Assembly (NCBI GenBank): GCA_015711725.1
Contig: JACVIX010000001.1
Coordinates: 1-63,470, forward strand
Direction: 5' to 3'
Length of the DNA: 63,470 bases
From: Candidatus Geothermincola primus
Lineage (GTDB): Bacteria; Actinomycetota; Geothermincolia; Geothermincolales; Geothermincolaceae
Shown here: positions 1 to 63,470 of the stretch, in pieces
Position numbering within the stretch: the stretch's first letter is position 1
Layout of the letters: the number at the start of each line of letters is the position of its first letter
The notes under the pieces: model-generated
Databases searched by the model: none
What the model saw: the letters and a program-made list of their open reading frames with translations, nothing else
What the model was told of the DNA's origin: nothing
Translations under genes and position numbers: made by a program

Positions 1-394
1 CAAGTACCAGGTTTAACATTGGCTCCCCAGCTCGCTATTCCCACCATGCTAAAGGAATTGCCGAAAAAACCTATTGCTTGCTCTATTAAAAGCAACTCTT
101 AAAAATGAAAATTCCCATTATAAACTTGATTTAAACTTATATAAGAAATATAAGAAATAGCGGGGTTGGGGATTCGCTCAGCTTGCTTTTACGACCTAAG
201 GATGCTCATAAGAAGTTCGATTTCTCTTCATGCTATTTTCTTTTTTAAACGGTATGAAAAGGGTTATTGGGCCGGATCTTCCATTTGAATCCGGGGTGAC
301 AAAAATTCCCATCATGAATAAACAGCGGTGATATGCCAAGAGCAGAGCGCTTATTCCTTCCATCCTATCTCGCGCTTTGGCCGATGGCGCTCAG

Positions 395-862
395 TTAAGC
401 TCTTGCTAGCTTCTTTCCCAACCTCTCCAGTTTTGCCACATCTTTCTCTTTAGCGTCCGGTCCCTTCCAGAGACTTAGGGGGGCTCCCGCCTTGACCGCT
501 ATACCAGGCAGAACTTTCGCGCCCTTTTTCTTGAGGAGCCTGCGTAGTTTTCTTACCGTGCGTTTGCCCCTAAATCCGGCATAGGCGGAAAAACATGTAG
601 CCTTCTTACCCTTCAGTTCCTTCTTGTCCAATCCTTTCAAGAATTTTTTTACTTTACGCGAGGGCTTACCGTTGCGAGTGGGAGAACCCACGGCGAAATA
701 TCGGCAATCTTTCAATTCCTCCCTGTTTACTTCCCCAATAGACTTGATAGAGGCTCTTATCCCTTTTGACTGGAGCCCTCTCGCCAAGTCCTCAGCGGCT
801 TGCTTGGTGTGGCCAGTTTTGGTGTGATAGACGATTAAGGCCAACTTCTTCTTCCCCAACAT
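395..862 (-). CDS. flavodoxin-like FMN-binding protein
   Basis: 155-aa ORF. The N-terminal 'LIVYHTKTGHTKQAAE' fits the flavodoxin phosphate-binding loop (T-x-T-G-x-T). Size is typical of short-chain flavodoxins. Confidence 0.6.
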   Translation of the reverse strand: MLGKKKLALIVYHTKTGHTKQAAEDLARGLQSKGIRASIKSIGEVNREELKDCRYFAVGSPTRNGKPSRKVKKFLKGLDKKELKGKKATCFSAYAGFRGKRTVRKLRRLLKKKGAKVLPGIAVKAGAPLSLWKGPDAKEKDVAKLERLGKKLARA

Positions 863-943
863 CTTTCCCCCTTCCGTTTATGGATTGATCAATCTCTTGA
901 AGATTCCTCAACAAGCATTGCTTTTTAAGGTCCATTCATAGGA

Positions 944-2008
944 TTACGAAGCTATAGGATCAAGTTCAATTTTTATATATCCGCTACCCGAAGATTCGAA
1001 CCCGAAGATATATTCCTGCTCTTTGAATGCCTCGAAGAGGCCCCATATCCTTCCCGCCACGATATGATCTAAGTAGGGATTGTCCACATGTATAAAGAAG
1101 GCGCCCCCCTCTTTTTTTAATTGAGAGGGTCTACCCCAGCTGCGCAATGGAAACTTGTTCAATTCCGCATCCAGGCTGGTATTTTCCTTTACCTTGGTGT
1201 ACAGGTTCTTGGCGAAGGCGCGTTCCGAGGACAGGATGATTCTTTCTATATCCTCCCCAAGCTCATCCACCAGCAACTTGACCACAGCGAAAAGTCCATT
1301 GGTGTTATGAAAGAAAGTACGATTTCCAGTTAGCTTTTCGATGATTATAGCATTCTCCATATCCCAGGAAAGGAGGCGAGACAACTCCAGGGGGGCGCCG
1401 CACTCCCCACATAATTGATACCACAGATCGCCTTCCTCCTTGCTAGGTATTCCTTTTTCCACCTCCGCCTCTATCCTCTGTTCCAATTCTGGTTCCCCCT
1501 CACCCCGTTTAAGCGTCAAGGTCAACTTGCTCTCATCCCCTTTCCACTCGGGAACGACCCTGCAGCCTTCGATGGATTCGAAGACGCCCGATGCGTCGCC
1601 CGCGAACATGGGAACATAATAAGCGTTCTTCGCTGAGATGGTGATGGTCTCTCCTTCTTGATAGTTGAGAATTTCTATCGCCCCCAGCCCCCATACCTTA
1701 CAAAGATTGAAAACTATCTCGTAGATATTTATGGCGGGCGGTAAAGATCCTCCAGTTTCCTTGAAATGCTCAAGCATGGATGATATGAAACGTAATGCGT
1801 CTTTGCGTTTTCCCTCGATAATCAAGCGGGATATATCTAATCCGGTTTGTCTGGCAATGGAGTCGAAGAGATATTTTAACTCGTCCAGGTCGTAGATAGT
1901 CCCGCGCAGGTGGGGTGGGTATTTCCCCACGATAACGCCGTTAGGTTGCCAGACATTGGTTCTTCCAATATTGGTTGGCATGCCGCATTTGGAACAGATG
2001 CCCTTCAA
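944..2008 (-). CDS. hypothetical protein with two homologous halves, each opening with a CxxCG knuckle (possibly V4R-like)
   Basis: 354-aa ORF. 'CSKCGMPTN..W..NGVIVGK' near residue 5 and 'CGECGAPLE..W..ENAIIIEK' near residue 200 indicate an internal duplication. No family assigned confidently. Confidence 0.5.
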   Translation of the reverse strand: MKGICSKCGMPTNIGRTNVWQPNGVIVGKYPPHLRGTIYDLDELKYLFDSIARQTGLDISRLIIEGKRKDALRFISSMLEHFKETGGSLPPAINIYEIVFNLCKVWGLGAIEILNYQEGETITISAKNAYYVPMFAGDASGVFESIEGCRVVPEWKGDESKLTLTLKRGEGEPELEQRIEAEVEKGIPSKEEGDLWYQLCGECGAPLELSRLLSWDMENAIIIEKLTGNRTFFHNTNGLFAVVKLLVDELGEDIERIILSSERAFAKNLYTKVKENTSLDAELNKFPLRSWGRPSQLKKEGGAFFIHVDNPYLDHIVAGRIWGLFEAFKEQEYIFGFESSGSGYIKIELDPIAS

Positions 2009-2465
2009 TTCCCTCTCCTCCAGTTTAGTACGCCGCTCCCTTTCAACTTAAAAATATCTTGGGGCAAGAAGCCACTAAAACATTAAGTCTATTTTGAAAG
2101 TAGAATATATCTCCCTCCTGATATGCGTAATTGCTTTGTAATTATTTATTTCACCCATTTAAACCATTTAAACGTATTTAAAATCTCAACGTGATTACAT
2201 AATGTATCCTTTTCGATTTAGTCCGTTCGGAAGCGCTAATGGTTAGACGTGTATGGCAGAGATTGTCTTAAGCTGGAGGCGTTATTCTCGATTGTTGAAA
2301 AAAACCGATCCTAAGTTGGAAAACCTGGAGTGAAGCGACCGCCAATAATTGTCGATACAAACATAGGATGGCAAATAAATCGTGAAAAGAGGAATAGGCA
2401 AAATTCACAACGTATATTTATTAGAAAGATTACGAAAACATCCGGTAATCCAGGGAGGAAGGCCT

Positions 2466-4538
2466 ATGCTCCAAGTAAAAAATGGAAATTTTTTCAAATA
2501 TTCAATTGCGATAATAGCGTTGGTAGCGCTATCATTCTTTCTTTCTCCGCCTGTTGCCATCTTTCCGTCGCCAGCAAGTCCCACGGGCTCATTGGCTCCC
2601 GAAGGGCTGCAGACGATCAAGCGTCCTCAAGACGCCGGCAAGAGGATCGCTTTGACCTGGAAGGCGGATCCCCAGACCTTCGGATATCGGGTATATAGAT
2701 CTGAAAATGAGGAAGGACCCTATGAGGCTATTGGAGGTAAGGCTGGAAACTCCATGCAAGACCTGCCCATTTTTTTAGATGAGAACGTAGAGGGCGGGAA
2801 GACATATTATTATCGGGTAGCGGTGGTTGATGAGGAATGGAATGAAGGACCCTTATGCGATCCTATCTCCGCTGAGCTGGACACGTCGGTGGTGGTTGCG
2901 GCAGGACCGAAAAGCATGACCATCTCCCTGCCCGAGCAGCGCATATACTTCTACGAAGGGGGACAGCTGATAAATATTTTGCGCTGTTCCACCGGGCTCT
3001 ACAACGCCACTCCCACTGGCTATTTCCGCATCCTTAACCATCTGGGAACCCACGGAGGGGTGGGGGGAGCGGTATGCGATTATTGGATGAGTTTTACCCC
3101 GAAACATGGGATACATGCCTGGCCAAAGACTTCCAAAGGTTATGAGCAGGGGCTGGGGGCTCCCGCGTCTCATGGTTGTGTTCGTCTGCATCCTCTGGAG
3201 GCTTACTGGCCTTATTATTGGGCTCCCGATGGCACCCCTTTGACCATTATAGGATACCGGATTTCTAATTATGTGATCTCGGGATGTCACGATTCCATTG
3301 GTTCTTCGACGTTATCCCAGGACTGGTATTTCGCTGAGGGATTCACGGTGGGCGCTTTCGAGACCTATATTCTTATGAATAATCCCGGCGATTCAAGCGT
3401 TCATGCTGACGTCAATTTTTTCTTAGAAGGAGGCGGGATAGTAACTCAGGGAGTCTGGATAGGTCCCCATTCCCGTTACACCCTGACGGTTGATGCTATT
3501 CCTCAGTTGGCGTGGAACGCCTTCTCCACCCATATTCATGCAGACGCCCCCATAGTGGCGGAAAGAGCTATGTATTTCGTCTACGGCGATAAGTCGGATG
3601 GAAGCTCCACTATCGGCTCTCCTACTCTTTCTCAGGACTGGTTCTTCGCGGAGGGATACACAGGAGGGGAGTTCGATACCTTTCTCACCCTGGCTAATCC
3701 TGGGGATACCGGCACAGATGTAACGGTGACCTTCATGTTAGAAAGTGGCCAGATCGTAACTTACAATTGCTGGATCGCTCCTTTTTCCCGTTATACCATC
3801 GGAGTGGATGGCATACCCGGAATGGCAAACGCGGCGTTTGCCACCCAGTTGCATGCTGAGGACGCCCCCATCGTGGCGGAAAGATCTGTATATTTTCGCA
3901 AACTCTATATAAAAGGGGGGCATACTTCGTTAGGCTCAACCACGCTCTCCGACTGGTGGTTTTTCGCCGAAGGATGTACAAGGCCTTTCTTCCAGAGCTA
4001 CCTAGTTTTAGGCAATCCGGACAACAATTCGGCAGCCGTTGACGTGGTATTTTATCTGCAGGAAACGTGTTTGATGTACAGTTACACCATAAATCCTCAC
4101 TCCCGGCTTACCCTGGACGTTAACTGGTTGCCCTATCTTTATGGTAGGGATATAGCTTTCGCCATCCATGCCAACCGCCCTATCGTTGCCGAGCGTGCCG
4201 TCTATTATGACCTGGATAGTCATCGGGGCGGATCGGCATCCATCGGCTCGACTATCTCTTCAAATACCTGGTATTTCGCCGAAGGATACACGGGAGATGC
4301 TTTTGATGCCTATCTCTGCATCGCCAATACCGATGTGGTCGTTGCCAATGTCCAGGTGAGGTTTCAGAGAAGCGACGGCGCTGTTTTCGACTATTTTTAC
4401 CAGATCATTCCTCAAAGAAGATTCACCATAGGGATTGATGGCCTCCCAGGTTTGGGTTCCGCCAGCTTCTCCATGACAGTGATATCAGACGTGCCCATAG
4501 TGGCAGAAAGGGAGATGTATTTCGTGATGACTCGATGA
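2466..4538 (+). CDS. secreted L,D-transpeptidase (signal/TM + FN3-like + YkuD) followed by four ~105-aa 'WYFAEG...VAER' repeats
   Basis: YkuD catalytic motif 'HGIHAW...SHGCVRLHP'. Hydrophobic N-terminus 'FFKYSIAIIALVALSFFL'. I prefer the ATG at 2466, preceded by GGGAGGAAGG, over the track's GTG at 2382. Four tandem repeats run from about 3295 to the end. Confidence 0.85.
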   Translation: MLQVKNGNFFKYSIAIIALVALSFFLSPPVAIFPSPASPTGSLAPEGLQTIKRPQDAGKRIALTWKADPQTFGYRVYRSENEEGPYEAIGGKAGNSMQDLPIFLDENVEGGKTYYYRVAVVDEEWNEGPLCDPISAELDTSVVVAAGPKSMTISLPEQRIYFYEGGQLINILRCSTGLYNATPTGYFRILNHLGTHGGVGGAVCDYWMSFTPKHGIHAWPKTSKGYEQGLGAPASHGCVRLHPLEAYWPYYWAPDGTPLTIIGYRISNYVISGCHDSIGSSTLSQDWYFAEGFTVGAFETYILMNNPGDSSVHADVNFFLEGGGIVTQGVWIGPHSRYTLTVDAIPQLAWNAFSTHIHADAPIVAERAMYFVYGDKSDGSSTIGSPTLSQDWFFAEGYTGGEFDTFLTLANPGDTGTDVTVTFMLESGQIVTYNCWIAPFSRYTIGVDGIPGMANAAFATQLHAEDAPIVAERSVYFRKLYIKGGHTSLGSTTLSDWWFFAEGCTRPFFQSYLVLGNPDNNSAAVDVVFYLQETCLMYSYTINPHSRLTLDVNWLPYLYGRDIAFAIHANRPIVAERAVYYDLDSHRGGSASIGSTISSNTWYFAEGYTGDAFDAYLCIANTDVVVANVQVRFQRSDGAVFDYFYQIIPQRRFTIGIDGLPGLGSASFSMTVISDVPIVAEREMYFVMTR

Positions 4539-4557
4539 ATATGGTGGTGGGACTAAA

Positions 4558-5625
4558 TCAGGTTCCACCAACCCTGGCCGAATTTTCCTTCACGTGATAT
4601 CGGTTCAAGGCTTCTTCGTACAACGCCAGATATTCCCGGGCCATCCTTTCAGGACTGAATCTCTCCAGGGCCACTCTCCTGCACACTTCCGGATCTATCT
4701 CGTCGATTCTCTCCAGATACTGGGGTATCTCTTCCAGGGTGTCCGCAAGAAAACCGGTTACGCCGTGCTCTATCACTTCCGGCGCCGCGCCGAAGCGTGT
4801 GGTTATCACCGGGGTTCCGCAAGCGAGAGATTCCGCCATCACTAGGCCGAAAGGCTCTTCCCACTGAATGGGGAAGAGGAACGCTCTGGCGCGGGAAAAA
4901 AGTTCCAGTTTCCTCTTTTGGCTTACCTCCCCCAGATACACGATGTCTTTGCCATCGAGATATGGTGTGAGCACTTCATGAAAGTATCGTTCGTCTCTTC
5001 CCGGGTCGATTTTTCCCGCGATTAATAATCGGTACCCCTTTTCTTTGGCGATACGAGCGGCGTGATGCGTCCCTTTGTCGGCGCATATCCGGCTGACGTA
5101 TACTAGGTAATCTTCCTTCTCATCGCTGGGTAGGTATTCCTGAATATCGATAGCATTGTGTACAACTCCCAGATAATTTAAATGGGGACAGCGGGTCATC
5201 TGATAATGGCTAATAGTAACGTAAAAGGCGTCTTGAGAGAATGCGTTGTAGAAAAGCTTTGCCTCGGGGGTGAGGGGGCCGTGAAGGGTGTGAACCAGTG
5301 GGATATCCAGGAGTGATGCGAAGGCGACTCCGATATATCCTGAATGGTCATGTACCAAGTCAAAATTGCCATCCTCCTTTATATAACGGAAGGATTTACC
5401 CACGTGGTACGCGTCATATAAAGTCTCACCTATCTTCTTTTCCGGTGCCTCCTGAAAAAAGATCACCTGTTCCGCTCGGGTGTTGGATGGTCCGCTAGCG
5501 AAGAGAGTTACCTGGTTTCCCAGGTTGACGAGCTCATCCACCAGGAGTTTGAGCATCCTTTCTATTCCACCATAACCCTGAGGAGGAACAGGTATCCACA
5601 CCGGTGCGATCATTGCTATTCTCAT
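4558..5625 (-). CDS. glycosyltransferase, GT4 (GT-B) family
   Basis: N-terminal 'MRIAMIAPVWIPVPPQGYGGIERM' and C-terminal 'EPFGLVMAESLACGTPVI' (E-x7-E) are typical of GT4 retaining glycosyltransferases. Confidence 0.85.
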   Translation of the reverse strand: MRIAMIAPVWIPVPPQGYGGIERMLKLLVDELVNLGNQVTLFASGPSNTRAEQVIFFQEAPEKKIGETLYDAYHVGKSFRYIKEDGNFDLVHDHSGYIGVAFASLLDIPLVHTLHGPLTPEAKLFYNAFSQDAFYVTISHYQMTRCPHLNYLGVVHNAIDIQEYLPSDEKEDYLVYVSRICADKGTHHAARIAKEKGYRLLIAGKIDPGRDERYFHEVLTPYLDGKDIVYLGEVSQKRKLELFSRARAFLFPIQWEEPFGLVMAESLACGTPVITTRFGAAPEVIEHGVTGFLADTLEEIPQYLERIDEIDPEVCRRVALERFSPERMAREYLALYEEALNRYHVKENSARVGGT

Positions 5626-6073
5626 CGTAAGCAGTCAACCTCCTCACATGAAAATATGGAAATGGTTATTTCTATCATCTAAACACCGAATGCAGAAAAT
5701 AGTTACATTTTGTAAATTGTATGAGTGAATTTTAATGTATATAGTTAATTACGTAATCTGGTGTTCCGGAGAAATTATTTAATAAGATTCAATAAACATT
5801 ATATATCTATAAGAGGTAGTGTTCAAATATTTTGTTCCATCGGAATCTTTAATCGTTTATCGAGGGCTTAAGTTAACTTTGAAAAACAAGAACAGGGATA
5901 TATCGTCTAAGCCTAGGGAAATTTACCATAAATTCGTGGGGAAATACGTCTTATCCTTGCCATGACATGTAGGTAGAATTGGAATAAAGACAAAAGGGTC
6001 TTAATCCGAGGATGTCTATACCGATGATTCATGAAGAAGTGAAAAAGTATGGCGTTTGAATGGAGTAAGCTAT

Positions 6074-9000
6074 ATGGGAAACTGTGTTGCTGATTTTCCC
6101 CTGATTAGAAGACATGCATACAAAGTAATAATATTTGATTGGGATGGGACCGCGGTGAAAGACAGGGCTTCTGACGCGTCAGAGATAATCTCCGTCCTAG
6201 AAGAGCTGCTTAAACTAGAGACTTACATCGTGGTTATAACTGGAACCAATCTAAATAACATTGACCGTCAGTTCTCCTCTAAGATCAACGGCCCCCATAA
6301 AAGGAACCTATTTATCTGTGCCAATAGGGGCTCGGAGGTCTTTGGCTTCGACCAGTATTCCAAGCCGGTGATCCATTTTAGAAGGGAAGCAGAAGAGGAA
6401 GAGAATGAGCTGTTGGACAAGGTGGCGGAGGCAGTGAAGAAGGATATCGAGGACAGGTCAAATGTCTCCATCGATATTGTCTACCAGCGCCTGAATCGCA
6501 GGAAGATCGACCTGATACCGGAATGGGAAGATCCCCCTAAATCAAGAATAGGCGAGCTGATTCAGGCTACGGAGGAGCGTTTGAAGCGAGGTGGACTGGA
6601 AGGGGGCATCAGGGAAGCATTTACGCTGGCAGAGCGTTACGCCAGGGAGTTTGGTTTGAAAGACGCGCGAATCACCAGCGATGTAAAACACGTGGAGGTG
6701 GGGCTTACTGATAAATCCGATTCCATGAGATGGATTTTGCATGAACTAGTCGCTAGATCCAACACGCCCTACTCCGATGTGCTGGTGATAGGCGACGAGT
6801 TTGGACCCGTGGCGGGGTTCGAAGGGAGCGATTTCCGCATGGTGGTTTCGGAGGCTCCCGGAATTACCTATCTTTCAGTGGGAAAAGAACCCAATGGGGT
6901 TCCCCCGCAGGTTCTCCATCTAGGAGGCGGTCCATCCTGCTTTATCCAGTTGATGAGGGAACAGGTGGCATTGCTGAGGAAAATGAATCCATCTGAGGAT
7001 GACACGCTCACCTTAGTAGAGGTGGGCTATAACCCAGTCCGTGAAAGAGAAATCGAATCCTATTTCACGGTGGGGAATGGTTATTTAGGAACCCGGGGCT
7101 CTTTACCGGAGCAGGAAAAAGCCTCTACACCGGCCACTTTGGTGGCGGGGGTTTACGATCGCGTAAGCCCCAATGCCATCGAGGAATTAGTTGTTTTCCC
7201 AGATTGGCTTTACACCCGTATTTATGTGGACGGCGAAATGTTGGAATTGAAACGGAGAAATATCGTGGAACATCGCAGGGTCCTGGACATGAGCAAGGGG
7301 GTAGTCTATCGTGAGTGGCTCCATGAGGATATAACCGACCGCTTAACTTTGGTGAAGTTTCAGCATTTTGCCTCTCTCGCCGACCAGCATGCCCTTGTTA
7401 TGAGAATAACGGTTGTGCCAAAGAATTACAAAGGAGAAATAAGGGTTGAAACCGGCTTAAAGATGGATCATGGGAAAAGCCCCAGCTTGCAAGGGGTTGA
7501 AATGATAGTGGACGAGGATGAAGGTTGGGTTATGATAAAAGGGAAGACTATATTCACAGGGTTCGAGGCGGCGCAAGCTCAAAAAAGCAAGGTAGCTGAA
7601 GGATATATAAAACCTGTTTACCAAGCCAGGAAAGGCGAGAACCTGGTTGAGGAAGAGTGGAGATGGATCGGCGGTATGGGGCAAGCGGTAACCATCGAGA
7701 AATACGTGAGCGTCTTCACCTCCAATGATGCCCAAGATGTAGAGAAGGAAGCATTAAAGAAGGTGAAAGAAATATCGCAGCTCGGTTACGAGGAGTTATT
7801 CCTTCGCCATATGGATGCTTGGGCGGAAAGATGGAGTAGATCATTCGTTCAAATAACAGGGGACAAGGACGCCCAGAAATGGATAAACTTCGCCATCTAT
7901 CACCTGATCAGCGCGGGCAATCCGCGGAACGAAAGGGTGTCAATAGGGGCAAGGGCGCTCACTGGAATGGTCTATAAGGGACATATCTTCTGGGATTCGG
8001 AGATTTACATTCTGCCCTTCTTCATCTACACACATCCCTCAACCGCCCATGATATGCTCATGTATCGTTATCATACTCTGCCCGCCGCCCGGCAGCGGGC
8101 CAAGGAGTATGGTTACCAGGGAGCACTTTACGCTTGGGAATCGGCTACCACGGGAGAGGATATGACGCCTCCGGCGGCACTAGCCCCCACCGGGGAGGTT
8201 ATCCCCATCAATTCCGGAAAACTTGAGCATCATATCAACGCTGCCATCGCTCATGGGGTTTGGTCCTACTGGAATTCCACTGGCGATACCGACTTTTTTA
8301 TTAAGGCGGCGGTGGAGATATTGGTGGAGACCGCACGTTTCTGGAAGAGCAGGGTGATCCGCGATGGGGAATTTTATCACATCTATGACGTGGAGGGCCC
8401 CGATGAGTTCCATGAAGGGGTAAACGATAACTTTTATACCAATGCGATGGCGGCATGGAATCTCCGCAAGGCCGTAGAGGCGGTGAACCGCCTGAAAGAA
8501 TATCACCCGCATGAGTTCCTCATGCTGGCGGATAAGATATCCTTGAATCTGGGCGAGCTCGAGGAATGGAAAGATGTAGCGGACCATATTTACCTGGACA
8601 TGAGTAGAGAAGACGGTATAATCGAGCAGTTCGCGGGATTCTTTGACCTGCAGGAGATAGACGTTAGCTGGTACGAACCACGCACTGCACCAGTGGACGT
8701 GATCCTGGGAAGGGAGAATGTTGCCCAAATTCAGTTGGTTAAGCAAGCGGATGTGGTCCTGGCCCTCTATTTACTTGAGGATTCGTTCTCCCGGGATGTC
8801 ATCGAAAAGAATTTCATATATTACGACATACGCACCAGCCACTCAAGCTCCCTCTCTCCCAGTATTTACGGATTGGTAGCCGCCCGTCTGGGTCTCATGA
8901 GCGCGGCTATGCGCTATTTCCGCCGGGCTGGGCAGATCGATTTAGCGGATAATATGGGCAATGCCGCCGGGGGAGTACATGCCGCAGCCCTGGGAGGTCT

Positions 9001-9292
9001 ATGGCAACAGATAGTCATGGGGTTCGCCGGTTTGAGAACGGACGATCAGGGTATATGGTTTTATCCTTGTCTTCCCTCGAAATGGAAAAGGCTCAGGTTT
9101 TTTCTCATGTGGAGGGGTTTAGTTTTGAAAGTAGATATTCAAAGGAGGAAGAAGATCCACCTTGATCTGGAAGGGAAGGGCTCGATAAACGCTGGAATTT
9201 TTGGCAAGCCGTCACAAGTGATGGAGGGGGGAAAGGTATATATTTCTACCTGGAAGGGTAACACATGGAATGAATTTACTGTCAGGGAGTGA
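6074..9292 (+). CDS. fusion protein: N-terminal HAD-type phosphatase domain + GH65 glycoside hydrolase/disaccharide phosphorylase
   Basis: HAD motifs 'FDWDGT', 'ITGT' and 'GDEFGP...GSD' lie in the first ~300 aa. The GH65 core includes 'GHIFWDSEIYILPFF', the catalytic-acid region. ATG at 6074 with an upstream GGAG is preferred over TTG at 6056. Confidence 0.85.
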   Translation: MGNCVADFPLIRRHAYKVIIFDWDGTAVKDRASDASEIISVLEELLKLETYIVVITGTNLNNIDRQFSSKINGPHKRNLFICANRGSEVFGFDQYSKPVIHFRREAEEEENELLDKVAEAVKKDIEDRSNVSIDIVYQRLNRRKIDLIPEWEDPPKSRIGELIQATEERLKRGGLEGGIREAFTLAERYAREFGLKDARITSDVKHVEVGLTDKSDSMRWILHELVARSNTPYSDVLVIGDEFGPVAGFEGSDFRMVVSEAPGITYLSVGKEPNGVPPQVLHLGGGPSCFIQLMREQVALLRKMNPSEDDTLTLVEVGYNPVREREIESYFTVGNGYLGTRGSLPEQEKASTPATLVAGVYDRVSPNAIEELVVFPDWLYTRIYVDGEMLELKRRNIVEHRRVLDMSKGVVYREWLHEDITDRLTLVKFQHFASLADQHALVMRITVVPKNYKGEIRVETGLKMDHGKSPSLQGVEMIVDEDEGWVMIKGKTIFTGFEAAQAQKSKVAEGYIKPVYQARKGENLVEEEWRWIGGMGQAVTIEKYVSVFTSNDAQDVEKEALKKVKEISQLGYEELFLRHMDAWAERWSRSFVQITGDKDAQKWINFAIYHLISAGNPRNERVSIGARALTGMVYKGHIFWDSEIYILPFFIYTHPSTAHDMLMYRYHTLPAARQRAKEYGYQGALYAWESATTGEDMTPPAALAPTGEVIPINSGKLEHHINAAIAHGVWSYWNSTGDTDFFIKAAVEILVETARFWKSRVIRDGEFYHIYDVEGPDEFHEGVNDNFYTNAMAAWNLRKAVEAVNRLKEYHPHEFLMLADKISLNLGELEEWKDVADHIYLDMSREDGIIEQFAGFFDLQEIDVSWYEPRTAPVDVILGRENVAQIQLVKQADVVLALYLLEDSFSRDVIEKNFIYYDIRTSHSSSLSPSIYGLVAARLGLMSAAMRYFRRAGQIDLADNMGNAAGGVHAAALGGLWQQIVMGFAGLRTDDQGIWFYPCLPSKWKRLRFFLMWRGLVLKVDIQRRKKIHLDLEGKGSINAGIFGKPSQVMEGGKVYISTWKGNTWNEFTVRE

Positions 9293-9298
9293 GATGGT

Positions 9299-10138
9299 AT
9301 GAACGAGGTGAGGATGCCCGCTGTGGTTATTCCACTCGATGGTTCCGAGGCTTCCTCCAAGGCATTAGGTGCCGCTGAGGCGATAAGCAGAATTATGGGA
9401 GCCGCTCTGCATATTGTGCATGTAACCGACAGGAGAATTCCCGAGAGCCAGATAGCCAAGCGCTTGCATATCGAGGAGCTTGACTTAGAAAAATACGCTC
9501 TACATCAATTGCAAGGAGAAGTAGTGGAATCAATACTAGAACTGTCCTCCAGCCTAGACGCGAAGATGATCGTCATGTCTGGACAGGGAGAAACCAATAA
9601 TCCCGAACATCTGGCTGGAAGAACCGCTTTAAGCTTGATGCAGCACACCTCCATCCCCATCATGGTCATTCGCTCGGGGATGAAGCGTCATCCCGATAAG
9701 GGGTGGAAACCAATGAAGATGTTGGTTCCCTTGGACGGGTCTCCCATTGCGGCCTGCGTGATGAACCAAGTTTTTAGTCTTGCGGAGATAATGGGAACCG
9801 ACATTGATATTCTGCACATCGCGATGCTGGGTAAAAAGCCCCCCATGGACATCGGAACTTTAACAGGGCCCAGATACCTTGATTATCCCCAATATGACTG
9901 GCCCGCTTGGGTGGATGAGTTTTTGAACCGGTTCTACGCCTACCTCAAGCCCGAGGCTAAGATGAGGTTATTCTACCGGGAAGGAGACCCGGCGGCGGTG
10001 ACCTTGGAGTTCGCATATGAAAATGAGGAAGATATCATCGCATTGAGCTGGAGGGGCCAGTTGAAGGAAAAGATGGCTGGAACCGTGAAAGGTATTTTGC
10101 GCAAGACCGAACTGCCAGTCCTGCTTATAAGAATTTAG
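9299..10138 (+). CDS. tandem universal stress protein (2 x UspA domain)
   Basis: Two USP-like halves are visible: 'VVIPLDGSEASSKAL...HIVHV' and 'MLVPLDGSPIAACV...DILHI'. Confidence 0.8.
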   Translation: MNEVRMPAVVIPLDGSEASSKALGAAEAISRIMGAALHIVHVTDRRIPESQIAKRLHIEELDLEKYALHQLQGEVVESILELSSSLDAKMIVMSGQGETNNPEHLAGRTALSLMQHTSIPIMVIRSGMKRHPDKGWKPMKMLVPLDGSPIAACVMNQVFSLAEIMGTDIDILHIAMLGKKPPMDIGTLTGPRYLDYPQYDWPAWVDEFLNRFYAYLKPEAKMRLFYREGDPAAVTLEFAYENEEDIIALSWRGQLKEKMAGTVKGILRKTELPVLLIRI

Positions 10139-11120
10139 GGTTTAAGACCTTTACCTCAGGCCCTCGGTCTATGGTGAGGCGGTAAGGTTCATCCAGCGAG
10201 AAAAGCTCGCCGTCAAGGGTGTACCCTTCGCTGCTCTCTATGACCAGATGGGAGGCTTTGCGGTTCCAATATACATCCTGAGGGAAAGGCTGTTTGTTGC
10301 CTCGAACCCACAATAATCGGTCCAAGCGCGAAACCATCTTTCCAAAAGGAAGGCTGGTGGAGAGGACGTAGAAATCACCATCTCCTTCATCGCGGAAGGG
10401 GTTAAAGGTAAGCACCACCCGTTTGAAGATCATCGCCAGTACGATGGTAAAGCTATCTCCAGGCATGGTGAATCCGTCGACAGTCACGCGCATAGGAGTG
10501 AGCCCAAAAACATCTCGGTAACGAGTGCTTTTTAAAAGGGCGGCCACCAAACATCTGATGAACAATTGAGCAGCGGCAAAAGGTCCTCCTTTGGTCTCGC
10601 GATAATAGAAGCGGTCAAAGCGGTATAGAGCGCCATTCCCGAAGAAAAAACCGTATTCGTGATGTATAGCGTCGCCCACCTCTACTTTGAGTCGTAAGGT
10701 GGGTATGCTGATGGAGGAGAGGGTTACCCTTCTTTCAATACATTGGACCAGTCGGCTGCAGATTTGATCGGGTTCTCCTTTTATCTGGAGATTGTCGGCT
10801 AGAACATTGAGGGTCCCCCCTCTGAGTGGAAATATCAAGGGTAGGTTATCATTGCTCTCCCCATAGAGGTTAATCATCCTGGTAAGCGCCCGCTGTAGGG
10901 TTCCGTCACCTCCGTTGAAGCAGATCAGTTTCTCTCCCCTTTGAACGAATCTTTCGATTACCCCGTCGATCTCCTCCAGAGTTTCGGTCTCCACAACCTC
11001 GCCTCTTTTTCCCACGATCTCGGGAAGGCGGAATTTTCTGTAGCGGCCGCCACGATTTTTTCCTGAAACCACATTAGTGATGACAGCGATCGATTCTATC
11101 TCGTGCAAGTTAGCCCCCAA
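10125..11120 (-). CDS. diacylglycerol/lipid kinase family protein (YegS/BmrU-like)
   Basis: 'FNGGDGTLQRAL' is the GGDGT signature of the DAGK catalytic domain. Its 3' end overlaps the convergent USP gene by 14 nt. The start is uncertain (TTG at 11120 or 11108). Confidence 0.75.
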   Translation of the reverse strand: MGANLHEIESIAVITNVVSGKNRGGRYRKFRLPEIVGKRGEVVETETLEEIDGVIERFVQRGEKLICFNGGDGTLQRALTRMINLYGESNDNLPLIFPLRGGTLNVLADNLQIKGEPDQICSRLVQCIERRVTLSSISIPTLRLKVEVGDAIHHEYGFFFGNGALYRFDRFYYRETKGGPFAAAQLFIRCLVAALLKSTRYRDVFGLTPMRVTVDGFTMPGDSFTIVLAMIFKRVVLTFNPFRDEGDGDFYVLSTSLPFGKMVSRLDRLLWVRGNKQPFPQDVYWNRKASHLVIESSEGYTLDGELFSLDEPYRLTIDRGPEVKVLNPKFL

Positions 11121-11515
11121 AAATATTTACACTATGCAATGACAATTCATTTATTGCACTCATATTATAACATTTAGGATGATATGTTTGAGAAAGGACG
11201 CCTAAAGATTATGGTGACGTGGGGTTTAAAGAGAAATGCTTATCAAGGAGAGAACTAAAAAAGTAGTTTGGATATCACATAGCTGGGACAAATAATCTTC
11301 GATAATCTTAGACATTGAAAACTGGTGAGGGCTGGGTTGTTGCCAAAGTTATTTGCAGAAAATAATTGGGTGATAGGAACTATCAAGCACTGCCATTCCC
11401 ATTCTATTTCGGATTCTAGGGCAGAAATATATAAAAACGAATTATCCTACATCAACGTGGTCCATTGGGCCACCAACCGAATCTTATTCCCCTGGTGATC
11501 TCCTGAGGCTACCGA

Positions 11516-12577
11516 TTAAGATATGCTGACGATACTTCCCACCACCCCAATAATTGATGAGGCGATAAAAAGGTAGATTCCCACGCCCATTGAGAAGTTC
11601 AGCGAGATGAAGCTATAGAGGTTAGCCCCGGACATCCCCAGCGCCAGGAGGGAAAAGATCATGGCTAAGACGCCGAATACCTTGCTTCTGGTCAAAAGGA
11701 TAAGTAAAGCCATCAACACCAAAAGCCCTCCCGCGATCAAGGAGCACATCCCGGTGAATAACGGCTTTCCTTCGTCTATGTCGAAGAATTTATTGTCTAC
11801 GAAATCTTTAGTCTGCCAACCTGTTAAAGAGACGGTTATGCCCCTTGTCCTATTGCTAATCCAGGGCAAGAATGTGGAACCAAGCAAAACGGCCCCGCAT
11901 ATCAATATGATTACAACTCCAACAATCATGCGGCTGTCCATTCTTCTTGCCCCATATACCTGGGGAGCGGCCGCTTGCGCCCCCGTATATGGATAGGCGG
12001 GGCGCGGAGGCTGGGCCTCTGGGGTTGGTTGATATGATGGTGCCGCATAGGGTTGTCCTGGTGGCGTGGGGGGTTGGTAAATGGGTGGAGGCGATATAGG
12101 AGGAGCTTCAGGTTGGGGAGCCGCGGGAGAAACCGAAGGAGGCTGCGCCACTGAGGGCGTTACTTGTGGTTGGGAGACAGTGGGCGCCTCGGCGATGCTT
12201 GGCTGCGCTTGCGGCTCACCTTGTATCGCCGCTTGTTCCTCTGGGGCTAGGGTAGATGGTGCCGTAACTTCAGGCATTGGAGGTGGGTGAGCTTCCATCG
12301 GCTCCTTCGTCACCGGCATGGCCTGCGTGAGCGATTCATCCGTCGATGGCACGCTTGGGGTGGGAGGAACTATAGTCATCGCTTCTTGAGGAGGAGGTGT
12401 GGGCTCCGTCTGTATAGCCGCGCCCTCCGGAGGGGAAACAACGGCTGTGGTTTCCATACCTTCTTCCGTCGTTGTAATGGAAGTCTTTATTTCCGGGAAC
12501 TTAGATCCGCAGGACATGCAGAATTTGGCCCCGTCTCGGTTTTCCTTGCCGCATTCGGGACAGAATATTGCCATCAC
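11516..12577 (-). CDS. zinc-ribbon / proline-rich linker / multi-TM membrane protein
   Basis: N-terminal 'CPECGKENRDGAKFCMSCG' zinc ribbon, then a ~180-aa Pro/Ala/Gln-rich low-complexity linker, then 4-5 hydrophobic helices at the C-terminus. Confidence 0.7.
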   Translation of the reverse strand: MMAIFCPECGKENRDGAKFCMSCGSKFPEIKTSITTTEEGMETTAVVSPPEGAAIQTEPTPPPQEAMTIVPPTPSVPSTDESLTQAMPVTKEPMEAHPPPMPEVTAPSTLAPEEQAAIQGEPQAQPSIAEAPTVSQPQVTPSVAQPPSVSPAAPQPEAPPISPPPIYQPPTPPGQPYAAPSYQPTPEAQPPRPAYPYTGAQAAAPQVYGARRMDSRMIVGVVIILICGAVLLGSTFLPWISNRTRGITVSLTGWQTKDFVDNKFFDIDEGKPLFTGMCSLIAGGLLVLMALLILLTRSKVFGVLAMIFSLLALGMSGANLYSFISLNFSMGVGIYLFIASSIIGVVGSIVSIS

Positions 12578-13007
12578 CCAACACCCCTTTCAAGACAGCT
12601 ATCACGCCATCCGTTTTCCGATCGGGTAGTAATAAATTACTCATAAATTATATCACTATATTCCATTCTGTAAGCGAATAACTAAACATTTAAGAGTCGT
12701 ACAAAGGGAAATTTAGTTTGTTTTATCCGCCGAGTAATGGTTATTTATTGGAATTGTATCCTGGATATGCTTCGCTTTATATTTAATGAGCGTTTTTTCA
12801 GTATCACTATTGATTGTGAGTTTAAAGATATAGACAGATCACGAGCTTGATATTTTCAATTCCAGTAGATGGTTTAAAGCAGTGTTTGACAGATTCTCCC
12901 CATCTCTCAAAAAGCATCGCCCAGAGGCGACAAGGAATTTCATCAGGTTTGTTATGATTTCCTGAATCGTTAAGGAAATCTATGGCTGGGATAGAGACTC
13001 GTAAAAA

Positions 13008-14483
13008 TCAAGCTATTGGTCTTGCGTCCACTATCCTCCTCTCTTTAGCTTGGGTATCCATACCCAGACGCTCCAGCAGCTCTTCCAGATCCATGAAGAT
13101 AATCCGGTTGGGAATGACCCCCAGATCAGTTTTTACTAGAACTTCCAATTCTTTGCCCAGGTTTTCCAGGTCTACCCCTTCCAGCGGAGCGATATAGAGG
13201 TACAGTTCATCGAGATCATAGGGGTCATCGTTATGCTTGCGCAGCTCCAGTTGCCACTCCTGAACCTCGGGATGCCCGGATAGCAATGGGTAGAAGGCAT
13301 TGAGGTCTACCAATTCTCCCTTCACCTTAGTAAGATTGAACTCTTTGTACTCGGAGAGGCGGGTAATGGTGCTGCCTAACCTGGGAACCGTCCTCCCACA
13401 ATATGGGCAAGGTTCATAACTAATGCCCTCCTTGACCAGGTCGCCAGTGCGATATCTTAAAAGCACGCTACCTCTCCAGTTCAGTGATGTATATACCACT
13501 TCACCTTCCTCTCCCTCACCCACGACCTCCCCGGTCTCGGGGTCGATGATTTCGATAATCTCCCGATCGGGGAAGAGATGATAACCGGATGACACCCCCT
13601 TTATTACGGAAGGCCGACACTCTCCCCAAGCCACTCTCCCCTCGGTGAATGCGTAAGATGCAAGGGTGATTGCCTCTTCAGCACCCGAGTTCTTCAGCAT
13701 ATCGTTAATCTTTTTTTTCAATCCCGCAGGGACATGGTCTGCGCCAAGCACCAACGTTTTAAGGGAGGAAAGATCGGCATTGATTGCCGCTGCCTTTCTT
13801 AACAGGTGGTAACAGTAGCTGGGCGTGGAAACCAGTATCGTTCCCCGAAATCGCTGAAGCAGCTCCAGTATTCGGTTGGGCTCCATGATCCTTCCTCCAC
13901 CGGTGTGAATTGACTTGATATGAAGGACATCGGCTGTGAGGTAAGCCATCCAGAAAGCCAAGTGAGGGGCGAAGGGAAAGGCGTTGACAAAAACGTCGGT
14001 CTGGTTTAGTTCAAAGAGCTCTCCAATTCTTCTGCCGCATTCGCGGGTTAGCTCTAGGTCATAAGGAGTATAGAAGATAGGGGTGGGAAGCGCCGTTCTG
14101 CCGGTAGTGAAATGCACGTGGCTAGGATTGAACTCATCCAGAACCCTCTTCTCAAATTTCTCTTTTCCCAAGGTAAGGCGAGCCCACCAATTTTTCAGTC
14201 TCCCCCTTTCCTTATCCTCCCTACTTTGAGGATCTAAAACGAACTGAAGAGGCCTATCCGGCTCATCCGGAGAGGGGGCTATGTCGGCTTTGGTGGTGAA
14301 GGGAATATTCTGAAAATCTTTGAGAGTTTGAATCTTCCTAGGATTTATACCCTGCTGGTCGAAGAGCTTACGATAGTAGGGACTATAAGGATATACCTTC
14401 TCTCGTAAATACCATATAAGCTTGGACTCCTGGGCCAATCTTATCTGTTTCGGTGGTAGGGTATCCCAATAGGACTTAGCCAT
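13008..14483 (-). CDS. adenylate-forming enzyme, phenylacetate-CoA ligase / coenzyme F390 synthetase (PaaK) family
   Basis: 491-aa ORF. 'HFTTGRTALPTP' sits where the PaaK-type P-loop lies. Overall length and C-terminal layout resemble PaaK/CapK family members. Confidence 0.65.
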   Translation of the reverse strand: MAKSYWDTLPPKQIRLAQESKLIWYLREKVYPYSPYYRKLFDQQGINPRKIQTLKDFQNIPFTTKADIAPSPDEPDRPLQFVLDPQSREDKERGRLKNWWARLTLGKEKFEKRVLDEFNPSHVHFTTGRTALPTPIFYTPYDLELTRECGRRIGELFELNQTDVFVNAFPFAPHLAFWMAYLTADVLHIKSIHTGGGRIMEPNRILELLQRFRGTILVSTPSYCYHLLRKAAAINADLSSLKTLVLGADHVPAGLKKKINDMLKNSGAEEAITLASYAFTEGRVAWGECRPSVIKGVSSGYHLFPDREIIEIIDPETGEVVGEGEEGEVVYTSLNWRGSVLLRYRTGDLVKEGISYEPCPYCGRTVPRLGSTITRLSEYKEFNLTKVKGELVDLNAFYPLLSGHPEVQEWQLELRKHNDDPYDLDELYLYIAPLEGVDLENLGKELEVLVKTDLGVIPNRIIFMDLEELLERLGMDTQAKERRIVDARPIA

Positions 14484-14934
14484 TTACACACCCCCTCTGG
14501 ATTCGATCGTCAACCTTTAGCGCTTCCTCGCTCCTTTTCTCTAACTTTTTCTAATCGATCCCAAAAACGTCTTCTATACATGGTATAGAAAATGCGTACC
14601 GATTACCAGACTCGTTAGAAATAACATTTATGAAATCACCTTTTCTCCCCTTTAGTTCTCTTTTTCGCAAAACATTAGGGTAAAAAAACCTTTTTTATCT
14701 ATAAAGTTTCTAAGTAAACGATACGGCACTACAGAAGATAATAAAGAGGCTAATCGACTTTGCTTTAGCATAAGAAACGCTTTGTTATCTGGTTCTGTCA
14801 TTATGCTAAAGCGTCTAATTGGTGTTGAGTCAGAGAAGGTCTTATGTAGGCGAAATGAGCTAGATTATGTGACCGCGGGATAGCTTTGGATGAGAATGTT
14901 TTAAATCATGTCCGAAAAAAGATACCATGGTAAC

Positions 14935-14952
14935 ATACCTCTAGGGGTATAT
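14935..14952. promoter_or_regulatory. CsoR-family-type operator candidate, site 2 (ATACCTCTAGGGGTATAT)
   Basis: 16-bp palindrome with one mismatched pair, 17-19 nt upstream of the ferredoxin ORF start. It is 16/18 identical to the site at 35475-35492. Confidence 0.45.
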
Positions 14953-14968
14953 AGAGAGTTGATGAAAG

Positions 14969-15178
14969 ATGAGATTCAAAATGCCCTGGATTGATGTGGA
15001 GAGATGCGACGTTGGGGAAGTCTGTGGAGAGTGCAGAGCATCGAAGCTTTGTCCCAACGGAGCTTTCCTGGTACTCTCGGATGACGGAGAGTGCCGTGTG
15101 GCGATCGATTTCGAAAGATGTAAGCGATGCGGCGATTGTTCCCACGCCTGTGATCGTGGTGCGGTGAAGATGGTTTGA
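14969..15178 (+). CDS. small ferredoxin-like protein (4Fe-4S binding motifs)
   Basis: 69 aa. Carries 'CKRCGDCSHAC' (CxxCxxCxxxC) plus an atypical 'CDVGEVCGECRASKLCP' cluster motif. Confidence 0.6.
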   Translation: MRFKMPWIDVERCDVGEVCGECRASKLCPNGAFLVLSDDGECRVAIDFERCKRCGDCSHACDRGAVKMV

Positions 15179-15208
15179 GCAGGAAGATTGTCGAGGAGGA
15201 GTTTGTAA

Positions 15209-15640
15209 ATGGGGGACAAGAGTTACGAGTTTCTAGAGCGGTATCATTACGCAGTGGTAAAGTCCAATCAAGGAAGCTTGGATAAGTTGAAGGCGCGGAT
15301 AGGATCGGAATGGGCGAACATGATGAAGGGTAGATATGGAAAGATCGAAGAAGCGAAGAAATTTTCCCATTGTATAGAAAGTTTTCTTAAAGATGATCTC
15401 GCTCTCTGCGATAGCGTAAATGCCAAGGAGGAAGACGACCATTTCTCTATAGATATAAAGGGATGTCGTCTATGCTATGGAAACGAAAGATTGCGCAGGG
15501 AAAATTTACCTGCTCTTTGTCCCGTAACGGCTATGGGCCTTTCGAGTATATCAAGAGTACGCGGCAGAAAGGCTACATTGAAAGATGTGATGAAGAAAGG
15601 GGTAGTGGGTGAGTGCAATATCAATTATAAACTTCGCTAG
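15209..15640 (+). CDS. hypothetical Cys-containing protein (co-operonic with the ferredoxin)
   Basis: 143-aa ORF starting 30 nt after the ferredoxin stop. Contains 'GCRLCYGN...LCPV...GEC'. The family is not recognised with confidence. Confidence 0.5.
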   Translation: MGDKSYEFLERYHYAVVKSNQGSLDKLKARIGSEWANMMKGRYGKIEEAKKFSHCIESFLKDDLALCDSVNAKEEDDHFSIDIKGCRLCYGNERLRRENLPALCPVTAMGLSSISRVRGRKATLKDVMKKGVVGECNINYKLR

Positions 15641-15881
15641 ATATGTCTGACATGGAAAGCATTCTGTTGTTATGCGTTTTAGCTGGTCGAGCGATATTAT
15701 GTTTTAATATTTGAAAAAATAACAAATCAAGATAGAGAAAGGGGGATAGAAGAAAAGATGAAACGATTCATGGTACCGCGCGTAGCGCACTGTTCCGAAG
15801 GTTGTTGAATTTGGACCTGAGCAGGTCATAAAAAGGCTCCAAATTTTTAGCGTATATTCTGAGCTTTAGAGTTGATGTAAG

Positions 15882-15908
15882 AGGACACGCTCGACGTGTC
15901 CTTTTATT
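15882..15908 (+). terminator. intrinsic terminator candidate
   Basis: Stem AGGACACG/CGTGTCCT with a 5-nt loop, followed by TTTATTT. It lies 240 nt downstream of the 15209-15640 ORF. Confidence 0.5.
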
Positions 15909-15990
15909 TGGCTATAAACGTGATGCTCTTATGAATATTTTGCAATTTCGTGCCATGAGAAATAGCCAGCTCATATTGTTAATAAAGTGA

Positions 15991-16019
15991 TTGTCGGTTA
16001 GACATTATTGTGATATATT
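15991..16019 (+). promoter_or_regulatory. sigma-A-like promoter candidate (TTGTCG-N17-TATATT with TGA extended -10)
   Basis: Read directly from the sequence. It precedes the long hairpin at 16035-16107 in a 690-nt gene-free gap. Confidence 0.3.
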
Positions 16020-16034
16020 TGAAAAAGAGAGATT

Positions 16035-16107
16035 TAGCTCCCGAGAGTAAGCGAGATTGCGGGGATCTCCGCTGTGAGAATTAAAAAAGGCTTATACTCG
16101 GGAGCTA
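16035..16107. repeat. long inverted repeat / RNA hairpin (18-position helix with one A-A mismatch and one G-U pair; 37-nt interior with a nested GCGG/CCGC hairpin)
   Basis: TAGCTCCCGAGAGTAAGC ... GCTTATACTCGGGAGCTA, paired by hand. Confidence 0.6.
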
Positions 16108-16272
16108 TCCATTTGCGGAAAAACCAATGTGCGCCAACGAAGAATAAGAGCGTTCCTATGGTTATCCTCTACTAGTTTCCTCAAGGCCCTCCGTTGTTAT
16201 TATCCTGCAAAGTGTCGAGGTTATCGGAGAGGTTTGGTGCGATGCTAACGCTTATTAAAAATCACGTTTTAA

Positions 16273-16300
16273 CCGGCTTTGAAGGTAAGCCGGGTTTTAT
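16273..16300 (+). terminator. intrinsic terminator candidate (possibly bidirectional)
   Basis: Stem CCGGCTT/AAGCCGG with a 7-nt loop, followed by GTTTTATT on the + strand. It lies 32 nt beyond the stop of the minus-strand alcohol dehydrogenase. Confidence 0.35.
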
Positions 16301-16331
16301 TGTGTCGCGGTTTTCTTCCCCTACCAGACAA

Positions 16332-17486
16332 CTAAAGAGACTTTCGAAAGATATTCACGATGTCATCAAGAATAGTCTCACGGGGATTGGAAGAACGCAG
16401 CCTTGTATTGAGAAAGGCCTCGGCGGCGAGCATCTCTAGACTGTTTGATTTTATCCCCAGCTCGCGCAGGGATTTCGGGAGAGGAAGCCTTTGTAGCAGC
16501 GCTTTAACTGCGTCAATTGCCTTCTTTCCCGCCGTTGTGGCTGGCAATCCAGTCACGTCCTCTCCCATAGCTTGGGCAAGCTCGCGGTAGAGATGGGGAC
16601 GCGCTTCCAGGTTAAATTCCATCACCGAAGCGATGAGTAGCGCGTTGGCAACCCCATGTGGCACGTGGAAATGAGCTCCTAAAGCGTGAGCCATAGCGTG
16701 GGTAAGACCCAGTCCCGCATTGGTGAAGGCCATCCCCGCTATCATACTGGCGAGGGATAGATTTCTTCTTGCCTCGAGATCCTCGCCATCACTACATGCG
16801 CGCTCCAGATTGGCGAATATAAGTTGTACGGCTCGGAAGGAAAGCCCCTGGGTAGGTGCCCACGCCCTCCGGGATACATAGGATTCGACCGCATGGGTTA
16901 GGGCATCCATCCCCGTTGAAGCGGTAAGGGCGGGAGGCATGCTTACGGTGAGAGAGGGATCCACTATCGATAGGGTCGGATATATATTGGGGCTCACGAT
17001 GGACATCTTCTGTTTCCTCTGGCGGTCAGTAATAACCGCCACCGAGGTGGCTTCGCTGCCTGTCCCGGATGTAGTCGGGATCGCCAAGATAGGACGAGCT
17101 CGGTTGCGTATGTTTCCCACTCCCGCCCATTCCGAAACGGGTCCTTGGTTAGTGAGGAGTGCGGAGATAATCTTGGCGGCGTCTAAAGGACTTCCCCCTC
17201 CAAGCCCGATCACAAAATCGCACCCGGTTTCGGAGGCAATTTTTCCTCCGGTCACCACCGTTTCGATGGAGGGGTCGGACTCCACCTGGTCGAAATGAAC
17301 GCATTCGATACCCTGTTCCTTCAGGTTTTTTTTGAGAAATTCTACAGCGGGAAGATTCTTGGTGGCGGTTGATCCCGTGACCAGAAGGGCTTTTTTCCCA
17401 AAGTTAGAGAGAAAGCTCTTGAGCTCTTCTAAGCAACCTTCGCCAAAGATTATCTGCACTGGAAAACGGAAGACGTTTGATCCCAT
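16332..17486 (-). CDS. iron-containing alcohol dehydrogenase
   Basis: Fe-ADH hallmarks are 'GLGGGSPLDAAK' and 'HAMAHALGAHFHVPHGVANA'. ATG at 17486, preceded by GAGAGGTG, is preferred over the track start at 17555. Confidence 0.85.
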   Translation of the reverse strand: MGSNVFRFPVQIIFGEGCLEELKSFLSNFGKKALLVTGSTATKNLPAVEFLKKNLKEQGIECVHFDQVESDPSIETVVTGGKIASETGCDFVIGLGGGSPLDAAKIISALLTNQGPVSEWAGVGNIRNRARPILAIPTTSGTGSEATSVAVITDRQRKQKMSIVSPNIYPTLSIVDPSLTVSMPPALTASTGMDALTHAVESYVSRRAWAPTQGLSFRAVQLIFANLERACSDGEDLEARRNLSLASMIAGMAFTNAGLGLTHAMAHALGAHFHVPHGVANALLIASVMEFNLEARPHLYRELAQAMGEDVTGLPATTAGKKAIDAVKALLQRLPLPKSLRELGIKSNSLEMLAAEAFLNTRLRSSNPRETILDDIVNIFRKSL

Positions 17487-17636
17487 TCCTTGCACCTCTC
17501 TCGTAAACCAGGTTAGATAAAAATAAGGTAACCGAGACGTATCTAGTTTAATCACTTAAGAGGTAAAGCGTCAAACCATGGCGAAGACAATTGCAATGAG
17601 GAATAATAATAGTGATATATTCTCTTCCCATTATCT

Positions 17637-20045
17637 TTGGTAGGGGGATTTAAGATGCGAGAGCCCTTGATATCTGCTTCCCTGGTTCTCGACGACGAGG
17701 ATAAGATCGTGGAGTTCAATGGTGATGTCTACGACTTCCTGGGCGTAGAGGGGTTGGAAATTCAGGGAAAACTTTTTCCCCAGATCGCCCCGGATATATA
17801 CAGGATATTGCAGCGATTGATATCTAAGGGTAAGAGGGGGAGAGGGGTCGAGGGTTATGCCCTCTCTTTAAAGATAGGAAAGAGGCTTTTAGGGGTGAAG
17901 GTCTCGGTAATTCCCTACCCGCTGCCAGCTTTGGGCAAGAACGGTATCCTGATCTCCATGGCCACTATGGAAGAGCGCTCAGTCCCTCCAGCCTTTACAC
18001 GGAAGGAAGCATCTGAACCATCGCCTTTGACTGGAGAGACGGGAGAGCGAGAGGCTGTTATCGCAGACGGCATCCCTTATATAGGAGACCCTCTTGTCCT
18101 GATCAACCGGAGGGGCGAGATAGAATACGCTAATCACGCTTTATTACGATTGCTCAACTACTCCATGGAGGAGCTTAAGGGTCTCCCTTTTTATTCGCTT
18201 CTTTTCAAGGGGGAATCGAGGAAAACAGTAGAACAAGTCATGGAAACGGCGCATCTGGCTCCCTGGAGAGGCGAAGTTACGCTCCAGGATAGAGAGGGCA
18301 ACGAGGTTATCTTGTGTTTTACCTTTAACGCTTTTCGAGATAGAGAGGGAAGCCTGAGCATTCTGGGTATCGCTAAAGATTTCACCGAGCTGCGTAAGAT
18401 GTGGAACAAGAAGGAATATGAGGCCAACAGGTTATGGGAGATGATGGAAAAGGCGGGGGTGGCCATGTTCTCATTTACCCCCGATCAGCGTATAACTTTC
18501 TGGAATAAGCAAGCTGAAAAGTTATTATCTCTTACCTTGGACCGTGCCATTGGAATGAGCGTTGGGGAGATTTTCGGGGAGATGGCCGAAAAAGAGTTTT
18601 CCTCTTTAACAAGGGAAGCTTCCCGTTTGGCAAAAACGGTTGAAAGAGTGATCTCATTAACTTTCAAAAAGGACGCTCGGCAGATCTTCCGATTTAAAGT
18701 AAGCAGTTTGGATAGTAATGAATCCCTCTCCCAAGAGTATATCTGCTGCGTGGAGGATATTACCGAATATAAGGACAGGGAGTTGGCGGTTTTAAGGAAA
18801 GAGATAGCCTGGGAATTGATGTTGAACTTGGCTTCGCTCGCGCGTACTGGAAAGAGGTTGGAGGATTATCTTTATGAGAGTTTATGCGAAGTAATGAAAG
18901 CCCTCGAGGCTCGGGCGGGGGGGGTTTATATATTTGAAGGGGGATATGCGATCCTGAAGGCCCATCACGGAATCTCAGAGAACTTCCTTCGGAAAGCTGA
19001 GCGCTGGAGGATACGGCCTACCCGGCTAGAAATTTTTAGGGAGAGCCCGGGCGTGATTATAGACATCGAGGCGAATGGCGGCGTCGGTGGTTTGGATGTT
19101 CTCAAACCTGTATTGCGAGATTGGGATTCTATGATGGGTGCCATAATAGAAGATGGGTTGCTCTTAAATTATATCTTGCCTATTGTTACCAGAGAGAAGA
19201 CCTTAGGCGTGGTTGTTTTGGGTAACTATAAACGAGAGCGCCTAGATGAAATAGGGCTAGATTCTATGGCCAACTTGGGAAGTATCCTGGGCATGGGTGC
19301 CGAGAAAGCGCTGCTTTCCGAAGAGATGGAAAGGGAGCTTCAGTTAGCCAGGCGCATAATAACAATGAAGGACGATTACATTAGGCTGGTCTCCCATGAG
19401 ATGGGAACGCCCCTGACCTATATCCATGGCTATGCGGAAATGCTCAAGGAAGGTGTGTCCCAGATGGACGCCGAATCGGTTCAGGATAAGTTGAAAAGCG
19501 TTATTTTAGGTTGCGAACGCTTGATGCATATCAGAGAAAGTCTACAGCGTTCCTTGCAGCTGGAGCGGGGAAAGTTGAGCGGGACGGTGGAAACGGTTGA
19601 GCCCGAGCGTTTTTTCCGGGAAACTCTGGCTAAGCAAGATTTTCTCAAAGATCGTTTGATCGAAATCGACTTTCCGCAAAATATCCCTTCTTTTAAGGTG
19701 GATAGTTTCCTGCTGGGCGAAGCGCTATATCAGTTGCTCTATAATGCGGAAAGGATGTCCCCCCCTGGCGAAAAGATCGTGATTAGGGGGGAAGAAGAAG
19801 CCGATGAGGTCGTTTTCCACATAGAGTATAAGTCGGTGGAGGAAAGTGTAATAGTACAAGAACGTCTCTTCCGAGACGAGGAAGAAGAAACCGCCACGGA
19901 GATAGAAGCCAACATGAGCTTAGATACTTACTTGGTGAAACATTTTCTGGAAAAGTTGGGGGGAAGAATTGAGATAAAGACGGAACCAGCGTCAGGTACA
20001 GTGATAACGTTGCGTCTGCCTATCGGAGGCATGGAGGAGAAATGA
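17637..20045 (+). CDS. PAS/GAF sensor histidine kinase with a degenerate ATP-binding domain
   Basis: The H-box 'SHEMGTPLTYIHGYAEML' is present and the N-box 'LLYNAERMS' is recognisable. I cannot find G1 (DxGxG) or G2 (GxGxGL) boxes. An alternative start is at 17655. Confidence 0.8.
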   Translation: MVGGFKMREPLISASLVLDDEDKIVEFNGDVYDFLGVEGLEIQGKLFPQIAPDIYRILQRLISKGKRGRGVEGYALSLKIGKRLLGVKVSVIPYPLPALGKNGILISMATMEERSVPPAFTRKEASEPSPLTGETGEREAVIADGIPYIGDPLVLINRRGEIEYANHALLRLLNYSMEELKGLPFYSLLFKGESRKTVEQVMETAHLAPWRGEVTLQDREGNEVILCFTFNAFRDREGSLSILGIAKDFTELRKMWNKKEYEANRLWEMMEKAGVAMFSFTPDQRITFWNKQAEKLLSLTLDRAIGMSVGEIFGEMAEKEFSSLTREASRLAKTVERVISLTFKKDARQIFRFKVSSLDSNESLSQEYICCVEDITEYKDRELAVLRKEIAWELMLNLASLARTGKRLEDYLYESLCEVMKALEARAGGVYIFEGGYAILKAHHGISENFLRKAERWRIRPTRLEIFRESPGVIIDIEANGGVGGLDVLKPVLRDWDSMMGAIIEDGLLLNYILPIVTREKTLGVVVLGNYKRERLDEIGLDSMANLGSILGMGAEKALLSEEMERELQLARRIITMKDDYIRLVSHEMGTPLTYIHGYAEMLKEGVSQMDAESVQDKLKSVILGCERLMHIRESLQRSLQLERGKLSGTVETVEPERFFRETLAKQDFLKDRLIEIDFPQNIPSFKVDSFLLGEALYQLLYNAERMSPPGEKIVIRGEEEADEVVFHIEYKSVEESVIVQERLFRDEEEETATEIEANMSLDTYLVKHFLEKLGGRIEIKTEPASGTVITLRLPIGGMEEK

Positions 20046-20707
20046 ACGAGATTGCCCTTAAAATGTTGGGGATATCCGGAAGTCCCATCGAAGGTGGGAA
20101 TGTTGAGACCCTTCTAAAGGACGCTATTTCTAGCCAGCAAGATGATTCCGGATTGAGTTGGGAGATAGTAAGGCTTTCAGAATTGAATATAGGCGATTGC
20201 CGTCAGTGTAACTGGTGTTTAAAGAAGCAAACCCCTGATAGGTACTGTGGCCTGGAGGATGATATGCAGAACCTCTATCCAAAAATAGACGAGGCCGACA
20301 TCATCATCCTGGCTACCCCTGTATATTTCGGACGCCTTTCGGGATACTTGGCGACTATGATCGACCGTTTACGCGTATACATACATGGCAATATTTCCAG
20401 AGGAATGCTGCGCAACAAGGTAGGTGCTTCCATAGTGGTGGCTTGGTTTCGCTTGGGTGGATGGGAGACGGCGATAGCCACGCTTAACCAGTTTTTCTTT
20501 TCCGTGAACATGGTAATTGCTGCGCCTGATTTGGGGCTGTCAGGCGCCGCCGCTTTCTCTTCCCTGGAGGGCGCAGGGAAGAGGTTGGGTAATGACCGAC
20601 TGCTAGTCTTGAAGGACGATTTAGGCGTGGCCTCGGCACGCTCTGCGGTGGCCCGGGCGATGGAGTTGAGCCGTTTGCTGAAGGTTGGCCAGGCGCAAAA
20701 GGGATAG
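20042..20707 (+). CDS. iron-sulfur flavoprotein-like NADPH-dependent FMN reductase family protein
   Basis: 'GISGSPIEGGN' and 'ATPVYFGRLSG' fit the flavodoxin-like fold. A compact Cys cluster 'CRQCNWCLKKQTPDRYC' is present. The start overlaps the kinase stop as ATGA. Confidence 0.7.
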   Translation: MNEIALKMLGISGSPIEGGNVETLLKDAISSQQDDSGLSWEIVRLSELNIGDCRQCNWCLKKQTPDRYCGLEDDMQNLYPKIDEADIIILATPVYFGRLSGYLATMIDRLRVYIHGNISRGMLRNKVGASIVVAWFRLGGWETAIATLNQFFFSVNMVIAAPDLGLSGAAAFSSLEGAGKRLGNDRLLVLKDDLGVASARSAVARAMELSRLLKVGQAQKG

Positions 20708-20867
20708 TTGTGGTGTTGCTCTGTTTAATTTGAATTTGTGGCTATTTACATAACTGGCACTATCTCTTGCCATCTAGCCGAGAGATTCCATTCCGGGGAT
20801 GAGTCAGGGAAATCGCAACGATCTGCCCATTTATTATTTTCATGGAGACCCAAATTATAAATAAATA

Positions 20868-22706
20868 TTGGGAATTAAAAATACCATGGAATATAAGTTG
20901 GGTATTCTCCATAAAACCTATCCCAAGAAAAAGGTTTATAATTTAAAATTAAATACAGTCGGACGGTTTAAGCGAGACAAAGAGGCATGGATATTGTCTA
21001 AAACAGATGATTTAGGAAGGATCTTCCAAGGATTATTTAGTTGCTTCGAGCTCTCAACTGGGGTAGAGGACCTCATAGATAATTCCCTGCGGCTAATGGT
21101 GCAGGAATTGGATTACGATTATGGTTTGATTATCCCTTCGGACAAGCTCACCAAAAAAATTGCCCAATTTTCTCAAATCATGATGGAGCAAGAGGTAGTA
21201 AAAAAATTAAGGGAATCTAATGAGCTGAGAGAAGATTTACTGCTCCTGGGGGAGGCGTTGGATAGGGTTAAAGCGTTTGATGAGCTAGAAACTGTTTTCA
21301 CCCCCAGACGAGTTGAGAGTCTTCGGCAGAGATTATTTCATGGAAAAACGGTAAAATGCACTCTTGCCCCTTTAAAGGCTTTGGATGAATATCTGGGGTT
21401 GCTCCTCCTGGTTAAGGAGGGTCAAGGCGTCGAGTTGCCGGAGCCAATTCTTCTCCATTTGGATATTTTCACCCGCCAATTGGGAAGGGAGTTAGTCTTC
21501 CGAAAAATCGAGGCAGAAAGGATACTTTCGTTTAAGAAAGAGGACGCGATCTTAGCGGCATGGAAACTGATGACGTCGGAGTTGGATTTGGAGAAAGTAA
21601 TGGCCAACGTGGTGGACATTTCGAGCCGATTAGTGGGCGTGTCTCGAGTGGCGGTGTTCTTAATAGACAAGCAGGGCGAGTATCTGGAATTGATCAATAC
21701 AACCCATCCAGAGGATGAAGCGGTGCTTGCACTAACCAAGATAAACTTGAGAGATGTGAAGAGCAAGGTGGGGAAAGCGCTACTGCATGAGGGGAAGGCG
21801 TCATATCTAATCGACGCTAAAAACAATCACAGGGGTCCTGTGGAGCTGAACCGCGCATTCAACGTCTGCTCAATTCTGGTGGTTCCTATAATCTCTCCCC
21901 ATGGGGGGACGATTGGCGCCATTTTCATGGATGAGCCTGGGGAAAAGCACCTCTTTACCGATGAGGATCTGCGGGTTATGGAGAAGGTGGCAAGTTTCGC
22001 CGCCATAGCTATAGAAAACGCCAAACTTTACCGAGAGAGCGAAACGCAAAGGGAGCGCCTCTCCGAGTTGATGTTGCGCTTGGCACAGGCTCATGAGGAG
22101 GAAAGGGCGCGTATCTCCAGGGAATTACATGATTCTGTAGGTTCTTCCCTGCTGGACATCATCTATCGCGCGGAGTTGATCACGGAAATGGCTGCTGGAA
22201 AAGAGATAAAGGATGGATTAAGGGCAATATTGCAGGCGGCTCGCTCCACCATAGCGGAATTGCGGGTTATAATATCCGATATTCGTCCTTCTTCCCTGGA
22301 ATCGATGGGGCTAGTCAGAGCCATCCAGGCTCTTTTGGATCGTTGTTCTATCAGTTATGGGGTGGAGATAGAGAGGGATATAGACGAGGAGCTAGAGTTA
22401 GATGAACTCCGCGAGAGATTCATCTTCCGGGTGGTCCAGGAGGCCTTTTCCAACATACACCGCCATTCCATGGCTACCCGTGCTCGGTTGGTCCTTAAAA
22501 AGGATGATCATGCCGTCCTCCTGGTAGTGGATGACAACGGAAAGGGATTTGATATGGAAGAAGTATCGGCGAAGGGAGGCATGGGCCTTATCCATATGCA
22601 AGAGCGGGCGGAGATCATGAGAGGTTCTTTCCAAGTGGAGAGTGGGCGGGGGAAGGGAACTCGCATTACCATGAAAATACCCCTCTTTCGTGATGATGGT
22701 AAGTGA
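20868..22706 (+). CDS. GAF-domain sensor histidine kinase, HisKA_3 (NarL-partner) type
   Basis: 'RISRELHDSVGSSL' is the H-box. The HATPase domain is complete: 'NIHRHS', 'DDNGKGFD', 'GGMGLIHMQERAE'. No response regulator is adjacent. Confidence 0.85.
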   Translation: MGIKNTMEYKLGILHKTYPKKKVYNLKLNTVGRFKRDKEAWILSKTDDLGRIFQGLFSCFELSTGVEDLIDNSLRLMVQELDYDYGLIIPSDKLTKKIAQFSQIMMEQEVVKKLRESNELREDLLLLGEALDRVKAFDELETVFTPRRVESLRQRLFHGKTVKCTLAPLKALDEYLGLLLLVKEGQGVELPEPILLHLDIFTRQLGRELVFRKIEAERILSFKKEDAILAAWKLMTSELDLEKVMANVVDISSRLVGVSRVAVFLIDKQGEYLELINTTHPEDEAVLALTKINLRDVKSKVGKALLHEGKASYLIDAKNNHRGPVELNRAFNVCSILVVPIISPHGGTIGAIFMDEPGEKHLFTDEDLRVMEKVASFAAIAIENAKLYRESETQRERLSELMLRLAQAHEEERARISRELHDSVGSSLLDIIYRAELITEMAAGKEIKDGLRAILQAARSTIAELRVIISDIRPSSLESMGLVRAIQALLDRCSISYGVEIERDIDEELELDELRERFIFRVVQEAFSNIHRHSMATRARLVLKKDDHAVLLVVDDNGKGFDMEEVSAKGGMGLIHMQERAEIMRGSFQVESGRGKGTRITMKIPLFRDDGK

Positions 22707-23097
22707 ACTAGAAAATTAGTTGGAAAACCACGCTTTTTGCGGTATTGTGAATGTTTCAAGATTTCCCTAAATGCGGCGAATGCGGCTTCTAAATGAACAA
22801 TGTGTCAATTTTTCTTATTCTTCCTTGGAATTATTATTGAAGCGCTTGAGCATTCAACCATAGCTAGTGGGAAAGAAGAAAGATCTAGATAGACGTCGGC
22901 AGGCGACAGTTAAAAAGCCTCCTATACTTGATGCGAATTGGATTGTGCCAAGATAGGTTTTTGAGATGGTTAGAGCTGACCAAGAGGGTTAGTTGAGGCA
23001 AAGGTTTTTAGAGACACCGCTTGTGTCCATCTTCCCGTCTCATTTGAGATCATAACATAATGCCTTTCCTCTCACTGTCATTGGGGAGGTTAGGGAA

Positions 23098-23138
23098 ACC
23101 GCGCTCTAGATAAGGGCTTGCCCAAATCTATGCGCGGT
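23098..23138 (-). terminator. imperfect long hairpin downstream of the FAD oxidoreductase gene
   Basis: Nested stems ACCGCGC/GCGCGGT, TAGAT/ATCTA and GGGC/GCCC. There is no clear T-tract. Confidence 0.3.
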
Positions 23139-23175
23139 CTAAAATTACTTTATGTAAAATATTTTATACAACGAA

Positions 23176-24663
23176 TTATTTAAGCTTTTTCCGGATAAGC
23201 CTGCCTAGAGCCCTGAGCCCAAATAGTCCCGCGAGTACAGTATTCACATAGAAGATGGGCTTGATCAAGGGCACTAAGCCTTGTTGAGGCTTAAACTCGA
23301 CGTTGAGAGATATTGATTTGCCCAGCTTGTCCTGTGCGATCAACTCCGCGCAGTGGTTGGATGTCCAGATGGCGGCCTCCATTCCACCGGAGCTCACATG
23401 GGTCTTGGTGTAATCTCCGGTAAGATAAAGATTCTCGTAGGGTGAGCGCTGGTAGGGTCGGTGTTTCTCCATCCCGGGATAGGGACGGTACACTCCTTGT
23501 CTCTCCCTGACCACTCGATATTTGCGCACCTCGGCTTCTCTGGCGGAAGGGAAAAGTCTCCTTATATCCGCCAAAGCTTTTTCATAAATAATCTCGTCCG
23601 GCAGGTGCACTAAATGGTCGGCGGGCGAAAGCACCATCTCGAACATGGAGCCTCCCTTGAAGACATGGGGTAGGACGTTGGAGAGATCGGCGTAGGTATT
23701 GAAGACGCAATTGTTGGAGAAGAAAGTCACGTCCACTTCGGTAAGCTTACGGTCGAACCACACCTGAAGTGATAGGGATGGTGCCACGCTGAAGTAAGAG
23801 AGGTCCTGAAAGTATTCATAACGAAAAGCTTCCGGAGGAAGAACCTTGCGCAACGAGTAAGGGCTGATGGCGGAGACATAAAGGTCCGCGGTTCTCTCCT
23901 CCTCTCCATTGATAACGATTTTACCCACGCGGTTGCCCTCCAGCTCGATGGACGTGACTTGTTTGCCCAGCTCGCATTTACCTCCCTTACCTTCTATATA
24001 TTCGATGCACCTGCCTACCCAGATCTCGCCTAAACCCCCGTTGGCGAAACCAACACGAGAGGTCTCATGGGCGGCGCCGACTTTTTTGAACCAGTTAATC
24101 ATTACTTTTGCGGATACCATCCAGGATGGGGTGAAAGTGAGGCCGTTGATTCCCGGCTCCATGGGGAGGAAGGAATCCTTGGGAGCTCGCCTCACCAGCC
24201 ACTGCCCGAAAGTGATTTCGTCCAGCTGGTTCAACTTTTCCTCAGAGTATAGTATGGAGGTTCCCATACCCAACGCGGTGAAGAAAAGTTTCCACTTTGG
24301 TAGCCCTTCGTAGGCTTTGACCAGGGAGTTGAAAGCCGCAGCGGCATGGAGGGGTGCGGGAAGATTGGCGAAGCGCAGTACCGCTTCCTTTCCCCCGTCC
24401 TGCATATAGTAGAATTCAGTATTTTTCCAGATAATGTTCTCGTAGATACCCATCTTTTTGAAGAAATTGATGAGATTCACGTAATAAGGAAAGAAGACAT
24501 GAAGAGCGTTGTCGATCATGTCTCCGTCCTCATCAAGCCAGGAGCTAGCCCTCCCTCCGAAAATCTCGTCCGCCTCGATCAATTCCACCTCTATCCCCAG
24601 ATCAAGCAGATTGATGGCGGTGGCGAGGCCCGCCATTCCTCCTCCCATTATGAGAGCCTTCAT
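23176..24663 (-). CDS. FAD-dependent oxidoreductase, amine-oxidase/phytoene-desaturase-like, with a C-terminal TM helix
   Basis: The dinucleotide fold is 'KALIMGGGMAGLATAINLLDLGIEVELIEADEIFGGR'. The C-terminal segment 'IFYVNTVLAGLFGLRALG' is hydrophobic. ATG at 24663 follows AAAGGAG with 8-nt spacing, 5 nt after the TetR stop. Confidence 0.8.
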   Translation of the reverse strand: MKALIMGGGMAGLATAINLLDLGIEVELIEADEIFGGRASSWLDEDGDMIDNALHVFFPYYVNLINFFKKMGIYENIIWKNTEFYYMQDGGKEAVLRFANLPAPLHAAAAFNSLVKAYEGLPKWKLFFTALGMGTSILYSEEKLNQLDEITFGQWLVRRAPKDSFLPMEPGINGLTFTPSWMVSAKVMINWFKKVGAAHETSRVGFANGGLGEIWVGRCIEYIEGKGGKCELGKQVTSIELEGNRVGKIVINGEEERTADLYVSAISPYSLRKVLPPEAFRYEYFQDLSYFSVAPSLSLQVWFDRKLTEVDVTFFSNNCVFNTYADLSNVLPHVFKGGSMFEMVLSPADHLVHLPDEIIYEKALADIRRLFPSAREAEVRKYRVVRERQGVYRPYPGMEKHRPYQRSPYENLYLTGDYTKTHVSSGGMEAAIWTSNHCAELIAQDKLGKSISLNVEFKPQQGLVPLIKPIFYVNTVLAGLFGLRALGRLIRKKLK

Positions 24664-24668
24664 TCTTG

Positions 24669-25277
24669 TCACTCCTTTCTCTTTCTGGATAGGTCTTTTA
24701 AGGATATGTCTTTTAAGATGCCTTCTACTGCGATAAGAGCTTTTTCCTCAGTCAGGATGTCCTTTAACTCTAGAAGGGACGCGAAATTTAGGGTTATCCC
24801 CAGCGATAGGATCATCCAGGCGGTTAGGGAGACATCGATGTCTTCCCGTATCGCACCTTCCTGGATGCCCTCACATAGGAGCGCCTCTATTATTCCCAGG
24901 AACTCCAGGAATTTCTTCTGAAGGGCCTTTTTCAGCTCCTGATCTCGAGAAGCGCTTAACACCTCAAAAAGAACCATCGTCTCTTCTGGATGATTCATCA
25001 CGAAATCGTAGAGTGCTTTACTCATCTTATACAGGCGGTCCACTAGATCGCTGCCAGCTTCTCCAGCGGAGTATAAAAGTCCCAGGAGCCGCGAGCTGAC
25101 GCGCTCCAGTGAGGCTAGGATGATTTCCCCCTTGCTGCCGAAGTGGCGATAGAGTGCAGGCTCGGAGATACCTACCTCCTGGGAAATGCGGGCGATAGTG
25201 GTACCTGAGAGCCCGTGACGAGAAAGCAGATTAATGGTGGTATCGATAATCTGTTCTCTTCTTTCTCCTCTTTTCAT
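24669..25277 (-). CDS. TetR/AcrR family transcriptional regulator
   Basis: The N-terminal HTH 'RREQIIDTTINLLSRHGLSGTTIARISQEVGISEPALYRHFGSK' is typical of TetR. Confidence 0.9.
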   Translation of the reverse strand: MKRGERREQIIDTTINLLSRHGLSGTTIARISQEVGISEPALYRHFGSKGEIILASLERVSSRLLGLLYSAGEAGSDLVDRLYKMSKALYDFVMNHPEETMVLFEVLSASRDQELKKALQKKFLEFLGIIEALLCEGIQEGAIREDIDVSLTAWMILSLGITLNFASLLELKDILTEEKALIAVEGILKDISLKDLSRKRKE

Positions 25278-25310
25278 CTTCCTAGGTAGTGGTCATACGG
25301 CTTTTAGTTA

Positions 25311-25326
25311 GTTAGTATTAACTAAC
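25311..25326. promoter_or_regulatory. candidate TetR operator (GTTAGT-ATTA-ACTAAC)
   Basis: 6-bp inverted repeat with a 4-nt spacer, 34 nt upstream of the tetR start, inside a TTAGTTAGTTAGT run. Confidence 0.3.
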
Positions 25327-25689
25327 ATTATAATCGACGGAGACGGTTTGTCAAGAGAGGAAGAAGTGAAGCAAATTGACGAAATGTTAAATAATCCATA
25401 GTTAGTGATGAAGCCTGTTTAGCCCTGCGCGATCGACTCATATATGGGATTATATGCTACATCGCGAGGGGGATATAAGTTTCACACGAAAGGCGGGATG
25501 CTTTCACCCTTCATCGAAGTAAAGGAAGCAGGGAAATGAGACGAAAATTTATATGAAAATTAATAAACCTGGAGTTTATGAGGATTTAGAAAACTTTTGT
25601 GCACTATTGTTGAATTATTAAATATATTTATAGTATAGTTAATTTATGTTAAAAATGTTTTATGTGTAAAGTTACGTGAAAGTAAAGTT

Positions 25690-28071
25690 ATGAAGATACA
25701 CTTATGTAGGTCGATAGCTTTAATAATCTCGTCCCTCTTGCTAATGAGCCTTTTGATGGTTGATTCCTCACATGTCCAAGCTGCCTTTACGGACATTTAT
25801 ATAGAGCCAGCTGCTATACAGCAGGCTATAGAATACGCGTGTTCCCGCGGTTATTTGGAGGGGAATCCCGATGGGACGTTCAAGCCCAGAGAATGGATTT
25901 CTAGAATCGATGCGGCTCGAGCGTTGGTAATGGTTTTTGGCCACGGGCAGGAGCAACCGGACCCCAACATTCATTTTCCGGACCTGCCTGACGAAGATGC
26001 CAGATTCCGCTGGGCTAACTTGGCGGTCAAGCACGCTTTAATGGACAGGCTTCCGGATGGAAGGTTTCTTCCCGAAGTGACGATATCGCTGGAGAGGCTA
26101 GCTATAGGCATTACCCATGGTTTAGGGCTGGATAGCGTGGCCACCAATATCCAGCGCATTGTTCCTCAAGCTCCATATTATGGAGGTTTCATGGTAGTGT
26201 TCATGGGACTACGTTTGAAGTATTACGAAAGGAACTACGCTTTTTCGGTGAAAATCTGGCCAACCGGAGGTTACCCACGGGGCAACATGGCTTATACTCT
26301 ACAAAGGATCGATTACCTTGAATCGTGGCGGAGAAATTACCTAATCTCCACTTTCACAGAAGAGAGATGTCAACCGCCTCAAGCCAATGCTGGTCAACAG
26401 ACCGCGCTCAACTACGGATTTGAACGGTTGGGTTCCCCCTATTTGTATGGAGGAGAATCGGAGGCGGAAGGTGGTTTTGACTGCTCGGGTTTCGTCTACA
26501 ATACCTTGAGCATGCGCATGGGTTATCCCATGAAAAGGGTGGCGGATGACCAAGCCCGGGACGAAAATTATCTTTCTATCAACCGAGCTTACCTCAAACC
26601 AGGTGACGCTATTTTTTTCTATGATGAGGCGGGAGGAGGCTCCACGGGACATGTTGGCCATGCGGGTATGTATGTGGGTAACGGAATTTTCATCCATTCC
26701 GCGGGTTCCAATGGAGGCGTGAGCCTGGATTGCCTGGACACCTCCAGTTATTACAGCACTCATCTGGCTTGGGGAAGGAGGGTGGTTGGCGGTCCCTATC
26801 GCGATCGATTCGAGGAATATCTCCTTTTATTCAACCCGGATGCCTCGTCCGCCAGTGTGCAGGTCCAATATATAAGCAAAAAAGAACCCCCATTCACCAG
26901 GACTTACACCGTCGCTCCTCGCAGCAGGTATACAATACGCGTTGACGACCAGGTTGATTACGACGAAGTATCTCTTAAGGTTACCGCGGACCGGGACATA
27001 GTGGCGGAGCGCGCCATGTACTATAGTTATATGGGAAAGATGCCTGGAGGCGAAGCTTCGCCAGGGGTCTCCATTCCCAGCCTTTCCTGGTATTTCTCCG
27101 AGGGGTACACTGTAGGGAGCTTCGATACCTGGCTTTTACTCTTTAATCCCTCGGATTCCGCGGCCCAAGTAAGGTGCCGTTATCTTCTAGAATCAAGTAA
27201 GGTAATCGAGCAGAATTACATGGTGTCTCCTGGAAGTAGAACCACCATCTCAGTGGACGGAGTGCCGGGAATGGAGGGGACGGGCGTTGCATTGCAGGTC
27301 GAGTCCACCAACGGGGTGGGAATCGTTGCCGAGCGAGTGATGTACTTCGACTATATGGGAAATAAAGGGGGTAGCGGAGGGATAGGGGTGAATGCACCGG
27401 CGGGGAAATGGTATCTGGCTGAGGGCTATACCGGCAGTGGGTTCGACACCTATCTCACATTGGCCAATCCATCTGAGGATCTCGCCAGAGTGCAGGCGGA
27501 TTTCCTGTTGGAAGGCCGCGATAGGGTCACCGAATATTTTGATGTCGCGCCCCATTCCAGGTTGACCGTGAAGGTAAATGAGATAGTGCCAAAAGCAAAT
27601 GTGGCTGTGGAAGTGGGGTCGCTCAATGGGGTAGGAATTGTGGCGGAGAGGGTCATGTACTTCAACTATGGCGGAAAGAGAGGGGGCCATGCCAGTGCCG
27701 GCGCCTCCACGCTATCCAGTGACTGGTTTTTCGCAGAGGGATACACCGGGGGCAGTTTCGATAATTATTTGGTTCTAGCCAATCCTTGGGAGGAACAGAC
27801 CGGGGTGGTCTGCAGGTTTTTCCGGGATGATGGGGTAATGGTGGAAAGAAATTATAGGGTGGCGCCGCAAAGTCGCTTCACCATAAAAGTGGATGACATC
27901 GGCGGCTTGGAGTCCGCCGCCTACGCTATCCGTGTGTCTTCCGACCGGCCGGTTATAGCGGAACGCGCCTCCTATTTCTCTTATCGAGGATGGGATGGGG
28001 GAAGCGATGCTAAGGGCGTGGCCGCTCCTCGACGAGAATGGTATTTCGCGGAGGGATACACAGGGGGCTAG
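25690..28071 (+). CDS. SLH-anchored NlpC/P60 cell-wall hydrolase followed by 'WYFAEG...VAER' repeats
   Basis: Signal peptide, then two SLH-like segments ('GYLEGNPDGTFKP', 'LPDGRFLP'). NlpC/P60 motifs are 'GGFDCSGFVYN' and 'GHAGMYVGNGIFIHS'. Four repeat copies start at about 26787. Confidence 0.85.
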   Translation: MKIHLCRSIALIISSLLLMSLLMVDSSHVQAAFTDIYIEPAAIQQAIEYACSRGYLEGNPDGTFKPREWISRIDAARALVMVFGHGQEQPDPNIHFPDLPDEDARFRWANLAVKHALMDRLPDGRFLPEVTISLERLAIGITHGLGLDSVATNIQRIVPQAPYYGGFMVVFMGLRLKYYERNYAFSVKIWPTGGYPRGNMAYTLQRIDYLESWRRNYLISTFTEERCQPPQANAGQQTALNYGFERLGSPYLYGGESEAEGGFDCSGFVYNTLSMRMGYPMKRVADDQARDENYLSINRAYLKPGDAIFFYDEAGGGSTGHVGHAGMYVGNGIFIHSAGSNGGVSLDCLDTSSYYSTHLAWGRRVVGGPYRDRFEEYLLLFNPDASSASVQVQYISKKEPPFTRTYTVAPRSRYTIRVDDQVDYDEVSLKVTADRDIVAERAMYYSYMGKMPGGEASPGVSIPSLSWYFSEGYTVGSFDTWLLLFNPSDSAAQVRCRYLLESSKVIEQNYMVSPGSRTTISVDGVPGMEGTGVALQVESTNGVGIVAERVMYFDYMGNKGGSGGIGVNAPAGKWYLAEGYTGSGFDTYLTLANPSEDLARVQADFLLEGRDRVTEYFDVAPHSRLTVKVNEIVPKANVAVEVGSLNGVGIVAERVMYFNYGGKRGGHASAGASTLSSDWFFAEGYTGGSFDNYLVLANPWEEQTGVVCRFFRDDGVMVERNYRVAPQSRFTIKVDDIGGLESAAYAIRVSSDRPVIAERASYFSYRGWDGGSDAKGVAAPRREWYFAEGYTGG

Positions 28072-28360
28072 AAAGAACGCGAGGGAAAAGGATAAAGGAT
28101 AAGGTTGATATATACGGATATATATGCGGATGAGGAGGAGTCACGCCCGCTTTCCTCCTCATTCTCCAGGTCCGAAATATTCCGAGCAGGTCTAAAACCT
28201 CAAATCGCGCCGTCTGATTTAACAGGTTTCGCGTGCGCTAAATCCGTTTTTAATAGTTTATTAGGTTACAATACGTCGTTGTGGGGTACAATTTAAATCG
28301 GTTGGTTTAAGGAAGATCGGTTTGGTGAAAGGACGTGAGCCACATTGAAGCGGTAATATT

Positions 28361-28375
28361 TGATAATAAATATCG
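28361..28375. promoter_or_regulatory. weak Fur/PerR-like box candidate upstream of rubredoxin-rubrerythrin
   Basis: TGATAATAAATATCG versus the 7-1-7 consensus TGATAATnATTATCA: left half 7/7, right half 5/7. It is flanked by an 11-bp direct repeat GAAGCGGTAAT (about 28347 and 28386). Confidence 0.25.
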
Positions 28376-28401
28376 TATTTAAGTGAAGCGGTAATGAGGA
28401 G

Positions 28402-28572
28402 GTGGTCGAGATTTCCAGATGGGAGTGCACGGTCTGCGGATATATCTATGATCCGGAATTGGGGGACCCTGAAGGAGGGATTGAGCCGGGAACCCCTTTC
28501 GAGGATCTGCCCGATGACTGGGTCTGTCCCGAGTGCGGAGTGGGCAAGGAAGATTTCGAGATATTGGATTAA
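28402..28572 (+). CDS. rubredoxin (not in the ORF track)
   Basis: Hand translation gives [56 protein letters not shown], with classic CxxCG...CPxCG knuckles. The start is GTG at 28402 or possibly ATT at 28411, 6 nt after GAGGAGGTG. Confidence 0.8.
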
Positions 28573-28617
28573 CTTTTTAAGTTCTTGGTTTTCCAATGGT
28601 CTTGAGGAGGATTGAAT

Positions 28618-29121
28618 ATGCATGAGATGACCGAGAAATTCCTGAGGGAGGCTTTCGCAGGAGAGAGCATGGCCCACATGCGTTACGCCATCTTCGCGGA
28701 CCAGGCGGAGAAGGATGGATTACCGGAGCTTGCGCGGCTTTTCCGGGCCATTTCCTATGCGGAGAGGGTGCATGCGGAGAACCACTATCGCGCTCTGGGA
28801 GAAGTGGGCAGGAATGAGAGTAATATCCAGATCTGCATCGATGGGGAAAACTATGAGATCAATGAGATGTACCCCGTCTTTAACGCGACGGCAAAGTTAC
28901 AGGAAGAGAGCGAGGCGGAGAAAACCACTTACTATGCTCTAGAGGCGGAAAAGATACACGCGGAGATGTATGCGAAAGCGAAGAAGGTGGTGGGGGCCGG
29001 TGAAGACTTAGATATCGGCACCATCCAGATTTGTAGCGTGTGCGGTCATACCCGGGAAGGGGAAGCGCCAGAAAAATGTCCCATCTGCGGGGCGAGTCGG
29101 GATAAGTTCCGCGCGTTTTAA
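28618..29121 (+). CDS. rbr: rubrerythrin
   Basis: Ferritin-like diiron motifs 'EAFAGESMAHMRY' and 'AERVHAENH', plus a C-terminal rubredoxin-like 'CSVCGH...CPICG'. ATG at 28618 follows GGAGGA with 6-nt spacing. Confidence 0.9.
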   Translation: MHEMTEKFLREAFAGESMAHMRYAIFADQAEKDGLPELARLFRAISYAERVHAENHYRALGEVGRNESNIQICIDGENYEINEMYPVFNATAKLQEESEAEKTTYYALEAEKIHAEMYAKAKKVVGAGEDLDIGTIQICSVCGHTREGEAPEKCPICGASRDKFRAF

Positions 29122-29136
29122 AGGCTTGAAGTAAAG

Positions 29137-29160
29137 CTAAGTTATAACTTAGATTATTTT
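29137..29160 (+). terminator. intrinsic terminator candidate after rbr
   Basis: Stem CTAAG/CTTAG with a 6-nt loop, followed by ATTATTTT. Confidence 0.45.
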
Positions 29161-29247
29161 CGGATTAAACATAAGCGGTGGATTTTATCGGCGATTTCTT
29201 TTCTAAGTTGGGGTAAAATCTTCTACCAATTTATTCCAGGAGAAGTC

Positions 29248-29799
29248 ATGGAATGTGATTGTGCAGAAAGAATTGAAATAGAGAGTGGGATTATAGATAA
29301 AACCCGACCTCATCCATTGGTAATGGCCGCTCGCTTTATCGTTATGGGAGAGGCATTTTTTGTGGCTTTACGGGAGATGCTCAAGGAACGCAAACCAGGC
29401 TTTATTTGGGTGTGGTTAGGCGGTTGGGCTCTCTTCCTTACCCTGCCCCGTTATCTTATCTGCGCAAGATGTGATGGTTATGGCGAGATGTGCTATTCCT
29501 ATTACTTAGGCAAATACACCAGCAATCTCTTCCCTAGGTCATCGGGGAAGGTGGGCAGATTGGGATTGGGGTTGGAAATTCTCTCCTTGAGCACTATTTT
29601 CTGGACTCCGGTCTTCGCCCTGCGGGGGAGCAGAAAAAAATTGTTTCGCTACCTCTCGCTTTTAAACCTGGTCCTGGCGGGTCAATTTTTCCATGCTTGT
29701 AGATATTGCGGCATGCATTCAAAAGAAGAGTGGAAAAAGGTTTGCCCGGCTTTTCGTTTCTGGAGCGGAAGAGCGAGATTACAGCGAGTAGATATTTAG
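29248..29799 (+). CDS. hypothetical membrane protein with Cys motifs
   Basis: 183 aa with about 4 hydrophobic segments. Carries 'CARCDGYGEMC' and 'CRYCGMH...C'. No family recognised. Confidence 0.55.
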   Translation: MECDCAERIEIESGIIDKTRPHPLVMAARFIVMGEAFFVALREMLKERKPGFIWVWLGGWALFLTLPRYLICARCDGYGEMCYSYYLGKYTSNLFPRSSGKVGRLGLGLEILSLSTIFWTPVFALRGSRKKLFRYLSLLNLVLAGQFFHACRYCGMHSKEEWKKVCPAFRFWSGRARLQRVDI

Positions 29800-29976
29800 T
29801 TGACTGGCAAGTGATAGTTGAGTTTTCCCAGAAATGAATTTTGGCTAAGGATTTTCCGGTGGGAATCTCCTCTATGCTTGGCCCATTAAATTGGATAGAA
29901 ATAAAAATTAGCGAAAATTAGAGGAAATGGGAATTTACACAAGGTGGTCGATCCGTATGTCGAAAAAGGAGGCTTG

Positions 29977-30171
29977 ATGGAAAACAAATTATGGCTGAAA
30001 CGAGTTATCGCGTTCCTAGCTGTCGCTCATCCTATCGAGGCGTTAATCGCCAGACGCATGGCTAAGGAAAGGGGAAAGAACCCCAATCTATGGTTTTTCC
30101 TCACCCTAATATTCGGGATTTTTTCCTTGAGGAAACTGAGAAAAATAAAGCCAGCTGAAACTGAGGGATAA
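29977..30171 (+). CDS. small membrane protein (64 aa)
   Basis: ATG at 29977 is preceded by AAAGGAGG with 5-nt spacing. Two hydrophobic helices are present. No homology recognised. Confidence 0.4.
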   Translation: MENKLWLKRVIAFLAVAHPIEALIARRMAKERGKNPNLWFFLTLIFGIFSLRKLRKIKPAETEG

Positions 30172-30409
30172 GATGAAGGCAAAGTTCGGCCTCCGATTTA
30201 TTTACATAATGTCGAATTGAAATTGGTTTTCATTTATCCTCTCTATTGGCGATTGTTTCCTTATTGCGGATAGCCGGATTTCCATTTGCCGAGTAAATGG
30301 AGAAAGTAGCCCCATTGCTTTATATGATGTGAGTAGTTTGCTCCAGCGATAAAGCGTTAGGGGTATTTTATTTATATGCCGGTCACTTTTAGAGTTAAAG
30401 AGGGAGATC

Positions 30410-31360
30410 CTATCTCTTTTTATGGGTTTTGATCATGATCTCCACCACTTCCCGAGAGGAGTATTGGGGTTGGTGGTTCAGGGCCTCCCTGGTGAGATGG
30501 TCTGATGCCACCCAGCGATACCTGATGAAGTCGATCATACCCGAGGGGCCCTCTATTAAGGGAGCGTGCAGTTTCCACAGAATGTCTATAGCAGGATAGA
30601 TGAGCTTTTCCGGAAAGTTGATGATGCGTTTGCCCAACAGTTTGGAGATCTCCTCTACGCCGATAACTCCTTCCCCGATCGCGTGGAAGAAACCCACTTT
30701 TTTCTGGTCGTATATCTTGCGGAAAACAGTAGCCACGTCGTCCTCGTGCACGAATTGCATCTCTGGCATAGCCTTTGCCGTTGTGGGGAGAAAAGGTAGG
30801 CGAAGGAGAAAACGGGAGAGATAATTGTCCACATTAGGTCCGTAAACGATGCAGGGTCTTACCACCGCTACCCCGATATTAGGATTCTCTTCTTTGAACC
30901 GTTCGATAAGTTTCTCCACCTCGTACTTGTCGGAGGCATAAGTATAGTTTGGTTGCCTGCGGGGAGGATCATTTTCAGTGAGAAACTCGGGATTATCGGG
31001 GAAAGCCCCAAAGGCGGAGGTGGAACTGGCGACGATAAGATGCTCAGCTTCACAGGCTGCGGTGGCATCCAGCACGTTTTTAGAACCTCTGACATCTATA
31101 TCATGCATAAGGGCATCGTCGTGTAACGGGTTGACGATGAAGGCCAAATGGATGACTTCTTTAACTTTTTTGGACTTCAAAAGCTCAAATATTCTGGGAT
31201 CTCGCACGTCCAACCTATGAAACTCCAGCTTGTTGAAGTCTCCCTGTGGCGTTTTCACATCGATCCCCACTATTTTCTGGACCTCTGGATCATCTTCGAG
31301 CTGGTGGAGCAGACGAGTTCCGATGTATCCTGAAACTCCGGTAATCGCCACGATCGACAT
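30410..31360 (-). CDS. NAD-dependent epimerase/dehydratase (extended SDR)
   Basis: 'VAITGVSGYIGTRLL' is the GxxGxxG motif. 'YASDKYEVEK' is YxxxK. Confidence 0.85.
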   Translation of the reverse strand: MSIVAITGVSGYIGTRLLHQLEDDPEVQKIVGIDVKTPQGDFNKLEFHRLDVRDPRIFELLKSKKVKEVIHLAFIVNPLHDDALMHDIDVRGSKNVLDATAACEAEHLIVASSTSAFGAFPDNPEFLTENDPPRRQPNYTYASDKYEVEKLIERFKEENPNIGVAVVRPCIVYGPNVDNYLSRFLLRLPFLPTTAKAMPEMQFVHEDDVATVFRKIYDQKKVGFFHAIGEGVIGVEEISKLLGKRIINFPEKLIYPAIDILWKLHAPLIEGPSGMIDFIRYRWVASDHLTREALNHQPQYSSREVVEIMIKTHKKR

Positions 31361-31722
31361 CTTTGTCCCCCTTTCTCAGCAGAGCTTAACCCTCGATTTC
31401 AAGCAGCAATATTTTAATATATAGCCCGGGTTCTTCCAATACTTCTAAGATATCGACCCTTTTGGGTGTTACCCTCGCTTATCTTCGTGAGAAAACGTGG
31501 CTTTATCTGGGAGGCGAAACGCTTCACCTAGTTTTATAGGCATCCGCTTCCAAGAATCTCTTTCTTTTACATGTATCCCGAAATTCGAGCGCGAACAGCA
31601 TCAGATGATAGGAGGCTTTCTCTTTAATGAATTGGATTGTCATTATATAATATCTTTACCTTGATGTCGGAATAGGGTGAATGTCCTAGTGTCTCCGGAC
31701 AGTCTCTTCAAAGGGAGGAACT

Positions 31723-32022
31723 ATGGCCAAGGACAAAGATGAAAAAATCGCTATTTTACGCCGTTTGAACAGGATAGAGGGGCAAGTTAGAGGGATAGCT
31801 CGCATGGTTCAAGAGGACGAGAACTGTGAGGACATCCTAGTTCAGATAGCCGCGGTGAAGGCGGCAGTGGACCGGGTGGGGGTAAAACTGATGGGCCATA
31901 AAATGAAGGAGTGTCTGGAGCAGAAAGGTATTTCGAAACAGGAGTCTATAGACAGGGCTATCGATATTTTCTTACGTTTTACCCAAACTATGGGCTCGGT
32001 GGGAAGCTTAGAAAAACGCTGA
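31723..32022 (+). CDS. CsoR/RcnR (DUF156) family metal- or thiol-sensing repressor
   Basis: 'LRRLNRIEGQVRGIARMV' and 'CEDILVQIAAVKAAVDRV' are family hallmarks. Cys35 and Cys64 show the canonical 29-residue spacing. His59 lies one position off the canonical Cu(I) His. Confidence 0.85.
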   Translation: MAKDKDEKIAILRRLNRIEGQVRGIARMVQEDENCEDILVQIAAVKAAVDRVGVKLMGHKMKECLEQKGISKQESIDRAIDIFLRFTQTMGSVGSLEKR

Positions 32023-32398
32023 TGCTTCCCGGCTTTTTAAGTCAGTGGTAATCCAGCAAGTAGGAAGATAATCATCACTCTCTATATTAATACTTTTTAT
32101 AAAGCCGTCCTTTGTCCATAATTAGCCGCCTCATTCCCGCTGGGGATCAATCATATACCGTGATCCAGCTGAGCTGGAAACGGAGAAGCTGGTTATTTCA
32201 AGATGGAAAGTTTTTTGCCCAGAAGAACTTTATCTTTTCAACGGATCCTCCATTTTCTATACCGCGCTTCCGCCCAAGGTCATTTTCCGTCATTTATCCG
32301 CCTGGCTAGAACAATGGGTTAGGCTTAGAGAAGCGCATTAGTGCATCCGCTTTCGTGGGAATGACGGTTGGTTATTTTATCTAAAATATTGAATATGT

Positions 32399-35300
32399 TC
32401 AAGCCCTCATCAGCTCTCCCATCATAGGCCCCAGCAGAGGGGGCATGACTCTCTCCATCACCCCGGGCAGCATGCGGGGCATCAGTTCGCGCATAGATGG
32501 GGACATCTCTGGCATCTTCTGTTCTAGGATGGGAAGCATGCGGGGTAGCATCAGTTTGAGCATGAGAGGCAACAGGCGCGAAGCCATAGAGGGTCCCACT
32601 TTGGTCATCGCCCAAACGATAGTCCTCTTGACGGGCGAAGGTAGAGCGCGCATTCCTTTTATGATGGCTGAGCTGGGCCCAGGAAGAGATAGCAGGAACT
32701 CTTCCATGAAGTCTGCCATACCCTGAGGAGTCATTAGTCTAATCATCTTGTCGAAAACGGCCCAGTTCCTGGCCACCTCGGCAGTGGGGTCCCCTAAAGG
32801 ATAACCCAAAGCCTCTGAAACCACGGAGGCAAAATCGCGAACTGGCATTTCGCTTCCTGCGGCTTGGCTCCATACTCTCAATTGAAATTCGCAGCAAGGG
32901 CAGGTTGTGACTATGGCTTGAGCTTCGGTCTGTCGAGCTTCCTCAAGCCTTTTGGAGGCGATAGCCTCAGAAGTGGGCTTGGTTTCGCCGATAAGTGTGA
33001 GAACGCTACCACAACAGAGGGCGTCTTCACGGTTATGTTCCATCTCCACTAACGTGATCCCCGGAATGGCTTTCAGCACTTCCCTGGGCGCTTCGTAGAT
33101 ACCTCCGTGGCGTCCAATGTGGCAAGGATCGTGCCATGTGATCTTCATGGGAATATTATTTACAAATTGTAATTTATTTTCCGCAAGAAGTTCTGCGGCA
33201 ACCTCCGAAATATGTTTTACCTCCACCTCCCATTCGATTCCAAGCTTCTCGGCCCATTGTTTATAGTGGTGGGATAAAGTGACCCAGCAACCCGGGCATG
33301 AGGCTATCAAAGTCTTGATCCCCCTGCCCTTTATTTCCTCTATATTCTTGCGCACAGCTTTTTCGAACAGGTCCCATTTTCCGCTCATAAGAAAAGGAAT
33401 GCCGCAACAAGTCTCCTTCTCCCCTAGATAAACGAATTCCAAACCTCCCTCCTTAAGTATGCGTACAGAGCCTTGGGCGATATCCTTCTCCACATAGGAA
33501 GCAGTGCAACCTGCCCAGTAACCCAAAGATCCTTCCTTGAGAACATCTATATCCTCGGGGAGCCAGGAGTCTCGATTCTCGGAAAAACTTGCCCAGATGT
33601 TGCTCTCCATATCGTAGGAAGCGCCCATCATCTCGAAAGGAGGAAATGTCTTAAATCTGCCGGAAGCGATTAGTTCGCCCCGCATGGATTCCCATAGGGA
33701 TTCAATGGGCAAATCGGTCTGACATACGTTGTCACATTTTTTACACGTTGTACATAAAAGAAAGGTTCTTGCCATCTTTTCGTTTAAGGGAAGCCTGCCC
33801 TGGCTATATCTCTTGAGGTAATACCATTTGCCGCGAGGGGAAGCGCTTTCCCAACCCCTGCCAGAGTAGAGAGTACATTCTTGGACGCAGTATCCACATT
33901 GAGCGCAGGTGTAAGCGGCGGTTTCCAACTCTTGAGGCAATTTTTTCCTCAAAGAGGGGATATTCTTGGGAAGAAGCCAGCCCATTCTCCAACCTAGCGG
34001 GGCCAGAGGTGTCGCAAAGGACAGGAAATAGTCTAAAAGGCGGACCTTAGCCGGTCTGTGCTCGTCAACTAGTAATTTGCCTGGATTCATAATTCCCGAA
34101 GGATCATGGTCTATTCGATAGCGGCGCAGAAATTCGCTTTTTGTTTTGCCCCACCGTTCCTCAAAGCTAGGCGCAAAGTAAAGACCGATCCCGTAAGGCT
34201 TTCCCCCTCGCTTTCGCACCAGGCTTAGAAAATGCAAGGATTTGGCGAATTCAAGGGTGAACGCAGGAGACCTGGTGTCCGAAGGGATAAAACCTAGAAG
34301 AATCGCCCATCCGTCGGAGGTAAGCGTAGCCTCGATGCTCATATCGGGAATGGACTTCTCCGTGGCGGCGAAAACGGTTGAAAGATACTCCCAAGGTATC
34401 ATGGCTTCGGCGGGGATAAGGGAGGGGCCCAGCTTGCGAAGGCGCATGGGATTAAACCTCTCTTCCCATTCGTGGAGAGCCTGTTTCTGAGGAAGTTGTT
34501 TCCCCCCATGGCGTGAAGCGATTCTTACGAGATGCCTCTCCGTCTCTGGTGAGGGATTTTCCAACACCACAAGTGCTAAATAGGTAACGGGAAGGGGGTC
34601 TTCGGCATCAAGCTGGTTTTTAATTTTAGCTAATTGGGGGTTGAGAATTTGTAGGTGGTAGATGTCAAGGTCAGTGCCCAGTTCTCGCATAAAGGACTGG
34701 ATTCCCAGATAGCCCTTGAATGAGAAGAGTAAGGGGATCTCCTCGCCCGCTTTACGAACCTTAAGCCTTACTGCGGTGATGATCCCGGTGATGCCCTCCG
34801 CACCGTAGTATTTCCAAAGGTCACTCCCTCCAATTTCTTGTAGATTTCCCTCGGGAGAAACTACTTCCAGGCTTTCCAGGTTGCTTTCCAGGGAACCGTA
34901 ACTATAACTCCCAATGCCATAGCCACCCTCAGCCACCCAGCCCCCCACTGTTGAGGAAGGAGCACTGGAGGGGTAGACGCGCAGGGCAAAGCCCTCTTTT
35001 CCAAGGGCTGTTTCTAGATGCTTCCAGATTACCCCTGCATCCACCAGTGCGGTTTCACTTTGGGGATCGATTTCCCTAATTGTGTTCAGCGAGGTGAGGT
35101 CGATTACCATGCCCCCGCTGGAGGGCAACGCTCCACCATAGCCGCTGGTAGCGGAGCCTCTAGGAACAATAGGAATTCCTCGGCTGCGAGCTAGCTTTAC
35201 CAGGTGAATTATTTCTTGGACGCCCCTGACCTTTACCACCACTTCCGCCTGGGGTCGTAACAGTTTTTCTATGATGCTTGGAAATTCCCCCATATCATGG

Positions 35301-35446
35301 GAATAAAGGTCCAGCTCAATATCATCCCAGGTCACTCGGTCGCCAAGATCTTGTTTGAGAGATACCTTGAATTGTTTGGTAACTTTTCCAGCCAATATCT
35401 CCACCTCCAAAAACTTCGCGCTAGCGAGCCTTCGCCTTTCCATCAT
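32399..35446 (-). CDS. fused FAD-linked oxidase (GlcD-like) + 2x[4Fe-4S] + 2xCCG (GlcF/HdrD-like) oxidoreductase with a Met-rich C-terminal extension
   Basis: 'PRGSATSGYGGALP' marks the FAD_binding_4 domain. 'CAQCGYCVQEC' and 'CTTCKKCDNVC' are the cluster motifs. 'CCGIPF' and 'CCGSVL' are the CCG motifs. An alternative TTG start at 35395 follows GGAGGTG. Confidence 0.85.
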   Translation of the reverse strand: MMERRRLASAKFLEVEILAGKVTKQFKVSLKQDLGDRVTWDDIELDLYSHDMGEFPSIIEKLLRPQAEVVVKVRGVQEIIHLVKLARSRGIPIVPRGSATSGYGGALPSSGGMVIDLTSLNTIREIDPQSETALVDAGVIWKHLETALGKEGFALRVYPSSAPSSTVGGWVAEGGYGIGSYSYGSLESNLESLEVVSPEGNLQEIGGSDLWKYYGAEGITGIITAVRLKVRKAGEEIPLLFSFKGYLGIQSFMRELGTDLDIYHLQILNPQLAKIKNQLDAEDPLPVTYLALVVLENPSPETERHLVRIASRHGGKQLPQKQALHEWEERFNPMRLRKLGPSLIPAEAMIPWEYLSTVFAATEKSIPDMSIEATLTSDGWAILLGFIPSDTRSPAFTLEFAKSLHFLSLVRKRGGKPYGIGLYFAPSFEERWGKTKSEFLRRYRIDHDPSGIMNPGKLLVDEHRPAKVRLLDYFLSFATPLAPLGWRMGWLLPKNIPSLRKKLPQELETAAYTCAQCGYCVQECTLYSGRGWESASPRGKWYYLKRYSQGRLPLNEKMARTFLLCTTCKKCDNVCQTDLPIESLWESMRGELIASGRFKTFPPFEMMGASYDMESNIWASFSENRDSWLPEDIDVLKEGSLGYWAGCTASYVEKDIAQGSVRILKEGGLEFVYLGEKETCCGIPFLMSGKWDLFEKAVRKNIEEIKGRGIKTLIASCPGCWVTLSHHYKQWAEKLGIEWEVEVKHISEVAAELLAENKLQFVNNIPMKITWHDPCHIGRHGGIYEAPREVLKAIPGITLVEMEHNREDALCCGSVLTLIGETKPTSEAIASKRLEEARQTEAQAIVTTCPCCEFQLRVWSQAAGSEMPVRDFASVVSEALGYPLGDPTAEVARNWAVFDKMIRLMTPQGMADFMEEFLLSLPGPSSAIIKGMRALPSPVKRTIVWAMTKVGPSMASRLLPLMLKLMLPRMLPILEQKMPEMSPSMRELMPRMLPGVMERVMPPLLGPMMGELMRA

Positions 35447-35471
35447 TTCGTAAAGCTTTGTTTCGGCCGAA

Positions 35472-35493
35472 AATATACCCTTAGGGGTATATT
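35472..35493. promoter_or_regulatory. CsoR-family-type operator candidate, site 1 (AATATACCC-TTAG-GGGTATATT)
   Basis: Perfect 9-bp arms with a 4-nt spacer. It lies 26 nt upstream of the ATG at 35446 of the FAD/Fe-S oxidoreductase, or 77 nt upstream of the alternative TTG start. Confidence 0.5.
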
Positions 35494-36117
35494 GTCAATA
35501 GTTTATATCATGCATTAAAGGTGAATAATTTTCGGGATCACGCGTTGTTCATCAGGAATTTAAAGGGTTGGGGCAAGAAAAGCCTATTGTTTGTGGATTT
35601 TACAGTGGATGCCGAATGACTAGTGTTGAGCTGTTCCGCTTATCAAACTTATCTGTGAGGTGGGGATGAGAAAATTGCACGTCAATTTATGGGACGGCAC
35701 TGTTAGCCTCGCGGACTCGGGTCTTTTACCCGAAAGACCCTTTGAATGGATATTGTACGAATGATGGAGGGTGAAGCGAAGCGCCAATTTGGTTAAGGAA
35801 AAATAAGCATAATTACGGTCATGCATCTAAAGCAAATCTTTAGGCAAAAACCCAAGATTCGTTGTTACGGAACTGTTACGATAATGCAAAATTTCTGTGA
35901 CTATTTTCATGTTTGCCCAGGTTAATAGTTGAGTGGGATTATGCCCAGGGATTAATATTCTTACAGCGAACCCGGTTGCAAAGCGGTGGTGACAGAAACA
36001 TTAGCGGAGGGAAATATAAGCTGTGTAATGATATAATTAAAGGGCCTTTTAGAATGTAATCCTCGAGCTCCAACATTAATTCATCGATAGGTTGATTATA
36101 AGAGATAAAGGTAAGGA

Positions 36118-37896
36118 ATGCGGCTGGAAGTGGTCTTGATGAGAAAGATTTTGTATTTATGGATGATAAGTTTGGCATTCCTTCTTGTTTTCTCTCTCGC
36201 CCCGTATGGTTTGGCGGACGCTTATGAAAAACCGCAGATTGACATTATAGAGCCGGCGAGGGCGCCAATAGGAAGCGAGATCACTATCAATGGCGCCCAC
36301 TTTGGCGATATGCGAGAGGGATCTCGCGTAGTGTTTGGCTCTGTAGAAGCTACACAGTATATCCGCTGGTCGGATTCTCAAATAAAAGTGATTGTGCCTT
36401 ATGGGTCATATCCGGATAGCCAGTTGCAAGTTAAGGTCATAACCCCTGGGGGAAGTTCTTATGGGGCCAGATTCGAGCTGGAGCCCCGCGCTATGGTCCT
36501 GGCCGAAGGTTTCACAGGTAAAGGTTTCCAAGAATATATAATACTGGGCAATCCTCAAGCTTTCGAGGTTAAGGTTAAATTACTATATATCTTCGCGGAC
36601 GGCACGTATATGGAAAGGGGCATGATAGTTCCCCCCCAATCCAGGGTAACCGTCGACGTGAACAGGGATGTGGGCGAGGAAGAGGAAGTATCTGCATTGA
36701 TTTTCTCAGATATCTATATTGTGGTGGAACGGCCTATCTACTTCGATTACCGGGGATGGACAGGAGGACACAATATTGTAGCAGGACGCAAAGCCAGCAA
36801 AACTTGGTATTTCGCGGAGGGATCTACTGAGCCAGGATTCGATGAATACTTGGCGGTTCTCAACCCCACGGAGAAAGAGGCCAATTTGGTCTTCCGTTTT
36901 CAGATAGAGGACGCGGGAGAAATTTTCCGTTACGGGAGCGTGCCCGCCTATTCACGGAAGACATTCAAATTAAACGATCTGCTGGGTTCGGGATGCCGAG
37001 CTTCATTGGCCTTAAAATCGGACCAATTCGTTGTGGCAGAGAGAAGCATGTACTTCGGCCACGAAGACAGTCGGAGCGGTGGCCATTGCGAAATGGGTTT
37101 ACCGGGATTTCCCAGTTCAGGACCTTTTTCCTACTACTTCGCTGAGGGCAGCACTTTCGGCGGCTTCGATGAATATCTGATATTACAAAACCCCGATTCA
37201 GCTATTCCAGTGGTGGTGGATGTGACCTATAGGTTCCGGGCGGGCCAGGGGGACCCAATTCGTAAGCAGTATCGGTTGGAGCCAGGGCAGAGACGCACTA
37301 TCTTCTTGCCCGATGATGTGGGGAGAGGCAAGGATGTCTCTGTTGCGCTGCAATCGGATTCACCATTCGTCGCGGAACGCTCTATCTTCTATCGATATGA
37401 TTTTTCCGATATTAGTGTATATGGTGGAGATTGCATCGTCGGTGCCCGGAAAACTTCCCTCCAATGGTACTTCTCCGAGGGTTTTACCGGGCCGGATTTC
37501 CACGAATGGCTGTCACTTTTCAATCCCGGAGAAGAGGATTCCCTAGTGGAAGTCACCTATTTCACTCCATCGGGAGTTTTACATCCCGCGAGAATCACTG
37601 TTCCCGCAGGAAGTAGGGAGACTTTTATGGTGAATGACCATGCGGGCAGAAACATCTTGCTCTCCTGCCAGATTAGAGTCATTTCTGGGCCGGGTATCGT
37701 GGCGGAAAGACCCATGTATTTCCGATTATCCCAAACTGAGGATGGAGATACGGCGGTTGAAGGGGGACATACTTCGCTGGGCGATGTCCCCTATGCCGGC
37801 GATGCCCTTGAAGATTACACTTCCAACTGTTGCAGTAATCTAATGGAAGCCCTAAGTCCCTTCTTTCAGGAAAAGGCTCGGAGGTTATGGAAGTAA
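36118..37896 (+). CDS. secreted IPT/TIG-domain protein followed by four 'YFAEG...VAER' repeats
   Basis: Signal peptide 'ILYLWMISLAFLLVFSLAP'. The IPT/TIG-like segment is 'PQIDIIEPARAPIGSEITINGAHFG...VKVITPGG'. Repeats span about 36481-37770. An alternative start is at 36139. Confidence 0.8.
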   Translation: MRLEVVLMRKILYLWMISLAFLLVFSLAPYGLADAYEKPQIDIIEPARAPIGSEITINGAHFGDMREGSRVVFGSVEATQYIRWSDSQIKVIVPYGSYPDSQLQVKVITPGGSSYGARFELEPRAMVLAEGFTGKGFQEYIILGNPQAFEVKVKLLYIFADGTYMERGMIVPPQSRVTVDVNRDVGEEEEVSALIFSDIYIVVERPIYFDYRGWTGGHNIVAGRKASKTWYFAEGSTEPGFDEYLAVLNPTEKEANLVFRFQIEDAGEIFRYGSVPAYSRKTFKLNDLLGSGCRASLALKSDQFVVAERSMYFGHEDSRSGGHCEMGLPGFPSSGPFSYYFAEGSTFGGFDEYLILQNPDSAIPVVVDVTYRFRAGQGDPIRKQYRLEPGQRRTIFLPDDVGRGKDVSVALQSDSPFVAERSIFYRYDFSDISVYGGDCIVGARKTSLQWYFSEGFTGPDFHEWLSLFNPGEEDSLVEVTYFTPSGVLHPARITVPAGSRETFMVNDHAGRNILLSCQIRVISGPGIVAERPMYFRLSQTEDGDTAVEGGHTSLGDVPYAGDALEDYTSNCCSNLMEALSPFFQEKARRLWK

Positions 37897-37922
37897 CTTA
37901 ATAGTCTAATGAAATTAAACAG

Positions 37923-37948
37923 AAGGGCACGGTTAAAACCGTGCCCTT
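37923..37948. terminator. bidirectional hairpin between convergent genes
   Basis: AAGGGCACGG-TTAAAA-CCGTGCCCTT, a perfect 10-bp stem, between the stops at 37896 (+) and 37992 (-). The T-tracts are weak. Confidence 0.5.
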
Positions 37949-37991
37949 CGTATTCACGCCAAGCCTCTAAAAGTTTTGAGTAAGGCTTAAA

Positions 37992-39194
37992 CTACAGCCC
38001 CAATATAGCCACGCTGCATACGTTATTGGTGGGAACGCCCCCTAAATTATGGGTAAGGCCTAGCTCGGCGTTCTTTACCAGGCGATCCTCTGGCCAGCGA
38101 CGCAGTAACTGATTGTACATCTCGTAGATCATGCGCAGGCCCGAGGCGCCGATAGGATGACCGAAACACTTCAGGCCTCCGTCCACCTGGCAAGGCACTC
38201 CGCCGTCCAGGTCGAAGAACCCATTGAGCACGTCGTCTACCGCGCCCCCCTCTGGGGATATGTGTAAGTCTTCCATGGTCACCAGCTCGGTGATGGAGAA
38301 GCAGTCGTGTACCTCCATCATGGAGATCTCCTTACGGGGGTCCTTTATCCCTGCTTCTTGGTATGCCCGCTGGGAGGCTAACCTGGTGGTAGCCACATAG
38401 GAACCGTCCCATTTGGTATAGCCGGCCTCTTCTCCAGAAGATACCGCTATCTGCAACGCCTTAACCTTAACCATCTCCTCGTTGGGTTTGATCTTGCGGA
38501 AGATTTCCGGGGTAGTGACGATGGCCATGGCCGCACCGTCGCTCACACCACAACAGTCGAAGAGCCCCAATGGATAGGCGATCATAGGGGCGCCGGCGAT
38601 CTGCTCTTTGGATATCGCTTTACGGAGATGGGCTTTGGGGTTCTTAGCCCCGTTTTGGTGGCTCTTCCAGGAGACATGGGTCATGGCCTCTTTTATTTTT
38701 TCCATGGGGATGCCTGTGCGGGCGGAGTAGCCCGTGGCCAACTGCGCGAACATCCCCGGCGCGGTGGCATTAGGTCCGATCATCACCATCAACTGCCCGA
38801 AGGCTGGGGAATTGGGTAAACCTCCATATCCCGTGTCTTTCAGCTTCTCCACTCCCATGGCAAGAGCGATGTCGCAAGCCCCAGAGGCCACCGCATAGAC
38901 CGCTCCGCGGAAAGATTCCGTCCCCGAAGCGCAGAAATTCTCGCATCTGGTTACCGGTATCATGGGAAGGTGCAGAACGCTGGAAACGTAAGTGCCACCC
39001 TTTCCGATGTTCACTTCATCGATATGACTGCCCAGCCATGCTGCCTGAATATCTTTCTTCTCGATTTGGGCATCTTCCAAGCACTCCTTGAACGCCTCCA
39101 CCAGCAGGTCGCTGGAGTCTGCCTCGAAACGTTCCCCAAACTTGGTGCATCCCATGCCCAGGATGACTACCTTATCTTTTATTCCCTCTGCCAT
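37992..39194 (-). CDS. thiolase, archaeal/SCP-x-like type (acetyl-CoA C-acyltransferase family)
   Basis: The catalytic Cys is in 'RCENFCASGTESF'. C-terminal 'VHDCFSI' and 'GGLKCFGHPIGASG' are present. The ATG directly follows the upstream TAA (TAAATG), with GGAGGAGGTG inside the upstream gene. Confidence 0.85.
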   Translation of the reverse strand: MAEGIKDKVVILGMGCTKFGERFEADSSDLLVEAFKECLEDAQIEKKDIQAAWLGSHIDEVNIGKGGTYVSSVLHLPMIPVTRCENFCASGTESFRGAVYAVASGACDIALAMGVEKLKDTGYGGLPNSPAFGQLMVMIGPNATAPGMFAQLATGYSARTGIPMEKIKEAMTHVSWKSHQNGAKNPKAHLRKAISKEQIAGAPMIAYPLGLFDCCGVSDGAAMAIVTTPEIFRKIKPNEEMVKVKALQIAVSSGEEAGYTKWDGSYVATTRLASQRAYQEAGIKDPRKEISMMEVHDCFSITELVTMEDLHISPEGGAVDDVLNGFFDLDGGVPCQVDGGLKCFGHPIGASGLRMIYEMYNQLLRRWPEDRLVKNAELGLTHNLGGVPTNNVCSVAILGL

Positions 39195-40655
39195 TTATGA
39201 CACCTCCTCCATTACTGGGACCGCCTTCCAGAAATAGAAGGTGATATCCCTCTTGGGGTCGTAGTATTTGATTCGGAAGCTAAATTCCACCGGTTTGCCC
39301 ACTGCCAGGTCCTCCAGAGTGCAGTCGGTGAAGTCCATCAGGGTACGCCCTCCGCCGTTAAAGTTCACGTTGCCGTAGATGGCTGGAGGGTTGATGGAGG
39401 CGGCCAGCAGGTCCGAGGTGAAGGTGAAGATGGTTCCGCCTTTGTCCGCAATATAAACTCGGTCCATCTCATCGATGGCGCCGCAATCCGGGTTGACGCA
39501 AATGCGCTGGGGTGGCCATTGCTGGGTGCCGCACTTACGACAGACCGTTCCCTCCAATCCTAGGATTGCCTTATGTGCTCTCCATTCCAGCGACCAGCGG
39601 GTCACGAAGTCTTCTTCGCCGCGTAAGCCGGTATCCGCGGGAGCCATATCACGCCATACTAGGTATTTCTGGTAATTATCCAATTCCGCCCTTCTGGCCA
39701 GTGATTTGGACACACGCGCGCGATCCTGTAATTTGGTGATATTATCGGTTACCTCGAAATAAATAGCGTCGCATCCATTTCCGTAGCTGACCAGCAGTAT
39801 CTTATCTCCCGGATTTACTTCTTCTAGCGCCTTGGCGAGCATTAGCAGGGCATGGGTCGCTCCGGAATCGCCTACCGTGGTCACCATATCATCCTGGACC
39901 TTTTCCGGTTCAATTCCTAATTTCGCCCCGATGCTCTTGCGAGCGCCTCCGTAATAACAGGGATAGACCACTTTGGCGAAGTCTCCCGGGGCCACGCCAT
40001 ATTTATTGCAAAGCCCTTCGATGGCTTGGGGTATGAACTGAGCGTAACCGAAGTCTCTTATCCACCGCTCTTCCCACTGTCGGTCGAATTTTGACCATGC
40101 TCCCCTCATGTGGTCCACAAAGTCGTGTGTAACCGAATAAGACCCTTTGTATTCGGCGATTACGTCGGTATCTGAAACCAACATGGCCGCACCAGCGTCG
40201 CCAAAGAACATCTCCTGAACCGAGCCCATCTTGCCCAAACGACTATCGCCAGCGCATACTATCGCATTGGAGCCGCTTCCCGCTGATACGAACTCGATGG
40301 CGGAGAGCAAGGCACTGGTTCCTGCTTTCAGGGAACCACCGAAATCCGCCGACCGGATGTCGTCCCGAGCGCAAAGAGCTCCAGCCACGATGCCTGAGTT
40401 CTGCCTCTCTTTATATGGAGCGGTGGTAGAGGCGAAGTAAACCGCATCCAGGCTTTGGCGGTCGAAACCTTTCAAGCAGTTAATACCAGCGGCTACCGCC
40501 ATGGTTAACGAATCCTCGTCGAAATTGCAGACCGCCTTCTCCCCCCTGGCGTTCATGATCAGGGCAGGGTTTAACCAACCCATAGCTCCAAAGATGATCA
40601 TTTTGTTAAGCCGGTAGCGGGGCACATAGCCTCCGTAAGAACTTATACCTACCAT
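39195..40655 (-). CDS. HMG-CoA-synthase-like domain (catalytic residues apparently substituted) fused to a DUF35 Zn-ribbon/OB-fold domain
   Basis: The N-terminal 'GISSYGGYVPRYRL', 'FDEDSLTMAVAAG' and 'LKAGTSAL' align with archaeal HMGCS as I recall it. The C-terminal 'CRKCGTQQWPPQRICVNPDCG' plus an OB-like tail is DUF35-like. Confidence 0.8.
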   Translation of the reverse strand: MVGISSYGGYVPRYRLNKMIIFGAMGWLNPALIMNARGEKAVCNFDEDSLTMAVAAGINCLKGFDRQSLDAVYFASTTAPYKERQNSGIVAGALCARDDIRSADFGGSLKAGTSALLSAIEFVSAGSGSNAIVCAGDSRLGKMGSVQEMFFGDAGAAMLVSDTDVIAEYKGSYSVTHDFVDHMRGAWSKFDRQWEERWIRDFGYAQFIPQAIEGLCNKYGVAPGDFAKVVYPCYYGGARKSIGAKLGIEPEKVQDDMVTTVGDSGATHALLMLAKALEEVNPGDKILLVSYGNGCDAIYFEVTDNITKLQDRARVSKSLARRAELDNYQKYLVWRDMAPADTGLRGEEDFVTRWSLEWRAHKAILGLEGTVCRKCGTQQWPPQRICVNPDCGAIDEMDRVYIADKGGTIFTFTSDLLAASINPPAIYGNVNFNGGGRTLMDFTDCTLEDLAVGKPVEFSFRIKYYDPKRDITFYFWKAVPVMEEVS

Positions 40656-40725
40656 TTCATTACTCCCTCCTTTTCTTCTAGATAATCACTCTCCGATCCC
40701 TTTTTGCATATGTTACTGAAGACGT

Positions 40726-41061
40726 TTATGCGAAACTTACTTCATAAAAGTGGGGATATATCCGTCTTAGTTCTTTCTCTATATCTTTCTTCTCGCTTTC
40801 CTCGACGATGCGCTCAACCTCCGATACCCAGAGGCCATTGGGAGTTTGGCGGTCTTTAAGAGAGAGGATATATCCGGGCACGAAAATAAATCCTAGTCCT
40901 CCAGATCCGCAACAAGAAGTCTCCACTACAGCCATCTTTACTTCGTAAAGTACCCTTCGGCCATTATATTCTAACACATCTTCTTCAAGAACCGTATAGT
41001 ATCCGGCTATGCTACGGACCTCTTCACCTATCTTTTGATGTACGTGCTCAAATTTGTTCAT
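40726..41061 (-). CDS. hypothetical 111-aa protein with a 'SCCGSGG' motif
   Basis: Clean ORF 70 nt upstream of the HMGCS-like gene on the same strand. No family recognised. Confidence 0.5.
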   Translation of the reverse strand: MNKFEHVHQKIGEEVRSIAGYYTVLEEDVLEYNGRRVLYEVKMAVVETSCCGSGGLGFIFVPGYILSLKDRQTPNGLWVSEVERIVEESEKKDIEKELRRIYPHFYEVSFA

Positions 41062-41255
41062 TTTAGATGTATTGATCTAACCTTTCCAATGCGTTTTCCC
41101 AAAGACGCTTTACCATATAATAATAACTCATTCTGAAGTGCTTTCTAGTCCCGCTCCATTGAGGGGACAAGCGATGAGAGTTAAGACGGCATTTGATAAC
41201 CGTCGGCCTAATTTTGTACGCCATTCTTAAACCAGTTCTTGTAAATTCCACATTC

Positions 41256-42917
41256 CTATTGCTGCGGCGATAAGGCCCCCTCGGTAAATGTGCAATTGGG
41301 ATCCCAAAGTAGCCATTCCTCTATTCCCAGGTCGTAACAGGCTTGAATCTGTGCCTTCACCTCTTTGGGGCCGTAATTTATTTTGAGGGAAAAGTCCTGC
41401 AGCCATGGGCGCAGTTTGCAACCGGTTCCCTCTATTTTCTTCTTAAAGTCCACCAAGCTCTTATACACGGTCTCGTAAGGGTTTGCCTCGGGAACGCGGA
41501 TATTGTATTCCCCCAAATGATAGTGGGAAGGGTAGACCATGGGGGATAAGTAATCCACGGAGGACGCGATGGCGGTCACATCTTGGCCAATGCCCATACT
41601 TCCTTGACCGGAGGCGGTCAAACCGAAGAGATCGATGGACAACACCACCCCCAAGGGCTTTAGGTTCTCCGCGAGGAACCTACAGAAGTCGGTGATGACT
41701 TCCTCTTTAGCCCTACCATCGTTGTGAGGGAATACACAGGTGGTAGTATCTCCATCGGAGGGAAAACGCACATAGTCGAATTGGATCTCGTCGAACCCGT
41801 TAGCAGCCGCTTCTTTAGCCAGATCCAGGATATAATTCCATACCTCCTTGCTGTAAGGGTCCAGCCATTGCCCGTTGCCCCAAGGTTTCCCGCGCTTGTC
41901 TTGAACCGCCAAATCAGGCCTTTTTTTGGCCAGGACGGGGTCTTTAAAACAGACGATGCGGGCTATCGTATATATGTCTTTATACCAGCATTTATCCATA
42001 ACCTTACCCAGGTCAATTCCCCCTTTGGTCATATCCAACCCGAGTTGGTTAGCTAATTCTACGGAGCTGTCATAACCCACTCGGCCGGATTCGTCTTTGG
42101 TGTCTATCTCTAAAGAGTTAAGTTCAGTTCTCTCTACCAATGAAACTAAGTTGGCGAAGAGCTTACTGTCGGCGGCGACCCATATGGATACGTGCACTCC
42201 TTTTATCTTGGGAATTGGCGTGGTCTTTAAGGAAATCTGCTGGTGGTTACCTGCCACGTCTGTAGCTTCTAAGTTAACCATGGGATAGTCATAGCGGTTT
42301 ACTATGAAGCTGAATAGACCTTCCCTATCAAAAGAAATTTGTTTACCTTCCAGTTTTAACGAAACCGCTTCCTCTACCCTTCCTTTTATTGCAGTTATAC
42401 CGTCATCGCGCACCTCCATCTGTTCAATAGTTATCTGAGGAGGCGTGGTGTCCACCATGAAATCGCTTCTTTTCTCGCATTTTCCTTTATAGACAACTTC
42501 CAGGCGATGAACTCCGTCTTTAATGTCTACCTTACCGGTGATCTCCTGAGGCTGTTCCATATTCATTTCTGCGGTACGGTCCTCGCCATCTATGAGGATG
42601 GATAAGAATGAAGGCTCATATTTCTGCCCGATGTCAATTTTCACAGACACTGGGTTGGATGTTATCACCGCTCTGTTAGAGGGTTCTATCTTCCTTATCA
42701 GAGGGGAGCGTAGGACGATAATCAGCAGAATTATAAGAAATATTATGGCGGCGAGAATGCCTAGATTTAACCAGCCCTTTCTGGTAATGCGGTATCTTCT
42801 TTTGAATTTGGGTTGCGTTTTCTTGGCGACTAGCTTATGGGAGACTGCGCCGGTCATCCGGCGTACCCTCCGTTTTCTAGAGAAGATTCTCCTTCGGTCA
42901 ACCCTGCTGGCGTACAT
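41256..42917 (-). CDS. membrane-anchored putative glycoside hydrolase (DUF4015/COG1306-like TIM barrel)
   Basis: N-terminal TM 'LGILAAIIFLIILLIIVL'. 'GFDEIQFDYVRFP' resembles the DUF4015 family signature from memory. An alternative start is at 42857. Confidence 0.65.
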   Translation of the reverse strand: MYASRVDRRRIFSRKRRVRRMTGAVSHKLVAKKTQPKFKRRYRITRKGWLNLGILAAIIFLIILLIIVLRSPLIRKIEPSNRAVITSNPVSVKIDIGQKYEPSFLSILIDGEDRTAEMNMEQPQEITGKVDIKDGVHRLEVVYKGKCEKRSDFMVDTTPPQITIEQMEVRDDGITAIKGRVEEAVSLKLEGKQISFDREGLFSFIVNRYDYPMVNLEATDVAGNHQQISLKTTPIPKIKGVHVSIWVAADSKLFANLVSLVERTELNSLEIDTKDESGRVGYDSSVELANQLGLDMTKGGIDLGKVMDKCWYKDIYTIARIVCFKDPVLAKKRPDLAVQDKRGKPWGNGQWLDPYSKEVWNYILDLAKEAAANGFDEIQFDYVRFPSDGDTTTCVFPHNDGRAKEEVITDFCRFLAENLKPLGVVLSIDLFGLTASGQGSMGIGQDVTAIASSVDYLSPMVYPSHYHLGEYNIRVPEANPYETVYKSLVDFKKKIEGTGCKLRPWLQDFSLKINYGPKEVKAQIQACYDLGIEEWLLWDPNCTFTEGALSPQQ

Positions 42918-42945
42918 CTATAGGGTGATTCCTTCCTGTCTCCAA

Positions 42946-44034
42946 TCAGTAAGTTCTCAACTTCTTTTCCCCCAGGGACGCTTGGTTGACCCGGGGCAGC
43001 ATGTGTTTAGGCACTGTTATGACATTGGGATCGCCGTCGCTCACATATCTCCTCTCCGGATTTTCTCGGAAGTATTGAAGCCATGCTTCCGATCCACACC
43101 TTCCTGAGTCAAGGGACGGGTGCAGCGCCTGTATTCGTGGGAGGCGCATGGGGTTGAAACTATAATCAACAGGGGATGGCGCGGGTTGAGCCCCCACAAG
43201 AAGGGAGGAGAGAAAATGATACTCCACATCCTCAAATTTCCCTGAGGTTAAAATGGATGGGTCCTTTGGCTCCGCACCCAGAGGAAGAGCTATACTTTTC
43301 TCCTCATAATCTTTAAGATACTTCCTCACCATTTGTATGTTCATGACGATCTCCTGGACCGCTTTCTCATTGGATAGGTTGGAGAGTTGGAGATGATTGT
43401 AAGTATGGTTGCCAATATCATAACCGTGTTCCACAAGGTATTTTAACTTAGCCTCGATGTATTCCTCCTGGCCGAAGAGGGAGGGGAGTACGTAAAAAGT
43501 CGCAGTCATGTTGAAGTCAGGGTGCTGTTTGGAGAACTCTTCCATGATGCCTACGGCACAGTTAGGGTCGATTGCCAGCTTGTCGCCTTCCTTTATATAT
43601 TTAAACTGGCTGATGGTGGAGTCGTCGAAGGTTAATATTACTGGGGTGTAACCCGCGGGTACCTTAATATTGTTGGTAACGTAGTCTTTAAGGCTGATAC
43701 AGCGGTAATTCTCATCGTAAAGCGTCTGCAGGTCTTTGCGGAAATTTTCCACGCTCCGCGACCATCTGCCTTCCTCTCCAATGGTATGGTATTCCAAAAC
43801 CATAACCGATCCCAACTCATTTACCTTCATCCGGTTGAGGTCAGCTAGGATGGAGCCCTCCATGATGGTGCTCTCCAGTTGACTGCCTGCGTCATTTCCA
43901 ATTACTAGCGTAAGCACCAGTGTGAGCACTACAACGATTATCAAAATCGATATGACTATATAGAATCGAGGGGTGAATTTGACCTTTTTCACGGGTCTTC
44001 TTCGGGCTGTAGGTTTTTCCCAAGTTTCCTCCAT
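42946..44034 (-). CDS. membrane-anchored polysaccharide deacetylase (NodB/CE4)
   Basis: TM 'FYIVISILIIVVVLTLVLTLVI'. The NodB motifs are 'VILTFDDS' and 'GNHTYNH'. Confidence 0.8.
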   Translation of the reverse strand: MEETWEKPTARRRPVKKVKFTPRFYIVISILIIVVVLTLVLTLVIGNDAGSQLESTIMEGSILADLNRMKVNELGSVMVLEYHTIGEEGRWSRSVENFRKDLQTLYDENYRCISLKDYVTNNIKVPAGYTPVILTFDDSTISQFKYIKEGDKLAIDPNCAVGIMEEFSKQHPDFNMTATFYVLPSLFGQEEYIEAKLKYLVEHGYDIGNHTYNHLQLSNLSNEKAVQEIVMNIQMVRKYLKDYEEKSIALPLGAEPKDPSILTSGKFEDVEYHFLSSLLVGAQPAPSPVDYSFNPMRLPRIQALHPSLDSGRCGSEAWLQYFRENPERRYVSDGDPNVITVPKHMLPRVNQASLGEKKLRTY

Positions 44035-44327
44035 AAATCCTCCTTATAAGTAAAAATAGTTTATCATTAGAGGTCATTTTTTCAAATAACCGGCACTCGC
44101 TCCATGATTTTGGACATTTCAAACTACCCGCAAGTTCCTGATAAATGTATGAGCTTCTTATAAGGTCGGGGACCACCCACTGGAGTAACCCTTGATTATT
44201 TTATAAAAAGCGGTATGGCGTTTGAATTGTTTATAAGCCGCCATCCTATCACTAACATTGACTAACGCATGGCCTTTTGACCTGTTTTTTTCCATGAAAT
44301 TCCAAATAGAAACCATATCTGCAGATA

Positions 44328-44356
44328 TTGATTTTATCCGCGAATATGACATAATA
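44328..44356 (+). promoter_or_regulatory. sigma-A-like promoter candidate for pabABC (TTGATT-N16/17-CATAAT/ATAATA)
   Basis: Read directly from the sequence. It would give a ~90-nt leader. Confidence 0.3.
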
Positions 44357-44396
44357 AATAAACGAAAAAAGGCATGACAGGCGACCTGAGAAGGTC

Positions 44397-44430
44397 GGCA
44401 CCCAGCCTCGGGGTGCCGATTGTTTGTTTA
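44397..44430 (+). terminator. terminator-like hairpin in the pabA leader (possible attenuator)
   Basis: GGCACCC-AGCCTCG-GGGTGCC followed by GATTGTTTGTTTA. Its 5' arm shares nucleotides with the 3' arm of an upstream hairpin (CGACC/GGTCG, 44382-44397). Confidence 0.3.
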
Positions 44431-44454
44431 TGACGATAAAGAGCTGGAGGCTGG

Positions 44455-45048
44455 ATGAACGGGCAGGTTTATAATAAGAGAATCTTGATGGTGGACAACT
44501 ACGATTCCTTCACCTATAACTTGGTTCAGTTTATGGGCATACTAGGAGCCGAACTCATTGTATTTCGCAATGATCATATGACCTTGCGACAAGTGATAGA
44601 GTTAAAACCACAGGGCATTGTTATATCCCCAGGTCCTAAAGCTCCCAGGGATGCGGGCATATCAAAGGAAGTCATAATGGAAATGGGTGCGCGAATTCCT
44701 ATTCTGGGAGTTTGTCTGGGGCATCAATGCATCGGAGAGGTTTTTGGGGGAAAGGTGGGTAGAGCGCCCTATGTTATGCACGGAAAAACCTCCACCATTT
44801 ACCATGATGGAAGGGGCATTTTCAAAGGTTTGAAAAATCCACTGAAAGCGGCACGCTATCACTCATTAATAGTTTACGAAGAGGGGCTTCCGGCCAGTTT
44901 GGAGATAACCAGTAGGACCGAGGACGGAATAATCATGGGGCTGAGGCATAAAGAATACCCTATCGAAGGCATACAATTTCATCCCGAGTCTTTTATGACC
45001 GAGGAAGGGATGGCCATTTTGAAAAATTTCCTGGAGGCATGTCCATGA
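44455..45048 (+). CDS. pabA: aminodeoxychorismate/anthranilate synthase component II (glutamine amidotransferase)
   Basis: 'ILMVDNYDSFTYNLVQ', 'GVCLGHQ' (catalytic Cys) and 'GIQFHPES' are the class-I GATase triad regions. Confidence 0.85.
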   Translation: MNGQVYNKRILMVDNYDSFTYNLVQFMGILGAELIVFRNDHMTLRQVIELKPQGIVISPGPKAPRDAGISKEVIMEMGARIPILGVCLGHQCIGEVFGGKVGRAPYVMHGKTSTIYHDGRGIFKGLKNPLKAARYHSLIVYEEGLPASLEITSRTEDGIIMGLRHKEYPIEGIQFHPESFMTEEGMAILKNFLEACP

Positions 45049-46454
45049 AAGGGATTGTACAGGAAAAATCGTGCATTCTGCATGTGGAGATAGAGGAGAT
45101 AAAGGATCCTCAAGCTCCTGAGGAACTCTTCGAAAAGCTAGCATTACTGCCCTACTCGACATTTCTTGATTCCAGCCTGAGGATGCCAGGCTACGGGGAG
45201 CACTCTTTTATCGGTTTCCATCCCTATCTGGTTATAAGCTTTAAAAATAATGTAACCACGTATTTTTCCAGGGAGCATGGGCAGGGAACCGCCAAAGGTC
45301 ATCCTCTGCAAATTTTAAGAGAAGCGCTTTATTCCAGGCGGATAGAGTTGGACGACCCCCGTCTTCCTCCTTTTATCGGTGGGGGGGTGGGCTATCTATC
45401 CTATGAGCTTGGCCGCTATATAGAAAAGCTTCCCGCCACGGTTGTGGACGATTATCAACTTCCGGAGATGGTGTTCGCATTTTACGATAAGGTAATAGCC
45501 TACGATCACAATACGCGGAAATCCTATTTAGTGGTAAGTTCGCCTGATAACCCCTCGGAAGAGGTGGCTAGGGCATGGAAGATCCTGGAGGGACCCGCCC
45601 CGGTCTTTCGCTGGGAGAAAAAGGGAAAAGAGCCGGTATTTTCCTCTAATTTCACCAAGGAACAGTATTTGGAAGCGGTACGCAGAGTTATCGAGTACAT
45701 AAAAGCTGGCGATATTTACCAAGCTAACCTTTCCCAGAGATTTAACACTACTCTGAGAATCCATCCGTGGAAGATGTACAAGCGATTACGCCAGGTTAAC
45801 GCCGCTCCTTTCTCTGCCTATCTCAATCTGAGAGAGGCGCAGGTGTGCTCCTCTTCGCCGGAGCGTTTTTTAAAGATAGATGGGGATCTGGTGGAAACCC
45901 GACCTATTAAGGGGACAAGACGCCGCTCCCCCGATCCACGGGAAGATCGCCGGCTTAAAGAGGAACTTCAATCGAGCGCCAAAGATAGGGCAGAGCTTTC
46001 CATGATCGTGGACTTGGAACGCAACGATCTTGGCAGGACCTGCGAATATGGCAGTGTACGCGTTAGGGAACATGCGGTAATCGAGTCATATGCCACTGTT
46101 CACCATCTGGTTTCCACGGTAGAAGGAAGGTTGCATAAAGGGAAAGACGAAATCGATCTCCTGCGTGCCACTTTCCCCGGAGGATCGATTACCGGGGCGC
46201 CCAAGATAAGGTCGATGGAGATAATCGACGAACTGGAACCAACTGCCAGAAGCGTATACACCGGCTCCATAGGTTATCTGGGTTTCAACGGAAAAAGCGA
46301 TTTAAACATCGCTATCCGTACCATTATTGTCCTAGGTGACCAGGCATATTTCCAAGTGGGAGGAGGCATAGTAGCGGATTCGTCACCAGAGGACGAGTAT
46401 GAGGAGACTTTACATAAGGGCAAAGCTCTATTTGAAGCCTTAAGTTCTCTTTAA
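45045..46454 (+). CDS. pabB: aminodeoxychorismate synthase component I
   Basis: Chorismate-binding motifs are 'SPERFL', 'PIKGTRRR', 'FPGGSITGAPK' and 'GGGIVADS'. ATG at 45045 overlaps the pabA stop as ATGA, 7 nt after GGAGG. The track start is 45039. Confidence 0.85.
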   Translation: MKGIVQEKSCILHVEIEEIKDPQAPEELFEKLALLPYSTFLDSSLRMPGYGEHSFIGFHPYLVISFKNNVTTYFSREHGQGTAKGHPLQILREALYSRRIELDDPRLPPFIGGGVGYLSYELGRYIEKLPATVVDDYQLPEMVFAFYDKVIAYDHNTRKSYLVVSSPDNPSEEVARAWKILEGPAPVFRWEKKGKEPVFSSNFTKEQYLEAVRRVIEYIKAGDIYQANLSQRFNTTLRIHPWKMYKRLRQVNAAPFSAYLNLREAQVCSSSPERFLKIDGDLVETRPIKGTRRRSPDPREDRRLKEELQSSAKDRAELSMIVDLERNDLGRTCEYGSVRVREHAVIESYATVHHLVSTVEGRLHKGKDEIDLLRATFPGGSITGAPKIRSMEIIDELEPTARSVYTGSIGYLGFNGKSDLNIAIRTIIVLGDQAYFQVGGGIVADSSPEDEYEETLHKGKALFEALSSL

Positions 46455-46555
46455 AAATCGCAACTCTTTAAGACTCATTTGAGAAGTTCATCTCTGGATG
46501 GGAATGATAAGGCGGCAAATGGGATTGATTATCGAAAATAAGCGAGGGTATAGAG

Positions 46556-47413
46556 TTGGGTTATTGCTATCTTAACGGTAGGTTCCTTTCGGAGGAAGAA
46601 TCCCGCATATCCTGCCTTGATCGGGGTTTCCTCTACGGGGATGGCCTCTTCGAGACGCTCCCGGCTTACCGGGGTGTTCCCTTTCTCTTAGATAGACATT
46701 TTCGGCGACTGGAAAAGTCATGCGAAGCCCTCAGACTGATTCCTCCCAACGAGAAAGAATTGAAAGATATAGTTCGCAAACTGTTGGAGATGAACGGGAT
46801 AGAATGTGGCTACATCCGCGTGACCCTCACCCGAGGTAAGCATCTTGGTGATTTAAGTTTGACCGTGCCGGATAGCCCCACCATTCTAGTGGTGGCGAGA
46901 GAATATGCGGGATATCCCGAGCGATATTACTTGGATGGAATTCGCGTCGGGATGTCCAACATAAGGCGAAACCCCGACTCTCCTTTATCTCGGCTCAAGA
47001 CCTTGAATTACCTGGAATCCTTGATGGCTAGAAGCGAAGCTACGGAGCGGGAAGCGGAAGAAGTTCTCCTTCTCAATACCAAAGGAAAGGTTGCCGAGGC
47101 TTCCACCGCCAACATATTTTGGGCTTGCGGCGATAAGGTTTATACTCCCTCGGAGGAGTGCGGAGTATTGCCCGGGATAGTCCGGGGTTGGGTGCTGGAA
47201 AAAGCAGGAGAGCGCGGTTTAGAAACGGAAGTGGGTGAATTTCCCCTATCTCATCTTGAGAAAGCGGAGGAGATTTTCCTGACCAACTCGCTTATGGGTA
47301 TCATGCCAGTCCGTCAATTTCGAGGAAGGGATCTCACCGCGGAATGTCCAGGGCCAATTACCCGGATGTTGATGGAGATTTATAATAAGGAGCTTTCTTC
47401 CCTGGGTAGATGA
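46556..47413 (+). CDS. pabC: aminodeoxychorismate lyase / class IV aminotransferase
   Basis: Fold-type IV PLP motifs are 'RGFLYGDGLFET', 'IRVTLTRG' and 'KTLNYL'. The position after pabAB favours ADC lyase. Confidence 0.75.
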   Translation: MGYCYLNGRFLSEEESRISCLDRGFLYGDGLFETLPAYRGVPFLLDRHFRRLEKSCEALRLIPPNEKELKDIVRKLLEMNGIECGYIRVTLTRGKHLGDLSLTVPDSPTILVVAREYAGYPERYYLDGIRVGMSNIRRNPDSPLSRLKTLNYLESLMARSEATEREAEEVLLLNTKGKVAEASTANIFWACGDKVYTPSEECGVLPGIVRGWVLEKAGERGLETEVGEFPLSHLEKAEEIFLTNSLMGIMPVRQFRGRDLTAECPGPITRMLMEIYNKELSSLGR

Positions 47414-47867
47414 TTCTACATTTTTGGGATTGCCATCTTTTATTTACGGGAATGGGCGTATGGGGTTCTCTCGCAGGATGAAAATTTTCCGCTCTCGCCC
47501 TTGGAGGATATCTAGAATCGTTAAGCAGACTACTTTTGAGACCCCCAAGCCGTAGGGGAATCCAAGAAAGAAGAGAAGATTCCAGGGGTCGATTCTTCCA
47601 TTTCATACCAATTTTGTGGGGTCAATAGTTAGACATAAAAAAATAATATGGTGTAAAATAAATAAACAATCCCCCCTCTTTTGCTTTATGAATGTAGCTC
47701 GGTCTTTCTTCGGCATTTTCCCAAAATTTTCTATAAAAACCACGAAAAAGGTCTGCGATGCGAAAGCGGCCGCGTGTGTTTAACTTTAGCGTGTTTTCTT
47801 ATAATCTAACTGAAGAATTGGTATTGAAGTATATCGTTTAAGATATCGTTGAGAGAAGAATTATTAA

Positions 47868-48647
47868 ATGTTCAGAGGAGAACTGAGTTTGAGCCACGGT
47901 TGGAAGTGGAGAATAAAAGAGTACGAGATTGTAGATTCCACCAATAAAGAAGCGAGGAGGTTGGTGGAAAGCGGAGAAGGTCCTGGCCTTGTGGTATGGG
48001 CTCATCAACAGACTTGTGGCAAAGGCCGGTTTGGCCGCCCTTGGTGGAGCCTTCCCGGTAAGAGTCTCCTAGCAAGCCTGGTTTTCGATGAAATAAGCGG
48101 CTTGGATGCGACCCGTCTGGTTTCAGTTGCTTCTATAGCCGCTATAGTGGGAAAAGCCGGAAGCGGGCCCAAGATAAAATGGCCAAATGACCTCGTTTAC
48201 GATAACAGGAAAGTAGCTGGGATTCTCACTGAATATGTCACCTTCAGAGGACTTCGATATGTGATCGTCGGTCTGGGTGTCAATGTAGGCTATCTTCCGG
48301 AAGAGCTGGAATCACATTCCGGCGTTTCTTCCACCTCCCTCTTGATGGAGGAGAAGAGTTTATGGGACATAAAGGAGCTTCTCCTCTCCCTGTTGGATGA
48401 GATAGACCTAAGGTTGAAGAAGAAAAGCCTGGACTGGTTTGAGGAATATAGCAGCAAGCTAGCCTATATCAATCAGGTTGTCACCGTGAAGCCACCTTAC
48501 ACTATTCTAGGAGAGAGGCATAAAAGAAAGAAAGAGATTCGCGGCGTAATGGAGGGCGTGGATGCCCAGGGTTATCTGATATTAAGATTGAATGATAGCA
48601 CATATAGGATAGCGGCGGGCGATATAGCTGCCGAGGCCGATGGTTAG
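47868..48647 (+). CDS. birA: biotin--[acetyl-CoA-carboxylase] ligase (class I, no HTH)
   Basis: 'QQTCGKGRFGRPWWS' is the GxGRxGRxW biotin-binding loop. 'KWPNDL' is present. A C-terminal SH3-like tail follows. Confidence 0.8.
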   Translation: MFRGELSLSHGWKWRIKEYEIVDSTNKEARRLVESGEGPGLVVWAHQQTCGKGRFGRPWWSLPGKSLLASLVFDEISGLDATRLVSVASIAAIVGKAGSGPKIKWPNDLVYDNRKVAGILTEYVTFRGLRYVIVGLGVNVGYLPEELESHSGVSSTSLLMEEKSLWDIKELLLSLLDEIDLRLKKKSLDWFEEYSSKLAYINQVVTVKPPYTILGERHKRKKEIRGVMEGVDAQGYLILRLNDSTYRIAAGDIAAEADG

Positions 48648-48711
48648 GAAATGATGGAAGGAAATCTATAAGAATAGTAAAGGTTACGCTGAAGCGGGGT
48701 GAATTTGAGAA

Positions 48712-49308
48712 GTGACTTACATCAAGAGAGGCCAGATAGAGGAGATGAAGAAGAAATACGGGGTGCCTCGGGAGCTGAAAATGGTTCTGGAAATCACGCC
48801 CCCTGAGTTTAATATGCTCTGTGCTTCCCGGAAGAACGAACGCTCACACGATATCACTCTCTTCATTTTCAAAGACCGCGATTACCGTGAGTTCGCCGCA
48901 ATCGCCAAGCATTTCTTTCCCGTAGGGGTATACCGTGCTCCCAGCGGAGCTGCTCATCCGGGAGAAGATTTCGAGAATGGAGCCAAACGGGAAGCCCTTG
49001 AGGAGACAGGGCTGGAGATAGAGCTTGATCGTTTTATTCTAATAATCCACGCCACCTTCACCTGCGGACCTGAATTCGAGGATTGGACCAGTTATATCTT
49101 TACCGCGTTTCGAAAATCCGGCAGACTAGAGCACCGGGACAAGGAGGAGATAAGCGAGACGCGTTGGCTCACCCTGGAGGAATTGCAGAACGAGGTAAGG
49201 GAAAAATTGATGGCCACCGACATCATGCTCTTCCATTATCGTCTAGCCCTGCATGATTATTCCGTGGAGGAGATCAAGAAATTGCGCAGTGGGGAGCAGG
49301 AGAGCTAG
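48712..49308 (+). CDS. Nudix hydrolase
   Basis: The Nudix box is 'GAAHPGEDFENGAKREALEETGLE'. Confidence 0.8.
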   Translation: MTYIKRGQIEEMKKKYGVPRELKMVLEITPPEFNMLCASRKNERSHDITLFIFKDRDYREFAAIAKHFFPVGVYRAPSGAAHPGEDFENGAKREALEETGLEIELDRFILIIHATFTCGPEFEDWTSYIFTAFRKSGRLEHRDKEEISETRWLTLEELQNEVREKLMATDIMLFHYRLALHDYSVEEIKKLRSGEQES

Positions 49309-49641
49309 CCCCCGATGCTTTCCGTCGAAAATTCTACGTGCATGGCTAGAGCGCGCGGAAAAGATTCTTAAGGTAAAGGAAACTTTATGGAGATCGATCG
49401 AAGATAACATATTTACATAATGTTAATTTAAGTGTTTAATCCAGAAAAAAGGAAAGATACTCACGGAAATTTAACATATATTGGCGCCCAAGACCTATTC
49501 CACATTGCCAACTCCAGTGATACCCCACATTAAGGCGTTGGTTTACTCGAATGGCGGACGAACATGGCGGCTCGCTTTCCAAGAAATCGCTTTATACGAC
49601 TATGGTAATCGTGACATAGAAAAAGGGTAGAAGCGCTGGAA

Positions 49642-52197
49642 TCATTGATTGACCATTGCTTCCTGTTGAGGGCTTGTCTGCAGAGCTAGCTTAATCTTGC
49701 GAAGGGAATCATATACGGCGCGGCGCACCTTATCATTCCTGTCATTGGAATATTTAGACAGGATATCCCAACTCTCCGGTGAAGGTAAGCAGCCTAAGGC
49801 GCGAGCAGCTTCCACCCGAAGTTCCTCTTTGCTAGAGCGGTTGAAGATGATGAAGGGTTTCTTCAACATGCGCTTGATTATCGGCACAGCGGATATATCG
49901 CCTATCTGTCCCAATGCCCAAATTGCCGCCGCTTGTACCGGGATAGCGTATTTTCTCTTGTAACGCATGGAGGAAGGCGGTTTGATGATCTCTAGGAGAT
50001 CCGGAGCGGTGGAGATATCCTTGATTCTTCCTAGACCAAGACAACATTCCACCTGTACTTGTTCGTCGCGGTCCTTGAGCCCTTCTACCAAAAGCGATAC
50101 GGTCTCCGGCGTGTGAATTTTAGCGATAGCTTTGATAGTCTCTCTGCGCACTTCGGGATTCTGGTGTTTGATGAACCGACTAAGGGACTGAATGATGGAG
50201 CGATTCCCGATTTCGGCGAGTATGGATATGATATTGCGGTACATATACCAGGGATTGTACTTTTCTAGGTCGTTAATTAGAGTCTTGATGGCATCTTTGC
50301 CAATGTGTTCCAGGGCGTCAAAAGTGATTTTACGGACCAGCATGTCCTCGCTTTCCTTAAGTACCTGGATCAATGGCTGGACCGATTTATTCTCAAATTT
50401 AATCATAATATTGGCTACTTCGGTTATGGTCTCCGCGTTCCCTTCCCGTAAAACGTCCGCCAGAGTGGTCAGCACGTCCTGGGAGGCGACACTGGAGATG
50501 GACTCTAAAGCGACTTTTTGCTGTTCAGGTTTGCGCAGATGGGTGGCGCTACAATGTTGCCAGAAGGTGTCGATTATCTCAATGGCCGCTCCGTAATCCT
50601 GGTTAAGAATAAATCGCTCCGCCAATTGGGAGAGTACTTTGGATATGGCGGAATAGGTCTCGGTCAGCTCTTTTTCTTTTTCCAGACGTTGCAGAAGATG
50701 ATTCTTCATCTCATGGGCTATGGCGATTTCCTCGATCTCCTGGTCAAAACGGATAATATCCGGAAGTTTGCTCAGAGCTTGAACCGTCTTTAAACGGATT
50801 TCTGGGCTCATGTCGTTGAGATTCTCTAACAGTTTCAGGACAAGTTTTTCCGCGGTTTGGTAGTTCTTATTCCTGAACAATTTCTGGATTATGATGGGAA
50901 TGTTCTGGTCAATAGTAAGATCTTGCTCCACATCGGTGATATCCAACCCCAGGCCTTCGCTGACAATAAAACTGGACAACTGGTACACCAGGGTGCTGTC
51001 TCCGGCTCCCCCTCCTTCCCCCCGCGATTCGCTGATCTTCTTCCACATATCCGCTTGGAAGATACGATCGTTTACCCTGGATTCCCAGGGCTTTCCCACG
51101 GACGCCGCGAAGATTTCATCCACCAGGCTAGAGAGAGCTTGGGCTCGTCGTTCCTTTTCGGGGTCTTGCCCATCCTCACCTTGGCTGATTTTAAGCATAT
51201 CGTGTTCTCTCAATATATTTTCCAGAAGGTCAAGGATCTTTCCCTCGCGCAGATTTTCCAGCACCTGGCGGCGTCGCACCAGTTTCGCCAGAGTGGGAGG
51301 GGGTTCATATATGAGATATTCTTTAAGTTCCGAAGATTCCAGGAAGCCTACCGCCTTGGCGATCTCCGTCACATCCATTTCCACTAGCTCGGGCTGATCC
51401 AGTTCCTGAGTTAGCTGCGCCACTCTTTCCAAAGCGTCGATGATGGACATTAAAGCTTCTTCTGGTTCTTCTATTTCCGCGAGAATCTCCCTCAAAGCTT
51501 GCCGAAGCAGCATTCCCATCCGTGGTGGATTGGCCATGATATCTCCAAGGGCTTCCTCCCCGAGGTCCGAACGGGAGTCTTTGCCGAGCAGATATCCAAT
51601 GAATCTTTCGTCCTTGAGTTTCTCCGCGAGGCGGGCCATCTCCTCATCGCGCAATTTTAACTCTATATCTTTTTCCGTTTCTTTGACGGCTACGTCCTCG
51701 TCTTCGCTCACGGAGATGTATCTGCGTTCGTTGACCAGGATGTTCTCTACTTGCCGTTTTTTCAGCGTTTCGGTAACCCCGCCCATGGAATGCAACTTAT
51801 CCGGCTCCTCTCCCATCACTTCCAGGAAAGACCGGAACTCTTCCACGCTGACTCCATCAGAGAAGAGGATGCTGAATATGTCTCTACGGCGCAAAGAGGT
51901 GAGAAAAGCGACAACCGGGGGTCTGGCTTGGTCTCTTTCATCGAGTTTGACCCCGTTGACCAGAAGGAGATTGTTTGCCTCGCCCAAGGTAAGCTTGTTA
52001 GACATGGAGAGCAACTTGTTCAAGCGTTCATATCCTACTTCCACAGAGGTGGTGATCATGTCACTGGTCGAGGGGTACATATGGATGTTTACCAGGGCTG
52101 CGTTCAAGGCTATCAACAACTCGACGGCAGACTTGGCTAACTCGGCGTCGATGGTCTCTTCCGCTCCATCTATATTCCTGTCAATCTCATCCGCCAT
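49642..52197 (-). CDS. large HEAT-repeat protein with an uncharacterised N-terminal helical region
   Basis: The C-terminal ~250 aa contain repeated 'PEVRRETIKAIAKI', 'DRDEQVQVECCLGLGRI' and 'DRNDKVRRAVYDSL' HEAT-like units. The rest is alpha-helical by composition. Confidence 0.75.
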   Translation of the reverse strand: MADEIDRNIDGAEETIDAELAKSAVELLIALNAALVNIHMYPSTSDMITTSVEVGYERLNKLLSMSNKLTLGEANNLLLVNGVKLDERDQARPPVVAFLTSLRRRDIFSILFSDGVSVEEFRSFLEVMGEEPDKLHSMGGVTETLKKRQVENILVNERRYISVSEDEDVAVKETEKDIELKLRDEEMARLAEKLKDERFIGYLLGKDSRSDLGEEALGDIMANPPRMGMLLRQALREILAEIEEPEEALMSIIDALERVAQLTQELDQPELVEMDVTEIAKAVGFLESSELKEYLIYEPPPTLAKLVRRRQVLENLREGKILDLLENILREHDMLKISQGEDGQDPEKERRAQALSSLVDEIFAASVGKPWESRVNDRIFQADMWKKISESRGEGGGAGDSTLVYQLSSFIVSEGLGLDITDVEQDLTIDQNIPIIIQKLFRNKNYQTAEKLVLKLLENLNDMSPEIRLKTVQALSKLPDIIRFDQEIEEIAIAHEMKNHLLQRLEKEKELTETYSAISKVLSQLAERFILNQDYGAAIEIIDTFWQHCSATHLRKPEQQKVALESISSVASQDVLTTLADVLREGNAETITEVANIMIKFENKSVQPLIQVLKESEDMLVRKITFDALEHIGKDAIKTLINDLEKYNPWYMYRNIISILAEIGNRSIIQSLSRFIKHQNPEVRRETIKAIAKIHTPETVSLLVEGLKDRDEQVQVECCLGLGRIKDISTAPDLLEIIKPPSSMRYKRKYAIPVQAAAIWALGQIGDISAVPIIKRMLKKPFIIFNRSSKEELRVEAARALGCLPSPESWDILSKYSNDRNDKVRRAVYDSLRKIKLALQTSPQQEAMVNQ

Positions 52198-52542
52198 GCT
52201 ATCTCTCGTTCCTCATAGACTAAATGGTGTGAACTTCCAGAAATAATCTATAACGATTATCGTCAATACTCCGCCAGCATCTTTAGAAAAAATCGGCTGA
52301 CTCTCCCAACCATCACTTCTTTCATTATATTCCCTCAAGAGCGGATTATTACCTTTTTATTGGAATACACAGGGACAAGAGTGATGAATGGAAGTTTTGG
52401 GAAGCGGTTCTCAACCTTACCCGACTTGAATGGGATGGACCAACCTTAAACCGGGGAACCTCTTCTCTCTCGGATCTGTGAGCGATATGCGTCCGCAAAT
52501 CTTGGGCAAGCTCAAAAATTATGATTTCGCACATCCATTTTT

Positions 52543-53457
52543 CTATTTTGGAAGAGGCGAGCTCACCGCCGATTCCAGGCTGGAAAGCGCCGCATTAATG
52601 CTGTTTATCATGCTGTCCAGCTGCGAATCAAGCTTCGCAAAGGTGCTCGATATCACTGAATTCAACTGAGAAGCCAGCGAATTGACGTTATGGCTATTGC
52701 CCGAGTTAAGCGAGGCTATTATCTGCTGGACGATGGTATTGAGCTGGCTTGTCATTGAATTGTAGATTTCATTATAAGCTTTCATGGAGTCAGGGGCATG
52801 AATGGCTTTGACACCGGAATGTATTTTTTCCATAAGAGAGTTCAACTGTTGAGAATTTTCCCTCTGTTGTTGAGTGTTAATCACCCCTGGCAATTTAGAG
52901 ATACGGTCTACCAGTTGCTGGAGTTGATGAATCTTAGAAAACTCAGGCGCGATCTGCTTGAGATAGTCGATCTGGAGAACCGCTTGCACTAGCATCTGCT
53001 CTACGTAGTTATAATATGCTATTAACTCATCATAGAGAGCCGCATATTCTGCGGAAACATTCGAAACATCCTCCGCAGCCTCGATGACCGCGTTGGAGGC
53101 CGTCTCGACGTCATTCAAAAGATCCTCTAAGGCGGCGTCCATTTCTTCTACTTCTTGAGCATAGGTTTGAGGATCGGTTATGGCTTGTTGGGATTCTAAG
53201 TCGGCCATCTCCTTCGTCAATTCATCGACGCTATTCTTTATATCCTCATACTCCTTCAGCAGGTACTCGTTGTTGTAAGCGGTTTCTCCCGGGGTCCCTT
53301 CCTTTTTCCAGGGCTGGACCACCAATGCCACGATTAGGGCGATTACCAAGAGAATTACAGGTATCGTAAAAATCAAGATTTTAGCCCTGCTTCTGCCAAA
53401 TTCATTTTTCCACCAGCAGCTCATGTGCATATCCTCCTTCTTCGATCGCTTATACAT
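52543..53457 (-). CDS. N-terminally membrane-anchored coiled-coil protein
   Basis: TM 'ILIFTIPVILLVIALIVALVV' followed by a long heptad-like Q/E/L/A-rich region. No family recognised. Confidence 0.6.
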   Translation of the reverse strand: MYKRSKKEDMHMSCWWKNEFGRSRAKILIFTIPVILLVIALIVALVVQPWKKEGTPGETAYNNEYLLKEYEDIKNSVDELTKEMADLESQQAITDPQTYAQEVEEMDAALEDLLNDVETASNAVIEAAEDVSNVSAEYAALYDELIAYYNYVEQMLVQAVLQIDYLKQIAPEFSKIHQLQQLVDRISKLPGVINTQQQRENSQQLNSLMEKIHSGVKAIHAPDSMKAYNEIYNSMTSQLNTIVQQIIASLNSGNSHNVNSLASQLNSVISSTFAKLDSQLDSMINSINAALSSLESAVSSPLPK

Positions 53458-53763
53458 TGCCTAGCGCTCGATGGCGTACATCATCATGTCTATGCTGGCG
53501 GCGCTTAAAATCTTTCGAATAGCAATTTGTTAGACTGAATTTTACCTGAGAAGGTTCCATGGAACTGGTATATAAGCGGGACGTGGAAAGGTGACAGGTG
53601 AAATACAGAGCGAAAATCTTACGAATATTTTTATGCGTCATTAAAAGAGCCGATCGGGAATTTCTTGTAGTATGATGATAACGTAACATGTCCAATTATT
53701 TTCGCGACAACGCATCAATGCTGAGTTTTAGTTTTTCGCCTCGGAAGTTAATCAGCGTAAAGA

Positions 53764-54663
53764 CTAACCATCCAGCTGAGCTTCGAGGAAACGGGGAAGC
53801 CCCGCATAATCGAATAAGGTCTCAACATTTACATATCCTTCGCGGATTGCCTGGAATGTGATTCTTTCCAACTGATGCGCTCCGGCCTCCATGAATAACC
53901 ATCCCCTGGGTGATAGCCAAAATTTTGCGTTTTGTAAAATTTTCAAATGGAAGGAGATACCATTCTCTTTCGCCAGCAGCGCGATACGAGGCTCATGATT
54001 TTTTACTTCAGGGGGAAGTAGTTGAAATTCTTCTTCAGATACGTAAGGAGGATTGCTTAATATAAAGTCTATGCGACCCTTCAACTCCTCGGGCAATGAT
54101 TCAAAGAGGTCGCTGTGATAGAATCTCACTCGGTCCTGGAGGCCTAACCTCACCGCGTTCTTTCTGGCTACTTCCAGCGCCTGGGTAGAGATGTCCGAGG
54201 CATGCACCTGCGCTGAGGGGTTTTCATAGGCTATGGATAAGGCGATACAACCGGATCCCGTGCCCAGATCCAGGACCACTGCCTCCCTCCTTCCCAGGCT
54301 CATCTTCTCAAGTCCCCTCTCAACCAATAACTCCGTTTCGGGACGGGGTATCATCACCTGGGGATTTACCTCGAGCTCTAGATAACGGAAGCCTCGGAAG
54401 CCGGTGATGTATTGAAGCGGCTCGTGATGGAGGCGCCTTTGCAGAAGAGATTTGAAATCGTTTATTTCTTTTGTCGAGAGGGGCTTCTCGAAGTTGACAT
54501 AGAGGTTGATCCTGCTCAAACCGGTTGTCAGTGAGAGCAAAGTTTCCGCGTTGAGCCTGGGACTGATGATCTGCTCCCCTCTCAGCTTTTCTGTGGCCCA
54601 GTTGATTATGTCGATGATTCGATTGCCTGACGGCGAAGATATCTTTTTCATCATGGTCTTCAT
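53764..54663 (-). CDS. prmC: release factor glutamine N5-methyltransferase
   Basis: 'VLDLGTGSGCIA' is the SAM motif. 'ILSNPPY' is the NPPY motif. The true start may be the ATG at 54651. Confidence 0.9.
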   Translation of the reverse strand: MKTMMKKISSPSGNRIIDIINWATEKLRGEQIISPRLNAETLLSLTTGLSRINLYVNFEKPLSTKEINDFKSLLQRRLHHEPLQYITGFRGFRYLELEVNPQVMIPRPETELLVERGLEKMSLGRREAVVLDLGTGSGCIALSIAYENPSAQVHASDISTQALEVARKNAVRLGLQDRVRFYHSDLFESLPEELKGRIDFILSNPPYVSEEEFQLLPPEVKNHEPRIALLAKENGISFHLKILQNAKFWLSPRGWLFMEAGAHQLERITFQAIREGYVNVETLFDYAGLPRFLEAQLDG

Positions 54664-54808
54664 ATTCCATTGATCGGGGCCAAGGCCGCTCTAAAGCAGA
54701 ATGGGTAAATTGCTATAACGGGTGACATAGAAACACGAATCTCCAGATTTTCATGTTCTCCAGAACTCATGGCAACAGGCGATTTAATTAAGAAATCTTT
54801 TTCATGGC

Positions 54809-54832
54809 GGAGAAATAATTTTTTCTTTCTCC
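54809..54832. repeat. hairpin copy B (GGAGAAA-N10-TTTCTCC) in the prfA-prmC spacer
   Basis: 7-bp stem. It is related in stem and loop to copy A at 54883-54910. Confidence 0.55.
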
Positions 54833-54882
54833 TCCCCTTTATCGTCAGGCTTCCGCTACCGAAAAGACATGTCCTGTATATT

Positions 54883-54910
54883 GGGGAGAAATATTCTTTG
54901 CTTTCTCCCC
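54883..54910. repeat. hairpin copy A (GGGGAGAAA-N10-TTTCTCCCC) in the prfA-prmC spacer
   Basis: 9-bp perfect stem. The loop is 6/9 identical to copy B. Confidence 0.55.
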
Positions 54911-54961
54911 TGTTGTCATGGCGATTTCCCTGTGCAAGCGTAACGATAAACACCGGGTTTT

Positions 54962-56041
54962 TCAAGAGATAGTGAGCTCTTTTAACTTTTCAGTCCTTTC
55001 CTGGGTGGCCAACGCGTCGATGATTTCGTCAAGGTCACCTTGGAGAATATCTTCCAGACGGTAGAGGGTAAGGCCGATGCGGTGATCGGTCAGCCTTCCT
55101 TGGGGAAAATTATAGGTTCTGATGCGCTCAGAGCGATCGCCCGTCCCCACCTGAGAGCGCCTCTCGGCTGCTTGTTCTTGTTGTTGACGGTCTTGCTGCA
55201 TTTTAAGTAAGCGAGCGCGGAGTATTCTTAAAGCTTTCTCTCGATTTTGAAGTTGCGATTTTTCGTCCTGGCAGGTCACCACCAAATTGGTGGGGATATG
55301 GGTAATCCTCACTGCGGAGTCGGTGGTATTTACTGATTGTCCACCGGGACCGGTAGAACGGAAGACATCTATGCGTAGGTCGTTGGGGTTGATCTCTACG
55401 TCTATCTCCTCCGCTTCGGGAAGCACCGCCACCGTTGCGGTGGAAGTATGGATTCGCCCTCCCGATTCGGTCACGGGGATTCTTTGAACCCGGTGAACTC
55501 CGGATTCATATTTCATCTTGCTATAAGCCCCCTTGCCTTTGATGCTGAAAACAACTTCCTTGAACCCACCCAGATCGGAAGGGCTGGAGGAAAGTGGTTC
55601 CACTTTCCAGCCTTGAGAGTCGGCGTAGCGGGTATACATGCGATAAAGGTCTCCGGCGAAGAGACTGGCTTCCTCTCCCCCCGCGCCAGCCCGTATTTCC
55701 ATGATTACGTTTTTTTCATCGCGCGGATCCTTAGGAAGAAGAAGATAGCGCAACTCATCCTCTAGGCTACCCAACTTCTGCTGAGCCTGGGCGAGCTCCT
55801 CCTCCAGGAAGTTTTCCATCTCTTCCTCATGGTCTTCTTTCTGCAGTTGGCGAATCTCCTTTATTTCCTTCTCAAGGGCGCGGTATTCCTTAAATTTGCC
55901 TACTATCACACCTAACTCAGCGTGGGACCTGACCAATTCGCGGTAACGCTTCAGATCCTTTAACAACTCTGGCTGGGAGAGCTCACGATTGAGGCTCTCA
56001 TATACCCTCTCCAGTTCTTCAAGTTTAGCCCTTATATCCAT
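54962..56041 (-). CDS. prfA: peptide chain release factor 1
   Basis: The '[10 protein letters not shown]' GGQ motif is present. The 'PVTES' region fits the RF1 PxT tripeptide context. 359 aa. Confidence 0.95.
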
Positions 56042-56049
56042 CTCTTCCT

Positions 56050-57033
56050 CTACGATTCATTCGACCGTTTATATATTCCCCTCTCCGTATCGTGAATTAT
56101 TCCCTCCACCTTTATTAGAGAACTCAACGCGAACAAAGCCACTTCGGCCTGATCTTCTTGTGGCCTGCGAGTGGTCAATCTCTGCAGAACCAGCCCAGGC
56201 CAAGCGATTATTCTAACCGCTCGGGAATTCCGATGACGGTCCGCTAGTTTCATTATCTCATAGGAAAAACCCGCTATTAAAGGAAGGAGAATTATGCGCT
56301 CGGAGATTCTAAGCCACAGTGCGGGCCGGCCCAGAAAAGAGTAGACAAGGATTGTGATTAGGAAGACAAGAAGCAAAAGAGAGGTGCCGCAGCGCAGGTG
56401 GTCTGTCCCTTTTCTTAGAGCAAGTTGGGGTTCGAGGGGAAGTCCTTCCTCCAGAAGATGGATGGCCTGATGTTCGGCTCCATGATACTGGTAAAGTCGG
56501 CGGATGTCTTTGAGCAATGAGGTGATGAGCAGATAGAGGATAAATATGACAATACGTAAAAATCCCTCTAACAGGTTAAGATATATTACGTTAGCGTTAT
56601 TCCCCAAAACACGAGGGGCGAGGTAAGTTGGCAGTGCGATAAAAAGGGCGATAAAGATAATCAGAGCTATGAACAGGGATATGATAAATTCCACCCCCAT
56701 CCCTGAGCTTCCCTTACTTTCTCGCCATCCTCCTCCCTTTTTTCCGTAATCCGGGCTCGCCTCGCCCAGAGCAATTTGGGTGGATTGCCCCAGAGCTTTG
56801 AAGCCTAGGATCAATGTCTCCACGAGAAGTGATATCCCCCTTAAGAAAGGGTAATTCCACACCGGATGTCTAGTGGTGAATGAATCGATGGGCGAGGAAT
56901 GGCAATAGACGGAACCATCAGGGCGGCGCACAGCCATCGACCAGTGCTTTCGCGAGCGCATCATCACGCCTTCAATAACAGCTTGGCCACCGATGGAGAG
57001 GTCCTCCAACTCTTTCGCTTTGAGGTAAAGCAT
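56050..57033 (-). CDS. DUF1385 (YqhQ-like) membrane protein
   Basis: '[13 protein letters not shown]' and 'YHGAEHQAI' are typical. The position between rpmE and prfA is conserved in Clostridia-like genomes. Confidence 0.8.
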
Positions 57034-57053
57034 GGAATAAGAATTGGGATGGA

Positions 57054-57284
57054 CTAAGGAGTTTCCTCTGCCTTTTTCGCTTTACGCGCGGCTGCATATC
57101 TGCGCTGGAACCGTTCCACTCTTCCACCTGTGTCCACCAACTTTTGTTTCCCGGTATAGAAGGGATGACACTTGGAACAAAGCTCTACACGGAGTACAGG
57201 CTTGGTGGACCTGGTCTTGAAGGTCTCGCCGCAAGAACAGGTTACTGTGGCTTCGACATATTCTGGATGAATTCCTTTCTTCAT
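57054..57284 (-). CDS. rpmE: 50S ribosomal protein L31 (Zn-binding type A)
   Basis: 'MKKGIHPEY...CSCG...[13 protein letters not shown]'. Confidence 0.95.
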
Positions 57285-57320
57285 CCCGTAACCTCCGATA
57301 ATCCTTATTACAACTTACAT

Positions 57321-57351
57321 ATTATAGCACCCTTATTCGGAAGAAAATCAA
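57321..57351 (-). promoter_or_regulatory. sigma-A-like promoter candidate for rpmE (TTGATT-N19-TATAAT with TGC extended -10)
   Basis: Read on the minus strand. The -10 box ends 36 nt upstream of the rpmE ATG. The spacer is slightly long. Confidence 0.35.
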
Positions 57352-57567
57352 TACCAGGTTTGCCGGGTTCCGTGAACGATCAAACGCTTTCAGCGTTGGC
57401 GAGGCGATGACCTTATCCGCGCGCGCAGATGATTAATTAAGTCACCTATTAAGGGATGAGCGAGCCACCCAGGCAGCTTTCTACGGATGGTAAGGAAGTG
57501 GTTATGAGCTTATTATCCTTGTTAGTCATAATCCTCGATCCCATTAACGAGAAAGCCGCCTCTTAGC

Positions 57568-58833
57568 TCATGATATAGGAGATTTGGATATCTCCTCAAG
57601 GAACTCGGCGTTGCTCCGGGTAGCCCTTATCTTATCGATAAGAAGTTCGATGGCCGCATTGGGATCTAGCGCATGTAATACCCTGCGTAATTTCCAAACG
57701 ATTTGCGCTTCCTCGGGTGGCATAATCAGCTCCTCTTTGCGCGTTCCCGACTTCTCTATGTCGATAGCAGGGAATATGCGCTTATCCGCAAGTTTGCGAT
57801 CGAGATGGAGCTCCATATTGCCTGTTCCTTTGAATTCCTCGAAAATGACTTCATCCATACGCGAACCGGTATCAACCAGGGCGGTAGCTATAATGGTAAC
57901 GCTTCCGCCTTCTTCGATATTTCTCGCCGTCCCGAAAAAACGCTTGGGCGGAAACAGGGCGGTGGAGTCAACGCCTCCGGATAGAATCCTCCCGCTGGTG
58001 GGGGTGGTCAAATTATAAGCCCTAGCCAGACGGGTGATACTGTCTAGTAGAATTACCACGTCCTTCTTGTGCTCCACCAACCTCTTAGTCCGTTCCAGCA
58101 CCAGCTCTGCCACCTGGATATGATTTTCCGAGGGCTGGTCGAAGGTGGAGCTTACCACCTCGCCCTTGACTGATCTTTCCATATCGGTTACTTCCTCCGG
58201 GCGCTCGTCAACCAGGAGCACAATCAGTTTTACCTCGGGATTATTGGTGGTGATGCTGTTAGCGAACTGCTTTAAGATGGTGGTCTTTCCAGCTCGTGGC
58301 GGGGAGACGATAAGTCCCCTCTGTCCCTTCCCGATGGGCGCGATGAGGTCAATAATACGGGAGGAGGTCTCGCCCACGTACGTCTCTAGGCGCAGACGCT
58401 CCACGGGATAGAGTGGCGTCAACTGCTCGAACTGTCTGCGCGTCCTGCATACCTCGGGATCATCGCCATTCACGCTCTCGATGCGCAGGAGCGCATTATA
58501 TTTCTCGCTATCTTTGGGAGCTCGCACCTGACCGGTGATCTCATCCCCACGTTTCAAGTGGAAACGTCTTATCTGGGATTGAGAAACATAGATGTCGTTC
58601 TCACTGGGAAGGTATCCATTGGTGCGTAGGAAACCGTAACCTTCCGAAAGGATATCCAATATCCCCGTTCTTATGGAGAGGCCATCTTCCTCAGCCTGGC
58701 GCTTGAGGATCAACTCGATCAGTTCGGCTTTGCGTAGACCGCTGATTCCAGTCAGCCCTTTTTCCTTGGCTAGCTCCTGAAGATCAGCCAGAAGCATGGA
58801 TTCCAACCCATTCCGATTCAAAGATTCGTTCAA
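57568..58833 (-). CDS. rho: transcription termination factor Rho
   Basis: The N-terminal '[14 protein letters not shown]' and the RNA-binding 'GYGFLR' are present. The Walker A is 'PPRAGKTT'. 421 aa. Confidence 0.95.
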
Positions 58834-58899
58834 TTTTTCACCTCCTTTCCACGACGCTTTTTCGCTGCATAAAATTTACTGAGCCAATTGTCAACCTGC

Positions 58900-59571
58900 T
58901 CATTTTGTCTCCTGTTTGGTTGAAGGAAGATCCTTAATCTTTTCGTAGTCCTTGAGAAAACGCTCTATCCCTATATCGGTCAGCGGGTGCTTCACCATTT
59001 GCACCATCACCTCGTAGGGGATAGTGGCGATATGCGCGCCCGCCCTTGCTGCCTGCACCACGTGCATAGGATGCCTAAGACTAGCGGCGATTAACTGGGT
59101 AGATATATTATAAGTGTCGAAGATGTCCACGATCTCCTCCACCACAGACATTCCCCAATTACCTATGTCGTCCAATCTACCAACGAAAGGGCTGACAAAG
59201 GTGGCTCCCGCCGCTGCCGCCAGTAAAGCCTGGTTGGAGGAGAAGACCAAGGTCATATTGGTTTTGATGCCTTCTTTTGATAGAATGCTAACCGCTCGTA
59301 ATCCCTGAGGGGTCATGGGAATCTTTATATTGATATTCTCGGCTATAGAAGCTAACTCTCTAGCCTCCCGGAGCATACCCTCGGCGTCCAGGCTTAGGGC
59401 CTCCGCGCTGATGGGGCCCTTAACAATCTCCGCGATCTCCATGAGGCAGTCTCTCATGGACTTTCCCTCCCGCGCCACCAAAGAGGGATTGGTGGTTACT
59501 CCCGAAAGAATACCCCATTGATTTATCTCTCTAATGTGCTCTATATTTGCCGTGTCTAGAAAGAGCTTCAT
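58900..59571 (-). CDS. tal: transaldolase / fructose-6-phosphate aldolase (short TalC/Fsa type)
   Basis: '[16 protein letters not shown]...GVTTNPSL' and 'IKIPMT' are typical. ATG at 59571, preceded by GGAGGTG, is preferred over the track start at 59667. Confidence 0.9.
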
Positions 59572-59602
59572 GATCACCTCCTGCATTGGGAAACAAAATT
59601 CA

Positions 59603-60577
59603 TCAGTCCACTTTGAATACTCCGGGAAGATCGTATAGCGCCGAACGCTCTTTCGCTTCCAGCTCATACACTTCGTTAATAATATATTGCAATACCTCAG
59701 AGACGGTTACGTCTAAATACACGCTGTCGATGGTCACGATACCTCTTTTATTAGCCTCTTCTACAATAAATTCCTGTATCTTACGTATGTTTTCGAAGTG
59801 TCTAATATAACGAAGGAAGGGCCGAGTGCCTTGGGTTTCAGATTCCCGTATGTAAAAGTGACCGCGGTGCAGAGACTCATCCATCACGGTTATCACTAGT
59901 TGAACGATAAAAGCGTTGGGAAATTCGTTCAGATTGATGAACCCGGGAACGATATGAGCGCCCTCTATTATCACATGAGTGCCCTCAGTTATAGCCCGTT
60001 TGATCAGAGCCTTGACTCCCACCAGCACGGAGATGGTCTGTTCGCGAAAGCCGGCGATAGTGGGGTCAATGGAATCCGGAAGGGGCTGGCGCAGGGCTTT
60101 TGCGGCCTCAAATGACGATGTGTGGATGGAGGGCATTAGCACGTCGGAGAAGAACGCCCTCATTACTTCCCTCACCGCATCGGTGGAGACTATACGCACA
60201 ATTCCAAGTCTATTGGCCAACATAGTGGCGATGGTTGATTTACCTACCCCGGTCGTTCCGCCGATGAGTATGATAAGAGGCTTATCCAGACGGGAAAAGG
60301 AATGATATTTCTGATAATTGGAGGCGTAGCGTTCCCCCATTTTTCCAAGGATATTTTCGTAGATGAGCTCACGCAATTGCGAGTCCTGAATATGTTCGAT
60401 TCCCTGATCCAGGAGGAATTTCTCTATATCTTCAGCGATGCGATAAGCCCGGGTAGGTGGCACCCCGGATGACATTATAGCGCTGGCAGTGAGCCCTTTG
60501 GAATACGGCACTTTGTGTTTCTGTTCGTCTATTACTATGATTCTTTTTGGTTTTTTATTTTTCTGGTTTCCCATCAC
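59603..60577 (-). CDS. 2-phosphoglycerate kinase-like protein (ATP-cone-like N-terminus + P-loop kinase; COG2074-type)
   Basis: The P-loop is '[24 protein letters not shown]'. Length and N-terminal region match archaeal 2PGK as I recall it. It is paired with the CPGS-like gene. Confidence 0.7.
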
Positions 60578-60606
60578 TTTGTCCTTTAGGGAAAAATCGA
60601 TTACCC

Positions 60607-61935
60607 TTATTTGACGCGTTCCAATAAGCGCTCTATGAAGTCCTCCATGCTATCATCGTCTACGCATATAGGCCTGTTATGCATGAATACCACCTCTTTG
60701 CCCTCTTTGACTGCGAATCTTACCGCGACTTCCACCGCAGCCGCCTTGAGCTCGGTAAGAAGCACATCGAAATCAGGCGCTTTCCTCAGATCCTCCTCCA
60801 GCGGCTTTCTTCTGGACAGGTGGTTGCTCCATCCCCGCACGACGCAACCTGTCTTTCTTTGCAGGTAGTCCGCCAAAATATCACCCATCTGCGCCGGAGC
60901 CGTAAATGTGAGGAATACCTTCCTGTTCTCTATGGATTTCAGGGGAAGCGGCCTGAAGATAGTCTTAACCAGCAACAAATCGCTGTTGATTGACCGGATT
61001 CCTTCCACCAATTGCGCTATTTTCTGTTTGTCGGCGCAGGGTTCCTCACACATTGTAATGATTACTCCGTCAGAAATCAAGAGTCTATATGTTCCAAGAT
61101 ATCCCAAGGAGTCGTCCAGTGGTTGAGCGGCGCTTACCACGCAGATATTGATATCAGCTTTTACTGGAGGCAGAGCCGCGCCGCTCCCTTCCAGAATGAT
61201 TAATTTTTCCTCCAACCCATTGGCCATTACGGCTCCCTCCAGGAAATTAGTGACAAAGGGTTCTCCCGCCATCCCCCCTCCACAACGGCGACATCCTATG
61301 GTGGTGATTCCCGCCACCAAGGCATCTTCGAAGTGGTCAGAAGCGGCATGGCTCCCTTTATTCAGTTCTTCCAGAAGGTAATGGCTGTCGATCCCTCCTG
61401 CAGGCTCCCTAATCAGCTGAGGTTCCTGTGGGCCACCTCTTCCCATGGCTACCACCACAGGAGGAGTGCCTTTGTTCTTGAGATATTGGGCGAGGTGGGC
61501 GGAGACGGCGGTCTTGCCACAGCGTTTCCCGGTGCCAAAGACTGCGATGGAAGGCTTGTCCAGAACTGTTTCCATCAAGGGCGGATGAAATTCAAAGTCG
61601 GCGCCTCGGTAACGAACACCCGCTTTGAGAGCTCGGGAGATGAGCTGGAAACGCAGACTGTTGGATAACACGGGTTCATCGCTTAAATCAACTACCATCT
61701 CGGGTTGAAAGCTGCGCAGCGCTGAAGAGAAATCGCGCAATAGATTAGAGGGGACGATCAACGGCTTGGAAAGGGAGTAGGCATCGTCGGGTTCGGATAT
61801 TTTCTCGGTTCCCCCCAGGAAGAAAAGGGCTATAGGATCCCATCCCCGGGTCACTGATAGCTTTTCCACGGCTTCAAGAACCACGGTTGGATGGTGCTCT
61901 CCATCGATGAGAAATATAGTCTTTATGGGTGTCAC
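60607..61935 (-). CDS. cyclic 2,3-diphosphoglycerate synthetase-like protein (COG2403-type P-loop)
   Basis: N-terminal 'IFLIDGEHHPTV' and P-loop 'VFGTGKRCGKTAVS'. The ~440-aa length matches the CPGS family as recalled. The start codon is uncertain (GTG abuts the SD). Confidence 0.65.
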   Translation of the reverse strand: MTPIKTIFLIDGEHHPTVVLEAVEKLSVTRGWDPIALFFLGGTEKISEPDDAYSLSKPLIVPSNLLRDFSSALRSFQPEMVVDLSDEPVLSNSLRFQLISRALKAGVRYRGADFEFHPPLMETVLDKPSIAVFGTGKRCGKTAVSAHLAQYLKNKGTPPVVVAMGRGGPQEPQLIREPAGGIDSHYLLEELNKGSHAASDHFEDALVAGITTIGCRRCGGGMAGEPFVTNFLEGAVMANGLEEKLIILEGSGAALPPVKADINICVVSAAQPLDDSLGYLGTYRLLISDGVIITMCEEPCADKQKIAQLVEGIRSINSDLLLVKTIFRPLPLKSIENRKVFLTFTAPAQMGDILADYLQRKTGCVVRGWSNHLSRRKPLEEDLRKAPDFDVLLTELKAAAVEVAVRFAVKEGKEVVFMHNRPICVDDDSMEDFIERLLERVK

Positions 61936-62115
61936 CTCCCCTTGTTTCCTATATTGATGCGTGCTTTTTGATTTCTCATGTGAACCAGACTGTATATTTC
62001 TGGTTCGAATAAAGTGAGGAATAGGTCGTCTTCAACTATATGAATATAAACCATGTGTCATCCGGAGCGAGCGGCAAAGGCAAGGTTCCTATTATGTCTA
62101 CCGAACCAGTTTAGC

Positions 62116-62940
62116 TTATTTAAGCTCTAACCCGATAATTTCCTTTACCACTCCGGAGAGTTCTCGCTGAACCTCGTTCGTCCCGGCAGTGAATTGAGCG
62201 ATGATGTCTCTTCCGCCAAAAGGGTATTTACGGTAAACCGTGGTCATTTCCTCGGTTATTTCAATTACATTATAACATGGTCTGGTATGCCCACGTAAGC
62301 GGAGGGAGGAAGCGGTTCCGGCATTCACCACATACATCCCCTCCAATTCCCATACGTAGGGAACGTGTTTGTGACCGGTGAGAACTAGGTGCACGCCGGC
62401 GTAGATCAGCAGCTCTGAGAGATCCCCGGCATCGTAGATGATATTACGCTCCCGTCCCGTTCCCGGTACTGGAAGCAGGTGGTGGTGGAGAGCGAAGATC
62501 TTAAAGTCACCCTCTCTTTCAAAAGCTTTGAGTATCCAGCCGTATCTCTCCCTGCCTATCCTGCCATCATTGAGGTCGGGTTCGCTGGAGTCCGCTCCCA
62601 CGATGGTCAGTCCGCAGTAATTCAATACCGAGAAACGTTCCCCAAAGAGTTCTCCGAAGTGAAGGTACCCCACGTTGCGGGAGTCGTGGTTCCCGGGTAC
62701 GATAATCACCCGCTCGCATTTGATGTTGCTGAGATAAGCCTTGGCGGTGTTGTACTCCTGACGGAAGCCTTCGTTGGTCAGGTCACCTGTGACCACCACG
62801 ATATCGGGATCTAATTCGTTCACTTCGTTTATGGTCCTGTTCATCAGGTTGGTGACGAAATGAACCGAGCCTACGTGAAAGTCGGAGATATGGGCGATAC
62901 ATATGGGGGACTTTTCCAGCGTGACCTTTCCGCTTTTCAA
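62116..62940 (-). CDS. calcineurin-like metallophosphoesterase
   Basis: Motifs 'HISDFHVG', 'GDLTNEG', 'GNHD' and 'GHKH'. Confidence 0.8.
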   Translation of the reverse strand: MKSGKVTLEKSPICIAHISDFHVGSVHFVTNLMNRTINEVNELDPDIVVVTGDLTNEGFRQEYNTAKAYLSNIKCERVIIVPGNHDSRNVGYLHFGELFGERFSVLNYCGLTIVGADSSEPDLNDGRIGRERYGWILKAFEREGDFKIFALHHHLLPVPGTGRERNIIYDAGDLSELLIYAGVHLVLTGHKHVPYVWELEGMYVVNAGTASSLRLRGHTRPCYNVIEITEEMTTVYRKYPFGGRDIIAQFTAGTNEVQRELSGVVKEIIGLELK

Positions 62941-63357
62941 AACGATTTCCTTTTCATCGATTTCTACGACCCAAGATATTTACTTCTTATAACTATTATA
63001 ATACATCCCTTTTCTCAATATCACTTCTTTAGGCAATCGTTTCCTTTACTGCCTGCGCTCCTTTTCCATCATGCCGTGGAGTCGGGGTCTACCCTACATT
63101 CTTGTTTCGAGAAGTGTCCACGCCTTCACGAAACCCGCGGCTTAATCTATTGGCGAACAGTATTCCTTAACTCTTTCTCTGAAAACAACGTTTAAACGGG
63201 TACATCTTCTGTCGATTTATTTAGAGAATGTAATAGCTCATTTAGCGAGTTATGGGTATTATGCTGTTACTTGCTCTGGCCCGACGATATGGGATCGCGG
63301 CGAAGTTATACTTATTAGAGTAGAGTGACAAGAGAACAGAAATGGGCGAGCTCATAA

Positions 63358-63470
63358 ATGACGAAGATGAAGCTTAAAGGGATATTTGCCTCGCCGGGAT
63401 GGGGAAACTTCATCCGAAAGTACCTCATCTACCTAATCATGCTGGCCTTCTTCCTTCTCTACGCGCTGGC
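63358..63470 (+). CDS. partial CDS (N-terminus only), possibly an ABC-transporter permease
   Basis: The ATG opens 'MTKMKLKGIFASPGWGNFIRKYLIYLIMLAFFLLYAL', which runs off the window. A hydrophobic helix follows a basic stretch. Only 37 codons are visible. Confidence 0.3.
   Translation, partial: MTKMKLKGIFASPGWGNFIRKYLIYLIMLAFFLLYAL

Follow-up and report, generated by a model that had tools for sequence, protein, structure and literature searches.

The closest described relatives of the proteins analysed here belong to the ASRAH superfamily, which was defined as a group of small-molecule-binding domains and whose stand-alone ASRT-type members were proposed to act as small-molecule sensors (De Souza, Iyer & Aravind 2009, Biol Direct 4:25). 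The same study described Chloroflexi proteins in which secreted ASRAH tetrads are joined to an N-acetylmuramoyl-L-alanine amidase; for these tetrads it predicted binding of sugars or peptidoglycan and a tetramer-like packing. Our full-text literature search on 'DUF5719' and 'ASRAH' retrieved no follow-up work, and this paper was the only relevant one. NCBIfam contains no model for the tetrad. We know of no experiments on an extracellular member and of no solved structure of a tetrad.

We analysed a 63,470-nucleotide stretch from Candidatus Geothermincola primus (contig JACVIX010000001.1, hereafter the window). It encodes three secreted proteins, A, B and C, each carrying four tandem modules of ~105 aa, which amounts to the 12 copies that a first-pass annotation had estimated. 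The similarity among the three loci holds under alignment: the 12 modules share 26-53% pairwise identity, and an HMM built from them recovers each copy with an i-E of 1e-32 to 1e-41. When the six-frame translation of the window was searched with this 12-copy HMM, no 13th copy was found, and the sole extra match covered 13 residues at the C-terminal end of protein B, an orphan first strand. No matches were obtained from tRNA and Rfam scans of the window.

The modules present an ordered series of motifs in ORFs 2382/2466-4538(+), 25690-28071(+) and 36118-37896(+): W-x-FAEG-x-T, F(D/E)xYLxLxNP, a V.V.F strand, SRxT..VD, and P(I/V)VAERxMYF...GG. These motifs were found as initially listed, but not in every copy, as B1 lacks the W-x-FAEG strand and A4 lacks strand S8. 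The charged residues E11, R57, E86 and R87 are invariant across all modules, as is Asn26 (12/12), which ends strand 2 before a tight turn. The Trp that opens strand 1 is found in 10/12 modules, with Met in C1 and Tyr in C3, and B1 is devoid of strand 1. The features of the three proteins are as follows.

2466..4538, + strand: protein A, with 690 aa when started at ATG 2466, the length of the NCBI product; the GTG at 2382 opens a longer ORF.
2916..3248, + strand: YkuD catalytic domain of A with the active-site motif 'SHGCVRL' (Pfam PF03734, E 1.2e-15, residues 179-289 of the 718-aa ORF).
3273..3305, + strand: displaced strand S8' ('YVISGCHDSIGS') upstream of A1, confidently predicted as a beta-strand and matching the internal S8 strands in its DSSP pattern.
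3306..3620, + strand: module A1 (HMM i-E 4.5e-40).
3621..3938, + strand: module A2 (HMM i-E 6.4e-40).
3939..4250, + strand: module A3 (HMM i-E 9.1e-38).
4251..4535, + strand: module A4, which stops after strand S7 and lacks S8 (HMM i-E 6.1e-35, HMM positions 2-94; DSSP).
25690..28071, + strand: protein B, 793 aa; the NCBI annotation is a 713-aa version (P0143).
26431..26757, + strand: NlpC/P60 domain of B (Pfam PF00877, E 1.7e-17, residues 248-356).
26794..27069, + strand: module B1, strands S2-S8 only, without the W-x-FAEG strand (HMM); AlphaFold models the stretch ahead of it as disordered.
27070..27390, + strand: module B2 (HMM i-E 3.3e-39).
27391..27705, + strand: module B3 (HMM i-E 1.8e-37).
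27706..28020, + strand: module B4 (HMM i-E 3.3e-41).
28021..28068, + strand: orphan C-terminal strand S1 of B ('AAPRREWYFAEGYTGG'), a strand in the AlphaFold model (block-mean pLDDT 97 and 82).
36118..37896, + strand: protein C, 592 aa, identical to representative P0172.
36475..36786, + strand: module C1 (HMM i-E 1.9e-36).
36787..37113, + strand: module C2 (HMM i-E 1.4e-35).
37114..37446, + strand: module C3 (HMM i-E 3.5e-32).
37447..37797, + strand: module C4, which keeps its own S8 ('GGHTSLGD') (HMM i-E 8.2e-33).

The head domains differ among the three proteins and were confirmed with Pfam. Protein A consists of an N-terminal hydrophobic segment, an Fn3-like domain, a YkuD L,D-transpeptidase (E 1.2e-15) and the tetrad, and this architecture is repeated in more than 80 orthologs. 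In protein B, a signal peptide is followed by SLH (E 7e-7), an NlpC/P60 endopeptidase (E 1.7e-17), the tetrad and the orphan strand; its C-terminus thus carries an additional 'WYFAEGYTGG'. Protein C, for which Pfam detected no enzyme head, presents a signal peptide, an IPT/TIG domain (E 8e-11), a tetrad in canonical phase and a 32-aa tail. Signal-like N-terminal segments are visible in the sequences of all three, and the first-pass annotation had rightly recognised that the proteins are secreted and that the module is associated with peptidoglycan-remodelling heads.

The initial view that the module could not be assigned to any characterised domain is refuted by our searches, which identify it as an ASRT-like (ASRAH) beta-sandwich of the superfamily described in 2009. 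Proteins A, B and C match Pfam DUF5719 (PF18986) with 31.9, 51.5 and 46.5 bits, respectively, all above the gathering cut-off of 26.2 bits, with the matches restricted to the central part of the model (positions 63-201, 43-240 and 54-212 of 319). Against the PDB, the 12-module profile (hmmsearch) matched TM1070 (1nc7, E 6.5e-7) and ASRT (2ii7, E 0.059), and a profile of 915 modules aligned with hhalign reached probabilities of 98.1% for TM1070 and 96.1% for ASRT. Pfam ASRT (PF07100) was itself matched by 28 of 64 representatives, with a best E of 1e-20. The fold points to the same homologs. AlphaFold predicted the tetrad of B with a pLDDT of 91.7 and a pTM of 0.89, DSSP assigned eight strands to each module, and the only credible Foldseek matches of this model were TM1070 (TM 0.82, probability 1.0, rmsd 1.8-2.9 A) and ASRT (TM 0.65-0.80, probability 1.0). 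The case for a new module is only half overturned, since the domain is a known one but no matched domain has an experimentally known function.

We then considered the distribution of the domain, which is present in 7,995 protein clusters at 50% identity (3,546 of them with E<=1e-30) from Actinomycetota, Chloroflexota, Acidobacteriota and others. Among the top-scoring 150 of these 7,995 cluster representatives, 148 of 156 arrays contain four modules and four contain eight, the 8-module proteins being composed of two distinct tetrads. The complete matches in a further listing of relatives all have four modules. A case counter to this 4n rule is the truncated protein P0170, with at least six evenly spaced modules. 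Our analysis therefore adds to the earlier description that, with few exceptions, the arrays are built of four or eight modules. The tetrad was initially described as always C-terminal, which is true within the window but not across the family: 117 of 148 representatives carry it at the C-terminus, and in the others it is N-terminal, internal or makes up the whole protein.

The tetrads occur in three circularly shifted phases, and each of the window proteins represents one of them: the array is cut between S8 and S1 in C, between S7 and S8 in A, and between S1 and S2 in B. Among 265 tetrads, 124 are canonical, 59 start with S8 and have a fourth module without S8, and 41+2 end with S1 and have a first module without S1. 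Indeed, all 41 tetrads (41/41) in which the HMM detected no S1 in module 1 end in an extra S1 strand. Two more tetrads with the extra strand, those of B and P0151, show an HMM call of S1 in module 1 that looks like HMM over-extension, because B has no FAEG motif at that place. An extra C-terminal S1 and a true S1 in module 1 were never found together. The orphan strands of A and B are both predicted as confident strands by AlphaFold. A comparison of S8-first with S1-last modules for positional orthology, intended to map the permutation, gave identities that are flat (0.34-0.42) and single out no correspondence.

Since the 32 strands are cut at three different points, with the displaced strand resurfacing at the opposite end of the array, the tetrad is most likely a closed ring. 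We propose that the four modules co-fold into one compact body of ~45 kDa that would reproduce the TM1070/ASRT homotetramer within a single chain. S8' of A would then complete A4, which has no S8 of its own, and the orphan S1 of B may occupy the vacant S1 slot of B1. This complementation of strands probably closes the ring, and such a 'velcro' closure would have left evolution able to cut the tetrad at three or more points.

What the tetrad does is suggested by the company it keeps. Most head domains in close relatives are wall enzymes (YkuD, CAP, SpoIID, Amidase_3 and NlpC/P60), and an N-terminal hydrophobic segment is present in 110 of the 130 representatives with a complete start. Orthologs of A adjoin a second YkuD gene that bears PG_binding_4 in place of the tetrad. 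Together with the prediction of 2009, the head domains and this paralog point to a wall glycan as the ligand. We consider it probable that the compact ASRAH tetrad, most likely a closed ring, is a non-catalytic extracytoplasmic module that most likely holds its enzyme on the wall glycan. The target would be peptidoglycan or a wall-associated polysaccharide, and up to four clefts per tetrad may provide avidity. In the wider family, Pfam also identified heads without a wall substrate among 64 representatives (subtilases and other proteases, phosphatases, an esterase, beta-propellers and TIG), so that general anchoring fits better than substrate targeting. A more ambitious reading is that the tetrad is a closed pseudo-fourfold 32-strand 'velcro' ring, similar to a beta-propeller, and serves as the main wall-targeting device of deep-branching Actinomycetota (Geothermincolia/Solincola) in the role that LysM, SH3b or PG_binding domains play elsewhere; we propose it tentatively, with slightly less than even confidence.

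Alternatively, the tetrad might bind a soluble metabolite or a wall fragment and switch the enzyme on or off instead of anchoring it. Such a role would agree with the definition of the superfamily by small-molecule binding and with the invariance of the four charged residues, E11, R57, E86 and R87, in all modules. Protein B in particular already possesses an SLH anchor, so that a second one looks redundant. Specific allosteric coupling is, however, hard to square with the presence of the same tetrad on widely differing heads, both catalytic and non-catalytic (as in the TIG-only protein C), and with tetrads that are N-terminal or make up nearly the whole protein. We therefore regard a ligand-sensing regulator as unlikely.

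The first-pass annotation had proposed a wall-binding, sheath-forming or S-layer-like array. Wall binding stays the best-supported of these roles, as a predicted one. A sheath or S-layer array is unsupported given the compact four-domain body in the AlphaFold model, the copy number fixed at four or eight and the many unrelated secreted heads. A surface layer in which tetrads self-associate into a lattice decorated by the heads would be in line with the multi-copy nature of the family (63 kb holds three of its genes, and individual MAGs have several loci), the absence of an enzyme head in protein C and the size of some relatives, which reach about 2900 aa. Matches to the Slr4 S-layer family were also obtained in 2/64 relatives, but Slr4 is a gammaproteobacterial protein and the matches fall below the Pfam cut-off, for which we rejected this similarity. 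The predicted tetrad is globular rather than extended, most carriers are ordinary secreted enzymes, and no operon is conserved, the neighbours being unrelated housekeeping genes. Taken together, a lattice building block appears very unlikely. A docking or sorting role, in which a partner surface protein or the machinery for secretion, sorting or attachment would recognise the tetrad, is equally improbable, since the mostly C-terminal position of the tetrad (117/148) on diverse secreted cargo recalls C-terminal sorting domains but its ~420 aa far exceed known sorting tags, N-terminal, internal and duplicated tetrads occur, no conserved partner gene lies nearby, and homologs of the tetrad bind small ligands in a cleft.

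If the tetrad does form a ring that binds wall glycans, the positioning of peptidoglycan enzymes in a whole uncultured actinobacterial class would be explained. The tetrad would also represent a compact tetravalent binding scaffold, whose three circular phases would illustrate cleanly how a ring of several domains can be permuted in nature. Current understanding is not overturned, as both the basic assignment and the role predicted for the domain go back to 2009.

Several known systems can be compared with the window proteins. LysM, SH3b, PG_binding_1/4, SPOR and SLH offer a functional analogy only: the tetrad fills their slot beside YkuD, NlpC/P60, Amidase_3 and SpoIID, but their folds are unrelated to it, and it is an obligate four-domain unit for which wall binding is predicted. 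TM1070 (1nc7) and ASRT (2ii7), of ASRAH family 1, are cytoplasmic, single-domain and stand-alone, whereas the window modules are extracytoplasmic and covalently joined in fours; the homotetramer of the former is the likely template for the intramolecular tetrad. These proteins carry the ligand signature SHEshChhN, in contrast to the AEG, F-D, SRxT and VAER motifs of the window modules. In strand 2, which reads F(D/E)xYLxLxNP in the window modules, the ligand-contacting His of TM1070 is replaced by the D/E/Q of the 'F-D' motif and the Cys by a hydrophobic residue, so that the TM1070 ligand is not transferable.

Pfam DUF5719 (PF18986) apparently corresponds to ASRAH family 3, an actinobacterial cell-surface lipoprotein with two ASRAH domains. 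A, B and C score above its cut-off and NCBI names some relatives 'DUF5719 family protein', but family 3 is a dyad with family-specific N- and C-terminal extensions, whereas the window proteins are tetrads that match the model in part. Family 3 also possesses a lipobox cysteine, while A, B and C have no Cys after their signal segments. Its neighbourhood of WhiB, glycosyltransferase and inactive zincin is absent as a set around the window genes, whose neighbours are GT4 (convergent, beside A only), GH65, TetR, amine oxidase, rubrerythrin and thiolase. The GT4 gene recalls the glycosyltransferase linkage of family 3, and we rejected it as a conserved partner because an 84%-identical relative has it but orthologs at 51-53% do not.

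The window proteins also resemble ASRAH family 2, the Chloroflexi tetrads, which share the Trp that opens S1, the Asn-Pro turn behind S2, the 8-strand sandwich, the four-domain organisation, secretion and fusion to peptidoglycan enzymes. The tetrad of A aligns across all four modules with Herpetosiphon proteins at 27-28% identity, for instance with a 745-aa protein of H. aurantiacus. Family 2 is, however, always fused to an amidase, whereas the window heads are YkuD, SLH with NlpC/P60, and TIG (some relatives do carry Amidase_3). Its hosts are Chloroflexi, while the closest relatives of the window proteins are Actinomycetota (Geothermincolia/Solincola-type MAGs), and the window modules are much better conserved than those of family 2. 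Finally, the three circular phases of the tetrad are new relative to De Souza et al. 2009.

Three proteins encoded on the plus strand carry the same tandem repeat joined to different heads, as the first-pass annotation had described, and Pfam matches agree with the head domains that it named:

Protein A: ORF 2382/2466-4538, plus strand; head YkuD (Pfam E 1.2e-15)
Protein B: ORF 25690-28071, plus strand; head SLH (Pfam E 7e-7) and NlpC/P60 (Pfam E 1.7e-17)
Protein C: ORF 36118-37896, plus strand; head IPT/TIG (Pfam E 8e-11)

The W-x-FAEG and (I/V)VAER motifs served as anchors for setting the module borders. Each protein presents four modules of about 105 aa (a tetrad), and pairwise identity across the 12 modules is 26-53%. 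The repeat is genuine and well above chance: an HMM of the 12 copies recovered every one of them with an i-E of 1e-32 to 1e-41, which bears out the earlier observation. Searching the six-frame translation of the window with this HMM revealed no further module except a 13-residue fragment at the extreme C-terminus of B. Residues E11, R57, E86 and R87 are invariant in 12/12 modules, and most modules of a Herpetosiphon protein also show the AEG, SR/R and AER motifs.

The module had been considered unassignable, which proved to be wrong. A, B and C each exceed the gathering cut-off for PF18986 in Pfam (DUF5719), with an additional weak match of C to PF07100 (ASRT). Against solved structures, the 12-module profile matched Thermotoga TM1070 (1nc7, E 6.5e-7) and Anabaena ASRT (2ii7, 0.059); when 915 modules from relatives were used for the profile, the hhalign probabilities were 98.1% and 96.1%, respectively, and 28 of 64 representative relatives match Pfam ASRT directly (best E 1e-20). 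The AlphaFold model of the B tetrad, based on 33 sequences, is confident (pLDDT 91.7, pTM 0.89) and has eight strands per module (S1 to S8). When this model was compared to the PDB using Foldseek, the only credible matches were 1nc7 (probability 1.0, TM 0.82, rmsd 1.8-2.9 A) and ASRT (TM 0.65-0.80); for all others the rmsd was 20-40 A, and none of the solved chains was similar to the tetrad as a whole. A literature search found no experimental work after 2009 on DUF5719 or on ASRAH, the superfamily of ASRT-like eight-stranded beta-sandwiches. The window modules are new members of a domain family that is known computationally and experimentally untouched, and their structural twist is modestly novel. 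Sub-threshold Pfam matches to the marine gammaproteobacterial S-layer protein Slr4 were seen in two relatives (in P0163 at 379-438, 22.6 bits vs a cut-off of 25), as were weak PLipase_C_C matches in B (377-434); both probably reflect generic beta-sandwich likeness.

The tetrad of A retrieved 1,317 proteins at E<=1e-5, and the module profile matched 7,995 representative clusters (3,546 at E<=1e-30). The named relatives come from MAGs of Actinomycetota (Geothermincolia, Solincola, Anoxymicrobiaceae, Acidimicrobiales), Chloroflexota (Herpetosiphon, Ktedonobacterales), Acidobacteriota and Sumerlaeota. On the evidence of these relatives, the window, which is a complete NCBI contig of 63,470 bp, most likely stems from a Geothermincolia-like actinobacterium. 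A full tetrad with 30% identity to A was also found on a contig binned as the archaeon Candidatus Methanoperedens (locus L037, 3001-4305; contig JAUSDC010000131.1), either by horizontal transfer or as a binning artefact. The heads of close relatives are YkuD (dominant, in orthologs of A), CAP, SpoIID, Amidase_3 and NlpC/P60; the wider family adds TIG, subtilases, FG-GAP and other beta-propellers, purple acid phosphatase, esterase and M28 peptidase. In 117 of 148 representatives the tetrad lies at the C-terminal end; in the others it is N-terminal, internal or almost the entire protein, and an N-terminal hydrophobic segment is present in 110 of the 130 relatives with a complete start.

Module copy number is quantised. 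Four modules were found in 148 of 156 arrays and eight in four arrays, the latter consisting of two distinct tetrads each; every complete protein among the best 120 matches has four. Because match lists were ranked by score, arrays of five to seven modules would have appeared if common, and these lists are compatible with the existence of arrays of one to three. Only one protein seems to depart from this pattern: in P0170, a 701-aa sequence incomplete at either terminus, six or more modules with near-equal scores follow one another at an even spacing of 110 aa, perhaps as a fragment of an array of eight.

The 32 strands of the tetrad occur in three phases. The canonical phase (S1 to S8, four times) is seen in 124 tetrads, including that of C. 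In the 59 tetrads of the YkuD type, A among them, an S8-like strand lies ahead of module 1, and S7 is the last strand of module 4. In a third set of 41+2 tetrads, to which B belongs and whose heads are CAP, amidase, SpoIID or NlpC/P60, module 1 begins at S2 and an orphan 'WYFAEG...' strand lies at the protein end; this orphan S1 and a genuine module-1 S1 never occurred together in the tetrads surveyed. In the models, displaced strands of both kinds are beta-strands predicted with confidence, and their DSSP pattern is that of the internal junctions. The simplest reading is that the tetrad would form a closed ring, the displaced strand completing the incomplete module at the opposite end, much like the velcro closure of beta-propellers. 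In CAP- and amidase-headed families (P0094, P0116 and others), the orphan strand reads 'WYFAEGC(V/T)(K/R)', with Cys in 23/33 where internal S1 strands have Tyr; this Cys could form a disulfide or a family-specific contact.

The genes flanking A, B and C are unrelated housekeeping genes. Downstream of A by 20 bp lies a convergent GT4 glycosyltransferase gene, followed by a 1078-aa fusion of HAD-like and GH65 phosphorylase domains (together 4558-9292); one relative with 84% identity (L072) has these three genes arranged alike, and the 51-53% orthologs do not. Elsewhere, orthologs of A adjoin a second YkuD gene with PG_binding_4 in place of the tetrad. At four loci this 350-aa gene lies directly upstream of the YkuD-tetrad gene:

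L073 and L074, 3650-4702: PG_binding_4 + YkuD
L075, 3601-4653: PG_binding_4 + YkuD
L076, 919-1971: PG_binding_4 + YkuD

These loci thus hold a tandem L,D-transpeptidase pair with alternative accessory domains, which is absent from the window. As for B, its NCBI product (P0143, 713 aa, start 'MVFGHGQEQ') omits the signal peptide and SLH domain (25690-25929) that are part of the longer ORF beginning with the ATG at 25690; the start chosen in the annotation probably lies too far downstream. Two further minus-strand ORFs were recorded: one of 354 aa (944-2008) with two CxxC-type pairs ('CSKCGMPT' and 'CGECGAP') and no Pfam match at E<=1e-3, and a 1015-aa fusion of FAD_binding_4/FAD-oxidase_C, a 4Fe-4S dicluster and two CCG domains (32399-35446), which looks like a GlcD-GlcF-like oxidoreductase in a single polypeptide.

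The best-supported account is that the tetrad is a putative wall-glycan retention or targeting body: a compact, non-catalytic body of four domains, probably tetravalent, that would hold or target secreted enzymes on wall glycan. Glycan binding is suggested because the tetrad occupies a slot beside peptidoglycan enzymes, because the YkuD paralog carries PG_binding_4 and because the superfamily has a ligand cleft. Three observations count against it: the ligand residues of TM1070 are replaced in the window modules (His by the D/E/Q of the 'F-D' motif, Cys by a hydrophobic residue), the wider family has many heads other than wall enzymes, and B carries SLH as well. Less support exists for the tetrad as an allosteric sensor or as a sorting or docking tag. 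The same applies to an S-layer or sheath building block; wall binding, as first proposed, is plausible, and the array or sheath proposed with it is unsupported.

A predicted sugar- or peptidoglycan-binding role is also found in the work that defined ASRAH (De Souza, Iyer and Aravind, Biol Direct 2009, PMC2739507), in which dyads and tetrads were suggested to mimic a tetramer. Three families were described there: stand-alone, cytoplasmic, tetramer-forming ASRT-like proteins; secreted Chloroflexi proteins with four repeats fused to muramoyl-L-alanine amidase; and two-repeat actinobacterial lipoproteins, apparently DUF5719. Over its full four-module length, the tetrad of A aligns with second-family proteins from Herpetosiphon (27-28% identity), and the window modules share two residues that are conserved in ASRAH, the strand-1 Trp and the Asn at the end of strand 2 (PMC2739507).

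Follow-up and report, generated by a model that had tools for sequence, protein, structure and literature searches.

The locus lies in a 63,470-nucleotide stretch of the genome of Candidatus Geothermincola primus, the whole of which is referred to as the window. It consists of a gene for a CsoR-family repressor, a convergent gene for a large oxidoreductase, and a 22-bp palindrome in front of the latter. A second site of the same kind precedes a pair of genes encoding a ferredoxin-like protein and a protein of 143 aa. The coordinates are collected in Table 1.

Table 1. Features of the locus, with positions in the window
Feature	Coordinates	Strand	Characteristics
Second proposed operator, ATACCTCTAGGGGTAT	14935-14950	.	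Conserved in relatives
2x[4Fe-4S] ferredoxin-like gene, 69 aa	14969-15178	+	Downstream of second site
Gene for 143-aa protein	15209-15640	+	Bet3/V4R/MopR-sensor-like predicted fold; four invariant Cys
CsoR-family repressor gene, 99 aa	31723-32022	+	PF02583; C35, C64, K60, RLXR R14-R17, Q41
Oxidoreductase ORF, 1015 aa	32399-35446	-	FAD_binding_4, FAD-oxidase_C, 2x[4Fe-4S], 2xCCG, Met-rich tail
Sigma-70-like promoter	35470-35498	-	10/12 consensus matches
Proposed operator, 22-bp palindrome	35472-35493	.	ScCsoR-site match (PMC7533328); conserved at orthologue promoters

The palindrome reads AATATACCC-TTAG-GGGTATATT (AATATACCCTTAGGGGTATATT in full) and has, as the earlier note had claimed, perfect arms of 9 bp, which flank a centre of 4 nt; its core 16-mer ATACCCTTAGGGGTAT spans positions 35475-35490. 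An inverted-repeat search of the window places the arms at 35469-35480 and 35485-35496 (92% complementary, 4 nt apart) and returns 48 short inverted repeats, so a palindrome of such size is not rare. A scan for sigma-70-like consensus elements reads TTGACA-ATATACCCCTAAGGGTA-TATTTT on the minus strand, with the -35 element TTGACA at 35498-35493 and the -10 element TATTTT at 35475-35470, separated by a spacer of 17 nt. The palindrome fills this spacer and overlaps the -10 element of the promoter, which reads into the oxidoreductase gene. Its distances to the ATG at 35446 (26 nt) and to the TTG at 35395 (77 nt) are as previously given. The TTG, credited earlier with the better Shine–Dalgarno sequence, is the likelier start because the N-termini of orthologues align from approximately residue 18-30 onward and a GGAGG Shine–Dalgarno sequence stands in front of it.

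Exact matches to ATACC-N6-GGTAT occur only twice in the window: ATACCCTTAGGGGTAT in the palindrome and ATACCTCTAGGGGTAT at the second site. Both fit exactly the formula ATACCn6GGTAT, the 16-bp site bound by ScCsoR—the two-Cys sulfane-sulfur sensor of Streptomyces coelicolor—in EMSA on the pdo promoter (PMC7533328). For Streptomyces CsoR, the consensus site is ATATACCCCTNAGGGGTATAT, and copper CsoR sites carry TAC-N9-GTA (PMC3902906). The cst operator of Streptococcus mitis, to which CstR binds, is AATATACCCTTATGGGGTATATT (PMC8643695) and equals the window site plus one central base. Written as AATA-TAC-CCTTAGGG-GTA-TATT, the window site has the layout of a type-2 CsoR-family operator, in which an inverted repeat of TAC/GTA encloses interrupted G/C tracts and is itself bordered by AT-rich sequence, and ATACC-N6-GGTAT, or a close cst variant of it, positioned over a promoter is the arrangement of CstR- and ScCsoR-type operators (PMC7533328, PMC8643695). 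The CsoR-type architecture proposed in the earlier note holds insofar as the site matches the published type-2 consensus; the dyad spacing, however, is TAC-N8-GTA at both window sites and not the N9 of copper CsoR. A search of the window with one mismatch allowed yields four matches, which is not significant (11 of 100 shuffles reach four). Because neither the size of the palindrome nor this count is unusual, the case for an operator rests on the match to published sites, the position, and the conservation.

The regulator gene had been attributed to the CsoR/RcnR family, which is borne out by a Pfam match to PF02583 of 87.1 bits (cut-off 22.8). It is the sole PF02583 gene in this genome, denoted G000 and 99.7% complete. 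In HMMER alignments with solved structures of CsoR, InrS, and CstR, including 4m1p, 5fmn, and 4adz, K60 aligns with the His that serves as Cu(I)/Ni ligand; His59 lies one residue before this canonical ligand position, and N34 stands in place of the second-shell Tyr. The alignment of the regulator comprises 26 homologues: a close subfamily of approximately 97 aa (46-59% identical, all metagenomic) and canonical members, which show Y-C and H-x3-C. C35 is invariant in these sequences, and C64, 29 residues apart from it, is kept in at least 90% of them. The Y position of the close subfamily is occupied by K, R, Q, or S and never by His; the residue before it varies between H, N, R, and S, so His59 is not conserved, and the residue before the first Cys, N34 here, is G, S, P, D, or N in relatives. 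R14 and R17 of the RLXR motif and Q41 of helix 2 are invariant in all 26 sequences; the RLXR and Gln residues are needed for operator binding by the CsoR of S. lividans (PMC3902906).

The x-C-H-C signature of Cu(I)-CsoR, with a His at Y four residues before the second Cys and a Tyr before the first, is absent. The regulator is classed as x-C-x-C, with two conserved Cys at the X and Z positions and no His at Y, because K60 takes the His position, C35 lacks a preceding Tyr, and C35 and C64 are both conserved. A survey of the superfamily assigns this signature to persulfide sensors, namely SSN clusters 3, 4, and 10 (PMC8643695). By its residue signature, the regulator is a two-Cys, His-less, CstR/ScCsoR-like protein and not a canonical copper CsoR; the family membership claimed earlier stands, with the gene being the only one of its kind in the genome, but the copper type does not. 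Raw similarity is nearer to copper CsoR (E value of 2.6e-14 for 4m1p vs 1.7e-10 for the CstR 7mq1), which counts against the reading favored below. A selenocysteine in the regulator of the relative G011 was considered on account of one in-frame TGA and rejected, as this codon is not within the aligned part of the protein. As for autoregulation, a search upstream of csoR in G000 finds no site within two mismatches, another point against the reading favored below; such a site is seen in G004 only.

Two-Cys repressors of the CsoR family are known from studied bacteria as persulfide sensors that turn on oxygen-dependent genes for sulfide detoxification. ScCsoR (SCO0620) resembles the present system in being a two-Cys repressor with Cys residues 29 apart, in its identical operator formula over promoters, and in its actinobacterial host; however, it controls a persulfide dioxygenase, a rhodanese, a sulfite exporter, and itself (PMC7533328), whereas the putative targets here are the FAD/Fe-S/CCG oxidoreductase and the ferredoxin/V4R-like pair, and G000 features no autoregulatory site. 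The CstR proteins of S. aureus, E. faecalis, S. pneumoniae, and S. mitis share the x-C-x-C signature without the allosteric His and an AT-flanked operator, AATATACCCTTATGGGGTATATT, that is almost the same as the window site. They differ in the dyad spacing (TAC-N9-GTA vs N8 here), in the residue at Y (Asn vs Lys/Arg here), and in their neighborhoods, which, unlike the present one, encode sulfurtransferases, CoA persulfide reductase, SQR, and PDO (PMC8643695). Copper CsoR of S. lividans, B. subtilis, and G. thermodenitrificans (PDB 4m1p, 4adz) has the fold family, the RLXR and Gln residues, and a type-2 operator with TAC/GTA dyads around G-tracts in common with this system, but its x-C-H-C signature, Tyr/Glu second shell, N9 spacing, and copZA targets are all missing here (PMC3902906). 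TTHA1953 of Thermus thermophilus is likewise a two-Cys CsoR-family repressor of genes for redox and sulfur metabolism instead of metal efflux, and its binding needs TAC/GTA repeats and exact spacing; in contrast, its consensus is TACNNTACNNNNGTANNGTA, and the Sox genes that it targets lie far from its own gene (PMC10318464).

The N-terminal half of the oxidoreductase resembles D-lactate, glycolate, and D-2-hydroxyglutarate dehydrogenases; the C-terminal half scores best with the thiol:fumarate reductase TfrB, followed by LdhH and GlpC. The domain order FAD_binding_4, FAD-oxidase_C, two [4Fe-4S], and two CCG in approximately 1000 aa is also that of YdiJ (PMC9504171) and Dld-II (PMC4481167). The relation to YdiJ is only distant, at 42.8 bits compared with the cut-off of 1350 of the YdiJ model. 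The Met-rich tail of approximately 110 residues (window 32402-32755) follows an MLPxM/MPxM rhythm and is covered in alignments to orthologues of Anaerolineae, Slackia, and Archaeoglobus with identities of 40-62%. Judged from these alignments, the tail is a family feature and not specific to genomes with the operator; it is not read as a link to copper because it is aligned also in distant orthologues lacking the operator. The pairing of a putative thiol-based sensor with an enzyme carrying CCG modules suggests a possible role in the reduction of persulfides, polysulfides, or disulfides.

The near-identical site that the earlier note had placed at 14935-14952 was found as the 16-mer listed in Table 1. 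It ends 18 nt before the ferredoxin ATG, with its right arm running into TATATA, 16 nt before the same ATG; the consensus scan gives no good -35 element on the plus strand at this site. The site is found directly upstream of the pair of genes also in G003, G004, G006, and four assemblies filed at NCBI as Actinobacteria bacterium, that is, in at least seven genomes and independent of the order of the neighboring genes. The 143-aa protein has no family match by sequence in Pfam, NCBIfam, or PDB. Its structure is predicted confidently (pLDDT 94.6), and the modeled fold matches Bet3/TRAPP, YslB, and the phenol-sensor domains of DmpR, PoxR, and MopR, which we take to be the V4R-type ligand-binding fold. 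Approximately 35 homologues are found, all from uncultured Actinobacteria-type assemblies, and C86, C89, C104, and C136 are invariant. In the gap at 15.6-16.3 kb, neither an Rfam family nor a tRNA was found. A conserved element of approximately 75 nt lies downstream of the Fe-ADH gene on the minus strand (window 16030-16115); it features an 11-bp closing stem, the invariant core GCGGAGATCCCCGCAATCTCGCT, and three pairs with compensatory changes, recurs in G003, G004, G006, and NCBI Actinobacteria MAGs, and has no Rfam match.

The site stands upstream of the oxidoreductase orthologue, with csoR adjacent, in eight assemblies: G000, G001, G003, G004, G011, G014, G028, and an ENA contig. The gene order is rearranged among them. 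In G001, G003, and G004, the csoR and oxidoreductase genes converge as in the window, and in G011, G014, and G028, regulator gene, site, and enzyme gene lie on one strand with the site between the genes. The distance from the site to the start of the oxidoreductase alignment is approximately 40-115 nt in the seven assemblies other than G000; the G003 site is of the ATACC-N6-GGTAT type with one mismatch in an arm. In the aligned promoters of the orthologues, the dyad and a TAT-rich right flank are common, the -35 element is not. A MAG of the cultured species Slackia heliotrinireducens carries ATATACCCCAGCGGGTATAT approximately 150 nt upstream of a 41%-identical orthologue, and the examined loci of the orthologues from Anaerolineae and Archaeoglobus are without such a site. 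The palindrome is placed above chance because it matches a published operator exactly, lies between the -35 and -10 elements, and is conserved at the same promoter elsewhere. Sequence comparison thus indicates that it is very probably a real operator of a CsoR-family repressor, with redox genes and not copper efflux as targets.

In the genome as a whole (3.17 Mb), ATACC-N6-GGTAT occurs 31 times where approximately four copies are expected, and each other spacing from 0 to 15 gives two to nine; it is the second most enriched gapped palindrome of G000. TACCC-N4-GGGTA behaves similarly (24 copies vs 0-5 at other spacings). The half-sites alone are not enriched in G000, and variants with one mismatch are enriched two- to threefold at the outer positions but not at the AC/GT core. 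The motif is enriched to the same degree in coding and noncoding DNA, the 31 copies share no information content outside the 16-mer, and their clustering on the chromosome is not significant. Of the 31, 27 are within long ORFs, where they occupy all three frames; taken literally, the motif is therefore not enriched in promoters, an outcome that the earlier note had named as contradicting an operator. The host genes are real: they include those for a hybrid kinase, RACo, a glycyl-radical enzyme, MoeA, TldD, and ArgB, and one presumably encodes carbamoyl-phosphate synthase, identified by its INTPRG motif and length only. Peptide motifs or codon bias were rejected as the source of the in-gene copies: 3.7 copies are expected from the encoded peptides and the codon usage of the genome vs the 27 observed, counts at seven control spacings are near the codon-aware expectation, and the half-sites are not enriched. 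A few of the copies do coincide with conserved peptides, for example, INTPRG in CarB.

The view that the in-gene copies are conserved functional sites finds no support. At orthologous positions in G001-G004, the arms are 70.7% identical and the flanks 77.7%, and most of these positions in the four family relatives are not sites. Because the arms are no better conserved than the flanks and most orthologous positions are not sites, sequence comparison places the gain of the copies in the G000 lineage, via mostly synonymous changes. The G+C content is 51% in G000 and 54-69% in the loci of the relatives. Among relatives, motif counts are patchy (1-40), and the regulator gene is present in 26 of 31. 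A dispersed repeat, the other outcome that the earlier note had held against an operator, is absent from G000: a REP- or MITE-like family was rejected there for want of conservation beyond the 16-mer, and the 37-nt repeat of G011 does not occur. In G011, of a related genus, 12 of 15 inspected copies of the 16-mer do belong to this repeat, which consists of GGGGTCAGGTCTTGAATTTTG followed by ATACCCCNNGGGGTAT; the intergenic repeats start no more than approximately 13 nt after the stop of an upstream ORF in the same orientation (loci L043-L057; for example, L048 1468-1516). The repeat is seen also in G008 (L060), and the csoR-linked operator of G011 is without its flank. The symmetry of the motif, its dependence on one spacing, and the graded tolerance of mismatches resemble the outcome of selection by a dyad-binding protein, perhaps this repressor. 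A different gapped palindrome, TTACA-N3-TGTAA (roughly ATTTACATAATGTAAAT), is the most over-represented one in G000, with 119 copies where approximately one is expected, 77% of them outside long ORFs and with AT-rich flanks; copies in the window are at 5703 and 33160, and the motif has the appearance of a global regulator site.

The window contains no copA, as the earlier note had claimed. The copA gene of G000, with two HMA domains and a CPC motif, lies on a different contig (C30:12788-15355) and has no operator site upstream, which supports the claim of redox targets instead of copper efflux; neither copA nor copZ is found under the operator or beside the regulator gene. In 24 of 25 genomes, G000 and 23 relatives, copA lacks a site within one mismatch. 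Only in G003 does a site precede copA, and this counts against the reading favored below, as does the lack of genes for SQR, PDO, rhodanese, and TauE at any site examined. These genes and those for CoA persulfide reductase, typical of CstR neighborhoods, are missing from the annotated sites; the conserved partner of the regulator is the FAD/Fe-S/CCG oxidoreductase, and the annotated genes at other sites are unrelated. The G003 site, ATACCCTAAGGGGTAT, lies at C5:365345-365360 (L034) between a rubrerythrin gene and copA, and this copA is broken into two reading frames. The two-HMA copA of G000 is closely preceded, at C30:12690-12745, by two tandem copies of the direct repeat AATCGCATCGCATACACGATT; this 21-mer is a candidate site for a different copper regulator.

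From the observed motif, its promoter position, the single regulator gene, the residue signature, and the conservation of the triad, we favor, with a probability of approximately 0.8, the reading that the repressor encoded at 31723-32022 uses the palindrome as its operator and that a thiol-reactive signal releases this protein from it. As to its parts, the assignment of the site to this repressor is made with high confidence, and a thiol-reactive effector is only slightly preferred over copper. The repressor in its reduced thiol form would bind the ATACC-N6-GGTAT dyad, probably, like other members of the family, in the form of two tetramers. Because the dyad occupies spacer and -10 element, bound repressor is proposed to keep RNA polymerase off the oxidoreductase promoter. 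As suggested by the residues, a thiol-reactive signal—most likely persulfide, polysulfide, or a different thiol-modifying oxidant or electrophile—would modify the C35/C64' pair, and release would switch on the FAD/Fe-S/CCG oxidoreductase and, via the second site, the ferredoxin/V4R-like pair.

That the regulator is instead a copper sensor, released by Cu(I) bound via C35, C64, and perhaps His59, with the Met-tailed oxidoreductase serving in a copper response, is unlikely. It would account for the site directly upstream of the two-HMA CopA gene in G003, the Met-rich tail, the His59 beside the canonical ligand position in G000 and several relatives, and the best PDB match being a Cu(I) CsoR. However, no member of the subfamily has His at the canonical position, close members carry N, R, or S in place of His59, the second-shell Tyr is absent, copA is almost always without a site, and the tail is shared by distant orthologues that have no operator; moreover, x-C-x-C proteins of the CstR type do bind Cu(I) but show no response to the metal (PMC8643695). 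The in-gene copies imply either that the repressor binds many sites outside promoters or that something else shares its motif, and they count against the favored reading. If the palindrome were a copy of a genome-wide motif belonging to another symmetric DNA-binding protein or a modification enzyme, its position in a promoter would be incidental. The number, spacing dependence, and in-gene excess of the copies, the unenriched half-sites, the inclusion of the 16-mer in the G011 repeat, and the patchy enrichment among relatives, most of which carry the regulator gene, all agree with such an origin. It is nevertheless very improbable: both window sites are kept at the same promoters across genomes that do not share the in-gene copies, they are the copies whose AT-rich flanks extend as is typical for operators, site and regulator gene travel together, and the mismatch tolerance with its strict AC/GT core fits the TAC/GTA dependence of CsoR (PMC3902906). 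For the palindrome at 35472-35493, conservation at the oxidoreductase promoter outweighs the objection from the in-gene copies. A chance palindrome without function, in keeping with the many short palindromes and the insignificant one-mismatch count in the window, has a negligible probability in view of the exact match to a defined operator inside a promoter, conserved in at least nine assemblies with rearranged surroundings.

A further reading, tentative and on balance doubtful, is that the dyad is a genome-wide element in some lineages, placed in approximately 25 genes here by codon choice and carried by a 37-nt intergenic cassette in the sister genus. In that case, the repressor or a factor sharing its sites would act chromosome-wide, for example, as a titration buffer, a roadblock, or a nucleoid-type binder, a role that to our knowledge has not been described for the CsoR family. 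Whatever its origin, the in-gene excess is a clean statistical anomaly that needs an explanation.

The kind of repressor and the operator formula are already published; the conserved target set, the contrast of N8 and N9, and the in-gene excess were not found described in the literature searched. Under the favored reading, the same type of repressor and operator is tied to a different target in a Slackia MAG and across an order of actinobacteria that are uncultured and anaerobic. This target is a flavoenzyme that carries a fused heterodisulfide-reductase-like (CCG) module; the second site adds a ferredoxin and a V4R-like ligand-binding protein. If the signal is thiol-reactive, the enzyme becomes a candidate for the anaerobic reduction of persulfides, polysulfides, or disulfides with electrons from 2-hydroxyacids; we know of no member of this enzyme family to which such a function is currently assigned.

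The Slackia MAG also carries two CsoR paralogues. The canonical one, with Y-C and H-x3-C, adjoins an N9 site, TACCATACGGGGGTA, and the two-Cys paralogue lies near an N8 site, ATACCCCCTGGGGTAT. This pairing suggests that N8 vs N9 spacing keeps the two paralogues apart, and the dyad spacing may represent a simple means by which cells with two CsoR paralogues avoid cross-talk between them.

Follow-up and report, generated by a model that had tools for sequence, protein, structure and literature searches.

The window, i.e., the whole 63,470-nt stretch of DNA that was analyzed, carries on its minus strand a 486-aa fusion (39195-40655) and a 400-aa thiolase (37992-39194), at the positions where the earlier, sequence-only reading had placed them. 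The peptides quoted in that reading were recovered from the translations, namely GYVPRYRL, DEDSLTMAV, FASTTAPYKERQ, DFGGSLKAGT, GDAGAAMLV and VVYPCYYGG from the fusion and ENFCASGT from the thiolase. The features of the locus, in order of transcription, are the following:

40726..41061, minus strand: conserved 111-aa orphan protein (ORF list, family alignment)
40663..40670, minus strand: Shine-Dalgarno-like GGAGGGAG, 7 nt upstream of the fusion start codon (sequence read)
39663..40655, minus strand: N-terminal HMGCS/PhlA-like thiolase-fold domain of the fusion, aa 1-331 (PDB phmmer, Foldseek, tetrad mapping)
39576..39662, minus strand: low-confidence interdomain linker of the fusion, aa 332-360 (AF2 pLDDT <50)
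39195..39575, minus strand: C-terminal DUF35 module of the fusion, aa 361-486 plus stop (Pfam, 6esq_E match)
39203..39210, minus strand: Shine-Dalgarno GGAGGAGG of the thiolase, in the 3' end of the fusion gene (sequence read)
39195-39197, minus strand: TAA stop of the fusion, abutting the thiolase ATG at 39192-39194 (sequence read)
37992..39194, minus strand: 400-aa archaeal/SCP2-type thiolase, NCBIfam PRK06157 (profile and PDB matches)
37922..37949, minus strand: terminator-like hairpin with a 12-bp stem, 8 G-C pairs and a T-rich tail (consensus scan)

The fusion stop abuts the thiolase start and the thiolase Shine-Dalgarno lies inside the upstream gene, as had been described (junction GGAGGAGG-tgtca-TAA-ATG), a layout that suggests translational coupling of the two genes. 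The hairpin, 43 nt past the thiolase stop, is likely the operon end; it was called solely by a consensus scan, which gave no more such sites in this region than expected from shuffled sequence. The small operon would then run from the 111-aa orphan protein through the pseudo-HMGCS::DUF35 fusion to the thiolase. With more than 3,600 fusion homologs detected (E<=1e-10) and the thiolase directly 3' of the fusion at 26 of the 27 loci from related genomes (the remaining locus being a 1.4-kb fragment), the pairing goes far beyond chance. The loci closest to the window pair belonged to Geothermincolia-type Actinomycetota MAGs, and the fusion-then-thiolase order was present also in Bacillota and Sphingomonas members.

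PDB matches of the fusion split in two, with PhlA and HMGCS over aa 2-335 and DUF35 over aa 357-483. By phmmer, the N-terminal domain matched PhlA (9skh_A, 3e-40; 5m3k_A, 7e-35) and archaeal HMGCS (6esq_I, 1.3e-30), with 141.7 and 124 bits for PhlA versus 109.9 for the best true HMGCS. PhlA was also first in Foldseek, where the top matches (PhlA, archaeal HMGCS and MucA) were the scaffold or HMGS subunits of three solved complexes. The linker (aa 332-360) is probably flexible, judging from the model. The C-terminal part matched the archaeal DUF35 chain 6esq_E (E 9.6e-10) and comprises a rubredoxin-like zinc ribbon (C372, C375, C386, C391) and an OB fold. Pfam domains were ACP_syn_III_C (aa 219-295), zf-ChsH2 (aa 367-393) and OB_ChsH2_C (aa 405-461), the last a weak match of 20.7 bits, under the 27.1 gathering score. 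The four zinc-ribbon Cys were invariant in close homologs and 91-97% conserved over 129 diverse representatives. HMGS-like and DUF35 parts were joined in one polypeptide in nearly all of the best 150 representatives.

The catalytic tetrad was mapped by HMMER alignment to the residue-numbered HMGCS of the M. thermolithotrophicus complex (6esq_I), with the published tetrad positions reproduced. Residues E82, C114, H238 and N270 corresponded to T77, L109, P232 and D263 of the fusion, and an independent MAFFT alignment placed the same four residues. The proposed loss of the HMGCS triad was thus borne out by a rigorous numbered alignment, which found no catalytic residue at the tetrad columns. In detail, the replacements of Glu by Thr and Cys by Leu were as first proposed, but that of His by Tyr was not, since His238 aligns to Pro232 with Tyr231 adjacent; this off-by-one is immaterial, as FAKVVYPCYYGGARK contains no His at all. 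The loss of the fourth catalytic residue, Asn270 to Asp263, had been missed. Neither a Cys in the nucleophile column nor the ECHN tetrad was present in any of 150 diverse family representatives (50% clustering). Among 129 full-length representatives, the C114, H238 and N270 columns fell at the 52nd-69th percentile of variability; three of the four former catalytic columns drift freely across the family. The Thr at the former Glu position was 84% conserved in the same 129, and many pocket-region residues were invariant among close homologs of the fusion, so the dead pocket may retain a ligand-binding or regulatory role. All NCBIfam HMGCS models scored under cutoff (PRK04262, 220.7 vs 244; TIGR00748, 165.5 vs 353.35; TIGR01835, 48.6 vs 360).

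Could the fusion nevertheless act as a functional HMG-CoA synthase, or catalyze some other condensation, through shifted or alternative residues, with the pair starting a mevalonate-type pathway? The fold is intact and Cys233 adjoins the former His position, which would suit such an enzyme. We regard it as extremely improbable in view of the non-catalytic residues placed at all four positions by two independent alignments, the Leu at the nucleophile elbow, where none of the 150 representatives has Cys, the variable former catalytic columns, and the failure of every HMGCS model to reach its cutoff. Furthermore, no HMG-CoA was made by an archaeal complex given four PhlA-type substitutions or by the naturally tetrad-less fusion of Pseudomonas fluorescens (PMC12960953). 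As had been stated, no mevalonate gene lies near the pair; none was found among the non-overlapped ORFs of >=150 aa in the 63-kb window.

The thiolase keeps its Cys and its His/Cys-His motifs (C88-A-S, H296-D-C298-F and G345-H346-P), again as first read, and C-A-S, H-D-C-F and G-H-P were identical in 16 of 16 aligned cognate partner thiolases of bacterial loci. Its NF004810 (PRK06157) score was 649.3 bits against a cutoff of 403, and the Bacillota partner thiolase scored 640.6. The best PDB match was the thiolase of the archaeal complex (6esq_A, 8.9e-52, 179 bits); BbsB was a clear homolog (7pxp_C, E 2.4e-40), PhlC was matched over the C-terminal part only (4.6e-23, 85 bits) and MucB gave 55 bits. 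The thiolase is predicted to be the sole catalytic subunit of the pair. All four HMGCS positions being replaced while zinc-ribbon and thiolase motifs are conserved, the earlier picture of a live thiolase with a catalytically dead HMGCS-fold/DUF35 scaffold, outside any mevalonate pathway, is supported.

All three modules have homologs in the archaeal thiolase/HMGCS/DUF35 mevalonate complex (thiolase 8.9e-52, HMGCS 1.3e-30, DUF35 9.6e-10), which shares with the window pair adjacent genes and the same type of thiolase catalytic motifs. The archaeal HMGCS is active (E82, C114, H238, N270) and the complex channels acetoacetyl-CoA to HMG-CoA for the mevalonate pathway, whereas the window pair has other residues at these four positions, carries DUF35 as part of the fusion and is not accompanied by mevalonate genes.

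A dead HMGS fold, a thiolase-fold catalytic subunit and DUF35 are likewise combined in PhlACB (PpATase, CsATase) and MucABC (SmaATase) (PDB 5M3K/5MG5, 9SKH, 9VBO/9VBT). PhlA, which among solved structures matches the N-terminal domain of the fusion best, also lacks catalytic residues; neither the Cys nor the Glu of HMGCS is present in it, and catalysis falls to Cys88 of PhlC alone (PMC6392133). In both systems only the thiolase-fold subunit is catalytic, as is predicted for the window pair. PhlACB and MucABC, however, are made of three separate polypeptides, have a thiolase subunit that has lost HDxF and gained acceptor-binding residues, and are encoded in PKS or NRPS-PKS clusters (type III PKS for phl, NRPS-PKS for muc), whereas the window pair keeps HDCF, has a thiolase far nearer archaeal ACAT than PhlC, and sits in no biosynthetic cluster. 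These differences bear on whether the pair is a Friedel-Crafts C-acyltransferase of the PhlACB/MucABC kind, CoA-independent or acetyl-CoA-dependent, that acetylates a small-molecule acceptor in secondary metabolism. Such a role would fit the N-terminal domain, which is nearer PhlA than any true HMGCS and has PhlA at the head of its Foldseek list, and the dead HMGS subunit and DUF35 module held in common. It is nonetheless very improbable, since HDCF is retained at 296-299 and loss of HDxF is the published hallmark (PMC12960953), the thiolase gives 179 bits to archaeal ACAT vs 85 to PhlC and 55 to MucB, and no PKS or NRPS gene was found among the non-overlapped ORFs of >=150 aa in the 63-kb window.

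The sequence-only reading had likened the arrangement to Ltp2-ChsH2 or BbsAB and implied that it was novel. This did not hold: the closest systems are PhlA/PhlC/PhlB, MucABC and the fused PfACAT/HMGS-DUF35, and the arrangement is not new, being widespread in bacteria with one example already described and assayed (PMC12960953). BbsAB and the steroid aldolase Ltp2-ChsH2(DUF35) do resemble the window pair in that DUF35 partners an SCP2-type thiolase-fold enzyme, but they are without an HMGS-fold domain and the pair is without their pathway context. That the thiolase is specialized for a bulky aryl- or steroid-type CoA ester, as a thiolase or retro-aldolase like BbsAB (benzoylsuccinyl-CoA thiolase) or Ltp2-ChsH2, is quite improbable. 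The place of both among DUF35-partnered SCP2-type thiolases, the clear homology to BbsB and the SCP2 lipid-binding domains fused to some family members, a hint of hydrophobic substrates, speak for such a specialization. Against it stand the BbsB NCBIfam score (145.4 bits vs a cutoff of 750), a window in which no bbs, steroid or aromatic-degradation gene was found, BbsA and ChsH2 themselves, which have no HMGS-fold domain, and the retained nucleophile Cys. Ltp2-type aldolases are not known to have this Cys.

Liao et al. (Nat Commun 2026) described about 1,000 'minimal' bacterial HMGS-ACAT-DUF35 loci, a class they termed an 'evolutionary intermediate' and left without a defined pathway (PMC12960953). 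The PfACAT/HMGS-DUF35 of P. fluorescens, in which an HMGS without the tetrad is fused to DUF35 and the ACAT carries CxS/HDxF/GHx, cleaved acetoacetyl-CoA but yielded neither HMG-CoA nor, from acetyl-CoA, acetoacetyl-CoA, and H294Y abolished cleavage (PMC12960953). It shares with the window pair the HMGS-like and DUF35 parts in one polypeptide, the absence of the E-C-H-N tetrad, an adjacent ACAT with CxS, HDxF and GHx, and the lack of a neighboring PKS or NRPS; the pair would be its ortholog by these shared defining features, the comparison being one of features and not of sequence identity. The hosts differ, in that the window pair belongs to an uncultured organism whose closest loci are in Geothermincolia-type Actinomycetota MAGs. 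The dead-scaffold reading agrees with the published behavior of this bacterial pair, in which acetoacetyl-CoA was cleaved and no HMG-CoA formed (PMC12960953).

The data are best explained by a bacterial complex of the ACAT/HMGS-DUF35 type, in which an active thiolase is joined by a non-catalytic pseudo-HMGCS::DUF35 partner and no HMG-CoA is made; we consider this probable. Homology, both to the solved complexes and to the P. fluorescens pair that was assayed, underlies the proposed complex formation, reaction and scaffold role. The 486-aa fusion, its HMGCS-fold tetrad lost and its DUF35 zinc-ribbon/OB module intact, would serve as a non-catalytic structural partner. On the model of the solved assemblies (archaeal thiolase/HMGCS/DUF35, PhlACB and MucABC), it probably keeps thiolase dimers within a heteromeric complex and contributes to the CoA-binding region. 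All chemistry would take place in the thiolase, where Cys88 would be acylated and the HDCF loop (His296/Cys298) and His346 would supply acid/base catalysis and the oxyanion hole. The complex would reversibly cleave a 3-ketoacyl-CoA by thiolysis or form it by Claisen condensation, acting at least on acetoacetyl-CoA, and HMG-CoA would not be a product of the complex.

Public sources attach the name 'HMG-CoA synthase' to thousands of bacterial members of this family, which despite that label should be unable to make HMG-CoA. A mevalonate pathway inferred from such labels in uncultured anaerobes (Geothermincolia, Bacillota and Desulfobacterota MAGs) would be wrong.

In the window, no SDR, MaoC, ACAD or ECH gene adjoins the pair, and no beta-oxidation gene was found among the non-overlapped ORFs of >=150 aa over the 63 kb; the pathway context was therefore drawn from relatives. 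In Bacillota relatives (65% identity), the fusion and thiolase genes share an operon with genes for an SDR and a MaoC (hydratase-2) enzyme, in the order SDR-MaoC-fusion-thiolase. The family reaches Proteobacteria, in Deltaproteobacteria and in Sphingomonas (39% identity), where the cluster around the pair holds CoA ligase, ACAD, ECH, MaoC, SDR and CoA-transferase. Some members are single polypeptides in which a pseudo-HMGS-DUF35 core is joined to SDR and/or SCP2 domains, and conservation was strong down to 33% identity. These contexts suggest that the complex supplies the thiolase activity in a beta-oxidation or reverse beta-oxidation module that is (R)-specific and MFE-2-like. The SDR-MaoC-fusion-thiolase operons, the SDR/SCP2 fusions, the full Sphingomonas acyl-CoA catabolic cluster and the conservation to 33% identity together yield a concrete, testable hypothesis, in which the complex would be the thiolase module in a pathway resembling (R)-specific beta-oxidation or its reverse.

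A related assembly is the fatty-acid synthase of S. acidocaldarius, composed of KT/DUF35, an SDR reductase and a MaoC dehydratase, in which the reductase, an (R)-specific SDR acting on ketoacyl-CoA, and MaoC dock on the thiolase/DUF35 pair and pull the unfavorable Claisen condensation forward (bioRxiv 10.1101/2024.07.05.601840). In this synthase a DUF35-partnered thiolase is associated with SDR and MaoC, and relatives of the window pair have SDR-MaoC-fusion-thiolase operons and SDR fusions; the synthase, however, has no HMGS-fold module, and the window pair has no adjacent SDR or MaoC gene. The pair might run in the condensing direction, as the bacterial counterpart of this ACP-independent archaeal synthase with pseudo-HMGCS::DUF35 as docking platform. 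The Bacillota operon, the single polypeptides of pseudo-HMGS-DUF35 and SDR with or without SCP2, and the condensing direction of the ancestral archaeal complex agree with this view. We consider it unlikely, because the P. fluorescens complex was only thiolytic, with no detectable acetoacetyl-CoA from acetyl-CoA, albeit in assays without a pulling enzyme (PMC12960953), the Sphingomonas set of CoA ligase, ACAD and CoA-transferase looks catabolic, SDR, MaoC and SCP2-thiolase make up an MFE-2-type degradative set as well, and neither SDR nor MaoC adjoins the pair in the window. A broader proposal, in which pseudo-HMGCS::DUF35 goes beyond an evolutionary vestige and docks the thiolase and (R)-specific SDR/MaoC for ACP-independent acyl-CoA elongation or degradation, as a bacterial counterpart of the archaeal synthase, the 111-aa orphan being a lineage-specific extra subunit, is speculative and only somewhat less doubtful.

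The 111-aa gene, overlooked in the first reading, belongs to the operon of the pair in this lineage and is probably its first gene. It adjoins the fusion gene in about 20 of 27 loci; orphan-fusion linkage was kept in a different gene order at locus L029, and the orphan lay upstream of the fusion at locus L028. The protein gave no Pfam or NCBIfam match and no fold or sequence relative in the PDB, and its AF2 model had a pLDDT of 94. Its family comprises only 49 clusters, each named 'hypothetical'. Invariant in the alignment were H8, C50-C51-G52, G55 and G63-Y64 ('TSCCGxGG'), and the protein could be metal-binding or redox-active.

Among Actinomycetota-type relatives, the orphan accompanies the pair. 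Relatives also have a gene for a B12-binding radical-SAM enzyme as a neighbor. Neither the 111-aa gene added in the window lineage nor the radical-SAM gene of its relatives is mentioned in the text of PMC12960953. The orphan may be functionally tied to the B12-binding radical-SAM enzyme of the relatives, and this 111-aa companion is a small new lead.

Translation of the ORFs placed the HMGCS-like::DUF35 fusion and the thiolase next to each other on one strand, preceded by a third, small ORF and followed by a terminator-like hairpin:

40726-41061, minus strand: 111-aa ORF, 70 bp upstream of the fusion and sharing its strand
39195-40655, minus strand: fusion ORF, 486 aa
37992-39194, minus strand: thiolase ORF, 400 aa
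37922-37949: strong terminator-like hairpin, 3' of the thiolase

The fusion/thiolase junction reads GGAGGAGG-tgtca-TAA-ATG, which puts the thiolase's ribosome-binding site within the fusion gene and its start codon in direct contact with the fusion's stop codon. The abutting ORFs, the internal SD and all of the peptide motifs quoted in the sequence-only reading were found as described. A leader containing GGAGGGAG was present ahead of the fusion gene, and a promoter scan 5' of the small ORF yielded chance-level matches only.

The Pfam domains of the fusion were the C-terminal half of a thiolase fold (ACP_syn_III_C) followed by a ChsH2/DUF35 zinc ribbon and OB fold. The fusion also hit every HMG-CoA synthase model in NCBIfam, in each case with a score under the curated cutoff (PRK04262, 220.7 with a cutoff of 244; TIGR00748, 165.5 with a cutoff of 353). 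The best PDB match of residues 2-335 was PhlA of the PhlACB-type acyltransferases (9skh_A, 3e-40; 5m3k_A, 7e-35); the HMGCS of the archaeal thiolase/HMGCS/DUF35 complex (6esq_I, 1.3e-30) and MucA (9vbo_A, 1.3e-14) were also matched, and residues 357-483 matched the archaeal DUF35 subunit (6esq_E, 9.6e-10). The AlphaFold2 model (pLDDT 77, pTM 0.83) contained a disordered linker at residues 332-360, and a Foldseek search with this model returned PhlA (8.8e-27), archaeal HMGCS (TM 0.85) and MucA as the first three groups.

The HMMER alignment of the fusion with 6esq_I (MtHMGCS, from M. thermolithotrophicus) was rebuilt with residue numbers and reproduced the published positions of the HMGCS catalytic tetrad. 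All four residues were replaced in the fusion: E82 by T77, C114 by L109, H238 by P232 and N270 by D263. Identical residues were found at these positions in a MAFFT alignment of 150 family representatives with MtHMGCS and PhlA. An active HMGCS with shifted catalytic residues was rejected, as both alignments put non-catalytic residues at all four positions. The sequence-only reading had named three substitutions: Glu to Thr and Cys to Leu were exact, and His to Tyr was off by one residue, Pro232 being aligned and Tyr231 adjacent, a slip that is immaterial because the segment contains no His. The fourth loss, Asn to Asp, is exactly that of PhlA.

A word-indexed search returned more than 3,600 homologs of the fusion at E<=1e-10; the best 120 were all about 486 aa long with 64-96% identity, came from MAGs of Actinomycetota (Candidatus Solincola, Geothermincolia, Anoxymicrobium), Bacillota and Chloroflexota, and were usually labelled 'HMG-CoA synthase (family protein)'. 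Named family members also include Deltaproteobacteria and Sphingomonas. An exhaustive search of 1.84 billion representatives yielded 584 clusters at E<=1e-30, and most of the best 150, which reached down to 33% identity, were full-length fusions of 463-503 aa. None of these 150 representatives carried a Cys at the nucleophile column or the E-C-H-N tetrad. In the 129 of them taken as full-length (440-520 aa), the former Cys, His and Asn columns ranked from the 52nd to the 69th percentile of variability, i.e., at the median or above, Thr occupied the former Glu position in 84%, and the four zinc-ribbon cysteines were 91-97% conserved. Judged from this conservation, the former active site of the family is without catalytic constraint and the DUF35 module is under constraint. 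The absence of the tetrad from all 150 representatives, together with the freely drifting columns, marks the inactive state as old and family-wide. One protein, P0268 (723 aa), had ATP-grasp and molybdopterin-binding domains in place of DUF35 after its HMGS-like N-terminus; it probably represents either a chimeric gene call or an unrelated architecture, and it was left out as family evidence.

The thiolase is a member of NCBIfam PRK06157 (649 bits, cutoff 403). It was closest to the archaeal complex thiolase (6esq_A, 8.9e-52), and then to SCP2-type thiolases and BbsB; PhlC matched the C-terminal part only (4.6e-23), and the match to MucB was weak. Its catalytic motifs C88-A-S, H296-D-C298-F and G345-H346-P were kept, as the sequence-only reading had proposed, and recur unchanged in every one of the 16 cognate partner thiolases from bacterial loci in the alignment. 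The replaced tetrad, the kept thiolase motifs and the missing nucleophile Cys in the 150 fusion representatives support that reading of the pair as a live thiolase with a catalytically dead scaffold. Two related loci (L011:15519-16673 and L025:14876-16117) also encode a second thiolase-like paralog, 5-6 kb downstream of the pair. Neither paralog has the nucleophile Cys or the histidines of HDCF and GHP, and both may therefore be additional thiolase-fold proteins without catalytic activity.

Comparable bacterial systems have been described. PhlA is a counterpart of the HMGCS subunit without its Cys and Glu, PhlB is a DUF35 protein, and Cys88 of PhlC alone is catalytic in PhlACB (Pavkov-Keller et al. 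2018, PMC6392133). Liao et al. (2026, PMC12960953) described MucABC and mined 1,030 bacterial HMGS-ACAT-DUF35 loci, 1,001 of which had no secondary-metabolism neighbours. The one characterised among these 1,001, from P. fluorescens, has a fused HMGS-DUF35 without E-C-H-N and an ACAT that retains CxS, HDxF and GHx; its complex formed neither HMG-CoA nor acetoacetyl-CoA from acetyl-CoA, and it cleaved acetoacetyl-CoA unless the HDxF motif was mutated (H294Y). Friedel-Crafts enzymes are set apart by loss of HDxF (PMC12960953). By shared features, the window pair resembles the P. fluorescens type (PfACAT/HMGS-DUF35) at every sequence-level criterion, and it differs from the Phl/Muc type in that its thiolase keeps HDCF; the pair therefore belongs to this already described class. 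The pair is closer to the Pf and Phl/Muc systems than to BbsAB or Ltp2-ChsH2, to which it had been likened, and the implied novelty of the arrangement is not supported, given that the class was described, with one member assayed, in 2026 and is very widespread. Literature searches that combined Geothermincolia/Solincola with thiolase, or that looked for the fusion in anaerobic degradation, brought up no relevant paper.

The thiolase directly followed the fusion in 26 of 27 related genome loci, the remaining locus being a 1.4-kb fragment; ORF clusters C4, C7, C8, C13 and C14, seemingly long antisense or low-complexity ORFs, were excluded from this comparison. The nearest loci came from Candidatus Solincola and other Actinomycetota MAGs (68-76% identity). 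Bacillota members (65% identity) carried an SDR - MaoC (MFE-2 hydratase-2) - fusion - thiolase operon (L031:6202-10664; also L032 and L033), and the Sphingomonas member (L030:2739-15446) lay in a full acyl-CoA catabolic cluster with AMP-ligase (acyl-CoA ligase), ACAD, ECH, MaoC, SDR, NMO and CoA-transferase genes. In P0172 (911 aa), P0173 (722 aa) and P0180 (800 aa), the pseudo-HMGS-DUF35 core was joined in a single polypeptide to a C-terminal SDR, SDR plus SCP2, or two SCP2 domains; by their domain matches, these fusions serve as Rosetta-stone evidence of a link with MFE-2/SCPx-type acyl-CoA metabolism. [quoted passage not shown] This links the family to 3-ketoacyl-CoA chemistry, which may run in either direction, as the set fits degradative and synthetic systems alike. 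As the most likely mechanism, and one we regard as probable from these comparisons, the fusion would act as the scaffold of a heteromeric complex with the thiolase, which would perform reversible 3-ketoacyl-CoA thiolysis.

The 111-aa protein adjoined the fusion in about 20 of the 27 loci, and its gene was still linked in L028 and in L029, the latter with the changed order fusion-thiolase-small. Its family comprised 49 clusters without annotation, with invariant residues H8, C50-C51-G52, G55 and G63-Y64. The AF2 model was confident (pLDDT 94); no match was found in Pfam or NCBIfam, no fold relative by Foldseek against the PDB (best E 0.078, TMq 0.32) and no relative in a profile search of PDB sequences (best E 0.12). 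A B12-binding radical-SAM gene (cluster C2, about 518 aa; e.g., L006:5935-7491) lay immediately ahead of the small ORF in 17 loci, giving the order rSAM-small-fusion-thiolase in most Actinomycetota relatives; its best NCBIfam match was HpnJ-like (121 bits, far under the cutoff of 577). The window lacks this gene and has a DUF4015 glycosyl-hydrolase-like gene (41256-42917) in that position.

Elsewhere, the window contains genes of housekeeping and envelope type (rho, prfA, prmC, transaldolase, pabAB, biotin ligase; DUF5719, SLH and YkuD proteins). No mevalonate, PKS/NRPS or beta-oxidation gene was found among the non-overlapped ORFs of at least 150 aa, which bears out the earlier remark that mevalonate genes are missing near the pair. 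G+C within the window peaks in the 2-kb bin 38001-40000 (0.551, with about 0.47-0.50 around it), and L010 and L015, from MAGs that carry the labels Syntrophomonadaceae and Desulfovibrio, contain near-identical pairs (70-71% identity); horizontal transfer, mis-binning or simply strong conservation may account for this. A single 1015-aa polypeptide (32399-35446, minus strand) resembles a fused GlcD/GlcF-type oxidoreductase, with an FAD-linked oxidase domain (FAD_binding_4) joined to a 4Fe-4S dicluster and two CCG domains; in relatives, FAD-oxidase, CCG/Fe-S and ETF alpha/beta are encoded by individual genes close to the thiolase pair. Three large, probably secreted proteins on the plus strand (2382-4538, 25690-28071 and 36118-37896) have a DUF5719 module in common, partnered by YkuD (L,D-transpeptidase), SLH plus NlpC/P60, and TIG domains, and look like a lineage-specific cell-envelope protein family.

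Follow-up and report, generated by a model that had tools for sequence, protein, structure and literature searches.

[quoted passage not shown]

Results

A synthetase gene and a kinase gene lie within a housekeeping gene array

We analyzed a stretch of 63,470 nucleotides from Candidatus Geothermincola primus (contig JACVIX010000001.1, positions 1 to 63,470), referred to as the window. Toward its end, two adjacent genes on the minus strand encode an orthologue of cyclic 2,3-diphosphoglycerate (cDPG) synthetase (cDPGS or CpgS; 60607..61935, an ORF of at most 442 aa) and a protein of the 2-phosphoglycerate kinase (2PGK) family (59603..60577). A preliminary description of this DNA had placed a 29-nt gap between the two genes, and the ORF list confirmed their adjacency, strand, and gap (60578..60606). 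The length of 324 aa given for the kinase likewise holds for the ORF, but the most likely start codon is ATG 60574, which yields a protein of 323 aa and a gap of 32 nt. The motifs quoted earlier, FLIDGEHHP and GTGKRCGKT in the synthetase and [10 protein letters not shown] in the kinase, were all found in the translations.

The neighboring genes, all on the minus strand, are those named in the preliminary description, and the pair is indeed located within an array of housekeeping genes. Upstream lies a metallophosphoesterase (MPE) resembling CpdA, Icc, and GpdQ (62116..62940, 274 aa; Pfam Metallophos E 1.2e-17). Downstream follows tal/FSA, a short-type transaldolase or fructose-6-phosphate aldolase (58900..59571, 223 aa; TIGR00875, 326 bits versus a cut-off of 246), whose true start is ATG 59571, with AGGAGG ahead of it. 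The conserved housekeeping array then begins with rho (57568..58833; TIGR00767, 684 bits) and continues with rpmE, encoding ribosomal protein L31 (57054..57284; [12 protein letters not shown], with Pfam Ribosomal_L31 at the same position in two relatives, L001 and L082), prfA, encoding peptide chain release factor 1 (54962..56041; identified from its translation and from PCRF and RF-1 domains at the orthologous position of L001), and prmC, encoding the release-factor methyltransferase (53764..54663; identified from its translation and from PrmC_N and MTS domains at the orthologous position of L001 and L082). The earlier list of neighbors omitted one gene, encoding a DUF1385 membrane protein (56050..57033; PF07136, E 2.6e-70), between rpmE and prfA. 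The gaps between cDPGS, 2PGK, tal, and rho are short, as had been stated (29–66 nt), but those between the MPE gene and cDPGS (180 nt) and between rho and rpmE (283 nt) are not.

The 180-nt spacer between the MPE gene and cDPGS (61936..62115, minus strand) is poorly conserved in L001 and L082 except for the Shine-Dalgarno sequence in which it ends (aaGGGGAGG, about 61941..61933). An inverted repeat in this spacer upstream of cDPGS (62006..61982) was rejected as a feature; it is absent as a conserved element from both relatives. A search of Rfam at gathering thresholds gave no match anywhere in the window, the spacer included. Promoter-like and terminator-like sites in the window were no commoner than in shuffled sequence, and no terminator-like site was found on the minus strand between 53.5 and 63.5 kb. 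The probable translation start of the synthetase is ATA 61926..61924 rather than GTG 61935. Several actinobacterial synthetase genes have no usable canonical start codon and seem to start at AUA or AUC instead, and the synthetase gene in the window is probably among them. We found no support for the constitutive expression suggested in the preliminary description; a non-canonical start would, if anything, point to throttled translation.

The synthetase retains the ligand and catalytic residues of the crystallized archaeal enzyme

Comparison of the synthetase with the crystallized cDPGS of Methanothermus fervidus (PDB 8ork/8oru) by phmmer gave an E value of 1.1e-114 across residues 5–433 of 442, with 46% identity over 426 aligned residues. 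In the M. fervidus enzyme, 2,3-diphosphoglycerate (2,3-DPG) is bound by Lys-145, Arg-146, and, in trans, Glu-45 and Lys-46; Mg by Thr-150 and Asp-208; and ADP is contacted by Glu-305, Thr-353, Glu-404, and Lys-406 (PMC10690619). All 11 ligand and catalytic residues named in that study are identical in the window protein (E44, K45, K137, R138, K141, T142, D200, E297, T345, E395, and K397). The Walker A motif G134-T-G-K137-R138-C-G-K141-T142 aligns with G142..T150 of the M. fervidus enzyme, and the residues outside the P-loop match its E45, K46 (in trans), D208, E305, T353, E404, and K406. Across 34 homologues, the ligand residues, those of the P-loop included, are invariant. Consistent with this, PF27272 (CpgS_N) is the precomputed domain of the window synthetase and of all 120 homologues among the matches listed, and a profile built from mostly bacterial homologues matched only cDPGS entries in the PDB (8ork, 604 bits). 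One further PDB entry, 9sxb, was considered as a possible bacterial cDPGS and set aside; its sequence looks archaeal, with a Thermococcales-like composition. The full-length match, the identity, and the complete residue set bear out the earlier statement that the protein resembles cDPGS.

We also considered a different function that has been demonstrated within the broader superfamily, that of the arginine synthetase ArcE. This P-loop enzyme, whose similarity to cDPGS homologues is described as "low," occurs widely among bacteria, Actinomycetota and Bacillota included, and such proteins were formerly annotated as "putative GTPase" (PMC11032458). Against an ArcE-type identity stand the 46% identity to a characterized cDPGS and the conservation of all residues that bind 2,3-DPG, the trans-acting E45/K46 pair among them; furthermore, the authors of the ArcE study used cDPGS as an outgroup, which means that the two are separate families (PMC11032458). 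The neighborhoods differ as well: ArcE genes lie near arcB and arcC, whereas the neighbor here is a 2PGK-family kinase, and neither ornithine transcarbamylase (OTC, arcB) nor carbamate kinase (arcC) occurs among the roughly 40 annotated ORFs of the window. Identity, residues, and neighbors thus place the protein with cDPGS, and we give the ArcE alternative almost no credence.

The kinase belongs to the 2-phosphoglycerate kinase family

The kinase matched the NCBIfam model NF003259, "2-phosphoglycerate kinase," end to end (model positions 4–300 of 306; E 5.8e-91, 305 bits). NF003259 and NF008994 were its best NCBIfam models, the next, paralogous models scoring 151 and 89 bits, and the same two equivalog models also ranked first for each of the 29 family members examined, archaeal kinases encoded beside cDPGS among them. 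The score is below the curated equivalog cut-offs of both models (305 versus 343 bits for NF003259 and 302 versus 603 for NF008994), which, on these profile scores, lowers the strict equivalog claim but not membership in the 2PGK family. This shortfall of the window kinase against the 343-bit cut-off accounts for the labels that its close relatives carry at NCBI, "zeta toxin family" or "ATP cone domain-containing" protein. The earlier likening of the kinase to 2PGK is thus sustained, and with E values of 1.1e-114 for the synthetase and 5.8e-91 for the kinase, chance similarity is not an issue. Kinases of COG2074 are also found in Thermus and Deinococcus (PMC1274311), two genera not known to contain cDPG, and our search for a 2PGK structure with which to compare substrate residues found none.

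The N-terminal ATP-cone-like region (about residues 13–94), which precedes the P-loop kinase domain, had also been noted before. It is a family-wide trait, detected in 25 of the 29 members (best E 2.3e-7), although in the window protein itself it scores 19.6 bits, below the Pfam cut-off of 25.8. Overall, the two genes very probably encode a 2-phosphoglycerate kinase and a cDPG synthetase in a bacterial host, as judged from their sequences.

The gene block is widespread and vertically inherited

The preliminary description had called the pair archaeal-style, with an implied rarity that our survey does not uphold. Members of the synthetase family occur in 567 or more species-representative genomes, a large part of which are bacterial; among the 80 best synthetase loci, 37 come from bacteria. 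Of 36 assessable bacterial loci, 31 have the kinase gene directly downstream of cDPGS, as do four archaeal loci, from Thermoplasmata and haloarchaea; an adjacent synthetase-kinase pair is also known from Pyrococcus yayanosii (PMC4890121). In the methanogens with proven cDPG, the two genes are not adjacent, so that adjacency is a property of lineages other than those in which the product is established.

Related genomes, in which the preliminary description had proposed to look for the pair, contain the same block. The gene order MPE, cDPGS, 2PGK, tal, rho, rpmE, DUF1385, prfA recurs in more than 20 divergent Actinomycetota metagenome-assembled genomes (MAGs), and three close relatives have the block in the order found in the window. 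The five-gene core (MPE, cDPGS, 2PGK, tal, and rho) was found in 23 further loci, with DUF1385 and prfA downstream also matched in many. In Actinomycetota loci, tal is kept after 2PGK, and in this lineage it closes the segment lying between the thr operon and rho. This recurrence in more than 20 Actinomycetota MAGs marks the pair as an old, vertically inherited feature of the lineage. A homologue of the archaeal-type phosphoglycerate mutase ApgM, encoded upstream of the module in 17 loci, was considered as the step supplying 2-phosphoglycerate (2-PG) and rejected: it scores above the TIGR02535 ("proposed homoserine kinase") cut-off and comes after hom-thrC, at the very place where other relatives have a GHMP-type thrB, which makes it a member of the threonine operon and not of the pathway.

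An archaeal-style pair in a bacterial operon, for a compound known only from archaea, could also suggest that the pair was recently acquired from archaea by horizontal transfer, or that archaeal and bacterial DNA were joined artificially during assembly or binning. Five lines of evidence argue against both. The GC content is flat across the region (0.49–0.51 versus 0.43–0.55 for the whole window), and an identical gene order is present in assemblies made independently of each other (NCBI, JGI, Logan, and ENA). The block is maintained while cDPGS identity falls from 86% to 45–47%. A comparison of the synthetase with the methanogen enzymes, proposed earlier, was made by neighbor joining and placed the window copy within an Actinomycetota clade (bootstrap 100 with L001, joined by Ca. 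Geothermincola secundus at 98), separate from the methanogen clade (97–100). Finally, dN/dS values across the module genes are 0.02–0.08 (0.081 for the synthetase and 0.046 for the kinase), indicating strong purifying selection. In our judgment, recent import or artifact is exceedingly improbable. The genes are real, intact, and under selection, but they are widespread in bacterial genomes and no one-off.

An adjacent metallophosphoesterase is a candidate third component of the gene module

The MPE translation shows the canonical motifs DxH, GD, GNHD, H, and GHxH, and its nearest solved structures, Rv0805/Icc and GpdQ, are distant (E about 1e-8). The subfamily is tightly conserved, with 58–73% identity across MAGs and a dN/dS of 0.024 for the window gene versus L001. 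Its gene is upstream of cDPGS in 23 Actinomycetota loci and is downstream as a tandem fusion in four other loci. In one locus (L083), the MPE and cDPGS genes overlap by 4 nt. The two gene orders are independent; the second is cDPGS-2PGK-CBS-tandem MPE, with overlapping genes. All three MPE homologues sampled abut CpgS. From this gene neighborhood, the MPE is a candidate third module member, possibly hydrolyzing cDPG or 2,3-DPG.

Discussion

What the sequences show is homology, residue conservation, synteny, and purifying selection; we infer the two activities, the accumulation of cDPG in vivo, its role, and, from gene neighborhood, the function of the MPE. In the pathway that we propose, the product of 59603..60577 would act as 2-phosphoglycerate kinase, converting 2-PG and ATP to 2,3-DPG and ADP, probably under nucleotide-dependent control through the ATP-cone. 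The product of 60607..61935 would then act as cDPG synthetase, attack by the 3-phosphate releasing Pi and closing the cyclic pyrophosphate of cDPG. The cost would be two ATP per cDPG and the product a pool of a trianionic phospho-solute, which might serve to protect macromolecules or keep osmotic balance, to store phosphate and energy, or to do both. The MPE would provide the return step by hydrolyzing cDPG or 2,3-DPG. The MPE-cDPGS-2PGK-tal segment, located between the threonine operon and rho-rpmE-prfA-prmC in many early-branching Actinomycetota, is inherited vertically in them. That this uncultured member of the Actinomycetota makes cDPG with its 2PGK and cDPGS, encoded in a vertically inherited segment with the MPE as the return step, is the reading that we consider likely.

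Orthologous enzymes could also have another output, either mainly 2,3-DPG or a reversible ATP/phosphate buffer (cDPG + ADP + Pi → 2,3-DPG + ATP), with no protective solute at high concentration. Reversibility has been reported for the M. fervidus cDPGS, and a function in storing phosphate and energy has been suggested for cDPG (PMC1224877, PMC10690619). In the same direction, many carriers are MAGs with names that point to groundwater, soil, or rumen, making a purely thermoprotective role unlikely; the linked phosphoesterase suggests turnover and not a static pool; and a weak AUA/AUC start would limit the level of the synthetase. On the other hand, the cyclization machinery of the synthetase is fully intact, and this alternative differs from cDPG synthesis as proposed above only in flux and role, storage and protection being alike at the level of sequence. 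We regard it as improbable.

A role tied to heat is not suggested by amino acid composition. The fraction of the residues IVYWREL can be converted to a growth temperature by regression; for the window it is 0.431 over 40 ORFs, corresponding to about 69 °C, an estimate that we dropped as nondiscriminating. The same five proteins in relatives give 0.43–0.45, including the groundwater Ca. Aquicultor and Danish-soil MAGs, and because relatives with names suggesting ambient groundwater or soil match the value, it does not tie the role of cDPG to heat.

The literature agrees with the preliminary description that cDPG is known essentially from hyperthermophilic methanogens: it is assigned exclusively to (hyper)thermophilic methanogens (PMC10690619, PMC12136491), and our literature search found no report of cDPG in any bacterium. 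Reviews and the structural and biotechnology papers of 2023–2025 limit cDPG to methanogens, whereas in several bacterial phyla the genes for its synthesis are common, conserved, and subject to selection, and the carriers include lineages with MAG names indicative of habitats at ambient temperature. Should the bacterial enzymes prove active, the ecology of cDPG would have to be reinterpreted, away from heat protection and toward phosphate and energy storage or general stress. The enzymes would also offer new and possibly easier-to-express enzymes for making a commercially interesting extremolyte, and the linked phosphoesterase would become a concrete candidate for the cDPG-degrading enzyme. We know of no gene identified for cDPG hydrolase or 2,3-DPG phosphatase activity. 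More tentatively, and with clearly less confidence than we place in synthesis of cDPG by this organism, one may envisage a complete regulated cDPG cycle in early-branching Actinomycetota and in some Bacillota, Chloroflexota, Calditrichota, Thermoplasmata, and haloarchaea, in which the co-inherited MPE subfamily would be the cDPG hydrolase or 2,3-DPG phosphatase and synthesis would be throttled by the AUA/AUC start and the kinase ATP-cone. If this were true, cDPG would be no methanogen curiosity but a metabolite of phosphate, energy, and stress that is widespread in bacteria.

Judged by its sequences, the locus is no new kind of system; it encodes clear orthologues of known enzymes, already named by automated annotation. 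In public databases (NCBI, JGI), MAG proteins of this kind already carry the name "2,3-diphosphoglycerate synthetase" or "2-phosphoglycerate kinase." The closest known counterpart of the synthetase is the M. fervidus cDPGS (PDB 8ORK/8ORU; Matussek et al. 1998; De Rose et al. 2023, PMC10690619), with which it shares the length class, the two-domain layout of CpgS_N and P-loop core, and an identical Walker A pattern, GTGKRxGKT. It differs in belonging to a bacterium of the Actinomycetota and to a separate, well supported clade, in a start codon that is probably non-canonical, and in being encoded in an operon-like unit with the kinase and the phosphoesterase, whereas the cDPGS gene of Methanobacteriales lies apart from that of 2PGK. 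With the M. fervidus 2PGK (Lehmacher & Hensel 1994; NF003259/NF008994), the window kinase shares the end-to-end model match and the P-loop motif, and the ATP-cone N terminus is common to it and the 2PGK family; its 305 bits set it below the 343-bit cut-off of NF003259. ArcE (TK2200; PMC11032458), a P-loop enzyme too, is a distant relative within the same broad superfamily; its structural neighbors are LpxK-like, and it couples ATP/ADP + Pi to group transfer. According to its published description, it is set apart by its substrates, arginine and citrulline, and its partners, arcB and arcC, whereas the window protein has the substrate residues of cDPGS and a 2PGK neighbor.

The MPE looks soluble, whereas the hydrolase of Methanothermobacter thermautotrophicus was membrane-bound (PMC1224877). 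It has the calcineurin-like fold motifs of the class III cyclic-nucleotide phosphodiesterases and GpdQ-type enzymes (Rv0805, Icc/CpdA, and GpdQ) but is of low similarity to them and belongs to a subfamily consistently linked to cDPGS-2PGK. The surrounding gene order is reminiscent of what we take to be the classical actinobacterial array, thrA-thrC-thrB-rho-rpmE-prfA-hemK, as in Mycobacterium tuberculosis Rv1294-Rv1300. As in that array, relatives have hom-thrC and either thrB or the iPGM-type "proposed homoserine kinase" upstream and rho-rpmE-prfA-prmC downstream. Unlike it, this lineage carries a DUF1385 gene between rpmE and prfA, and (GDE-like)-MPE-cDPGS-2PGK-tal inserted between the thr genes and rho.

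Synthetase and kinase identity

Two ORFs on the minus strand of the window, one of 442 aa (60607..61935) and one of 324 aa (59603..60577), were confirmed exactly at the positions proposed in the preliminary description, 29 nt apart, and all motifs quoted there were found in the translations. The 442-aa protein, which had been likened to cyclic 2,3-diphosphoglycerate (cDPG) synthetase as a COG2403-type P-loop protein, was a full-length match to the crystallised cDPG synthetase (cDPGS) of Methanothermus fervidus (PDB 8ork/8oru, E 1.1e-114), with 46% identity across 426 aligned residues. In the M. fervidus enzyme, 2,3-DPG is bound by K145 and R146, the other protomer supplies E45 (with K46), T150 and D208 are the Mg2+ ligands, K149 and K406 are charge shields, and ADP is contacted by E305, T353 and E404 (PMC10690619). 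The window protein has the identical amino acid at every one of these positions (E44, K45, K137, R138, K141, T142, D200, E297, T345, E395 and K397 in the alignment), and the ligand and catalytic positions are invariant across 34 aligned homologues. A PDB profile search with those mostly bacterial sequences retrieved cDPGS entries only (604 bits), and the precomputed database domain of the window protein is PF27272, CpgS_N. The structural match and the conserved residues thus bear out the proposed likeness, and a cDPGS function is, at the sequence level, well supported. In PDB 9sxb, a third solved "cDPG synthetase" (436 aa, archaeal-looking), "LAD--M" is aligned in place of MCEEP, the motif that holds the ADP contact E305 in M. 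fervidus; 9sxb lacks this motif, whereas the window protein keeps it (residues 295–303).

The arginine synthetase ArcE is a serious alternative function within the wider superfamily (PMC11032458). However, the authors of that study describe only low similarity between ArcE and cDPGS, with cDPGS serving as their outgroup, the window protein carries the cDPGS substrate residues, and its neighbour is a 2-phosphoglycerate kinase (2PGK) family gene, with arcB and arcC absent nearby. We therefore regard ArcE as a highly improbable identity for this protein and cDPGS as the preferred one.

The preliminary assignment of the 324-aa protein as 2PGK stands with respect to its best model, NCBIfam equivalog NF003259, which aligned end to end (positions 4–300 of 306, E 5.8e-91), but the score of 305 bits falls below the curated cut-off of 343 bits. 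Paralogous models were weaker (PRK12338, 151 bits; mevalonate-3-phosphate 5-kinase, 89 bits). The best models were 2PGK in all 29 family members, including the cDPGS-adjacent kinases of Thermoplasmata, haloarchaea and Calditrichota, and an ATP-cone, weakly detected at residues 14–94 of the window kinase, was present in 25 of them. A structure search found no solved structure for this family. COG2074 kinases have been noted as archaeal-like genes in Thermus and Deinococcus (PMC1274311). Overall, a 2PGK function is predicted with reasonable support.

Start codon and expression of the synthetase gene

The GTG at 61935, the only canonical start codon of this gene in the window, abuts the Shine-Dalgarno sequence (GGGGAGGTG) with no spacing, and an ATA codon lies 8 nt past GGAGG (start region 61924..61941, minus strand). 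In the homologous locus L001, GCG stands where the window has this GTG; past the ATA, the two differ only by third-position synonymous changes, indicating that the stretch is translated. Four loci (L001, L002, L082 and L033) have no ATG, GTG or TTG in the stretch that runs from the in-frame stop upstream to the near-invariant DGEH motif, and in three others (L003, L010 and L086) the sole canonical start lies only 1–2 codons ahead of this motif. In all seven, ATA or ATC stands at codon −7 or −8, with a Shine-Dalgarno-like motif 6–9 nt upstream; sister lineages and methanogens have ATG at about −11. Gene calls are shortened in database proteins P0002 (425 aa) and P0003 (423 aa) and in L086 (422 aa). 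The cDPGS gene is therefore without a usable canonical start in seven Actinomycetota loci, and the alignments are read most simply as translation starting at AUA/AUC in several lineages of Actinomycetota, the window probably among them. With such a start, the enzyme of the committed, ATP-consuming step would be translated weakly, and perhaps in an IF3-sensitive manner, which counts against the constitutive expression suggested earlier. The frequency of promoter-like and terminator-like sites did not exceed that of shuffled sequence, and none of the terminator-like sites was on the minus strand between 53.5 and 63.5 kb.

Distribution of the synthetase family

The pair had been presented as an archaeal oddity. 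That framing is wrong: the window pair belongs to a large bacterial family whose synteny is deeply conserved, and many MAG proteins already carry the NCBI and JGI labels "2,3-diphosphoglycerate synthetase" or "2-phosphoglycerate kinase". The synthetase family comprises at least 8000 database proteins at E<1e-10 and at least 567 GTDB species representatives. Among the best 80 loci of those listed, 37 were bacterial (Actinomycetota, including Geothermincolia, Aquicultor, Anoxymicrobiaceae and Acidimicrobiia, plus Bacillota, Anaerolineae, Calditrichota and Neomarinimicrobiota) and 43 archaeal (mostly mesophile-associated Methanobrevibacter and Methanobacterium, with some Thermoplasmata, haloarchaea and Methanopyri). 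In a midpoint-rooted neighbour-joining tree (100 bootstraps) of loci picked by similarity to the query, the deep branching order of which should not be relied on, the window synthetase paired with L001 (100%), the two joined Ca. Geothermincola secundus and two Danish MAGs (98%), and this group was nested in a wider subclade of Actinomycetota (100%). A separate clade was formed by the Methanobacteriales, M. fervidus among them (100%), together with Methanopyri (97%). A literature search found no report of cDPG or of characterised cDPG genes in any bacterium.

Instead of protecting against heat, the enzymes may help to store phosphate and energy; this caveat is more realistic than the ArcE alternative. 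In its favour, M. fervidus cDPGS is reportedly reversible (PMC1224877), the title of a cited reference places cDPG in the mesophilic Methanosarcina frisia, and the names of many carrier MAGs suggest ambient-temperature habitats. A composition-based temperature estimate of ∼69 °C was dropped after its control failed in relatives.

Redox genes in the window encode a flavodoxin, an FMN reductase, a rubrerythrin and a 1015-aa FAD/4Fe-4S/CCG fusion oxidoreductase (395..862, minus; 20042..20707 and 28612..29121, plus; 32399..35446, minus) and suggest an anaerobic host lifestyle. A GH65 glycoside phosphorylase (1078 aa, 6056..9292, plus), with an N-terminal extension of ∼320 aa lacking a Pfam match, is followed by a tandem universal-stress protein (9299..10138, plus), with a GT4 glycosyltransferase nearby (4558..5625, minus); 4558..10138 may serve disaccharide or glucosyl-solute metabolism. 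Three large proteins (2382..4538, 25690..28071 and 36118..37896, all plus) share a DUF5719 region, partnered by YkuD (L,D-transpeptidase domain), SLH plus NlpC/P60, and a TIG domain, and appear to be a paralogous cell-envelope set.

Conserved gene order

The neighbours had been described as a metallophosphoesterase (MPE) upstream and tal-rho-rpmE-prfA-prmC downstream. These are present on the same strand (calcineurin-type MPE, 62116..62940; short transaldolase/FSA gene tal, starting at ATG 59571; rpmE, 57054..57284), but a DUF1385 gene between rpmE and prfA, also on this strand, had been missed. Direct reading of the DNA placed AGGAGG before ATG 59571, and with this start the apparent tal/kinase overlap disappears; for the kinase, ATG 60574 is the most likely start. 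GC content is even across the cDPGS-2PGK region.

In tblastn comparisons with the window proteins, the pair recurred in related genomes: the block MPE-cDPGS-2PGK-tal-rho-(rpmE)-DUF1385-prfA is kept in Actinomycetota loci, with its order persisting as cDPGS identity drops from 86% to 45–47%. MPE, cDPGS, 2PGK, tal and rho occur together in 23 loci, and this order is repeated in independent assemblies from NCBI, Logan and JGI. The dN/dS values against L001 were 0.024 (MPE), 0.081 (cDPGS), 0.046 (2PGK), 0.029 (tal) and 0.011 (rho). The conserved synteny and the agreement of independent assemblies rule out a recent import or chimera, and the MPE-cDPGS-2PGK-tal segment is old and vertically inherited in this lineage.

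Upstream of the module, relatives have hom-thrC followed by thrB or, in its place, by an iPGM-type "proposed homoserine kinase". Genes for hom-thrC with a GHMP-type thrB or an iPGM/ApgM-family protein were seen at L002 1132..4152, L083 1..3447, L085 1..1245 and L062 4834..5883. The latter protein clears both the NF003242 (cofactor-independent phosphoglycerate mutase) and TIGR02535 (proposed homoserine kinase) cut-offs and looks like a non-orthologous displacement of thrB. The window's own thr genes are out of view because the window ends only 530 nt upstream of the MPE.

The linked metallophosphoesterase

The MPE has complete canonical metallophosphoesterase motifs and belongs to a tightly conserved subfamily (58–73% identity, best 120 matches); the nearest solved enzymes, Rv0805/Icc and GpdQ, are distant (E ∼1e-8). 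In 23 loci of Actinomycetota, the MPE is a single-domain protein encoded upstream of cDPGS. A second order, cDPGS-2PGK-CBS pair-tandem MPE with overlapping genes, occurs in four MAGs, two from Thermoplasmata, one from Eubacteriales and one from an unclassified bacterium; the tandem fusion follows the CBS-pair protein (L045 8677..10167; L076 8655..10166), and each half is ∼35% identical to the window MPE (E 8e-45 and 6e-35). By eye, the metal-binding motifs of the second half are degenerate. All three MPE homologues sampled on long contigs abut CpgS, one with a 4-nt overlap. Because two different gene orders occur across domains, there is moderate evidence that the MPE is functionally linked to cDPGS-2PGK.

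The cDPG-hydrolysing activity of M. thermautotrophicus is not known to have been assigned to a gene. The activity itself has been described (PMC1224877), and the MPE is a candidate hydrolase that might act on cDPG or 2,3-DPG.

The last 530 nt of the window (62941..63470) contain stops in all three minus-strand frames, and the strongest promoter-like match in this region (63024..62995, 10/12) lies upstream of the MPE, which may therefore head the transcription unit. In several relatives, a ∼740-aa GDE/MGH1-like glycoside hydrolase gene, not seen in the window, lies directly upstream of the MPE (L083 3540..5771, L085 3767..6004, L086 2561..5830). This family includes mannosylglycerate-hydrolase-like enzymes, and a GT4 glycosyltransferase is sometimes alongside, hinting at a neighbourhood of glycerate-derived compatible-solute genes.

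Comparison with known systems

The published view of cDPG distribution does not match the genomes; the prediction of cDPG is cheap to test, and new leads come from the non-canonical start and from the phosphoesterase linked to the pair. In M. tuberculosis and other classical actinobacteria, thrA-thrC-thrB-rho-rpmE-prfA-hemK is presumably contiguous. If so, MPE-cDPGS-2PGK-tal is a segment of the present lineage group that the classical ones lack, placed in the relatives between the thr genes upstream and rho onward downstream. 2PGK directly follows cDPGS in 31 of 36 assessable bacterial loci, but among the 43 archaeal loci it does so in just 4, from Thermoplasmata and haloarchaea; Pyrococcus yayanosii, too, has been reported to carry an adjacent pair (PMC4890121). 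Methanobacteriales are the one group in which cDPG has been measured, and there the cDPGS and 2PGK genes lie apart; in the window they are separated by just 29 nt.
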